Source of the DNA: Girardia tigrina | Lineage: Eukaryota | Direction of reading: 5' to 3' | Assembly: GCA_001938485.1 (NCBI GenBank) | Contig: MQRK01221138.1 | Location: forward strand, 1-55,892 | DNA length: 55,892 nt | Part shown: piece by piece, positions 1 through 55,892 of the stretch | Layout of the letters: each line of letters opens with the position of its first letter | How positions within the stretch are numbered: the stretch's first letter is position 1 | Translations under genes and position numbers: made by a program | Notes under the pieces: generated by a model | Databases searched by the model: none | What the model was told of the DNA's origin: nothing | The model's input: the letters and a program-made list of their open reading frames with translations, nothing else

Positions 1-48
<48 letters not shown>
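1..48. repeat. (TA)n microsatellite
   Basis: Perfect AT dinucleotide run. Similar runs occur at about 28984-29012 and 38123-38241, the latter spanning a gap. Confidence 0.95.
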
Positions 49-51
<3 letters not shown>

Positions 52-810
52 TACTAGAAAGACGGCACATTTGAACTACCTAAAAGGACGGATGTGGTCA
101 TTTTGACCACATACATAACTATTGATAATTTTTCTTCTCATTTTTTATTTTCACTTACAGAACTGTGTCAAGTCATTTAAATTCGATTAAATGTGACATT
201 TATAGTCACTTCCAGGATCACACACACGTATATTATGGAGGGGTAGTACTGCATAAGATGTTATTTTTCGTTATTGGCAAATCAAACTTTTAAGTCCGAT
301 AAGCGAAAAATTTTAAACTATTATTCATTATAGATACCAATTTTTGAAAATGAAATTATATATTTTCGAGAAAAAAATTATTTGATTTTTTGATTAATAC
401 AGGTCCTCAAATTATATGAATAACATGATTCGTTAATTATTGTTGTCAAAAATATTTTTATTGATCCACGGATGGAATTTAATTTTCAAACATTTATTGA
501 TTATTGAAGTTTTATCAAGATTAGCTATATATAAAGTATTCAAATTTTTGCTCTTATTATAGGCATAGTTAGATCGTATGCACAATCATTATTTCATCCA
601 TGCCTCTTCGTCACATACTAGCTCAGTCATATGTTGAGAAGAGTGAGTCATCAAGTGAAGACGAAATCTTGCCATTGAGAGAGAGAATAAAGCGTGGAAT
701 TCTACCCACCAAGGAAAGTGGATGCGGATGGATGTAATAGTATCATATTGGTTTTCGAGACATAACAAGTCCTAAACTATATCGTTATGGTCAAAATTTT
801 ATTATACTTT
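52..810 (+). mobile_element. Probable piggyBac-like remnant
   Basis: TTAA at 48-51 is followed by tactagaaagacgg...ggtcattttgacc, which resembles a piggyBac terminus. An acidic stretch SESSSEDEILPL and HIGFRDITSPKLYRYGQNFIIL resemble the piggyBac FRQYxPxKPxKYGIKF motif. Confidence 0.4.
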
Positions 811-884
811 GAAAATGATATTTCCACAAAATATGATGAATTTTTGTAAATAATTATGTAATATTATCAATTATTTAAGGAATA

Positions 885-2195
885 CAGTGAATTTCCCATA
901 AGGTACACCATATTTGTCAAGAAAATTTTTCGAAAATGTACCTTATGAGGTGGTGTACCTTATATAGAATGTAAAATAAAGTTTTTGGTGCATTTTTTTC
1001 TAGAAATAAAAAGCAATGTTAAATAAAATAATAAAAATATTATATTTATTAATTATTAAATTTTACGAGAAAATCACTTGATATTTTTTGGAATATAAAT
1101 AGATTTCACCAAATGATAGTAATATAATTTTTTTTAAAAACGTTTATAGAAAAGATGTAAAATTTTAAAATAAAATGGAACAATTAAAGCATCAATCAAC
1201 GTTTATTTTTTTCATAAAAAAATCTGTAATTGATTTTTGTTTCGAATTCTTCTTATGTTGAGAAATAACATCCTGTTTCATTTTTAACAAATTTAATTCC
1301 CCTTCATATATATGTTTTTCTTTTGCATAAGTTATTAATTTCGTCAAACAATTTATTGCCTCGTCATTAGATATTAGAATTCCATTGATATTATTATTTA
1401 TTTCCACATTCTCGGGGTCGATCACATCATCTTCTTCAATAGGATAATCATCCTAAAACTCTTCAATTATAGCGTCGCATAAATCTTCAACCGCCGGCAT
1501 TTCAAATTCTGGTATAATTTCTTCGAATATCAAATTGTTACTCTGTATCCAAATATTTTCTGCTATCTCGGCAAGTTCATTCACTTGGTTTTCCATTTCA
1601 TTTAAATCATATTTAGTGATATCAGTATTTTTAGAAAATCCATAATTTTTAAAGCACTTCTGTATAGTTTCAGGCTTTATATCGTTCCATGCACTAGAGG
1701 AATTTTTAATCGCATCAAAAATATTCATTTTCTTAGCAAGTTCAGATTCATGCACTTTATTTTGATTTTTTTTTTAATAAAGTTAAAATCTGATACTTTC
1801 TGCAATATGCCTTTAAACTCCTTATGATCCCAGCATCGAGTGCTTGTAACACAGTGGTTAAATTAGATGGGAAAAAATTTAGCTTAATATTTTTCGTAGT
1901 TTAATATTTTTCTGTGTGACCCCCTGATATTTTTAAAATTAAAAAATGCTTTTAAATAAATATTATTTAAACAAATGAATTTTAATAATAATTTAAAATA
2001 ATTTTTAAAATAAAAAACAAGGGTTATAATAACATTATTTTGCTGATTTTCTTATTAAAAATGTACCTTATGGTGGTGTACCCAATGTAGAGAGGATTCC
2101 AAATCATTTTATGTAGTGATATACAAAAAATTATTTCCGTACCTTATATGGAGCTGTATCTTATATGGGGTGTACCTTATGGGGAGGTTACACTG
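885..2195 (-). mobile_element. pogo/Tigger-family DNA transposon, internally deleted
   Basis: TA-flanked TIRs cagtgaatttcccataaggtacacc / ggtgtaccttatggggaggttacactg, and subterminal tgtaccttat repeats. The minus strand encodes NIKLNFFPSNLTTVLQALDAGIIRSLKAYCRK (Tigger DDE motif), AWNDIKPETIQKCF, and a C-terminal KQKSITDFF. Confidence 0.9.
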
Positions 2196-2649
2196 TATAT
2201 TATTTTAAAAATATGAAATTTTACAAATAATCATATTTTACCTAGGAGTATAATATTTTGTACATAATTCTGACATTATTTAATAAAGTTTTAATCATAT
2301 AATTATAATCAGATGTCACTAATCGCTTAAGGAAGTTTTGTAAATAATAATAACTTAATATATTATCAATATGCTTGATATAAATGATAGTTCATAAATT
2401 TATCTATTCTGATAAAAGATTTTATTCATTTTTTGTCGGTTTATTATTTTTTGGCATTTTAATAGGATATGAATTAAAGTTTCGACACAAAGTTTTTTTA
2501 TAAAATCTGTATAAAACATGATGAGAAGCACACGAAAATTGATGATTATGACGATTAACACAGGGAATTTTAATACATGCATGAGGGAGAGCACGTTTCG
2601 AGATTCCAATTACACTGTTAGAGAATTAAAAAACTACAAAAATATGTTC

Positions 2650-2880
2650 ATCAGTATCACATCATCCCCGAACGATACTGTTCCGGCTGAAGGCTACTCA
2701 GTCGTCCTGGTCTCCAGAATCTAAGGGCGCTCCAGACCCAGAACTACATGGTAGATGTGGGGTAAGGGAGACGCGTCCGGCCGTCCGACATAATTAGAAC
2801 GGGTTGAGGTTAAACCCATAAAGACCTCTTGGGGCTCTGAGCAACCAAGAATATTCCAAAAAATGGACAGTCGTGACAAT
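2650..2880 (+). mobile_element. Possible RTE-type LINE 3' fragment
   Basis: GC-rich island translating as ...SRI*GRSRPRTTW*MWGKGD, similar to the RxRGRPRxTWxxxVxxD motif at the end of RTE ORFs. Confidence 0.3.
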
Positions 2881-3216
2881 TTAATTTAAAAGTATTGGAA
2901 GATAAAAATGTTTATTTACAATTGAATATTTATAAGAAGAATTCAAATAAAATATTTTAGGCTCAAAAAATATAGTTGCAAAAATAATTTTAAAAATAAA
3001 AACAGATTTTAAATAAAAAAATTGAGATTTTTAGTAATAATTATGAAAGAGAGTATGGAAATAATTTTTAAAAACTTACTATCAATACTAAAGACATTGA
3101 AAAAAATTAAGAATTTTCAAGTTAATTTATTCTTTCATTTAAGATTTATTTTATAACATATCATAGAAGCAGTGACGGTACGCGGACAAAAAAATTGGGG
3201 GCCCAAAGACCTATAT

Positions 3217-4400
3217 CAGTGTTTCCAAACCTTTTTTCGGAATCGCCCACTTTAGCATATTGCACTGACTCCATCGCCAACTTATACAAAATCTGCAAGG
3301 TAGATGATGCGGTGCTTCATATGAGGCATTGCCAGTTCTTGAATTTGGGCTTTATCTGTTATAAATTGACACACAGTTTCACACAGGGCTACGAAGCGAA
3401 GAAGACATTTAAATTTAGATAACCAGCAAATCTCTGTATAGAGAAGAAGTCGGACACATTTCTCATCCTCTTCCACTCATAGTTGACGGAAGAGTCGATC
3501 CATTTTCGCACTCGCTTTGATGGTATTGACGGCATGTATGACCAACTGCAAAGCGTCATGCAAGACTGCACTAAGTTGCTTGGATGCCAAATGTTGTCGG
3601 TGGAGGATGCAATGAATTTTAAACAATCCTGGGCCGCACTTTTGTAAACAATCCATGAAATCGAAATGAAGTCCAAACATGGCGGGAGCACCGTCGCTGG
3701 CACATATGGAAATGTTTTAAACAGGCATTTGTTTTTCATAAAGTAATCCAATAACTTCATCATATATTGACTTCGCTGTAGTGTCAGTGACCAGAGGTTT
3801 TGCAAAGAGAAACTCTTCCTTCATTTCATCTTCTTGTGGAAAGCGGACTAGGCTAGCAGTATTACTTCATTGTCTCGAATAACAGACTCGTTCACTTGCA
3901 AGGCAAAGTTGACATGTCGCAAGGTGTTCACTAACTGTTCTTCCATATCTGCTGTCATTTCATCAAGTCGACGATGTACAGAATTATTTAACAGTGACAT
4001 ATTGGAAAGGATTTCATTTGGATCCTTCTTCAGCATGGTTTTCATCCCGACTTCTATAGATAGACGAATGAGATTTTCTCGAATTGTATGGGGCTTAGAG
4101 TTAGCTTTTGCAATTAGAGAAGATATCTCGTAACTGGCTAGAAGTCCTGCTTGTGACATTGATGCATGCGATTTAAAGATGGAGGAAATAGTTAGACGAG
4201 CTTCGAAAATAGACAGTAGCTTGTTGAACAATTGGACATCGGAATTTTCTTTATCTGTATGTTCCTTAATTCGTGAAGGCTTCATCGCCTCGTTTGAAAA
4301 TGATTTCTGACAAAGGAGGTAAAGCGAAATGCGATCATCTTGCGGGGACTTCGTAAAATTGTACTTTAAGTACTCCACGTTATAAAAACGCGTGACAGCT
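3217..4400 (-). mobile_element. hAT Buster/Charlie (ZBED5/SCAND3-like) transposon, degraded, C-terminal half deleted
   Basis: Fragments EYLKYNF..LCQKSFSNEAMKPSRIKEH, ASYEISSLIAK..KPHTIRENLI, FALQVNES, HCILHRQHLA and LLLYTEICWLS. Charlie-type TIR cagtgtttccaaac at 3217. Stops and frameshifts present. A second hAT-like end (cagtgacgg) lies at about 3170. Confidence 0.88.
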
Positions 4401-5399
4401 TTTGTTTTTATCTATTTTTGAACGTTGGAAAGAGAGAGACATCTTAATCTTAGCAGCCAATGAGTGTCAATTGGTGACTATCTAGATCAAAATTGTTCAA
4501 TAAACGGATCTTGATGCACTTATTCTTAAATCGCCGACAATCGTTAATTTCAATGGGTATATGAGCGTGAAATGACCGAAGGAGTTTAATATTCTGCTCA
4601 AGTTTTCCAAATTTAATGCAAATATCGGACTTAAACATAAATATTTTACTGAGCATTCGAATGACTTTGAATTTTAAATATTTTTTTGTGTTTTCATTTT
4701 GTTCGTTGTATTGTGTGTTATTTGGGATACACAGAAGGCGGATTAATGTTTTTTAATAAGTTGTATTTTTGGTGAGAATTGATCAAAAAAGGAAATTAAA
4801 AATTAATTTATGTAAAGGGAAAAATGAAGTGTTTTTATGTTAAAAAAGGAAGAAATTATTATTAATAATTATTTTTGAAAAAGATAAAAACTAATTTATG
4901 AAAAACTGTTTTATCATTTAAAAATATTAATTAAAAATATTTAAATTATGATGGCGATGTTTGAAAATGTTGAAAGGATGTATGTGTCGATAAAAGTTTA
5001 AATTTAAGTGAATTTTGGTTTAATTGAAAGTGGATTTTGTCGAACCAAAAAAAACTGTTTTCTGTCGTGAATCGCTATTGTTTTTGTCGTTTTGAAATAA
5101 AAGAAAATAAAGTATTTCTGAGTTTTTTTAATTGACAAAATGATCCAATTTTCTAACGTAAAATTGTTGAACGATGAAGGCGCGTCGAAAAGTAAAGTGC
5201 GATAAGAGTGTATTCTCCTTGAGATACTCTATTGTATGAGCAGGAGAAACAATGAAAAAACGTGTGGACTGTTGAATTTTGATGGATGTGGCAGAGGAAA
5301 GATGACGAAATATCAACAGTTAGCGAGTCATGCTCAAGGCGACTGTTTGAGAAACAAAAAATTAAAGTTTTTACTTTTCGCTTTTCATTTTTGTTCTGG

Positions 5400-5760
5400 T
5401 AATAATATTGATAGTCTCTATGTCGCCAATTTCATCCTCAATATTCATCGAAAAATTTCAAAACCATTTCTGCCTGATAGTCTTTGCTCAAATACCGAAA
5501 AGGCATAGTTTTTGAGATGCAGTATATTCAGCAATGCTTCAGTAATGTATCTAGACGGGTTAACATATCGAACAATAAAAGAAAGCTAATCTTTCTTACT
5601 AAGGTCAGGCGAAGTATCCAAACATATGGAAAAATACTTAGTTAGCCTCACTTCAGAGGCTATAACATCCTCCAGCAACTGACCAAGAGTTTCAATCATA
5701 TCATTTTGCGATTTGGAGTATGTATAGTTTGGGTTAGCAAGTTGATTTTCTAAACTGTAA
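5400..5760 (-). mobile_element. hAT transposase fragment (ZMYM1/DUF4371-like)
   Basis: YTYSKSQNDMIETLGQLLEDVIASEVRLTKYFSICLDTSPDLSKKD*LS matches the YxSxxIQNEI...YFSIxxDxTxDxSxxEQLS motif. Confidence 0.75.
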
Positions 5761-5807
5761 CCCGAACCCGACCCGACTCGATACCGGTTTGGACTCGGGT
5801 TCGGGTT
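5759..5807. repeat. GC-rich hairpin/palindrome (aacccgaacccga...tcgggttcgggtt), likely a transposon subterminal repeat
   Basis: 13-bp perfect inverted arms built from CCCGA units. Confidence 0.7.
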
Positions 5808-5964
5808 TAAGTCACAATAGCCCATCTCTTCCAGGTAGCTGCTGAATGTCTAAAGGAGTGTTGGAAGGGACATATCGATGGTCGCGTACCGAAATAAAAT
5901 CACAAGAGGACGTGGTGGGTTTAACAGTGACAGAGTTAAAGCCTAAAAAAATCCACAAGAGTCC

Positions 5965-6834
5965 TGTGAAGGACAGGTTCATTCTTTAAATTTTTGAAAT
6001 AATTAATTTTTATAAATAATCTCTAAAATAAGGAAATATTTAAAATCAAAAGTTTTCTAAACAGTTATAACTAAAAAAATATCTTTAATTAATTTCAAAA
6101 AGTTATTTTCATAAATAATTGAATTTTAATTGTATTGTTTTAATTGTTTTGCATTTATTTTAAAAGTTATTCTGAAGAATAACTTTATGAAATTTTTGTT
6201 GTCAGAGATGTAATAAAAATGATAATTTTAAATTTAAAAGTCAGTTGGAAATTCTGCCAATTAAAATTCGATAAATAATTAATAAAAAATATATATAGAA
6301 ACTGCCATAAAAAATTTTATAATGAATGAATCATAATCAAATAATAATAAATTTAAATATTGCTTGAATTAAATATTTTTGTATTTTAAATTCGTATATT
6401 GAATTTTAAATTCGTAAATTGTATTTCAAAAATGTAGACATGTAAAACAAATGAAACGAATAAATAGTTAAAATAATTCTAGATAATGAAATGTTTTTTT
6501 TTTAAAAATTGAAATATTGATAATAAATAAAACGTTAAACTCTTTTTTGTTAATTTGGTTAAAATAAATTTTGCTGATTTTAGACTGATTTTAAATTAAA
6601 TTTTATCAAATAATAGAATGTTAATCTATGAAATTAATGAAAAAAATTCAATTTTTAAAATCTCGTTTTTAATAAATAGCTTATCAGTATTTATAATTGT
6701 ATATTTTTATGTATAAGAAATTTGATCAAAAGAAAACGAAAGTTCCTCAAGAAAAATTACTTAATTAATTGTTATTTGTGTTATTAATAAATTTTTGGTG
6801 TTAATGAATTATAATCTTTATCAAGAACCCAACA
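5965..6834 (+). mobile_element. Solo LTR (family A) inserted in gag of Gypsy 1
   Basis: TGT...ACA termini with a perfect 5-bp TSD AGTCC (5960-5964 and 6835-6839). The 3' end (aagttcctc...tcaagaacccaaca) is homologous to the LTR at 14398-15163. Removing it rejoins the gag frame (NPQES|NDSDVR). Confidence 0.88.
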
Positions 6835-9800
6835 AGTCCAATGACAGTGATGTTAGAACGGTGGAAGGGAATCGCCATAAAAGTTTCTCATCGCCGTCAA
6901 AGTTTAACGTCATGGGCTTCAGATGTCTTCAGAAAGATCATTTCACCAACGATTGTAGGAGCGGTCTAAAATGTAAAAGCTGTAAGGGTTACGTTCATGC
7001 TGCCAAGAATTGGCATTCTGGAAATGGAGACGGGAGTACCTTGCATTATAGGCCGGATGCACTCCTGAATTTAAGTTAATTATTAGGTTTCTTATCATCA
7101 ATGGCTGCGAAGTGGAAGCTTTAATTGATTCCAGCATGTCCAAAAATATAGTCGTAGACAAACCGTTAAAATTCGACAGAATGATAATCAGGGCCCCCAG
7201 ATTATTGACCTAAAATCTTAAATAATTGACCTAAAAACTATAAAAAATTGTATAAACGTGTATTTTGATAACAATGATGGATGATAGTAAAGTCCGAGCT
7301 TTGGAAAGTGAGTTGGGAATGATATTTGGTTACAAAAAATGTGCCACGTGGGGTTTGATTGTTGATAAAATGTTACCGGGTTTTAAAGCCATCATCGGCT
7401 TTGGCGTGATTCAAAAGTTAAGAGGTTTGATAATTGACAAAGAATCAGTTTTTCGTTATGAGAGAGTACATTACGCCGCAATCGATATTTCTGATCAAGA
7501 AAAGCTCAACCGACTAAAAATAATATAGACTAATTTCGAGGTATCATACGACCAGTGTTGGAAATTCCATTATCAGTTTGGATATTACAATGTTAGTGAA
7601 TCTGTAAAGGTCGAATTCGAGGAGGTTTTGGAACAGTGCACTGAGAAAGGATTCTTAATATCGTATGATGAACAGAGATATGGGCCTCCTAAGTGTACTA
7701 TTCCAATTTTTCCTTTTGTTCAGGTAAATAAATATATGGTCAAACGGGTGTGCGATTTCAGACATATCAATAAGTACGTGAATGTGTATAGTAAAAATAG
7801 TGCAGTTTGCGATGAGAAGCTTCGAAAGGGGAGACAAAGGTCCCTTAATTGTGCAATGTTTTGATTTAAAGGACGCGGATATGCAAGTGTTCATCGAGGG
7901 TGAAATGCTACCGTACCAAAAGGTATTGTATATCGATAAGAGATATGCGCTAACCAGAATTGGTTTCGGTTTAAATGCAGGATTGACAGTCATGACAAAA
8001 ATAGTAGAGAAAGATTTGTTGATGGAACCAGATATTAATGAAGCTGCTGATGTGTATATAAATGATATATTTGTGGATGAAAGTTAAGTACCAGTAAACA
8101 GAGTAAAAGAGCATTTGCTGAAGTTTGAGTTTGTTTCGATATATCCGAAAAGATTTCAACAACAAAATCAGTGAGAGTGTTGGGAGTCGAAGAGCACCGA
8201 GACAATCACGGCTGGGTTCGCTGGAGACGCGCAAACAGGTTGAATCTAAATTTTGACGATGACAAAACAAGACGAGATCTTTATTCTTTTTGTGGCCAAA
8301 TCACCAGAATCAAGCCAGTCTGCCACTGGTTACAAGTTACAACTTCATTTCTTAAACGACAATCTACCGGGGACTAGAATAGTTGAATTAACGAAGAGTT
8401 AAAGAAAGCGATAGGCGATATGGTTGAAAAGATTAATACAAAAGATTGCGCTAGCGGAACCTGGTCTGTTAAAAACGATCATAGAGCTACTGTGTGGTGT
8501 GATGCCGAAAGTTGGCATTTGGAGTTTGTTTAGATGTCGATGGACAGAGAATCGAGGATGCTTCATGGCTTTGTAAAGCCAATGGCTATAGGCACATACA
8601 TTTGGCAGAGTTAGAAGCAGTAGTTAAAGAGCTAAACTAAACAACTACATGTAACTTTACCGACATTGAACTGAGACTCAATAGTCAATTAGTTTGTAGA
8701 TGGATATCGAACGTAATCGATAACGTTCAATGAAATGAGATAAAGACTGACTCAGATATATTAATTTGTAAAAGATTTAACTTGCTTAAAGATATAGTTT
8801 CTGAATATAATTTAAAACAGTGTGTGGTCCACGTTACGTTTGAGATGAAAGATGTGACATCCTAACGAGAATCCCTCAAAAATTGTCTTTGTTAAGTCGC
8901 TCCGAAGCAAGTCATAATGTTCTTCTTTTTTAGAATTGGATATTGAAAATGTAAGGAGATTCATGACGGAACACATATGAAACGCCATCGATCAATTTAT
9001 CTAACGAAGGAATTCAATATTAATATTAGTGATAAAGACATTCGATAAATTATCCTTCAGTGTTATCAGGGACAATCCATATATCCAGCATCAGTCCAAT
9101 GGGAAAAGGGGAGTCCCGAAGTTGCGAAAGTTTAAGAATAATTGCTAACGATGTTAAAAAGTTTGAAGAGTCTAAGTATCTCACCTTCATTGACTGCGGA
9201 TCATCTAGATCTACAATTAGAGATGCTGGAGCTCTTGAAGTAATAAAGAATCTTAGAAACATTTTCTATGAACGTAATGCTTCTGATAAGTTGTTAGTGG
9301 ACAATTATTCGTCTTTTCATTCGAAAGCCTTTACATTTGAAATAAAGGAATGGAAAATAAATGTTATTTATCGAGCAGTCAATGGATTGAATTGGAATGG
9401 AATAATTGAAAGGAGTCACCGAACCGTCAAGGTACTAGTGACTATAGCGATCTATTGATGAATAACACTCCAGAATAAATGATAGGCCACCAGTCAAAAT
9501 CCTGCATGGGTATAAACATCGGTTGAAGTTGGTTGTTAACTCAACTGACCAAGCAGGTAAAGAAACTTTCTGCAGACAATTTTACAGAGGAAGATAAAAT
9601 TTGAGTGAAAGCAAACAAACTCAGCGCTGTGACGAAAGATGGACGGAAGAAGTCATTGAGGAAGTAATGAGTCCACTTAAATTTCTTGTATCCATAAAGA
9701 ATGTCGATTTGTTGCGTCATGTTGCTGATCTAAGATAACGATTTGAGTTGAATATCTCAGACCTGTGTGATTCTCCTCAACGAGTTAATACGGAATCAGT

Positions 9801-9881
9801 TGTTCGTGAATGCCAACCTCCGAGGAAATTTCATGATTATGTCTCATGGGACGATTTAGATTCTTCCGAATCTGGGGGAGG

Positions 9882-10101
9882 TGTAGAATGAAATTAAAGA
9901 GTTAAATGGGATTTAATGAGAATAATAGAAATTATTTAATAATTTAGTTTATTTGAATATTAGGAATTTTGTAACGCGGTTTAATTATTCATTTATCATG
10001 TGTCATAAATGAAAACGCGTGTTTATTTAATAAAAATATATTATTTGTGTCATTCGTGTTATTGTGTACTTAATTTCCGAAGCTATATTTTCATACTGAC
10101 A
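9882..10101 (+). repeat. 3' LTR of Gypsy 1 (about 220 bp)
   Basis: Starts with TGT directly after the PPT, contains AATAAA, and ends in tttcatactgaca, an imperfect inverted match to tgtagaatgaaa. Confidence 0.7.
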
Positions 10102-10281
10102 ATTTAAGTCATATGAAAGAGAATATTATAAAGTTTTATTATTAGGATAGACACTGGATAGTTGACTACTGTGGAATTTTGAACTTGGCACTAAATTTTT
10201 GGAGGAAATAATTTAGTTTATGCATGGAAACCTTCGCTGATCTTTGATATATGATTATCATGTGGAGGTATATTCTGACCA

Positions 10282-10314
10282 TCATTTGCATATCGGTAAG
10301 TGATCATTGATAGT
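10282..10314 (-). CDS. Candidate terminal coding exon of an unidentified Cys-rich gene (TINDHLPICK*)
   Basis: Minus-strand acceptor tttcag| in phase with the donor at 11208/11209; AATAAA at 10135-10140 downstream. Confidence 0.25.
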   Translation of the reverse strand, partial: TINDHLPICK

Positions 10315-11208
10315 CTGAAATTTAATTGATACATTTTATGGTTAAAAATATTGAATAAAATCACTTTAAGCTTAATTGAAACTAGAATGTAATACATTTT
10401 TGTTCAATTAAAAGAAACACTTTATCATTATCAGAACAGATGATTATTAAACAGAAAGTTTTGATTATGATTAATAATTTTATGCAGTGAATCAGTTATA
10501 GACTAAAGTTTATTAAAGTAAAATATAATTGGATAATAATGAACAAAATTAAATTACATCTTTTATGAATTAATTTGGTTTTTATTTCCTCATTTTAAAT
10601 ATTAATCAATGGTGATTCAAGGGTTGTTTGATTGAAATCGAAATGATTAAAATAATTATAACAGCGAATAACAAATCTGCAAAATTTATTTTTCAACAAA
10701 TACTATTTAAATAGATATTATTTAAACAAAAATACATCCGTATTTTTTCATGTTAAATATTTTATTTAATAAATATTTTCTTTAAATGTTTTTCAAAATA
10801 TTGTAAAATATTTAATATATAACAAAATTATGATAAAAATCAACAAAACATATGATTAAAATCATTTGATTTTTTAACTCATTACTTCCGATTTTTTTAA
10901 ATAAGTTTATTAAGATAATAACTTTATTATAAAAGTTTTATAGCATTTTTAAGTTCTGCTATACAAATATGAACATGGGAAGTTGTAGTGCTCAGAAAAA
11001 TTAACATTAAATAAATTGACATTAACATTAAATAAATTAACATTAAATAAACTTTCAATTTTGATTTTTGTTTAGTTAAACTAAAAGTGTAAAAAATCGA
11101 TGACAATTTTTAAATTTTTGAAAGTGGATTTGTGAATGTAAAAATAAATGTTCATTTTTATTCTCACCTTGTTATTTTTTATCATAAAAAAATAATACAA
11201 AAATCAAC

Positions 11209-11457
11209 CGCATATGAGAGCCACGAGATGGTGCCGCTCAACGGCAACTCAAACCGGTTGGACCGAATCCGGTTCCAACACTCCCCATCCGACGGTGTCC
11301 AACGGACCGACATGACCGCATCAGTCAGACCGACTGTACAATTGCGCTTTACGCCGTTGAAACGACAAGCATGTCTTTCCAGACACTGAGTCCCGGTACA
11401 ATTAAGAGGTTCTGGTTGCCGCCACTCGGTTCGGCAGTCGGTATTACAGAAGTAATG
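11209..11457 (-). pseudogene. Candidate exon of an unidentified Cys/Trp-rich extracellular-type protein, truncated at its 5' end by Gypsy 2
   Basis: GC-rich island open for 83 codons: HYFCNTDCRTEWRQPEPLNCTGTQCLERHACRFNGVKRNCTVG...DGECWNRIRSNRFELPLSGTISWLSYA, with 7 Cys and two NCT sequons. It ends at GCG|GTTGAT with an abrupt switch to AT-rich sequence. Confidence 0.4.
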
Positions 11458-14400
11458 AGTAAAGATGAGAATTCAGGAGAACTCTTAATAATTAATAATG
11501 AGGAAAATGTACCGATTATGTATAACAAACTACAGGGACGACCAAGTATAAATGTTACGATTGAGAACATCGAGATTGAATGCCTATTAAATACGAGAGC
11601 TGCATTAGACGTGATAAACGAAGAATTGGTTAAGAAAATAAATAACATAAAAGTGGAACGAGCAAATCAAAAATTGAGGGCAGCAAATGGGTTACAAATG
11701 GATGTTAGAGGAGAAATGGAGATGGTAGTGAAAATTGGAAAAAAAGTGGAGAAAACAAGATTTGTAATAGTGAAAAGTTTAACACCAGACATGATAGGAG
11801 GCATACCATTGATGGAAGAGTTCGGGATAGAACTACAATGGAAAGAACAAAATCAAGAAAATAGTAAAACCAATATATGTGAAATCGATGCAAAATTTGG
11901 GGAAAAGACTACGGATGAAGATCGAGGTAAAGAGGCACTAAAAACGATAGAAACACAGTACGATAAATCAATAGAGAAATTAATCCACCAATATCGAGGC
12001 ATATTTATGGCAAACAACTGGGATATCGGGTGCACGAATTTACTACGCCATACGATAGAAACAACGGGTGACCAATCAATATAAAACCAAGAAGACAGCC
12101 GGTGGATTTAGAGGGTAAATTGGAAGAAGCAATTAAGAACCTAGAAGCAAATGGAATAATATGACCATGTAACTCACAATGGAACACGCCGATAGTATGT
12201 GTCTGGAAAAAGGACAAGGATGAAATCAGACTATACCTAGACTTTAGACAATTAAACCTTATTACAAAGAGACAAGCATTTCCCATGCCGAACATAACAG
12301 AGATGATGGATAGGTTACACGGAGCCAAATTTTTCAGTACAATAGACTTGGGAAATGCGTACTACCAAGTAGAATTAGACAAGGAGTCGCAAGAAAAGAC
12401 GGCATTCTCAACGAAATCAGGGCAATTTTGTTTCAAACGTATGCCTTTCGGCATAGCAGCAGCACCAGGAACGTTTCAGGAATTAATGACTAAAGTTTTG
12501 GAACCGGAAAAAATGGAGTGTCAGTGTACTTAGATGACATATTAATTGCAACAAGGACAAAAGAGGAGCACTACGATATAATCAAAGAAGTTTTCGAAAG
12601 AATTAGGCAAACAGGATTGAGGATAAAACCATCAAAATGCAAAATATTAAGACAAGAAGTGAAATTTTTAGGACACATAATTAATCACAAGGGAATACAG
12701 ACAGATCCAGAAAAAATCGCTTCGATAGAAAACTTTCAAAGACCGAAGTGCATTAAGAACTTGAGGAGTTTTTTGGGAATCTGCAATTATTGCAGGAAAT
12801 TTATTAACGGATATGCGAAGAAAGCCAAAGTATTAGAAGGAATGTGCGGGTTAAACAAAGAAAAACTGGTATTAAAAGACGCGTGCGAAATAGCATTTCA
12901 AGATATGAAAAAAAGCATTAATATCGGCACCAATATTGAGCTTCCCGGACTTTGATAAACAGTTTATCTTAGACACGGATGCCAGTTTCGACAACATAGG
13001 GGCAGTATTATCACATATAGACGATTCAGGTAGAGAACGGGTTATAGCATATGGATCACATACAATGTCGGCGCATGAAAGAGGGTACTGCATAACAAGG
13101 AAAGAACTTTTAGCGATTTTTTATTTCTGTCAGCATTTCAATCACTATTTGAATGGAAAGAAGTTTAAATTACGAACAGACCATAAAGCGATCACTTTCA
13201 TGTTTCAAACAAAAAAACCATTAACTGCTCAGTTCCAAACATGGATGAACTATTTAAGCAGTCATGATATCGAAATAGAATACAGAAAAGGGGAATTACA
13301 TGGCAACGCGAATATGTTATCTAGACAAAATTGCGAAACGTGTACTCAGTGCCAAATGAAACATGAAGAAGCGAAAGAGGGTAAAAACAAGACCAGGCTA
13401 TTAGCGGTAACTACGAGAAGTCAAACAAGAGCAGGACAGAAAGAATGGATACCTAAAGAAAAACGGAATGAGCTAATTATTCAAACACACAGATTATTAT
13501 GCCACACAGGCACTAAAAAGGTATACGAATACCTGAGAGACAAATTCGATATGGAAGAAGAAAGGAAAACAGTAAAAGAGGTAGTGGAGTCATGCATAGA
13601 ATGCCAACAAACGAAGACAAAAACTACAAAATCAAAGGAAGAAAATGTAAAGATAACAGCTGCAGAAATGTTTGAAAAGATATACTTAGACATTTGTGGA
13701 CCGTGGAACGAAACAATTAGAAGAGAGAAATACATTTTCGGAATTATAGACCATTTCAGCAAATATATAAGCTTGACAGCTATTAAAAGGCAGGACGAAG
13801 AAACGATTATACAGACCATATTACAAAAGTGGATACTGAAATTCGGTGCACCAAAAGAAATACATTTCGATTGTGGTAAAAGTTTTGAATCGAAAAGAGT
13901 TAAAGAAAAGTTAAGTTAAATCACCATAATACCAATGGGATAATTGAGAGGCAATTCCGAACTATTCGGGAGTTCATCCAAGCAAGCCTTAAAGAGAGAA
14001 ACTCCATGAGTTGGGTAGACATATTACCAGAGGTAGAATTTGCAATAAACGCTACAAAACAGAAAACGATAGGGTGTAGTCCAGCAGAAGTAGTATTTGG
14101 GAGGAAAACATACAGACAACAATGGTACAGTGACAGTAAAACGGACCGAGAGAACTTAAGACAGATGATAAAAGAGAAAAACACGCAAGTGAAAACGGGA
14201 ACGCGTGCAACTTATAAAGTGGGTGATAAGGTTTGGATTATGAAAGAAATAAGAAAGAAAGGTGAAGACAGATTTGAAGGACCTTACGAAATTATTGAAC
14301 AGATTCATGAGAGGAGTTATAGACTCAAAGATGAAAATGATAAACAAATAATCAGGAATGTGGAAAAATTCAAAAATTTCAAAAACGGGGGGGGGGATGT

Positions 14401-15163
14401 TGGGAACGTTCATAAAATATAAAATTTTTGAATCTTATCAAATTATTAAGTAAACAATTACATTCCGTAAAATATTGTTATAAATATGTTAAAATAATAT
14501 TTTCAGAAATTTAATCTAAAAAAATTAATTTAAGTAAAATATAAAATAAATTTTACGGTAGGGGTATTAAAAGATTTATGTAAAGATTTATTATAAAGTA
14601 AAAAAAGTTAATTTCAAATTTGATGAAAATATTTATTTGAAATAAAATAAAAAGTAATTTAAGTTTGATATTTAATTTGCGAAATAAAAGTAAACTAAAC
14701 CATTTTGGTAACTTTTAAATCAAAGTAAATTAAAAATGTGGTTATAATTTTTTTGGAAAATGTAATTATAATTTTTGGAATTTAAAATTGGAATTAAAAA
14801 ATAATTGTAAATCCATTAAATTGACTTAAATAAAAAATGCAATTTTAATTTTTTTTGGGAAAAAGTAATTGAGAAACAGGAAAATTTAAATGTACCATAA
14901 AATTGAAAAATTAATAAAAGACGCCACAAAATCTTTGTGACAAAATTTTAATTCACTATAATTTTTTATTAAAGAAAATATAGAATTTTAATTTGTAAAA
15001 AAAATATACTAACCATATTTTTATTTATATCTATTTTTATTTATATTGGTTGTGTAAAAAAGAAAGTACAAAAGTTCCTCAAAAATATTGTTTAAAAAAT
15101 TCAAATTGTTATAGAAATAAATTTTTGTGTTCATGATAATGTCTATTGATCAAGAACCCAATG
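11450..15163 (+). mobile_element. Gypsy/Ty3 LTR retrotransposon 2 (pol plus 3' LTR; gag and 5' LTR missing)
   Basis: Protease with a mutated site (CLLNTRA); RT (FSTIDLGNAY, RMPFG, VYLDDILI); RNase H (FILDTDAS, RKELLAI); integrase (HHCC, IIDHFSKY, HFDCGKSF, NGIIERQFRT); GPY/F. PPT is a G-run before TGT at 14398. Frameshifts and stops present. Confidence 0.95.
14398..15163 (+). repeat. 3' LTR of Gypsy 2 (family A)
   Basis: TGTTGGG directly after the PPT; ends ...caagaacccaat(g). Collinear with the reverse-oriented solo LTR at 50213-50969. Confidence 0.9.
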
Positions 15164-18151
15164 GTAGTAAAATGGAAGAAAAAAGAAACAAAACGAAGAA
15201 TGAAGAAATTTTAAAAATAACAAAGCTTAACATTAAATATGACAAACTTGATGGTAGACCAAGTATAGATTTTTACATTAAAAATAGAGAAGTACACTGT
15301 CTTTTAGACACCGGTGCTAGAGTAAATGTGTTTGAATTAAGTTTAATTAAAAACATACAAATATTAGGATTAGAGAATCGCGAAGACGTTTAGCATGCGC
15401 AAATGCTTCGGAATTAATAAATTATGGAACAGTACTCTTGAAGATTAAAATTGAAGGGAACCAAAAGAATATAAAATTCTATGTTTTCAAAGGAATGAAC
15501 CCGGAAAGAATAGCAGGAGTGGACTTTTTGGATAATTTTGGGATAAATCTGATTTAAAAAATCAATACAAAATAGTGATGTATTTATGATAAAGGATAGC
15601 CCATCAGATGAAGACAGATTGAAAAGGATAACGGACCTATATGGAGGTAAGGTCGATGATCAGTTGATGAACATGATAAAAGAGTTTAAGTCGATATTCA
15701 TGGCAGATAAATGGGATATTGGGAAAACATCATTGACGAAACACAAAATAGAAACTAATGGTGAACCGGTGTTAGTAAAGCCGTATCGACAACCAAAGCA
15801 TTTTGATGAAAAATTAGACGAAGTTATTAAAAATTTTGAAGAAAATAATATAATCGAAAAATGTAGTTCACCATGGAACTTTCCATTGGTATGCGTCTGG
15901 AAGAAAGAGAAACAAGAAATACGAGTGTGCATGGATTTTCGACAATTAAATAAAGTTACTCTCAGATCAGCATTCCCTATGCCAAATGTGGATGATATGT
16001 TGAATACATTGAATGGTGCAAAGTATTTCACTACAATTGACTTGGGAAACACATACTATCAAGTTGAACTTAATGAAGAATCAAAGATTAAAACAGCATT
16101 CTCGACAAAGAATGGTCAATATTGTTTTAAAAGAATGCCTTTAGGAATAGCAGCCGCTCCGGCCACCTTTCAAGAACTAATGGTAAAAATTCTTGGGGAA
16201 TTGAACTGGAAGGAAGCAGTCGTATAACTAGATGATATCTTGATATTTTCTAAAGATAAGAACGTACATCTACAAAGAATAAAGAATGTGCTTCAAAAAT
16301 CAAAGAATCAGGTTTGAGGATAAATTCAGAGAAATGTAAATTTCTAGTATAAAAGACCAAGTTTCTGGGCTACGTAATAAGTAAAGTTGGTATAGAAACT
16401 GATAAAACAAAGATTGATGCGATTAACAAGTTTCAAAACCCATCATGTATTAAACATCTAAGGAGTTTCTTGGGTTTGACAAATTATTACAGAAAATTCA
16501 TAAAAGATTATGCAAGATATTCGAAAGTTTTAGAAGGCATATGTGGTAAAAACAAGGATAAGAAAATAATGTGGACAAAAGAATGGGACGAAGCTTTTCA
16601 GAGATTAAAAGAAAGAATGGTTCAAACTTCAATCTGGGCGTATCCAGACTTTGATAAAGAATTTATATTGGACACAGATGCAAGTTTCGATACGATTGGA
16701 GCAGTACTGTCACAAAAAGACTCGAGTGGAAGAGAAAGAGTTATTGCATATGGTTCTCATAAGATGAATAAACATGAAATTGGTTATTGCATTACCAGAA
16801 AAGAATTACTTGCGATATATTATTTCACTCAGAATTTTAAGCATTTCTTATATGGGAAAAGATTCTTGTTGCGAACAGACCACAAAGCTATTACGTTTAT
16901 GATGACCACAAAGAACCCAATAACACTGCAATTTCAAACATGGATAAATTTTCTCAGCGGTCTTGATATGAGAATGGAATACAGGAAAGGTGAAAGACAC
17001 TCAAATGCAGATGCTATGTCGAGAAACTCTTGTGAATTATGTAGTCAATGTCAAACAACACATGAAGAAGCGAAGAAAGGAAAGATTAAAACTCGAATTC
17101 TAGCGTTACACGATGAACCAAATAGTTTCAAATGGCAGAATGATAATGAAGAAATCGAACAAATCAAGAAAGATTTGAAACAAGGAAAAACAAATAAATG
17201 GAAACTGAAAGATGACATTGTAGCAACGGAAAATAATAAGTACTGGATCCCGAGAACAAATAGAACCGATTTTATTGAAAATATGCATAAGATGTTATGT
17301 CATGCTGGGAGTAAAAAGGTTTTTAACTACCTCAGAGATGATTTTGATATGGAAAATATGAGAGAAAAAATAAAAGAAGTTGTTCAAAGTTGCATAAATT
17401 GTCAAAAGCGAAAAACACTAACTGCGAAAACAAAAGAAAGACATATTAAGCAATTTGCAGAAGAACTTTTTCAGAAGTTATATATCGACTTTTGTGGCCC
17501 ATTCAAGAGAAATATTAATGGATACCAGTATATTTTGACAATAATTGATCAATTTAGCCGATATATTAGCCTGAACGCAGTTGCTCACCAAGACGAGAGA
17601 ACGCTAACGAAAATATTGCTGGATAGATGGATATATAAATATGGACCACCTAAAGAAATCCATGTGGATAGAGGCAAAACATTTGAATCAGAACTATTTA
17701 AAGAAACACTGAAGAAGTTTAAGATAGAAATATTTTACTCAAGCCCATATCACCACAATACCAATGGAATTATAGAACGACAATTTAGAACAATTAGAAA
17801 TGCTCGTAATATCAGAATAAAGGATGGAACGCATAGAGATTGGACGGAAGTATTGTCAGAAATAGAATTTATGATGAATAGTACCATTCAAGCTACGACA
17901 GGCATCTCACCAGCAGAAATAATATATGGAAGGAAATTAAGACATTGGTGGAAAAATAAAGAAGATAAAGGAAACCAAATGGGAAAAGAAGGAAAAGCTC
18001 CAGAAACGAGAAGAATTTTCAATGTTGGAGAACAGGTATTGATAAAGAGAGAAAATGCATCAAAAGAAGACGACCGATATATTGGCCCTGCAATAATAAT
18101 AAGACGGAGACATGAAAGAAGTTACGAATTGCAACTCGACAATGGTAAAAT

Positions 18152-18213
18152 NNNNNNNNNNNNNNNNNNNNNNNNNNNNNNNNNNNNNNNNNNNNNNNNN
18201 NNNNNNNNNNNNN
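18152..18213. other. Assembly gap (N run)
   Basis: Run of n. Other gaps are at 31677-32290 and 38170-38219. Confidence 1.
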
Positions 18214-18559
18214 TTGTAAGTTTGTTGTTTGTATGCTGTTTAGATTTGTGACTCTCCTACTCAGATGGGATTGATATGTTATTTGATTGATTATTTGAAT
18301 CTAATGAAATTAATCTAATGATATTAATTTTATGTACTAATTAATTAAAGTTTGATAATTATGAATTTTATTAATATTTTCAGTAAACGATTTTAACTTA
18401 TTAAATTTAATATATTTTAAAAATTAATGTTTATTTAAAAATTACATAATGTCTTTTTATCCAATAAAATTATGAGAAATTAAAATGTAACATTAAAATT
18501 TCCTATTCATTGATTTTTTCATATTTGAATATTTAATCAAAAACTATATCAGTCAAAAA

Positions 18560-19004
18560 AATATGACCTCTGAAAATTGTTGTGAAGAATCTGTTTGTGT
18601 TGTAAATAAATGTTTGAATTCAAATTGTGATGTTGTTAATAATCGTACAGCCGGTTGAACTTACCAAAGATGCATTTTCCAACACTGAATTAAAATTTAA
18701 ATTCACGGTACGTTTTGTATTAAAAAATATTTTTAAGAGAAAACATAACGATTGTGTCAATTTTATTTGCCTTTTTATATTCGATAATTGGTCACTGACA
18801 ACGCCGCCAACATGACAAAAAGGGGAAAGAATAGAAGGAAACCAGCGACTGAAAATTGATTTCAATTGCTTTAGAAAATAAAACCTTTTAAACTGATTTA
18901 CTTATTTTCTAGGTGCCAAAAAATTTGATTGGAATAAAAAAATGATTGAAGTCAAAAAAATCTATTTTAATGATTTAAAAAAAATCGTGAGTTTAAAAAC
19001 CCTG
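18560..19004 (-). mobile_element. hAT remnant (one TIR plus a transposase fragment)
   Basis: Minus-strand terminus CAGGGTTTTTAAAC with ttaaatca-type subterminal motifs; VGGVVSDQLSNIK resembles the hAT xVTDNAxNM motif. Confidence 0.45.
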
Positions 19005-19295
19005 TGTGATTATCTAAGTATGAGGGAAATGTAAATTATATCTTTATGGAATTCGAAAATCAATCCCTCATATAAACATTCCTCAAATTCATAAGCGATC
19101 TTTAGCCGAATATTTCACATATGTCCTTTTATTTAACTAATAAACATATCTAAACGATACATATTAATATTAATTAATATACATTTATTTTCTTGAGATT
19201 CTTGTCACTAAGAAGAATGAAGATATCAAACTGAATTATATAGATTCAGGCAAAAAATATAGATCTATAAACAATATAGATTGAAGAACTGATTA

Positions 19296-19680
19296 TTTCC
19301 TACTTGAAAGGGTGACTGAGACATATGAAAAAGGTCACAATAGAGTACCAACCAAAAGCTTATTTTTGAGATAAAACTTCTCAATTTCAAGACAATCCAC
19401 TTTTTATATTATGCTTGCACTGATTGACAGTTTTATTACCCAGAATCCCCCCAGTCTTAAATCTAATACAGATGAAAGAACAAATCGTTCGCTTAGATTA
19501 TCATATGGTGAGAAATTTCAGTCGAATTGCATTGATAATGTTTCTGAGGGTCATGGGTTTTCTATTAATACTTAAATTGAGTAGAATGCATTTGAATTTT
19601 CATCTCAAAGATTAATTTTTGATTGGTTGGTTGTCTATTGTTATCTAATCATGTCTCCGTTACCCTTTCAAGTACGAAAC
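19296..19680. repeat. Imperfect inverted repeat (arms of about 90 bp)
   Basis: tttcctacttgaaagggtgactgagaca...caatag...ccaacca...tttgagat at 19296-19385 matches the reverse complement of about 19595-19680. Confidence 0.75.
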
Positions 19681-19698
19681 GATAGAGCTAATATATCT

Positions 19699-20198
19699 TA
19701 TTAAGAACACCAACGTGGGTTTTCGAACCTTTATTTTCAATACAATTTGAATTGTCTTTCAGTCAAGCTTTCGTAATTCGATATCGTTCTAAATTGATAA
19801 ATTTTAGTTAAGGTTTTTTTAATAAAAAATTATTCGAACAAATTTTTCATTATTTTCAGATTTTATTTTTAAAGTTCTAATTTTGTAATTTTAGTAATTA
19901 TTTTATCTACATATTACATTTATTTTAAAAATGATTTTATTTAAAGAAAGAACATTCCTTAAATTTAAAACTTAGTTAAAAGTTATTTACTTTATTTAAA
20001 TTTTTAATATTAAAATTTGAAACGATTTAATATTTTTAAATATCTTATGCTGTACTTTAAAATGCAAATTATACTCGAATAATTATTCATCGTGAACATC
20101 TAAATTATCAATTTTCCATATGGGTGGGAGAAGCACATTTCCAAATACTAAACTCAACATACAAAATTTAACATACCAAATTTAAAATATTCCTCGCA
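19699..20198 (-). mobile_element. Solo LTR (family B)
   Basis: Termini tattaagaa...ttcctcgca; flanks TATCT/TATCG (TSD with 1 mismatch); shared motif ccatatgggtgggagaagcac. It lies about 540 bp upstream of the SLC7 ATG. Confidence 0.75.
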
Positions 20199-20741
20199 TA
20201 TCGTTTTCTCAATTGGCAATTATTAGCTTCCGTTTGATGTTTGCGAGAATAAAATTGTTAGCTTTTAGTGTATTTTTACTTAATTTTTAAAAATTATGAA
20301 ATAAATTCACTTTCATTCAATGAGTTATTGGTAAAATGTTATTTTAATTTTCTCTAAGTCCAGTATTATATATTAAGTTTAATACACGGTGAGGATTGAC
20401 TTGATGATGGGATTGTAATCTCGAATTACGTCGTCTTTATTTTATCTATTAAATATATATTTTTATAAATATTGTACTTCTCCATTTTACAAAATAAATT
20501 ATATATTTTCTTGTTATAAATTTAAAAATAAAACACTCAAAAGTGCTTCAAGAAAAAATTCATTTACAAAATAATAAATAATAATAATTTTGTACTAATA
20601 ATAATTTGTACTATATTATAAACATTTGGAATAAATAAAGTTTTGTTTTAATGAATAACACATATCAAATCTGTAAAGCTAAAAACTTAATTTATTTTTG
20701 AATTGTTACTAGTATAAGTTGAACTCACTGATTTGAATAAT

Positions 20742-21195
20742 ATGAGTGCTAAAAAGTCGAAATCGACAGATAAAAATGAAGAAACTGTTGAACTGAAAAA
20801 AGAAATTACTCTTTTAAACGGAATTGGTATTATCGTGGGATCGATCATCGGCTCGGGAATCTTTGTCAGTCCGACTGAAGTTTTTATCAAGAGCGGCAGC
20901 CCTGGTTCTGCTCTCGTCATCTGGCTGCTGTGTGGAGTATTTTCGATGATCGGGGCCTACTGTTACATGGAGTTAGGGACGATGATCACACGATCCGGAG
21001 GAGATTACGCGTACGTGCTGGACGCATTCGGTCCGTTTGTCGCATTCTTACGGTTGTGGGTCGATGTGATTGTTGCCCGACCAGTCTCACAGGCGATCAT
21101 TGCTCTAGTGTTTGCCGAGTACACCCTAGAGGCCATGTACATTGGGTGCGTGTCCCCGATCATGGCCAAGAGGCTGCTGGCGGCTGCCTGTATAG
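20742..21195 (+). CDS. SLC7 L-type amino acid transporter light chain (LAT1/LAT2-like), coding exon 1
   Basis: MSAKK...LKKEITLLNGIGIIVGSIIGSGIFVSP...ELGTMITRSGGDYAY...FLRLW...YIGCVSP, including the Cys at the position used for the SLC3 heavy-chain disulfide. Donor G|GTACT, phase 1. Confidence 0.95.
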
Positions 21196-21250
21196 GTACT
21201 TTACACAAACACTGAGAAATGAAGAGATTTTATTACACGAATAAATTAAG

Positions 21251-21376
21251 GTGTTTTAACTTTCATCAATTGCTATTCGGTCCGATGGTCTACGATTGTC
21301 CAGGATGTGTTGTCGTACGCCAAAGTATTTGCATTAATAATCATAATAATCACGGGAATCGTTAGATTAGCGCAAG
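21251..21376 (+). CDS. SLC7 transporter exon 2
   Basis: After a 55-bp GT-AG intron: [43 protein letters not shown]. Donor G|GTGATT. Confidence 0.93.
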
Positions 21377-21731
21377 GTGATTTTTAAATCAATTGAATTT
21401 GACCGGGAATATAATTTCACTATTATTTACACCTCACTCTTAAATATTTTCATGTAACTAACTATAATGAATAGTATAAAATATTTTATAATTTCAGTGT
21501 CAAAATAATATTCTTTAGATGTTAAAAATAAAACATTAAAATTGTAAGATGTTGAAAAACCTTACATTTTAAATGATTACTTTATTTAATTCATTTTGGT
21601 TACGTCATTTAGGAGTTGTGCAATCATATGAAATGTCTTCGTATTTTTTTAATTTTCTTTAATATATTTGTATTTTTTGTATTTGTATTTTTTTAATATA
21701 TTAGGAAGAGAAATTTTACTCAGACAAAATA

Positions 21732-21862
21732 TATAGGGATAAAGAGTTAAATCTAACATATAATTTTGACAATTATCGAAAAAATGAGACGAAATTTTAT
21801 AGGGATAAAGAGTTAAATCTAACATATAATTTTGACAATTATCGAAAAAATGAGACGAAATT
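21732..21862. repeat. Perfect direct tandem duplication (66-bp period)
   Basis: tatagggataaagagttaaatc...gagacgaaatt occurs twice, head to tail. Confidence 0.9.
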
Positions 21863-22585
21863 AGTTTCATCGGGTTATTTCGATCCTTGGGTAGATTTTT
21901 AAAGCATAGAACTTTATGAAACGATTATATAATAAGTAAAAGTAAAACAGCCTTAATGTTGAATATTTTAATTATTTTTTTTCATAACTATTATAAAAAG
22001 AAACAAAACTATATTTATTTCGTTAAATTACTAAATTTTTTTCGAAGTATAATATAAATAAATAAAAATATTAAATAGTAGTTGATAATGGTTTGACGTG
22101 CTATTAGAAAAATGTTAAAGATCTTGGTTGAATAACTGAATTTCTTTGAAATATTTCTCTTGATTTTTGTTGAAAATTGAGTACGTGACACTGGCGGTAT
22201 GCTCAGGTAGAGGGCGAGTCTATAAAAGATGCCTTATTTCTTCTTCTGCATTGCTTTCTTTTGATTGGTTTACATCAAAATCATTATTCAATGTTCACGT
22301 ATAATTTAATATATATATGTATTTATATTTGTTTTGATAAAACTAAAATCATCATTCCTAATAATTTTATCTTATCGATGTAACAAGGAATATATACGTG
22401 AATAAAAATAATAAATATCAATGAATTATGTACTAAAAATAAAAGAAAAGATTAAAAACGATAAATAAAATTAAGAAAATCAAAAAATGATTTCAGTCTA
22501 TTTTCTCATTTCCAGAGGAAAGAAGATATTCTTCTTTTAATATCTAAAATATCATTTCGCAAAGGTTATCATATTTAATTTATTA

Positions 22586-22776
22586 CCGTATTTCCTCGAT
22601 TACGTTTCTGTCATTTTACCACACTTATCAATATCTATATCTGCGTCTTCATTTGTAGGTAGATCCCCCTTTTTTATTAAGGCTTTTAATATCTATTTAA
22701 AATAAAAACGATTAAAAAATTAAAAGAAAACCTTATATTTTAATAAGTGGCGCACCGTTTATTCGAGAAAATACGG
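22586..22776. mobile_element. Tc1/pogo-type MITE (191 bp)
   Basis: TA-flanked TIRs ccgtatttcctcga / tcgagaaaatacgg. Confidence 0.75.
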
Positions 22777-22849
22777 TATGTTATTTTTTTACTACAAATA
22801 ATTTAAATATTAACGCTAATTTGATATTTTTAAAAAATAATTTAGTTAA

Positions 22850-24390
22850 AGCTGTATTATTGAACATATTTTGAAGTTTCATACTTCATCATCGACAATT
22901 ATTTGTAAAATATTTAAATATTGATTTACATATTTTTGTTTTTCGGGGCTGTCCATAAATGAAGTCATGGGATTTTAGCAACTTTCCAACCCCCTTCTCC
23001 TTCGTCACATTTCGTCCCAAAAGGCCTGACCCCCCTTCTACACTTCCCTTTTGTTGCCTTAAAGTGCTTCAATAAATAAAACTTGGGGGATTGAACTACA
23101 TGCATCATTCAGTTTTGTCGTCGATTCACTAAAATTTTTACGAGTCCACTGATCATATTTAATGAGTAGAGTCGAGTCAAAGTATTATAGTGATAAGAAA
23201 ATTCAAAATAAGAAAAAATTATAATACACTTTATTTATTCCATAGATTAATTCACAAAATTTATGCATCTCTATTCTCCCATGGCGAATGAAAGTGCTCT
23301 TTCATGGAATAAACAGGGAGAGCACGAATCTCTACATCAAGTTGAGTGAAGATACCATTCAGATCAAGGTCTTCTTCGTCTATTCAATCCACATTCGCTC
23401 CATTTTCTTCATTCGCAACTATAACCATTAGTTTAGGTTGACGACGTGCAGCGACCCTCTGTGGCTTGATGCGTTTTGGTGGAACAATAATCGATTCCTG
23501 TTTGTGGGCAACAGAATGGTTACGGAGCAAAACGAATGACGTAAAGTATGTGTGACATGTCTTGCAAATCCTATCACTAAGAACAGATTGTATTGATGGA
23601 CATTACAAGTCATATGGAATCGAGCGATAAGTATTTGAAAAGCGAGGAAGAATGTCAAAAATTAACAATTGTAATTCATAAAATAAATTTTGTATTGTAA
23701 TTTGTGGTATTAAAGAACGTTCATCATTTCGATGTGACGTCACATTCCCCAAATTACCCCCTGCCCCCTCGTCACAAATTTCTGATCCCCCTCCCCCTTC
23801 CTGTGTGACGTCATTTATGGACAGCCTCTTAATGGAAAATTTAAAAATATATTTTTCACTTTTTCAAGATTTCATGGGAAATTAATGACTAATTCTTTAT
23901 TATTTAATTTAAGATTTTGAGAATTGAAACAGTTTTACTCTTCCCATTTTGAATATTGATTAATGGATTCTACTGTCTTATCAATAAAAATGACTCACAG
24001 TCCTTCTCATTCTTTGAAATTTACAGAGATTCTTATTTTTACAATGAATTTAGTTAATAAGTATCCAGTATTTAAGTCGATCGACACGATGGTGAATGCT
24101 CACTAATCCGGGTTTTTGAAACACATTTTGTCGCCAATATTCGAGGTTTTCCACTTGTGACAATTAAATTTTTAACCAGTTTATTTGAGAGGAAGCTTAG
24201 AATTTCTGATGTCATTTAAACCACTCTGGCGCAACATATAGTCTTTCAAATTAAAAACAAAAAAACATTTGAATCAATATTTAAATATTTTACAAAGTTT
24301 TATTGATATCTACCTTATTTGAATAGATATTTGATAAAACAGATTAAAAAAATATATTTTAACATGTTTCAATCTTCATCAAGGGAAATA
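22850..24390 (-). mobile_element. Penelope-like element remnant (GIY-YIG endonuclease end plus pLTR pieces), interrupted by Zator
   Basis: Minus strand gives KFNCHKWKTSNIG...KTRISEH and ESFLLIRQ*NPLINIQ. The segment gtaaaatatttaaatattgatt at about 22905 is inverted at about 24270. Decayed TGATGAAG..GAAA hammerhead-like motifs occur at about 22865-22892 and 24361-24382. Confidence 0.7.
22945..23828 (-). mobile_element. Zator-like DNA transposon, internally deleted
   Basis: TIRs ggggctgtccataaatga / tcatttatggacagcctc. The minus strand encodes IPYDL*CPSIQSVLSDRICKTCHTYF...RIKPQRVAARRQ...IDEEDLD, which I recognise as a Zator transposase C-terminus. Confidence 0.7.
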
Positions 24391-25989
24391 AATATTACAA
24401 ACATTTTATTTTAAATCGACTTTATTGAATGATAAAAGTATTTAAATTAAAAAAGTAATTAACAATATTCAAAGTTATGTGTGATTGATGAATTATTAAA
24501 TATTGTTTGTTTAAATAATATATAGTTTTTGTACGCGGTTTAAAATATAGTTTTGATTTGACTTTGAAAATGGATTTTAAAGAAACCAAAAACATAACTT
24601 TCAATATCGAGGCTTCTTTAATTTTCCAATTTCGGATATTAATTGCTGATTGTTTATAGATTCTCTATAGAAATGATTCACTATATTTACACTAAAATTA
24701 ATCATTGATTAATTTTCAAAATAGGAAAAGTAAAGCTCAATGTTAAATATTTTTCATTAATTAAAAATAATCTTTATACCTACTGTAAGTTTGCTTTTAG
24801 CATCTTTGATAGTTTCACCGCATTGTTTAATTTATAAGAAAAGTTCCAAAAATTAATAATGAATTTATTTATTTTATACGAGTTAAGTCGCTAATACTTC
24901 TTACATTTAAAGGTAAAAATATAAAACGATTAAAATAATTTATCATTTTTAAAGTTTTAATATCATCCCCGAGCCTATCGAAAACAAACTGATAAATGTT
25001 AGGAATCTAATATAATAGAAATATGATAAACAAATTGGTGTTTTAGCTTCATTCGGCTAAGCTCAGTTTGATTCAGGTTGTTTCGACTAATGTTCGATTT
25101 AACTAAGGTTATTTCGATTAACAGTCGATATGAATAGTTAAGCTTGAGTTCGGTATTAGATCGCGAAATGACATTTTTATATAGGGTATCTGAAAATGAC
25201 TTAGTTTTAAATGATGGGATAACGTAATGGTCAGGCATAGTATCGATGGATGTTGCTGCATCATTTGAAAGGACAAATCTTAAATTCTACTCAACAAATT
25301 ATTATAGAACAAATATGTTAGTATCGAAAAAACACATTTTAAATTTTATTGTTTTTTTTAGAAAAATGGGGTTAAAATAACAAGATAAACGTTACCAATA
25401 AAGTTTTCAAATGTAGAGATGAAATCAAGTATTTGATGTATTGACCCATACTTTCTATAGCAATTTGCCTTTGGTTTTTAAAATGACCAACTAGTAAAAT
25501 GCAGTAAAAAAGTAAAAGAAAACACCAAAATTTCGTTAATGTGCATTCGATTGCTCTTTTGAAAGACATGAAGTGTTGCATATTTTTGTTGGTTTACAAT
25601 ATTCTTATGATATCCCCAAAATCAAGTACTCAAAATTGTGAAAAAACCGTTTTTTCGCCAGGAAAATTTTAAACTCAATTTTAGAATTTAAAAAAATAAA
25701 TAAAAATAATAAAACTTCATTTTTAATTTACCAAATACCGGCAAAAAAAATCTTAGCACTATATGAGGATTAGAGATTAGGATTATGATTTTATCATTAT
25801 TGACAAAAACTTTAATCTTTTTTGTGGAATTACAACTTTTACACATTTTTGATTCTACGTTGTTTTTCCACAAAAAAGAATTTTTTGCAAATTCTTTGCA
25901 AAAATTTTTTTATATACTTCTGGCAAAACATTGAAGTTGAAACACATTTGTCGAAAAGACGGGTTTTTTCTTTTTTTTTTAAGTTTTTA

Positions 25990-27043
25990 AGTTTTTAGAA
26001 GAGAAAGGCGAATTGAAAAAAGTGAGAGCAACAGCACTGAGATATTTGAAGATATGGGCATGCGAATCGCATCAAGTTTGGCTTAACGGTCTTATAGTTG
26101 ATATTTTGAAAATATTTCGTGATTTGCAAAAGCAGCTACAGCGTGACTACCTGATTCTACCAGCGATAATAAGCAATAGACATTCGGCACTACAGCCCCA
26201 GGAAATAGAGATTCATTTTAAGAGCTGTAAACACGAATATGCCAACTACAAGAAATCAGGATGCGACGAGTCTTGAAATTGTATAATCAGCACTGAATTA
26301 TTTTGGAGAGCGGTTTGATGTGGAACAAGAAGTAGTCCAGGACTTATTAACTCTTTTGCAAACAGCAGAACTCGAAACATTTATTAATGCAGGAGTCAAA
26401 ATAACATGACATTCATTTTCAGAAGAAATCCAGTGCTTTGCAGATGACTGTACTGAGCAATAGCCAATAAATGCTTTACACAATTGAAGTTGAAATACTT
26501 CCCACAGCGCTACAGCGGCGTACTTTTGAAAGTAACACTCACTCCTCGAAGCATGCTTCGTGAGAGGCTTGATTCTTTTTACAACCTGAACGTTTCAGTC
26601 ATCGCATGAGCACCTCAGCTGAGACTGCTTATTCTTGCATGAATGAATTGAAAGGGGACCTGCAAGTTTGATCCTCACAGTGCTGTAGTAGAATTCTTGT
26701 GGGTGAAAGAAAGACGAGAAAGAAACCAAACCTTGATACTTATTCAGAAAGGGACTTTGTTACGAATTCTTTTTTTAAAAGTAACATGTGTTAAAGTGTT
26801 ATGTAATATAACTCGTATTGGAATGTTTGTAAAAAGTTATTGGTTGGGTGACTCGTGTATTTTCTTCATTTAAATCTAAGAACACTTAATAAAAAACTGT
26901 TTGAAATAGGAAAATCCATTATAAAAAAGTAAGGAAAAATAACTATTTTTATCCGAGATTAAAATTTACCGAATTTTGGCACATGACCATTTCATATTGT
27001 TTGTGCCCCCCCCCCCCAGTAAAAATTTCTTAAAAAGGCCATG
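25990..27043 (+). mobile_element. hAT transposon remnant (ZNF862/KIAA1586-like)
   Basis: LIVDILKIFRDLQKQLQRDYLILP plus a degraded dimerisation-like region. The 3' end has a C-run and terminates in ...ggccatg. Confidence 0.55.
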
Positions 27044-27699
27044 TTGTGCTAAAGTAAAAAAAATTATAAAAACCTACATTTCATTTAGAACAAAATAATA
27101 GAAAAATCAAAATTAAAAACTCTATCTATGAATTAAACCCTTTTAAAAAGTCAAATGAATTACGACTTAGAAAACTATAGATTTCGAATCGATTTTCTAC
27201 TTTAAGAATTGTTAGATTTAAAAATGTAGAAATATGTCAAATTTACTGTAATAAAAGTCAATCAATATGAAGTAAATCAACACAATGTAATCAATTTTAA
27301 TTTTTGAAAAGTAGAAATATTTATTTCATTTATTAAAAATAATTTCAGAAAATTGTTAAGATCACGTTTTACATCTGAAAAGACAAATAATCATTTTAAT
27401 ATTCACACACAATTTTAAAATATTACTTTATAATATTATATATCATTTAAACGCATTTTAAGATAATAATTATGATTTTGGTACAAAATGGAATGATCAT
27501 AAATAAATCCATTTTTGAATTTATAATTTATTAAATATAATATAAATAATACTGATCAAAATACTCTTTCATTTTATAATATTATTTTTATTCAATGAGT
27601 AATATTTAAAATTTTTTTCTTATTTTTTTTATTTTTTATTAAGTTTCATAAAAAATTATGTTTTATATAAGAAACAAAAGATTATTTCTTAATAATAAA

Positions 27700-27895
27700 C
27701 TTGAAAAAAGATGACAATTTTTTATTATAAACAAATAAACGCCACTTAAAAATATTACTTACGTGATTGCGTAATCATTCATTTCTTATATAAAAGCAAT
27801 AAAAAAGAACATAATCTGATGATGACAGTTAAACAGTCCAAATATATTATCCTAAAATATATTTTTAAATGACGTTTATTTTTTTATTTAATAAT
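27700..27895 (+). mobile_element. Penelope-type pLTR fragment with a decayed hammerhead ribozyme and an adjacent inverted partial copy
   Basis: 27765-27890 is homologous to 49446-49575. It carries CTGATGA t gacag ttaaa cagtc CAAA tatatt at 27816-27848 (GAAA mutated to CAAA). 27700-27755 is the reverse complement of the pLTR segment seen at about 49550-49600. Confidence 0.75.
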
Positions 27896-28269
27896 AAACG
27901 TTTTATTTAGATCAGCAATTGAGATTTGCAGAAATATTATACTCTTAATTTCTCAAGATATATTCTAGTGCTATAAATACATGTCTTCAAAAATCTGCAT
28001 TCATATTTCTTTATAATCAGCAACACACTTTCGTATACATGTTGTATTTAATAATTTGTTGTTTATAAGGGATATTTTTACATAATATTTATTAATATTA
28101 AAAATCGAAATCTCTACTGTAAAATATTTAATTTAAACCTAAATTTCTGGGTGCTGACAGACTTTTACAATAAGACACATATCGTATTACAGAAAAAAGT
28201 ATATATCTATATATAAATAAATAAAAAATTAAAAAGACTTCAATTTCTATTTTATTTGGTTTACATTAA

Positions 28270-28445
28270 TCTCATTTTAATAAAAATTCACGCCTTCTTT
28301 AATCTTAAGCAAAGTCATTAGTCCCACTATCCATAAATTTTGCGTTGTTGTTCCTAATTTTCCCCCTCTTCACACTTAGCATACAAAGTTCAGTTAAATG
28401 GTCATCAGACATTGTAGACCTGAGCTCGGTTTTGACTCTGTAATG
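28270..28445 (-). mobile_element. hAT C-terminal dimerisation-domain fragment
   Basis: RVKTELRSTMSDDHLTELCMLSV. Confidence 0.7.
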
Positions 28446-28746
28446 CTAAGTAAGTTAAGAAAATATTACCATTGATGATTAGCACAATAAAATAATTTTT
28501 ATTACAAACAAATTCAAACAAATGTTCAACATCCTTTCAGTAATCAATTATCCGATATTTATTTCAATGTTCAAATTCTGATTATTTTTTAAAAACTTAA
28601 ACTTAAAACAATATTTAATTCAATTTAATTTAATCTAATTTATTCTAAATAATATTTAGTTTTAAATTATAAAAAAATTTTTTAATTTAAAATCAATTAA
28701 AATACTAAAAATTAATTAACGCTCAAATTGTTTTTTTCTAAAATTA

Positions 28747-28980
28747 CTGTAAAACTTCTTGTAATTCTCCACCCCCTTATAATCCCCTGGTTGAAATAAT
28801 TTACATCTTGATCGAACTTAAGCAGAATTAATTAAAGAAACATGTTTTTTAAAAGTAAATTAAATAAAGTAATTAATTAAAAATTTTAGTTAAGAAAAAA
28901 TTTTAACTAAAATCAAATTTAAATTTCTAAGGTAAATACTTCCAAGAAAACACAATTTTTTAGTATGAAGAAAAAGAATG

Positions 28981-29015
<35 letters not shown>

Positions 29016-29834
29016 GTGTACGTGTATATATATAATGTAAAACGTTTGTTGTTTGAATAATAGCGGAATCACCGCACAATTTTTAAAATAAAGTATTAAG
29101 TTTTCGATTGTTTTGAATTCAAATGAAATTATTCGAAACAGAATTTATGAATAAAGAATCCGTTAAATCGGATAATTTTGAATCAATCTCCAAAGAAGTT
29201 GATAAAGCGCGAATTATCAATAATAAATCTTATAATAAGAAATTATCAATCAGTTTTATATCACCAAAAGACTGTCCAAAGCATTTAAACTTTACTAATT
29301 CCATTGTAAATGATACGGATAATAAGAAATTAATTAATAATTTTCGGGAATAATTCCCGGATTTTCACGAATTCATGTTCGTCATCATCAGTACAGAATT
29401 CCATTCGCAGAGAAACAAGAATTCGACCGTATGGCAAAGAAAGAGAACGGAAAAAGTCCTCTTGAGGACTAAAATTATTGATTGGATGCGCAGCGCGAAA
29501 CCATCCCCCATCCCCATTTTTTTCAAAAAAATTTTAGAGATTTAGTAATCCCCCACCCTCTTGCAACCCCCACCAGCTATTGGTCCAAATTTTTTTCTCT
29601 GCTCTTATAGCCACATCTAATTTTGGAAGCGTGCTCGAATATCAAGAAGCTCACTTTGAAATAATTGATGAATAAAAGGATATTTTATGATGTGTTTCTT
29701 AGTATTTTTTTGCTAAAAATATAGTATCTAATCTAGTCAAAAAATAGAACAAAAAATAGAACAAATTCCCCTCCTCCTAAATTTAGGGTAAAGGAATAGC
29801 AATCCCTCATGGGGGATTACAAGAGGCTTTACAG
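28747..29834. mobile_element. Non-autonomous pogo/Tc1-type element carrying a Gypsy pol fragment
   Basis: TA-flanked TIRs ctgtaaaacttcttgtaat / attacaagaggctttacag. An internal + strand fragment HQYRIPFAEKQEFDRM resembles the start of Gypsy RT. Confidence 0.65.
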
Positions 29835-30258
29835 TATATACTTTTTAAATTATAATTTCTTGTAATTATATTATGAAACTTGATTTAAAAAAATTTATCT
29901 AAAATATTGTTAAAAACATTTTTAAATTGTATTAAAATGTAATTGTTTTTTAAATTATTAAAATTATGTTAGCGAAAAGAAAATTAAGTAACTTCTCATA
30001 GTACTAAATGACCTCTCTACTGCATATGTGATTGTAGAAAGTTAAAAAATCAAAATTCCATGATAGATTTCTGAAAACAAACTAGTTTTTGATAGCTGTA
30101 AAGCACTAAATTAAACATATATTAATATTTATTCTAAAATGTATATTAAATATTTTTTATTTTTCTTTTTTTGGCATCTCCGTCGTTAGAGGACCATTAT
30201 TCTGTGATAGCTTCAGTCAGGAAACAAAAAAAACGACAAAAAAGAGGGAGAGTGTGTA

Positions 30259-31519
30259 TTAGGTCTAGTGATAATTAATATCGTTTGAAAAAAATATTTG
30301 AAACAAATTTATTTAAACAAAGAAAAGAATTTAATCAATAATATAGTTGCCGTTGTTTTCAACTACTTGTGTCCAACGTTCAGGTAACATCTTAATACCT
30401 CTGTTATGAAATTCTTGTGATATAGATTCAAAAAATTCGGTCAAGGCATTTATGATGCATTCTTCATTTTTTATTTTTTTCTGCTAAGAAAATGTTGCAA
30501 TGAACTAAACAAATGATAATCGGATGGTGCTATATCGGAGAATATGCAGGCTGTGGTAGAACTTCCCATCCTAACTGGAGTATTTTATCCGTCGTGAATC
30601 TTGCGGCATGCGGTCGTGCGTTATCATGATGAAGAATTACGCCCTTCTGATTAATCATCATGGGTTCTTTTTTTCTCAAAGCTTGGTCTTACCTTTCCAA
30701 TTGTGCACTATACACTCAACTTATAATGGTTTGGTTGTTTGGTATGAGTTCACAAAGAAGAATACCTTTAACATTCCACCAAACACAAAACATCACCTTT
30801 TTCTTATGCAAGTCAGGCTTTAGCGTAGGTTTCCCCGCTTCTCTTTTGTTCAAACATTGTGGTAGTCTCTTCAGATTAGCAGGAAGCACCCATTTTCATC
30901 TCTGGTAACAATTTGCTCTAAAAACAGCAATCGGCTTTAAAGAGAGAGGAGCGAACTGCAGATTGTAACTCTTTGTTTGTGGTTGTTTTCGGTTGACTCA
31001 TGCGGAACCCACTTTCCAAACTTGTGGACCTTACCAAGTGACAGTAATTGATTACAAATAGTTCTTGCGAACAGTTTAAAGCTATCGCAAGCTCATATTG
31101 CGTAATTTCTGGATTTGTAACAACAAGAGCCTCACGTGCTTCCTGGTCAAAATCAGACACACAGCCTCGACTATTCTCGGTATTCAACGAAAAATTTCCA
31201 TCGTGAAATTTCTTAAACAAAAATTGGCATTTTCTGATACAAACTGTAAATTGACCCAAAGCACTGCATATATTTTTAGCAGCCTCATTTGCTTTTCTTC
31301 CCAACTGGAACTCGTAAAGCATGCAATGCCTTATATGCTCTTCATCTACCATCTTTTACCAACTACTTCCAAAAAATTCAACATTTAAAACATAAATTGT
31401 TTTGCAACAAACCTTGTTAATTAAGCTTTACACTTTTTGTATTTACCGCAGGTTTGTAGGTTATATTGATGCATTTAAACGAAGATCAAATAAACGACAT
31501 TAATTATTACTATGCATAT
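30259..31519 (-). mobile_element. Mariner (DD34D) transposon, near full length, frameshifted
   Basis: TA-flanked TIRs of about 28 bp; MVDEEHIRHCMLYEFQLGRKANEAAKNIC; WVPHE; HDNARPH-like region; PAYSP(D)IAPSDYHLF; length 1261 bp. Confidence 0.93.
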
Positions 31520-32634
31520 TAGTTAAATGTTATAGATTATAGTTTGTCGAAAATAATATTTAAAATTTAATAATATCATACCAAAAAAATTTTTGGTGTA
31601 CAAGCTTTTATAATTTGTCATATATTTGCGGTTCTGTATCTATTTCACCCACTTCCCACATTTTTTGACTGAATTANNNNNNNNNNNNNNNNNNNNNNNN
31701 NNNNNNNNNNNNNNNNNNNNNNNNNNNNNNNNNNNNNNNNNNNNNNNNNNNNNNNNNNNNNNNNNNNNNNNNNNNNNNNNNNNNNNNNNNNNNNNNNNNN
31801 NNNNNNNNNNNNNNNNNNNNNNNNNNNNNNNNNNNNNNNNNNNNNNNNNNNNNNNNNNNNNNNNNNNNNNNNNNNNNNNNNNNNNNNNNNNNNNNNNNNN
31901 NNNNNNNNNNNNNNNNNNNNNNNNNNNNNNNNNNNNNNNNNNNNNNNNNNNNNNNNNNNNNNNNNNNNNNNNNNNNNNNNNNNNNNNNNNNNNNNNNNNN
32001 NNNNNNNNNNNNNNNNNNNNNNNNNNNNNNNNNNNNNNNNNNNNNNNNNNNNNNNNNNNNNNNNNNNNNNNNNNNNNNNNNNNNNNNNNNNNNNNNNNNN
32101 NNNNNNNNNNNNNNNNNNNNNNNNNNNNNNNNNNNNNNNNNNNNNNNNNNNNNNNNNNNNNNNNNNNNNNNNNNNNNNNNNNNNNNNNNNNNNNNNNNNN
32201 NNNNNNNNNNNNNNNNNNNNNNNNNNNNNNNNNNNNNNNNNNNNNNNNNNNNNNNNNNNNNNNNNNNNNNNNNNNNNNNNNNNNNNNNNNNAAAATTTCT
32301 CACATGTCTAGAAAAAAATTATTTTCCTCTTTTTAGTGCATTGGTAATGCTTGAAAAACGTGGTTGTTTTTATAAAAAATTTTTTTTATTAATAATATTA
32401 TTAAACTATTATTTTTTTTCTAACCACAAATTTTTGTCTAAAAGATTTATTTCACAACTTTTGAAATAGTTTTTGTAAATTATTGTTTATAAAATTTTGA
32501 AACTTTAATCATATTAAATTTATACTTATAACTTTTTCAAAAGTAAATATTAAAAGTTTTAGTTGAGACTATTTACTATTGCTTAAAATATGTTAATTAA
32601 CTACATATATTTTGTTAATATATATTATTTATAG

Positions 32635-32903
32635 GTGATACCGCAAACTTGGAAAATGCATTTGCTGGTTCCTCCTCTAATCCTGGTGACTATGCAATGG
32701 CATTTTATGCTGGACTCTTCGCTTATAATGGTTGGAATTACCTTAATTGCTTAATTGAAGAAATGAAAAATCCTCGTCGAGATTTACCACTTGCAATATT
32801 TATCTCTATGATTCTTATAATTATCATTTATGTTTTAACAAATATGGCTTATTTTACAATTTTAATTCCATCTGAAATCTTAAATACCAAAGCAGTAGCA
32901 GTG
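32635..32903 (+). CDS. SLC7 transporter exon 3
   Basis: atag|GT GAT: DTANLENAF...AFYAGLFAYNGWNYLNCLIEEMKNPRRDLPLAI...AVAV. Donor |GTGAGA. Confidence 0.95.
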
Positions 32904-33169
32904 GTGAGAATAAATTTTAATCAAATGAAATAATTCTATTTTTTAATATTATTTCTAATATATTCTACTTTTTAAAAACTAAAAATATGAGGAATCAGAA
33001 GAAACTTTTTAATTCTAATATGATGATTAAAAAAATAACAGGAATACTTATCTTTATCCTCGAATAACAGGGAACTCAGAAATATAACTTATAATATATA
33101 TTATTATAAAAATAACTCTGAGCTAGAGTCACTCATTGGAGCGCATTACATGTCTCCTCTCCCTTGACA

Positions 33170-33650
33170 ACTTAATTAATTGCAGAAAGTAAAGGCGATA
33201 CTAGTGCAGGAACTGTCTTTTCTGATGGTAGATCAGTCATTGAATAAAAGACATACGCGTGCTTTGGCGTACAGCATACTGCCAAAGAATGTGTGTTGTT
33301 GTAGTTAATTGGTATTACGCACGACTCTCTCCTTTCCGTTTCTAAACCTGCAAAGATGGATTCCAAATCATCATCACCATTAAGCAACTTGGTGGCAACA
33401 TAGTCTAGTAGAACCGTCCATGACTCGCATCCAAGTGCACAGGGTTGGTGAACTTTGCAACGACAGTTATCCGATTGTCGGCAAGTCTAAGGTTCGTAAT
33501 CGGATCAACATTGTTGCTTACAACAGTCGGCAGAACCGATCCGGTTGTAATATCTCTATTATAATTAGTTGTTGTGACATAAATCGGTTTTATAATTGCT
33601 TTTTCAGACACTTCCTTAGTATCGTTCACAGCAAATAATGTTTTTACAAT
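33170..33650 (-). pseudogene. Degraded Ulp1/C48-like cysteine protease fragment, probably transposon- or virus-derived
   Basis: LRLADNRI...CVIPINYNNTHSLAVCCTPKHAYVFYSM resembles WLxDxxI...PINxxxxHWxxxxxxxxxxxxFDS. The catalytic Cys region was not found. Confidence 0.4.
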
Positions 33651-35182
33651 TGCGTAATTAGTTAACTGGATTTTATGTTATTTTATTATGTTTTTAAGTC
33701 GAGTTTTGATTTCAGCGTCAGCACTCCTAAATTTGACAGTTGTGTCCAAGTTGTTCAACTCTCTTAATAAATTGCTAACTGAAGTACGTAATATTACAAA
33801 CCGTTATACTGAAGAATATTACAGTGAAGGACCTACTAAGTGGTGCTTACACTATCCGACAGATGTATTGAGACTAGATTTATCCTTAAATTTCGTGTGT
33901 CAATCAGTAATGTAATTTAGCTCAGAACTATAGGAGTCACACAAAATAAATCTTTTATTGCAAGGCCATCTGATACACAAAATTCTTAGTTCTGCCAGCT
34001 ACAGGAGTAAATATTTATTAGATCTTTCTTGTTCCAAATTGGATCTGATATTAAAATTAGTAATTTTTTACTTCAAGTAATTCGTTACTTTCAAACAAAT
34101 TTTATTGGAAAAAATCGCAATAGGTTTGTTCTTTTTATTTCTGGCATTTTTAAACAAAAGTTAAATTTTATGAAAGTTTGAAAAACTTACTTTTGGTTCA
34201 ATTATCTTCTATTCAAAATTATTAAAAAAATATTGATTAACAGTTTGAAAATACTTCAATCTTATTGGTGTGACGGAAAACTCATAGATTTCTCCGGTTA
34301 TACATAATATTTTAAAATATTGTAGCTCTCGACCTTCCTCTCAATAAGAAGAATATTTGTTGGAAGTTTAATCAAATTTAAATGTATGGTATAAAATACA
34401 TAGAGAATAAACCAACAAACAAACATGCAAACTTTCTACTTTATATATAAATTGTAAAATAGTATTGTAATTTAGAAATTGTGTTACTGAAATCACATTA
34501 TTAATGTGACTTATCACATTATTTTGCATTTAACATATATATTTCTTTATTACATATTATCTTTTATATGAAAGGATAAAAATATACTATTTCATTTTAA
34601 ACACTACGATAACTTTTTCCAAAAACCTTGAGTCGTATTGCAAATAAAATTTTAATATTTGCTTTTTTGTAATGAGCCTCTCCTACCCAGAATACTTATT
34701 AATATTTTAATTCTTTTTATCTGAAACTAATTTGATTTAAATTAAAATCCAATGTTTAAATGTATTTTTAATTTAAAATCATTGAAAGATTTTGAATGAT
34801 TTGTCTATTTCTAATTAAAATTTTGAATAAATAAATCAAATTAATATTTTAAAATAATTAATACGTATTTAAATTTTAACTAATGAAATTCGCTGTAAAT
34901 ATTTTTAGAGTTTTTCATATGTCAAATTTGTTTAGGTAATAGAATAAAAATAATTTTATTAAATAAAATAAATAATAATAAATAAATAAAGTACCAGTAA
35001 TAAATTTAGATAAACCCTTGGTAATATCTAGAAATACGTACAGTACAGTTTAAAGATACAGGGGAAAAATAAATGGGTCACATTGTCTATTACTTGAGCT
35101 CAAATAAATGTTTTATATGTTATATAATATTTATTAATTCAAATTTTTATGATCCTATTTTATAATTTATTTGACTATATAG

Positions 35183-35383
35183 ACCGTTGCAATACGATTA
35201 TATGGGGTTATGTGGTGGATTATGCCTATTTTTGTGGCTATGTCTACTTTTGGAGGAGTTAACGGAAATCTATTGGCTACCTCACGAATATTTTTTGTGG
35301 CTGCTCAAGAGAACCAAATGCCCATGATCCTGGAAACAATAAATATTAAATATTTCACTCCAGTTCCTTCAGTTTTATTTGTT
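35183..35383 (+). CDS. SLC7 transporter exon 4
   Basis: tatag|TVAIRLYGVMWWIMPIFVAMSTFGGVNGNLLATSRIFFVAAQENQMP...TPVPSVLFV. Donor |GTAAGA. Confidence 0.95.
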
Positions 35384-35601
35384 GTAAGACCTGCTTAATT
35401 AATTTATATGTTAAAAATTATGCTTTCTTAATAAATGTTTTCATATTATCTAACATAATTTTTTATTTATAATGTTGTTTCTAAAACAATACTTTCTTAT
35501 TCAAATAAAGTGGAATGCTTCATAGAAATTGAATATTGTCACAATATTACAAGGTGAAGTGTATCCGTATTTCTAAATAACAGAGGAAAGGAGATACGGG
35601 T

Positions 35602-36060
35602 TATTAAGAATATTTAAACAAGTCTCGTTTGAATGTTTATTACAATCACATTTAGAGTCATTATGACTCTCCGAAAGTCTTTCATCGTTTGTCATCCTTC
35701 TAATTGGTTTTCTTATTTCTATTTTTAATCATGATTATTCGAACAATTTTTCTAAATTATTTTTTAAAATATTTAGCCTCTAAAAATATTAATTAAAAAA
35801 TAATAAGTTTTACCATTTTTCAATAAATCTTAAAATAATAAGAATGTCATCAAATTATTAAAAATGCATTTAATTTAAATTTTACTAAAAAATATTAAAC
35901 TTAATTTTAATTGTGTTCGAATATTCAATCACTTTAAATTTAAATAAAAATACCAATTTCCATCTGGGTGAGAGAATCACCATTCTAAATTCAATATTCT
36001 TAAATCAACATACCGCATCCATACATTTACACATTCAAACAAATTAAAATATTCCTCATA
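35602..36060 (-). mobile_element. Solo LTR (family B)
   Basis: Perfect TSD CGGGT on both sides; termini tattaagaa...ttcctcata; family motif ccatctgggtgagagaatcacc. Confidence 0.85.
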
Positions 36061-36083
36061 CGGGTAATTAAAAACTTGACCTT

Positions 36084-36469
36084 TAACGGTGGCATGTCTT
36101 CGTGGGCTTGGTCTTTATAGATGTGGTCACTGCCTCTGTTAATCGGAGTGGGGACGCTCGGCGATCCACCGATATTACCCAATCGACGATCAATTTAGGT
36201 GCTGATTGATTGAATTGAATCGAGTGATCGATTCCTTTTTAGATTCAAGAGACGCGGCCTCCATATTCGGCCCATCGGAGGGGTTTGAGCGCCACAATAT
36301 GGTGGGAATCGATTGAGTGACAATAATCGACCGGCAATAAATCGACGATTGTCGGTGGCGACTGGCTGTTGACAATGATGAAATTATGGAGGTTTATCGA
36401 TTGAATTGAAACGCAGAAGCAATTTCCAATGATGTCAAATCGATTTCGATTTTATAAATCAAAAGCCAT
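36084..36469 (-). pseudogene. Unidentified degraded ORF, antisense within SLC7 intron 4
   Basis: CpG-rich island. AAAATG start, then MAFDL*NRNRFDIIGNCFCVSIQSINLHNFII...LKPLRWAEYGGRVS*I*KGIDHSIQF...KTCHR* in a single frame with few stops. Confidence 0.3.
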
Positions 36470-36644
36470 TTTTTAAAATCCGTAAAAAATTTATTTAAAT
36501 TTTTTTGCTAACAGCAGTTCGATAAAACAAGCAGATTTTGTTTTTTCTATATATAGTTTATATAGTGATTTTAATATTTAAGTTATAGGTATAAATAATT
36601 ATATAGAAATTAATTTAATAAGATTTTAATCTTATTAAAGTGAC

Positions 36645-37561
36645 CATTACACAGGTGTTTCAGTTGATACACACTGTGATTTTGTTTAACAAATGGAGTC
36701 AGCTCGTCAAAACTAGCATTTTGTTGTATAAAAAATGGAACATATAAAAGTTACGTAATCGAGGTTATTTGACATAGCCCCGAATTTCGAGACAAATTAG
36801 AAGTCATGAGAAAGAGTTATTAATGTTTTGCACGAATATGTGATCTTTTAATATGATGCATATATTTTGTGAGTTATTTCCTAATAATGTTTATTTCAAG
36901 GTTTTCACAATTATCTATTAAAAGGCTTTTAATCGATCCTAATAAATTTAGAATTAATTATTGATTTTCTCTTAATAGTTCATCATTTTAAAACCCTTAG
37001 AAACCTTTACAACGTTTTAATCACTTGATCTATAAAAAATGAATTAGATATTCCTAATCAGGAAAAACGTCTTTCTAATGACTTTTCATATGTCATGAAA
37101 TCCAAATTTATGTAATTTAACCTTAATTACATAATTTCTGTATGTTCCTTGACTAAGATCCTTATTAGTTGCATACCAAAAAGCTATTTTAATGAAGTTA
37201 TTCCATTTCTCTAAAAATATTGCATTTAATACCATTTAGAGCAAATGGTATTTATAATAATAGAAGATATCTTGAAATCTCTTGAAATGTTATTAAAACA
37301 TATCACCTTTTCAAAAATTTCAGTTAGTTCTTCGCGAAAAATGCTTCAGAAACCAAGGAGATGCCGAAAGAGCCTTGGACGACTTCATCGCCTCCAGAAC
37401 TCCAGAATTTTATGAAACTGGATTAAATAAACTTGTTATCCGTTGGTAACAGTGTGTTCAATGTAATGGTTTTATTTTGACTAATAAAGTTAATTGTAAA
37501 TAAAGTTATGTTCATTTAAAGTTGACGGTTAAAAAACGACATTTCTTTTGCATCAGCCTAA
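36645..37561 (+). mobile_element. Mariner remnant (Hsmar1/cecropia-like 3' end plus a probable 5' UTR piece)
   Basis: DFIASRTPEFYETGLNKLVIRW*QCVQCNGFYFD* followed by the TIR aaaacgacatttcttttgcatcagcctaa|TA. Confidence 0.8.
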
Positions 37562-37931
37562 TATTGTGAATATTATTTTTTTAAGGTCCGATGCAACTAA
37601 ATTTACCCGGATTTTGACAAAAATAAAATAAAAATTTTGGACTCATCGGGTAACACTCTGAACTTGAACTTATATAAAATCAATCGAAAAAAGGTTTTAA
37701 GTTTAAAACCAGAATTGAGTAGTTCAAAATGTATTGAAAGTTATTCTATATTATTTATCAGGCTATTGTTTATTGATAAATTCAAATGTTAAAATAACAC
37801 AATCAATTGTTACAATAACTATTAATTATTTTTAGTTTTTTAGAGGTCTTTTATAAGGTTGATCTACAGTTCGACAAATATAAAATTAAAATTTGAACAT
37901 ATTATTAAATTTAATTTAAGTTAATATTTAG

Positions 37932-38081
37932 AGCATCGCTTCGTTGATTTATTTGTGCTTTTCGGATATCAATATTTTGATAAATTACATGGGATTCGTA
38001 AACTGGCTAGCGATAGGGGTCGCTGTTTTCACTGTTATATGGTTCCGATACAAATTGCCAGAGAAAGAAAGGCCAATTAGA
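37932..38081 (+). CDS. SLC7 transporter exon 5
   Basis: tttag|SIASLIYLCFSDINILINYMGFVNWLAIGVAVFTVIWFRYKLPEKERPIR. Donor |GTAAGA. Confidence 0.95.
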
Positions 38082-38118
38082 GTAAGAAATAATATTACAA
38101 TTTTCAGATATATTATTT

Positions 38119-38169
<51 letters not shown>

Positions 38170-40567
38170 NNNNNNNNNNNNNNNNNNNNNNNNNNNNNNN
38201 NNNNNNNNNNNNNNNNNNNATATATATATATATATATATATGTAAAGTAGTTATACATTTTAGGAATATTCAGAAAACGTTATTGCAAAAATAATTTTTA
38301 AAATATTTACATTTCTTGATAAATGAAAAAAATTGCAGTGTTCGTTAAAACTTCGTTCTTCGAGGAAAGGATATAATAGCTATATTATGATTATATATCC
38401 TAATTTAATCCGTTTTCTTTAAAGACTTTATTTAATGAAATTTCAATACAACTAAAGAATAAAGAAATATTTATTATTAATCAATAACAACTACTAAAAA
38501 TTTATTAAATTTTTATGAGATGTTTTTGGAAATTTCTCTTTTCAGGGATTTCATCTTCATTTTCCATTGATTTTCTAATCAAATGTTTTTCTAAATCTTC
38601 AACCTAAAATCTTTTATGTTCTTCATTTAATTAATTGATCATACTTTTGTTTTTTTCTTTGAAATTTGTGACATTTCCGCTCAAGGATTAAACATAAATT
38701 ACAAAAGTACATTGTTGCACACCTAGTTACAATAAAACTTTTCAAACGTGCAGCCATTGGCTTTCAAGAGTTTGGCATCATTATTCTTTAGTTTTTTCAT
38801 ATTGAAATGAAACAAGAAATTTCTTTCCTTACTTATATCAAAGGAAAGTCTTAAAATCAAGAGTCAGATTCTAATTGATATTCTGTGATTCCATTTTTTT
38901 TGGATGTTAGTAGCTTGCTTTTACTTCGTAAATGTAATAAGTTACAATTAAGAAGGTCAAGTGTCTGTCGAATAGGTAGATTTAAAGGTTAATGAATCTA
39001 AGATTAAATGATTAAAAGAATATTGTGAATCTTATTTAGATCAATAGATTTAAAAATCTCAAACATTTTCGAGTTCAGTTGTTAAAGTATCAACATTGTA
39101 CCGGAAAGTTCAATTTTGTCTTTACTCCGCACGTTTTGGTCTGCTTATCAAGAAAGTAAGACTCTTCGTGAAAAACAATTCAATGAGATGAAAAATTTTA
39201 ATACACGCAATACACAGTGAAGATTAAACATATCATTTAAAAAAGCGAATTGATAAAATTAAAAAAAAAATAAATGAAAATAAAAATCTCAAAAAATTTT
39301 TTGCAAACTGCTATCATTATTTTTCAATACTTTCGAATAACTTTAATAATTAACTGATTTAATATTTGAAGTTATTATTATTTTAAAACTACATTAGATG
39401 TTTATTGAAAATTATCGATTTCTGTTTGATTGTTTCATTTATTTCACCAAAACATAAAATAAACTAATTTATAGAATAATTTCTTCATCCTATGATTTTA
39501 TTAGAGAAATGGGAAACTGGAGCATAAATCATAGAACCAACAGTTTTAATATAATATCAAAATTAATTTTAAATGGTTGTATATAGCCTTTGTCATCTTG
39601 GATGGAAATAACAGATAGTTTAACATGAATTTTTCAATAAATTTACAACACACAAATTTTCTCAAATTAGTTTTACTCTCTTTGTTAATAGATAAAGGAA
39701 ACGGCAGACGAAAGGCAATGGTATTTTTCTTTGATATCTGTAATTTGATTATGTCGGTCGTAGCAGACTTGATTTGTGTTTCAATATAAATATTTTCTAA
39801 CACTTGAATTAATTTTCTTGTGAAAAATGTTTTTTACAACTGTGAGGATAATTAGATGTATATAAGTATTTATAATAACATATTTCTATTTATAATTATA
39901 ATATATTAATGGATCTAAAGTATTCTTAATAAAAATCTCCTGTGTTTTAATATTCAGAAATTTTGTAACAGATTCAAATTATTGTGTAATTTGTTATTAA
40001 AAATAAATGTTACTTTTTATTGAATAATAAAATCGTAATTTTATAATTTCTAAAAGTTATGTATCAGTACTCTATTTGCGCACGTACGGTGAAATGATCT
40101 ATTTATTATAGTACATAGTAATTAAAATAAATAAATGGATTATAATAATTACTTTTTTCACTAATATCTTTTAAAATTCTTATGCAAAATAATTTTTTTA
40201 CTTTTCAATAAGTTACAATTTCTCATTTATATCTTAATTAAATAAAAAACATGAGTTAATTGTCAATGAATAAATTAAGGAACTAAATATGCCTCCTTCA
40301 TGAGTACATTATACAATTAGAATAACTAAATGTATAATACTAAGAAGGATATCAATTTATTAAGAAATGACTTCAAATTTCCTTAACGAAATGGTTAATT
40401 AATTAACCATTCATTTCATTTTAGCGTCTTTGCCTACAAACCAAAACGTATCATATTAAAGTACATAGAATTCAAATTTGGTTCAGAAACACTCACTAGC
40501 GTATTTGTTTAATGCGGTAAATGCTTACCTTTTTATCATTCGTCTAATTTTTTTGAGTTATTAGGAT

Positions 40568-41440
40568 TTTGAGGAGCTCATAAATTTTTGAATTTTAAAA
40601 ACGTAAAGCTTAAAACATTAGAAAGATATTTCATTAATAAATTTTATAATTGTAAATATTTAAAAATACTTCATTAAAATAGATTTTAAAAATTGTTGTT
40701 GAAAAAAATTTTAAAATAAAACTTCAAAAATAAAATTTAAATTTATCTAAAAAGGTTTAACATATAGAATTTCACGATTTACATAAATTAAGCTAAAAAC
40801 CATATTGTACTTTAATTTAATTGAATATAATAATATAACGTTTAATAAATTAAAATCATATTTGATTTCATTGAATATAAATTTTTGTTAGAAATTATAA
40901 AATTAAAACTATATTTTAATGTAATATCATTAAATGAAGCAACAAAATCATATATCACCATTTAATATTTAAAATTAAGATTAACGTTAAGAAACTAAAA
41001 TCGAATATATGAAATTTAAAAAATAATGGCAATTATTTTTTTACAATTTAAAGGAGCCATTTTAAAATAAATTTTTTATTAAAGCAGAATATTTCGACGG
41101 AATATCCGTCATCATGAGATGATTCTGATTCTAGCTGTTTAATTAGGAGTACCATTTAAAGTAATTTTTAAGGTAATAAGAAATTATATTAAATTGAAAA
41201 TAGAATACGTAATAAAATTTAACTAAAAATTGTGACAAGTAATAAAATTAATTTGAAACTAAAAACACCAATTTGTAAAATTAAAATTTATATCGATATT
41301 TATATTTATTATTTTCATTTATAACTGGTTTGTGCAAAATAAGAAAACATCGTTCCTCAGAAATTTGTTTAAAAAATATTTAATTGTTATAGAAATAAAT
41401 TTTAATGTTATGAATTCTTTTATTAATCACGAACCTATCA
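40568..41440 (+). mobile_element. Solo LTR (family A, diverged)
   Basis: The 3' end gttcctcagaaatttgtttaaaaaat...ttgttatagaaataaat...gaacctatca matches the LTR ends at 15060-15163 and 6720-6834. Flanks AGGAT/ATGAT (1 mismatch). Confidence 0.6.
41085..41123 (-). ncRNA. Decayed minimal hammerhead ribozyme motif
   Basis: Minus strand reads CTCATGA T GACGG atatt CCGTC GAAA tattc: same stem II as the 49499 copy, with a core G>C change. The downstream aatggc...aattgccat is shared. Confidence 0.5.
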
Positions 41441-42795
41441 ATGATTATATTTTAAATTAAAATCACAAAATGAACGGTTAAGGTATTAAAATTATCCAGA
41501 AATTAAAGAAAAGTAATTTTTAACTTTGAAAAATATATAATTTAATATAAATATTAAATATCAATCTGCTAATAACACTAAATCGTCGCATACTAATATT
41601 GTTCGTGCGAGAACGAGCGCAGCGCGATCGCGGAGCCCCGATGTTGGGAATGCGGTGACTCTAGGTCGAAGGAATTTCTTTCAAAATTTTTATTTTTTAA
41701 ATTCGAAACACAATTTTCGCATCAACAGCTGCCGATCCGAAAAAAAACAAAATCCTTTTTACAAAACTCCATCAAAATTCGATTTCAGCAACAACATAAA
41801 TATTCATTATTTTTTTTATTTTGTTTCCCGCCAATAATTTTTCACAAACATTTCATTTCAAAAGGAATTTCAGCTCACATATACAAACTTTAAAACTACC
41901 ACACACACTATTTTGATCTATTTAAATAACTGATCCATCACAATTTTTTTTAATGTCACTTATTCGATTAAAACAAAAATTAAAATTCAGATAAAATCAC
42001 TGGACAATCAAAGGCTTCGACAGTTCGTGAAAAATCATTTTAATTATTTTTTTTAATTTATATTTTTTTTAAATGCCATTTTGGCAACTTTTTTGTTTTT
42101 ATTATTTCTTTCTTTTTTTTTGATTTAAACAATAAATTTAACATCAGATTCCTTTCTTTAGTATTGATGATGATAAATGTACAAAACTATTCAGAAATTT
42201 CTTTAAATGAGTACGAGAGTACATCACAATAATAAAAATCAAACATTTATCAAAAATTCCTTTATAAATTCAAATTCATCAGAGTCGAAACAGTATTCAT
42301 TGCATTTTCCGTATTTGAAAAGTAACAAATAATTATTTGAATTTTTTCGACTTCGAATAAAAGATCTGATATTAATTGTGGATTAAAATTCATGTCCATC
42401 GATTACAATCGATTGAATTGTCGAATGATGTTCGTTGAAGACTGTAGGGACTGATTGACACGAATATAGATTTGGTTAGGGGGTTTTATGATTAGTTGAC
42501 GCGTTTTTGAGAGACTCTGAGAGGGAGATAGATACGTTCGATTGCTTTGATTCAACTCTGACTGAAATCAAATTGGATGATCAATGATCATTAATCGATC
42601 GACCACAATCATTATTTGGCCTTTCGTACCATCTCATCCATTCTTCATCTGGATCATCTCTCCCCAACGGCAAATCAAACAAATATTATTTATCATACTT
42701 TTTATAAAAAAATTTGAAGGATGTCGGAAGGTAGTAAAAAATTTCAAAATTGTGAATTTTGGTCATTTTCAAATTTATTTAATAAAAGAATAACA

Positions 42796-43300
42796 ATGAT
42801 CGATGAGGAGCGGCTTGTCCAAGTCTATAATTTGGACGACGATTATTTACCTTCAGTTAGACATTTGTACATTTCTGAATCTTCAGTCAAAAGTGTCATG
42901 TATAGAAAGGAAAAAACCGGCCAAATGCCAAAAGGCAAACATGGATGGCACCGAAAACGGGTAGTGTGAACCATGACAAATATTATGAATTTTATTATGG
43001 AACTTTCGAACAGTTGTTCGGAGCGGCACATTACCTTTTACAAGATAGTGCTCCTATACATTTAAAATAAATTCCATCTTATTCACTATTCCTAAATCTA
43101 ATAGAGGCATTTTTTCGATATCGAAGAGATCATCAGGACAGAAATAACAAATTATCGGACCTCCTGACAATCACTAGTCAGGAAAGATTTGCCGTACTAA
43201 AAGAGAATATAGAACTCTTGCTGCCAAATAGGACAAGAAGGATATGATGAATTATTATAGTCATACTAAGAAATTCTTTGTAGACTACTTATAAAGGCAG
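42796..43300 (+). mobile_element. Tc1/IS630-like transposase remnant
   Basis: HTH-like MIDEERLVQVY...ISESSVKSV...GWHRK and IPSYSLFLNLIEAFFS (compare LPPYSPFLNPIEEFFS). Confidence 0.6.
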
Positions 43301-44151
43301 AAATATATGATGATTGAAGGGATAAATTTATATATGTAAATAAATATATATTTTAATAAATAATAAATAAAATTCTTACTTTCAATCGATGCATAAAAAT
43401 GTAAAATTTCATAAAAATCCATTGATTATAAATAGTAATATTGGTATTAATTTGCAGTTAATAATTGATCTGGTATGCTATTTAATGATTTATGTAGTAC
43501 ATGAATAGGACAAATTCGTAATTTGACCTGATTGAAAATAACTGGTATTATTTTAAAATTCTAGAACCTAGAATGAAGAGTTCTTATGAAGAGATAGTTA
43601 AAATTTTCGATTTGCCGAATAATTTATAATTTAAAATTTAAAATTTTGACAAAAAGTACATAATTATATAAAACAAAAACAGATTTTAAAATCTAAAAAA
43701 TCTAAAAGTTGATATATTCAGTAGAAATTTTTAAAATAAGAACTTTAAAAGAAATCATAAAATAAATAAAAGTTTTTGCATAAGTTTATAGTATCAAGCT
43801 ACTACAAAAGTATTTTTAAGAAATTAAATAGTGTTTTTTACAAATTAATTTTAAAATTAGATGCTTATATAAATGAAAACAAAATAATTTTATGGTGCTT
43901 AGAATATATTTTAAATACACAATAAAAAGTTGGATTAAATATAAATTTCAAAAAAAGTTATATTGATAAAATTTAAAGTAGAATAAAATTTATGAGACAA
44001 AACGAAAATTTTAATTAACGAAAGTTTGTTTGAAAATTTCTAGTTGTGATATTAATAAAAAATTTGTGATATTAATAAAAATTTTGAGCTATGAGTCTAT
44101 TGATAATGAAAGTGGCATAAACGCTACTTTCAACCTTTAAATTGGAAAACT

Positions 44152-45061
44152 GGTTCCACGACAAAACGCCACGAACAAAAACGCCGCGTGACAAAAACGC
44201 CGCGGACAAAATAATTTGAAATGAATTAGGAATTTTAGGAATTAAATGAAATAATTTTTTATTAATTAGGAATTTTTGGAATAAATGAAATAATTTGTTA
44301 TTAATTAGGAATTTTAGGAATAAAATGAAATAATTTATTATTAATTAGGAATTTTAGGATTAAAATGAAATAATTTGTAATGAATTAAGAATTTTAGTAA
44401 TAAATTGAAATAATTTGTAATGAATTATGAATTTTAGGAATAAAATGAAATTATTTGTTGTATTTTAAAATTATTACTATCATTATTATATTTTTATTTT
44501 TTATTATTATAATTAGATTTACTGTTATTATTTTGATTATTTATTTATTTATTTATTATTTTTTGAATTACTATTACCATTAATATTATCAATTTATTAA
44601 TAATTCATTTCAAATTATTTGATTTTATTCCTAAAATTCCTAATTCATTACAATTTATTTGAATTTATTACTAAAATTCCTAATTCATTACAAATTATTT
44701 CATTTTATTCCTAAAATTCCTAATTCATTACAAATTATTTCAATTTATTACGAAAATTCCTAATTCATTACAAATTATTTCATTTTATTCCTAAAATTCC
44801 TAATTAATAACAAATTATTTCATTTTATTTCTAAAATTCCTAATTAATAACAAATTATTTCATTTAATTCCTAAAATTCCTAATTCAATTCAAATTATTT
44901 TGTCCGCGGCGTTTCTTTACGCGGCGTTTTTGTTCGCGGCGTTTTTGTTCGCGGCGTTTTTGTCATGCGGCGTCTTTAACACGCGGCGTTTTTGTTCGCG
45001 GCCTTTTGTCCGCGGCGTTTTTGTTCGCTGCGTTTTATCCGCGGCGTTTTGTTGTGATACC
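44152..45061. mobile_element. Foldback / MULE-type non-autonomous element
   Basis: Perfect 9-bp TSD TGGAAAACT; GG...CC termini. The arms are made of about 15-bp (acaaaaacgccgcg) and about 40-bp (aattaggaattttaggaataaaatgaaataatttg) repeats in inverted orientation. Confidence 0.9.
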
Positions 45062-45811
45062 TGGAAAACTATCTTAGATATCATAATTTTTGCAGTGTAG
45101 TTAATTTAATTTAACCAAATGATTTATATAATTATTAAATTTAGTTTTTTTTAATTATTACATAAAATTATGAATTTATATGAACAGGTTTATATTTAAG
45201 TTTATATTTAAGTGCGTTAAATATGAAACAATAAATGGTTTTCGAAATGATTTGAAGAATAAATTAACAACAATATTCAGGATTTAAACATTATTGGTAA
45301 AAATATATCAAATTGATTAAAATAATGTAACAAAGCCTTTTTTAATTCGACGCGGTTTTATCAATGTAATAATTTGAATATTAATTGTTTTGAATTATGT
45401 CAAATTAAAGCTGTTAGGAATAATCAAGTCAATATTTAAATAAAAAACATTGTTAATTGGTTAAATATATATTTATTTGTTATTTCAATTTTAACGGTTG
45501 TCTGAGTTCCATCATTCCGTGACAAATTAATATTAAAATGTCATTGACAATAAAACAAAAATATTTTTCTTAGTAATTATTTTGTTGTTTTTGCGTTATT
45601 TAATTTAGTAACAAAAACAATCAAAGTATGGTTAATTTCAAGATTAATTTGGATGATTAGTATTTAGTAAGGTTTTTGACACTTTGTAAGTTCTATGCCT
45701 CATATAACCTGATGTAATTACTACATAAGACAGTTAAAAATTTTCTTACTATTAGAGATTTAAAAAACTAATGAAAATGTAATAGAATAATTTCATCACT
45801 ATAATCTATAT

Positions 45812-46320
45812 CAACTATATAACTCGTTCAAATAATTCGGTTTACGTCTTTCTCTTTGAGGTCTGCTGCTGATTCCCGATTCACTTTGCTTGAAACTCGA
45901 AGCTGATTCAATGTTATTGTACAAAATATAATCCGAGTAAGAGTTTTGCGGCAGGTCTGGTTGTCTTGGTCAAATATCTGCTATATGCCGTGGGCCGCAA
46001 AAACCATCACAATTTATTAAGTACTTTTTTTGATCAAATTTCCTAACGACAACGCCTCTTGCCCATTGCTTTGTGCATTGCATACTATTTTCAGGCTTTA
46101 CCCAGACAAACTGTAACTCGACAAAGTCAGTCTTTACCCTATTGCGAACTGGCTCCCTTTAAATTCTGTCGATTATCTATAAACCGACTGGAACGGACTT
46201 GTAAAGTGCTGAACTAGGTGTCTCCTTTCCGTCGGACGGTGTATTTTTTTATAACAATAAGGCTTCCATGATACTGATATTCGATCTAGACGTAATTCTC
46301 TTGATTAGTTCTCTAAGAGA
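45812..46320 (-). mobile_element. Gypsy integrase C-terminal fragment (same lineage as Gypsy 1)
   Basis: NTPSDGKETPSS...VWVKPENSMQCTKQWARGVVV...GPRHIADI...RPQRERRKPNYLNE. Confidence 0.75.
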
Positions 46321-47442
46321 ATTGATATGCTGTAAATACGACGCTGGAAAAACACTTAAAACGATTTCAAGTGAGCTCGATGTGAACTATAAAACCGTCT
46401 TTAGTGTTGTGAAAGTTTATAAAGTCAGTGGTAGAATAAATTCACTACCAGTCCGTGGTCATAAAACTCCAATTCTTAACCAAGAACATGTGGATTTTAT
46501 TAAAAATGAAATCGAAACTAATTGTTCGATAACACTTGGATTGTTAAAAAATGACTTGGGATTGGAAAAAAACATTATTGCTTCAAAATCTACAATTTAT
46601 CGTTCAATAAAAGCATTTAATTTTTCTTTGCAACGCGTAAGTATTGTCCCAGAATCTCGAAATACAGCATCGTGTATAGCATCATATTTGAGTTTGCAAA
46701 TTACTACTTGTCTTTAAATGAAGAAGATATTATTTTTTGGATGAAGTGGGTGTTAATTGTTCAATGAGAAAATCTTATGGACGAAGCCAGCTAGGAACGC
46801 CTGCTAAGAAAACAGTTAGAACAATTCGCAGTAAAAACTTTTCAATTTCGGGGGCTATTTGTAAAACGGGGTTGTTAAAATATGAAATAATGGAAGGCTC
46901 TAATAATGGAAACACTTTTATTTCGTTTATAAACATGCTGCTTTCTTTCTTGGCGGACAATAACTATGAAAAAAGGTTATTATAATGGATAATTGCGCAA
47001 TATACAAAGTTGGTGGAGTTTGTGAAGCAATTACGAATGCTGGACATGTTTTAAAATTCCTTCCGCCGTATTCTCCACAATGCTTTTCAAAATGCAAAAA
47101 TGGAATCAAATTTAAAAATGTTGTATGTGTAAGTAAATTGATGGAAGCTATTCAAACAGGGAAAGATTCAATCACATCAGAAGATTGTTTTGGGTTTTTT
47201 AATGATACTCGTCGTTATACTTTAAAAACAATGAGACGTGAAGAATTTTGAGTAAATAAAACTTAGGAAGAAGAAATATTTTTAAATTAATGTGTATCAT
47301 TAATGTTGAATATATTGTTGTTATAACGTTTATATTTTTTTAACAAAATAAAGTTTAATTTTCTTTTTTTTTATTATCTGATTTTAATTGAAACGTTTCT
47401 GATTTTAATTGAAACATTTCTGATTTTAATTGAAAAACCCTG
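46320..47442 (+). mobile_element. Tc1/IS630-like (DDE_3) transposon, 5'-truncated
   Basis: HTH GKTLKTISSELDVNYKTV; FLDEVG; MDNCAIYK; FLPPYSPQ; three tctgattttaattgaaa subterminal repeats; terminus ...ccctg|TA. Confidence 0.88.
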
Positions 47443-47580
47443 TATGGGCCGGATTCAAAATCTAAATTTTCATAATCATCTTGAAATTTTTCTTTAAAAT
47501 TTCAAAACTGCCGTTTCCACTAAATTTCTCCAAAATATCGAGTATAATTTTTAAATCGCTTATCATTGCCCGGATAGCTT

Positions 47581-47716
47581 GTAACAACGAATATCAAATC
47601 TGCAAAATTTATTCTTCAACACATACTTTTCTAATAGATATTATTTAAACAAAAATACATCCTTATTTTCATTAATTTTTTTCCTAATATTGTAAAATAA
47701 CTAACATGTAACAAAA
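47581..47716 (+). repeat. Dispersed repeat, homologous to about 10660-10830
   Basis: Shared aaatctgcaaaatttatt...atagatattatttaaacaaaaatacatcc. Family unknown. Confidence 0.7.
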
Positions 47717-47869
47717 GACCTAATTTTGGGGAAGATTAAGATAATGATTTCATTTATTTGTTATTGTTCCCATTATACATAAATTGTACTTAATATGTTC
47801 TCAACGTTCTTGGATAAATATTCAAGCTATTTTACAACTTATTTTAATTTTTTTACAAATGTAGTTTTA

Positions 47870-49280
47870 AGGGTTTTAGGACTTTTCCGCATCTGACTTT
47901 TCCGCACACAGACTTTTCTGAAACCATATTAAAATATTTTAAAAACAATTTAAAAATATTTTGAAAATATGTTAAAAATATTTTGAAAAAAACCCCTGTT
48001 AAAATTTAATTATTATTATTTTACATTTCTTACCAATTTAAAATTTGTTGTAAAAGTAAATTATAAAATATTTATAAACAATTTGGTAATGAATAAAATA
48101 TTTAATTAATAATTGGTAATCCACTTAAATAATAATTCTTATTTTACTTAATAAATAATTCTATTTGATATTCCTATTTTCAAATTCTTTTTACGAGCAA
48201 AATTTATTAATAATTTATTTATTAATAATGATATTAAAAAGTATCGAATTAATAATTTGTTTATTTAGTTAATATCATTTTTAAATTTATCACAAATTTA
48301 AATTCCAAATCAATATGCAGTTTTCAGTTAGCTCCCGTGGAAATCAGGTTTTAATATATGAAGAATTTGAGTATTTAAAATTAGAGAAAAAAACAATTTT
48401 ATAACATGGAGATGCAGATAACTGTCATTCGACTTTGAAAACGGTGGACAACAATATAATTTCTGGTCCAACTAGTCACTCCCACGATTCCTGTCCACAA
48501 GAAGCAACTAAGACAGTGGCCTGGAAAGAAATGAAAGCCGAAGTTAAAGACATTGTAGTCAGCACAAGAAACGCAATATGAAAAGTTCTTGCGGAGCTCA
48601 ACAATGATATTTTAATTCAGATGCCAAAAAAATCATCTATGGAAAGAAATCTAAGAAGATTCAAACAGAATGCTATTTCCATTCCTAAGAATGCAAATTT
48701 CTTAATTCCCGAAACATATGAATAAATTATTTTATACGACTCTGGTGTTAATGATGTGGATCGTATTTTGATGATCGGAGATAGAGATTTGTTGTCACAG
48801 CTAGATAACAAAGACGAAATTTATTGAGATTGAAACATATGATAAATCATCTTCAATATTTTATCAGGTATAATCATGATAATGTCAAGTGGGAAATTTT
48901 TGTATACCCTGTGTGTTTTTCTTCTTCAGAAGAAAGATGGAACAATCTATACACGCATGTTTCAAATCTTAAAAAATTTCCTTCCAAATCTAGAGCCGCG
49001 TAAAATCTTAGTTGATTTCGAAATAGCTTGTATGAATGCTGCTCGTGCTGCATTTTCTTATGCAGAAGTAAAAAGATGTTATTTTCATCCTTGTCAGAGT
49101 TTTGGTTCGAAAAGTTAACTCTGGTGTTAAGGAACTGATTAAGTCAATGGCTGCATTATCTTTTGTTCCAGTTAATGATGTTGGGAAAGTTTTCCAAGAC
49201 CTCATTCAAATTTTTCCTGACAATGATAGTTATAATGAAAGTATTACTTATTTTTCTGCCATTACTTATTTTCGAAATAT
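47870..49280 (+). mobile_element. MULE/Mutator transposon remnant (FLYWCH plus transposase)
   Basis: SSRGNQVLIYEEFEY...WRC...HSH; IFYQVY; ILVDFEIACMNAARAAF...CYFHPCQS; ALSFVP. Terminal gacttttccgca repeats. Confidence 0.85.
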
Positions 49281-49289
49281 ATTATCCTA

Positions 49290-49620
49290 AAATGTGAGCA
49301 TAAATGATTTTAAGATTTTGTGCAAGCATTTTAAAAATTATTGGGAGAGAGGGTCATGTGAAGCACTGTCGATAAGATCATGTAATCCTAAAAAACAGCA
49401 CTCTCAACTAATTTGTTAAGAGCTTTCGATTAGACTTGCGCAATTGATTGCATTATCATTCATTTCTTATATAAAAGCAATAAAAAATAACATAATCAGT
49501 GATCTGATGATGACGGTTAAACCGTCGAAATATATTATCACAAAATCTATTTTTTAATGGCGTTTATTTGTTTTCAATAAAAATTGCCATCTTTTTACAA
49601 ATTTATTTAAAATTAATTGT
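49290..49620 (+). mobile_element. Penelope-like element 3' end (GIY-YIG tail plus pLTR)
   Basis: NVSINDFKILCKHFKNYWERGSCEALSIRSCNP matches the PLE endonuclease C-terminus FKIL...EALxIxxxNP. It is followed by a hammerhead-containing repeat. Confidence 0.78.
49499..49541 (+). ncRNA. Minimal type I hammerhead ribozyme (Penelope-type)
   Basis: Stem I GTGAT/ATCAC; core CTGATGA plus an extra T; stem II GACGG-ttaaa-CCGTC; GAAA; palindromic stem III AATATATT. Predicted cleavage after AUU at 49536. Confidence 0.8.
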
Positions 49621-50212
49621 TGAATGATTACACGAGGTAATAAAAAATTGTAAAGATCGCAGGTTATTTATATGTTTCATCAAAAGCATAAAGAAAATTA
49701 TTCTAATAATATATTAGAAAGAAAATGACTCGAAATGTAGAGTTATTTAAAATTGTAAACTAACATTTATAAAATTATGTAAAATATATTTTATTTCATA
49801 AATATTTTTAAAAAGTTCATTATTATATGACAAGCTTGATATAAAATTTACATTGTAAATAAAATGATGTAATACTGCATGTAGCATAATATGCAAAAAA
49901 TGCTAAACAGTCAAAATGTGACACGTATCAAAAAACTGAATACAATTTAATAAAAAACAGACAATTTAGTCAAGCAATCATAAATATACTACTCCAAAAG
50001 CGGAGTAATTGAATACTGATATGAGAAGCACTTAGTCTGTCACAACTAATAGTGTAAGGTAATGACCCGAAAAACATTTTCTGACTAAATGTATTAAAAT
50101 AGATACATGCTCATTGCTCTTGCCAAATTAAAAACACTAAAAGGAATCAGAAACTTTTAAATATTTGGTGGAACGATTAATGATTATGCGTTTATTGAAT
50201 GGTAAATACTAC

Positions 50213-50969
50213 TATTGGGTTCTTGATCAAAAGACATTATCATGAACACAAAAATTTATTTCTATAACATTTTGAATTTTTTAAACAAATATTTTTGAGG
50301 AACTTTTGTACTTTTTTTACACAACCAATATAAATAAAAATAGATATAAATAAAAATATGGTTAGTAAATTTTTTACAAATTAAAATTCTATATTTTCTT
50401 TAATAAAAAATTATAGTGAATTAAAATTTTGTCACAAAGATTTTGTTGCGTCTTATTAATTTTTCAATTTTATGGTATATTTAAATTTACCTGTTTCTCA
50501 ATTACATTTTCCAAAAAATTAAAATCGCATTTTTTATTTAAGTCGAGTTAATGGTTTTACAATTATTTTTTAATTCCAATTTTAATTTCCAAAAATTATA
50601 ATTACTTTTTCCCAAAAAAAATATAACCACATTTTTAATTTACTTTGATTTAAAAGTTACCAAAATAGTTTAGTTTACTTTTATTTCGCAAATAAAATAT
50701 CAAACTTAAATTACTTTTTATTTTATTTCAAATAAATATTTTCATCAAATTTGAAATTAACTTTTTTTACTTTATAATAAATCTTTACATAAATCTTTTA
50801 ATAACCCTACCGTAAAATTTATTTTATTTCTTACTTAAATTAATTTTTTACATTAAATTTCTGAAAATCTTATGTTAACATATTTATAACAATATTTTAC
50901 GGAATGTAATTGTTTATTTAATAATTAGATAAGATTCAAAAATTTTATATTTTATAAACGCTCCCAACA
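50213..50969 (-). mobile_element. Solo LTR (family A), highly similar to 14398-15163
   Basis: Perfect TSD ACTAC (50208-50212 and 50970-50974); TGTTGGG...CCCAATA termini on the minus strand. Confidence 0.93.
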
Positions 50970-52559
50970 ACTACTAAAATATTTACTTATTTGATAGCCT
51001 ACATTGTAACGGTATTTTTACATTTCTATTAATTTATAAATCTATTTATAAATTAGCATTCTTTAAAACTTAGTGGCCAAAATTACCAAAAAGTAATGTA
51101 ACTAGTAAATCAAAAAATTAAATTTTATATATCCATTCTTTATGCAGATAGAACTCTACTTTACCAACAAAGTTTTTAAAATTTAAAAAATTTTAATTAA
51201 AAAACAATAAAAAATTAATATAAACTAATAATTTATAAGTAGATCTTTTTCAATTAATATTGCTCAGGAACTCCGAATTTTCCATTTTTCTCATTTTGGG
51301 ACCATAAAAAGTTTTTTTTGATTAAATTTTCACCTAATCATTTATTGACATCAAAAATGAGTAAGTGTGCAAAATTTGAATAAAATTGATTAAATAAAAA
51401 GCCTTCAAAAGTAAGTTTATTATATCGAATGTAAGCTAATAAAAAGAATGGAAAAAGCTTAAGCAGACATTTTCTGTCATTTTTTATGTCATTTGTTTTG
51501 AAGATTTGGTAATCATTTTCTCATTTATAATTGATTTTGAAAAATAATTTTCTCTTAGTGTTAATTAAATACTTCTTCAATTATCTTTCGGCAAACTCTA
51601 GAATATGGATTAACTTTGAGTTTCAAATAATCGTAATGAAATAATCGTTTCTGTTAGTAGCGTTGATGCCATGTCCGTTGTCCGAAATTTAAGAACTCAT
51701 TTTTATCGCAAAACTTTATTAAAATATATCGATTGTTATGTATGTAAACATTTTTTTGATTTATTATTTAATTTTTATTTGTTTTCCTTTAAAGATCATT
51801 TTTAATTTTAAAACTTTTGGTATTTATTTAACTTTTTAAAACTTTCAAATTTAAAAACAATAATAAATTATTTTGGCGTAGTGCAAATTTTAACTAACTC
51901 ATCATAGTTTAAAAATAAAAAATAATGTTTCAAGACCATGATGCTAACAATTTAAATCAAATTTCTAAACATCATAATATATTATTAATTTATTAATTCT
52001 ATTATCGATATAAAATATAATTTGATATTATTAAAAAATAATAAACATATTTTTGAAAAGGAGACTTCAATATTAATTCGTCTTTTTAGATAACATTTAC
52101 ACATTTTCATAATTATCTAGATTTGGAATTTGAGATTGCATTAATTTAAAGCATTTTCTATCATTTAAATAATATTTATTATTTTAAATTGTTTATTAAG
52201 TTATTCTTATAAAACAATTTTCAGGTATGACCGAAAATCCTTTAAATTTAAAAACTAATAGATGCTGATGATGAATCGACTGAAAAAAATTCCTATTTAA
52301 TATTTATGATTAAGTTGAAAATTTTTTAAAGCATTTTAATTGCATGATGAAGCGATGAAATTCGTAGTGCACCGTATAAGATTTTATTGAAAATCAAAAT
52401 TATATAAGTCAGTCACTAGGGTATTGATCCATTAAATAGTTGATTAAGAATGTAAAGTTTTATCTAATAATAGCTGCTCCATCGAAATTGTCAAGAAATT
52501 AAAAATGTAAATTGTTATTTATATACTAGAGATCATCACTTTGTTTATAAAATGGAAGT

Positions 52560-53010
52560 TGTTAAGAGAAGTCACACATTTATTACATTCACATTTTTAA
52601 TCATCTCTATGATAATCAACAGTATTGCTTTCTCTTAAATCCATCACTCAATTTTTAATACTTCTCCTTACAATCTGAACTAACTTGAAGAAAATTATTT
52701 TATTTAAAACATGTAATTTAAATTTTATTGGCTAAAATAAAATTACTTTTTATAATCATTTTTAAACATTAATTTGATTTTAATTATTTAAAAATTCACA
52801 AAAATAAAATCAATAAAATTATTTAAAATTTACAATAATAAAAATTAAAAATTGAATATTAAATCTAAATTTGAATAAATTAGTTTCAGATTATAAGAAT
52901 TAAAATATTAATCATCCATCTGGTTAGGAGAGGCACCATCCCAAATCAACACACAACAGTTAAACATACAAACGCTACACAAAAACATCAACACACAAAT
53001 ATTCTTCACA
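52560..53010 (-). mobile_element. Solo LTR (family B)
   Basis: TGT...ACA termini with a perfect TSD GAAGT; motif ccatctggttaggagaggcacc. Confidence 0.88.
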
Positions 53011-53849
53011 GAAGTCATGTTTTTTCTATTATCAGTTTAACTGCTTCCTTCACCAAGACTTGGAAAAAATCTCCAATAAATCAAAATCAATTAATTTTAA
53101 ATCGATTATTTGTAATTTTATCTTTGAAATAAATACATTTTTTTCATCCTTTAGTTAATTTATTTTTTTCAGAATAGTTTTGCTAAAATCGTGATATTTT
53201 CTTTGTATTCATCAGTAATCTCTCCTATCCTTGGTCAGTTGATTAAAGTATTGGTTTACTGAGGATTGATAGACTATTTATATATTTATCACACATTAGC
53301 TGTATTAACGTAGCTTTTACAATACACAAAATTGGGTTTCAAGAAATAGTTTTTAAAAACTGAATTATAAAAAAATCAGTTATTTTTAGTTCTTTCCATA
53401 TGGCTTCTTCACTAGTTTCATCGTTCATATTTTTCTTCGTTTTTCAGATCTAAACCATCTTTTTATTAAGAGAGTTCAATCTTATTCATTATATTTGATA
53501 AGAATCTAATAGTTATGTGACTTCTCTTCTCTAAACCTAATGTTTATCTGCAAAAAAGTCTTCCTAATTCTAGACAGCGGACAAAAATTGTTCTTAAAAT
53601 TGTTTTAGCTTTCTGAGTACTTTAAAAATTTCATAATTTAGAGAAATTCCAAAAATTATCTTTGAAATCTCGATAATCAATTATATTAATATCATAATTT
53701 AAAATATCGTTGATTGACAGTAATTGGATAATAAATTTGTTTGCTTTAAATTTTGAAACTTTTTAACCGATTTCACATACGGCATAATATCGAGAAAAGA
53801 GGAAAAGTTATTACAAAAAAATCTTTCAAAAATAAGTTTTTAAAAAACT

Positions 53850-54790
53850 ATCTTAAATCTTATGAAAATAATAAATGTCATTTACATACTAATTTGGTGT
53901 ATCCCCGTTTTTTAATTTGAATTTAGTTTATCTGGATCAATGTATAAGTTTGAATTGAATTTGAATGTATAATTTGAATTTATAAAGATTACAAATTGTT
54001 TTAAATAAAAAATAGATTGAATTGACGCTTTAACGTTCTTCAACAATTCTTTTGGAGAAATATCGGACGAATTTTCTTCCAACTTTTTCTTTATATCATT
54101 TATTTTCTCGTTTTTCAGAACTTTAATAGCAATAACTTTTCCTTCTAGTATTTGAACAAATATTTGCATTCCGTCTCAAAAGATTACAAAATTCGAGAAT
54201 TTATTTAATTATATTTCAATTGCAGTGAAATCCAGAAAAAATTATTAGTTATTTGGTTTCTTTAAAAATTCTTCAATATGCCAGTAATGTCTGTAAAAAC
54301 AAAATTGTAAATTATTTGTGTTTTGGAATTCACTTTAACTTGTTTCCAAGTGCCTAATATACAGTAATCTAGGAAGCCGAATAAATGGTATCAACTTTAA
54401 CAGTTAATTATTTAGAAACCGGAATTATAAAATTATTACAAATATTAATAATACAATGTATAAGTGCCAAGCGTTAAGTGTTACGCCAAGAGAGAATCAC
54501 AGTACATTTTAAAATTGCATTGGACACATTATAATTGTTTAGTTTTTGTTGGATTTTGAAAACCAGTTCGTTAAACTCAACAAATAATTAAAAACCAGTT
54601 CGAGCAAACTGCACTATCCCCCTCTAGCATCATTGTCATGCGAGCAATCGCGGCCAAGTTCTTTTTAAGAGAATTTTCATATGGTAAGAAAGGTATGCAT
54701 TGATCCAAATAAACTAAATTCAAATTAACAAACGGGGATACACCAAATTAGTATGTAAATGACATTTATTATTTTCATAAGATTTAAGAT
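53850..54790. repeat. 96-bp near-perfect inverted repeat (53850-53945 / 54695-54790)
   Basis: Direct comparison shows only three mismatches. Confidence 0.92.
53912..54169 (-). pseudogene. Ubiquitin-like ORF fragment
   Basis: MQIFVQILEGKVIAIKVLKNEKINDIKKKLEE aligns with ubiquitin [32 protein letters not shown]. A second piece, ISPKELLKNVKASIQ, resembles [15 protein letters not shown]. No LRGG. Confidence 0.6.
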
Positions 54791-55082
54791 TATCGATTAA
54801 ATGAATTCTACTTATGGTCCTTTATAACAAAAGCAATGGTACTTAAAAGGATAACTAATGATTTTTAGATATTTCTGTTTTAATATAAAATTTTGATTAT
54901 ATGAAAAATGTAATTATCTAATTTCTATCCACCGGCAAGGAATCTGTGAACTCAATAAAAAAATCTTTCATCAATGTGAAATCTCCAAAAATGGTTTGAA
55001 ATAAAATAATATTATATATTTGTTTAGTGATAATTTTAATATACTCATAATGTATTTATTTAAATGTTCTCTTTCTATGTAG

Positions 55083-55167
55083 GTTAATTTGGCTTTCCCA
55101 ATTATTTATTGTGTGGCGACTGTTGTTCTTTTAATACTATCATTTATTGGTGGTCCTTATGAAAGCT
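55083..55167 (+). CDS. SLC7 transporter exon 6 (gene continues beyond the window)
   Basis: tatgtag|VNLAFPIIYCVATVVLLILSFIGGPYES continues RPIR|VNL in phase 0. Donor T|GTAAGT. Confidence 0.9.
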
Positions 55168-55279
55168 GTAAGTTATTTTTTTTCATGAGTTTTATTGAAA
55201 AAAATACATAATTAAAATTTTATTTAAACAAAATCATAATTTCTCAGTCACTTTATAAAATTTAGTTTTCAGTTATTAA

Positions 55280-55615
55280 TGTAGAATGTGAAACAATTCG
55301 AAAATAATCAAAGACAATTCGAAATCAAAAAATAATATTTATTTAACTCCCAATTTCAAATAAACGCTTGTTTCTCGAAAACTGCTGAATATTCAAACAA
55401 AATAAATTATTCGATTCTCAACAATCCTAAACTATATCCCCACCAGAATCGTTAGATGAAGTCTTTAAACCGGACTAGTCGCCTGATTTCTCTTTTACTT
55501 CGTCTGGTTACACGGTCACTTGCTTCAACTGCTTCTGTTACCTCTGAATCTTCATCGTTGTCGCCTACAACTCCCTGTTTTATTCTAATCAAATCCTCGT
55601 CGTGTCGTGGTCGTA
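55280..55615 (-). mobile_element. Gypsy integrase tail, PPT and short 3' LTR (55280-55436)
   Basis: ...VTRRSKREIRRLVRFKDFI*, then the PPT ggtgggga, then TATAG...CTACA. Confidence 0.7.
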
Positions 55616-55892
55616 AATTATTATTATATTTTGTAACTAATAAAGGTCTTAATTCTAATATAAAAAAAAGTGAATAAATTTTAGTTTAAATCACTAACAC
55701 AAATTTATGCACTTTCGCAGTTCAATCTCCAAATTGTGAAAGAGCGAGATCTGATAGAGTCAAAGAATGAGGTAGTATCTGAGTAATGTATACTTGACTT
55801 TGCTTGTCTTTTCAAAAGGATTTGGTTCATGATTTTGGGTCAAGGCTCAAGTAGGGGAAAAATGGGCATTCTCCCCACATGACCCCCCCCCC

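Follow-up and report, generated by a model that had tools for sequence, protein, structure and literature searches.

The hammerhead motif at 49499-49541 of the analysed window (55,892 nt of the Girardia tigrina contig MQRK01221138.1) is best explained as the terminal-repeat motif of a short, 5'-truncated and highly repeated copy of a Penelope-like element (PLE), which in the pre-mRNA of the surrounding SLC7 gene is most likely carried along as a passenger and cut seldom or not at all. We put the probability of this reading at about 0.85. The copy adds one more example to an already known kind of element, and in it the start-codon-in-hammerhead geometry of the element PAc (discussed below) is found to hold in a planarian, far from the vertebrates. 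As a single locus it matters little, since solo hammerheads on truncated Penelope copies have been reported by the thousand in animal genomes. The abundance of the family, however, makes this genome suited to a statistical test for avoidance of intact hammerheads in sense orientation within introns, and the outcome of such a test would bear on whether PLE hammerheads cut in vivo.

Table 1. Features of the window that bear on the hammerhead motif, its element and its host gene (window coordinates).
Feature	Position	Strand	Basis or remark
SLC7 exon 1	20742-21195	+	alignment
SLC7 exon 2	21251-21376	+	alignment
Inverted tail piece beside intron-2 copy	27694-27767	-	typical Penelope arrangement (PMC8557442)
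Second pLTR copy, intron 2	27761-27897	+	hammerhead decayed: GAAA altered at G12, stem II mispaired, 7-nt stem I deletion
SLC7 exon 3	32635-32903	+	alignment
SLC7 exon 4	35183-35383	+	alignment
SLC7 exon 5	37932-38081	+	alignment
SLC7 intron 5	38082-55082	+	17,001 nt, GT..AG, same strand as hammerhead
Third, more distant pLTR relic, intron 5 antisense	41012-41131	-	core altered at G5
Broken Mutator-like (MULE) transposase remnant abutting Penelope fragment	48300-49270	+	PF10551, E 6.1e-8
3' half of second hammerhead, 22 bp, without CUGAUGA	49272-49293	+	253 nt upstream, 20/22 identical
C-terminal tail of Penelope-like RT/GIY-YIG ORF	49288-49433	+	tblastn; frameshift near 49393, stop 49431-49433
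3' UTR / pLTR part, ORF stop to hammerhead	49434-49498	+	
Decoy hairpin	49495-49508	+	upstream bases pair with first five core bases; predicted probability 0.24-0.54, six context windows
Type I hammerhead	49499-49541	+	direct sequence reading and covariance-model score of 41.7 bits
Stem I	GTGAT 49499-49503 / ATCAC 49537-49541	+	5 Watson-Crick pairs
Core CTGATGA (CUGAUGA)	49504-49510	+	sequence
Probable start of next ORF	49510-49620	+	geometry compared with PAc
Extra T (U) between core and stem II	49511	+	sequence
Stem II	GACGG 49512-49516 / CCGTC 49522-49526	+	5 Watson-Crick pairs, 5-nt loop
GAAA, then TATA	49527-49530 (GAAA)	+	sequence
A-U palindrome, 6 nt	49530-49535	+	monomer: 2 bp and 2-nt loop; 6-bp helix III only between two copies
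NUH = AUU (H = U)	U16.1 at 49535, U17 at 49536; predicted cut 49536/49537	+	sequence
SLC7 exon 6	55083-55167	+	alignment

Structure and detection of the hammerhead motif

An earlier reading made from the sequence alone had described complete core nucleotides with perfect 5-bp stems I and II, and our own reading of the bases confirmed this: the core CUGANGA, the GAAA and an NUH triplet whose H is not G are all in place for a type I hammerhead. The marks of PLE pLTR hammerheads are found as well, namely the extra base between positions 9 and 10.1 (49511), the G10.1-C11.1 pair (49512/49526) and a palindromic 15.2-16.2 segment with loop 3 (49530-49535). The motif had further been called a minimal Penelope pLTR type I hammerhead with a dimer-type palindromic helix III. 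The identification stands, but the motif is not strictly minimal, as a 2-nt palindromic loop 3 is kept. The 8-mer AAUAUAUU is palindromic as claimed for stem III, but A14 and U17 within it are core bases, so that the helix III usable between two molecules is the 6-mer at 49530-49535, made of A-U pairs throughout. A stable helix III is absent from the monomer, which has only 2 bp over a 2-nt loop, as expected for the dimer-type subclass. Stem II is predicted to form with a probability of 0.96-0.99 and stem I with a probability of 0.03-0.64 depending on context; stems I and II were counted as formed, with helix I open. A possible extension of stem I, pairing 49480-49489 with 49548-49558, is probably not a feature of the family, because some of the positions involved are ones at which this copy departs from the family.

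The nucleotide at the predicted cut site is U17, which was found in 24 of 81 related motifs of the same spacing among the matches listed (A in 40, C in 13 and G in 4). Hammerhead cleavage is slower at U17. GUC has been named the best cleavage triplet. No near-fixed difference from the family occurs at 49536 among those listed, and there is little to suggest that U17 arose by decay of this particular copy.

A strict descriptor, with at least 5 Watson-Crick pairs in both stems, found one site in the window and none in 300 order-2 Markov simulations (both strands), while a relaxed descriptor found 10 sites in the 300 simulated windows. Even if only 3 pairs are asked of each stem, 49499-49541 is the sole hammerhead with a canonical core on either strand of the window. 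A scan with hammerhead models, which the sequence-only reading had proposed as a check, gave a divided result. The Rfam hammerhead models had no match at the gathering score over the window, nor at E<=10 over 49300-49700, where five weak Rfam matches are AT-rich noise. A custom covariance model (R1), on the other hand, scored the motif at 41.7 bits (E 3.8e-10), the best of its 12 matches in the window. R1 was built from 39 motifs of other genomes, outside the window, chosen by spacing, H not G and at least 3 pairs in stem I from 97 distinct hits among the matches listed; its score is partly circular, since these training motifs were fetched with a pattern derived from 49499-49541 itself.

The Penelope-like element carrying the motif

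Judged from its sequence, the motif belongs to the pLTR of a Penelope-like retroelement, present as a 5'-truncated 330-bp copy at about 49288-49620. The order of its parts, with a GIY-YIG tail followed by a 3' UTR, the hammerhead and about 100 further bases, is as expected for the 3' end of such an element. That the hammerhead lies behind a Penelope GIY-YIG tail had been claimed before, and RT-bearing relatives of the tail bear this out. Bases 49291-49392 code for the end of a GIY-YIG endonuclease, and after a frameshift the ORF stops 65 nt before the hammerhead. The tail matched six RT-containing proteins (tblastn E 1.5e-9 to 1.5e-6), and the RT domain PF00078 is carried by all six longer relatives, drawn from 484 candidates. 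Two of seven phmmer matches to the tail were kept as GIY-YIG proteins (P0004 and P0006); the other five (P0001, P0002, P0003, P0005 and P0007) were dropped as spurious, being multi-stretch matches without a GIY-YIG match. The 42-aa piece of the tail alone matched no Pfam family, and a search of the window with the six relatives found no RT domain at the locus.

The ATG at 49510-49512, 26 nt 5' of the predicted cut, probably starts the next ORF, and the element ends at about 49607-49620. A similar N-terminal peptide is encoded by the antisense relic at 41012-41131, in the same frame as this ATG. Because the extra U of the hammerhead is the U of this likely start codon, conservation of the hammerhead may partly be coding.

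The 22-bp half copy of a second hammerhead meets the GIY-YIG tail at a short microhomology, and either a template jump or an internal deletion of a tandem could have produced it. A target-site duplication is not favoured as the origin of this repeat, because the depth level of the adjoining MULE remnant fails to resume behind the Penelope fragment. The remnant belongs to a moderately repeated family (summed depth roughly 3,000-20,000 in run X1), and its 3' part is absent behind the fragment.

Copies and abundance of the family

Three copies of the family lie within this one SLC7 gene, two of them sense and one antisense, so that no particular cause has to be sought for a copy lying sense in an intron. 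The partial-tandem and inverted layout of Penelope-type elements, with many truncated copies, is seen here in the half copy, in the inverted piece at 27694-27767 and in the sequencing depth. Four sequencing runs were compared, as assembled contigs. In the two DNA runs of the same species, the summed contig depth was 75 (X1) and 22 (X2) over the unique flank and reached 1.9 and 1.2 million, respectively, in the hammerhead bin; these values, about 26,000 and 56,000 times the unique flank, are not a copy number but mark a very abundant repeat. The raised depth spans about 49274 to 49600. Contigs of the family extend the endonuclease upstream of 49291, showing that the 49288-49620 copy is 5'-truncated, and the ends of other contigs at 49493 and 49536 suggest that there are subfamilies differing in stem I.

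Among the near-fixed private changes listed, none falls in the 43 nt of the hammerhead and 11 fall in 274 flanking nt, a comparison of low power (P(0)=0.18; Fisher p=0.37). We see no sign in the sequence that the hammerhead at 49499-49541 has been selectively retained.

The motif in the SLC7 pre-mRNA

The six plus-strand exons are collinear in alignment to Schmidtea mediterranea slc7a-7 (P0016; 66% over exon 1), and their lengths preserve the reading frame. The earlier placement of the hammerhead on the transcribed strand of a 17-kb SLC7 intron 5 was correct, with 11.5 kb between the 5' splice site and the predicted cut, and 5.5 kb between the cut and the 3' splice site. An SLC7 relative with 87% identity (P0011) has a predicted C-terminus that is a DDE transposase, and is probably a gene-prediction chimera.

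Several other elements and relics lie in or near the gene. About 300 nt 5' of the SLC7 start codon there is a decayed hammerhead-like motif (20396-20437, + strand; R1 E 0.01; C3 and A15.1 changed) with no convincing endonuclease tail adjoining, and a weak hammerhead-like relic with deletions at the stem I junctions lies antisense in intron 2 (22859-22899, - strand; E 0.088). Intron 5 also contains a Tc1/mariner-type transposase in three frameshifted pieces (46205-47251, + strand; HTH and DDE_3) and, antisense, a short ubiquitin-like frame that is possibly a pseudogene piece (53912-54175, - strand; PF00240 E 0.015, below cut-off). Two adjacent broken pol-like regions (11218-14422 and 15121-18251, + strand) resemble, by eye, Ty3/Gypsy protease, RT, RNase H and integrase. 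A 300-bp repeat at 14870-15169 recurs in opposite orientation at 50207-50500 with 95% identity, and weaker copies are found near 6.7 kb and 41.3 kb.

In the course of events that we propose for the copy in intron 5, the template would have been a tandem or read-through transcript. Reverse transcription would have begun about 100-110 nt past an ORF start in it, and the cDNA would then have been extended back through the hammerhead as far as the endonuclease tail. The cut site lies within the DNA copy, so the hammerhead was presumably uncut or re-ligated in the RNA template. In the parent element, folding of the motif would require two repeats to pair into a double hammerhead, or the help of an element protein; alone in a 17-kb intron, it would be left without helix III and without a partner. 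Stems I and II formed with the core open are predicted for 0.0005-0.01 of the molecules over seven windows. The double hammerhead, at -19.0 kcal/mol, is predicted to be less stable than both two monomers (2 x -11.6) and an inactive dimer (-30.8), these energies leaving out tertiary contacts. We infer that the hammerhead is inert in the SLC7 pre-mRNA. Three points run counter to this: the core and both stems are intact, whereas the two other SLC7 copies have decayed; U17, as noted above, is not readily taken for decay of this copy; and in PAc a motif of this type can be activated by a protein (PMC11167929).

The alternative that survives best, itself unlikely, takes up the last of these points. 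Whenever an active family member produced its RT/endonuclease, this protein would bind the retained ORF start behind the hammerhead and fold the motif, giving an occasional cut in the intron that splicing mostly survives. In the PAc report, cleavage of the hammerhead required the PAc protein, for which the RT start site is proposed as the place of binding (PMC11167929). The copy at hand retains about 100 nt of the matching ORF-start region, and contigs of the family occur in X14 and X3, two runs that may be RNA. However, PAc insertion needed the first 172 nt of the ORF (PMC11167929), as against the approximately 100-110 nt, with private changes, that are present here. Moreover, the PAc assay was carried out at 500 nM RNA and protein, and no RNA-seq reads were reported to end at the PAc site (PMC11167929). 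In X14 and X3, the cut site is spanned by contigs that come from other copies, although this weighs little because the type of these runs is guessed.

A broader proposal, which we consider decidedly improbable, is that solo Penelope hammerheads stand by the thousand in the introns of this animal as latent cut sites, which the element's RT/endonuclease would switch on in trans upon de-silencing, with host pre-mRNAs such as that of SLC7 being cut. If this were true, transposon activity would be coupled to host RNA cleavage, and SLC7 would be cut at 49536/49537 or, via the half copy, at 49283/49284.

There is very little likelihood that the hammerhead cuts the nascent pre-mRNA by itself, as a monomer or a two-transcript dimer, with less splicing of exon 5 to exon 6 or less mRNA as the result; the sequence-only reading had suggested a co-transcriptional cut that could affect this splicing or the transcript yield. 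The core is intact on the sense strand, a fast ribozyme in an intron has been reported to block splicing (Fong 2009, cited in PMC2995048), and Xenopus introns are described as depleted of tandem retrozymes (bioRxiv 10.64898/2026.07.22.740005). On the other hand, helix III cannot close over a 2-nt loop, the window is without a second intact motif, and the predicted dimer is unfavourable even at standard state. The effect on splicing or transcript yield is thus unsupported, as a partner is needed, this is the sole canonical core in the window and the two other copies are mutated in the core. Published Penelope hammerheads are also described as inactive when single (PMC4209133) or without the element protein (PMC11167929). 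The single S. mansoni min-HHR was inactive and its dimers weakly active (PMC4209133), and a review describes PLE hammerheads in general as likewise inactive singly and of low activity as dimers. As to the consequence of a cut, intronic hammerhead cleavage is reported not to reduce splicing: as cited in PMC2995048, splicing survived hammerhead cuts in two studies and failed only with a fast HDV ribozyme (Dye 2006, Fong 2009). Furthermore, 42-44% of Xenopus retrozyme copies remain intronic (bioRxiv 10.64898/2026.07.22.740005).

Even less probable is a one-and-a-half hammerhead, in which the intact motif would act as the enzyme on the upstream half copy in a type III-like fold and cut at 49283/49284 instead of 49536/49537. 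The full substrate strand (6-nt palindrome, U17 and stem I strand) lies on the same RNA and could form all 6 pairs of helix III and 3 of helix I, or 5 of the latter if a bulge is allowed. But the constrained fold is 9.5-12.9 kcal/mol above the ensemble in eight of eight settings (probability 2e-7 to 8e-10), and substrate-like sites are common in this AT-rich gene, numbering 15 with the half copy and the motif's own site included. Finally, a chance arrangement in AT-rich DNA, for which the missing Rfam hammerhead match speaks, has a negligible probability and was rejected on the evidence of the 300 simulated windows without a strict site, the expected position behind the GIY-YIG tail, and the homologous copies in the window and in the contigs of the sequencing runs.

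Comparison with known systems

The motif resembles those metazoan PLE pLTR hammerheads whose helix III is small and palindromic (Cervera and De la Pena 2014, PMC4209133) in being of type I with a 5-bp helix I, in its unpaired base between A9 and G10.1, its G10.1-C11.1 pair and its palindromic 15.2-16.2 segment, and in its position in the terminal repeat, with mostly solo copies on truncated elements. It differs from the strictly minimal form described there by retaining the 2-nt palindromic loop 3, and from the Schistosoma motifs, with their stem II of 7-8 bp, by a stem II of 5 bp (PMC4209133). A literature search over titles and the starts of abstracts found no description of a planarian Penelope hammerhead family, although the supplements of PMC4209133 may list one, and no paper on the orientation bias of hammerheads in introns was among the matches listed.

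With PAc, a Poseidon-clade element of Anolis carolinensis (Frangieh et al. 2024, PMC11167929), the copy shares an ORF start at the beginning of stem II, a cut 26 nt downstream and a genomic copy ending about 100-120 nt into the ORF. Transferred to this locus, the RT start of PAc at +111-118 would fall at about 49621-49628, near where the 49288-49620 copy ends, and the PAc authors regard unprocessed RNA as the main insertion substrate (PMC11167929). PAc, however, is full length and active in vitro, whereas the present copy is a decayed 330-bp fragment without RT. Placement in the Penelope/Poseidon clade is suggested by this geometry and by the endonuclease region of the relatives, and not by an RT tree. 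By eye, there is no Zn-finger linker between RT and endonuclease in P0004, P0006 and the C-termini of P0128-P0133, which are relatives and not the element itself.

Like the animal non-LTR retrozymes (bioRxiv 10.64898/2026.07.22.740005), the locus has a PLE-derived type I hammerhead and two hammerhead pieces a few hundred bases apart, but unlike them it forms no tandem array, the sequence after the two pieces diverging beyond 22 nt and only one motif being complete. A non-LTR retrozyme was rejected because there are no tandem units each with a complete hammerhead. Conserved intronic ribozymes are single-copy and have a stable fold. With those described in PMC6765202 (amniote intronic hammerheads and the HDV-like ribozyme of CPEB3), the locus has in common a motif of self-cleaving type, here predicted, on the sense strand of an intron; it differs from such gene-associated ribozymes in being one among very many repeat copies, with no shown conservation of the locus (PMC6765202). 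Nothing in its sequence appears to mark 49499-49541 as a domesticated intronic ribozyme.

Related motifs at other loci

Pattern scans fetched at least 106 loci, with metagenome matches estimated at about 520. None among the fetched loci is of this family, the best DNA match being 40 nt over the hammerhead itself. In three among these at least 106 loci, the end of a Penelope-type ORF lies immediately 5' of a motif built in the same way; Penelope-type ORFs followed by a hammerhead were seen in L072 (- strand), L073 (+) and L005 (+). L072 holds a full element, whose two hammerheads are separated by 2,647 nt and whose 838-codon open frame starts within stem II of the upstream hammerhead. A second core-like match was present in 60 among the at least 106 fetched loci; it has no control and was not used as evidence. 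Many metagenome contigs among L001-L103, with a GC content of 31-44%, carry the same hammerhead architecture, with stems that vary in a compensating manner and triplets that are mostly GUA or GUU, and these contigs are probably animal host DNA in the samples.
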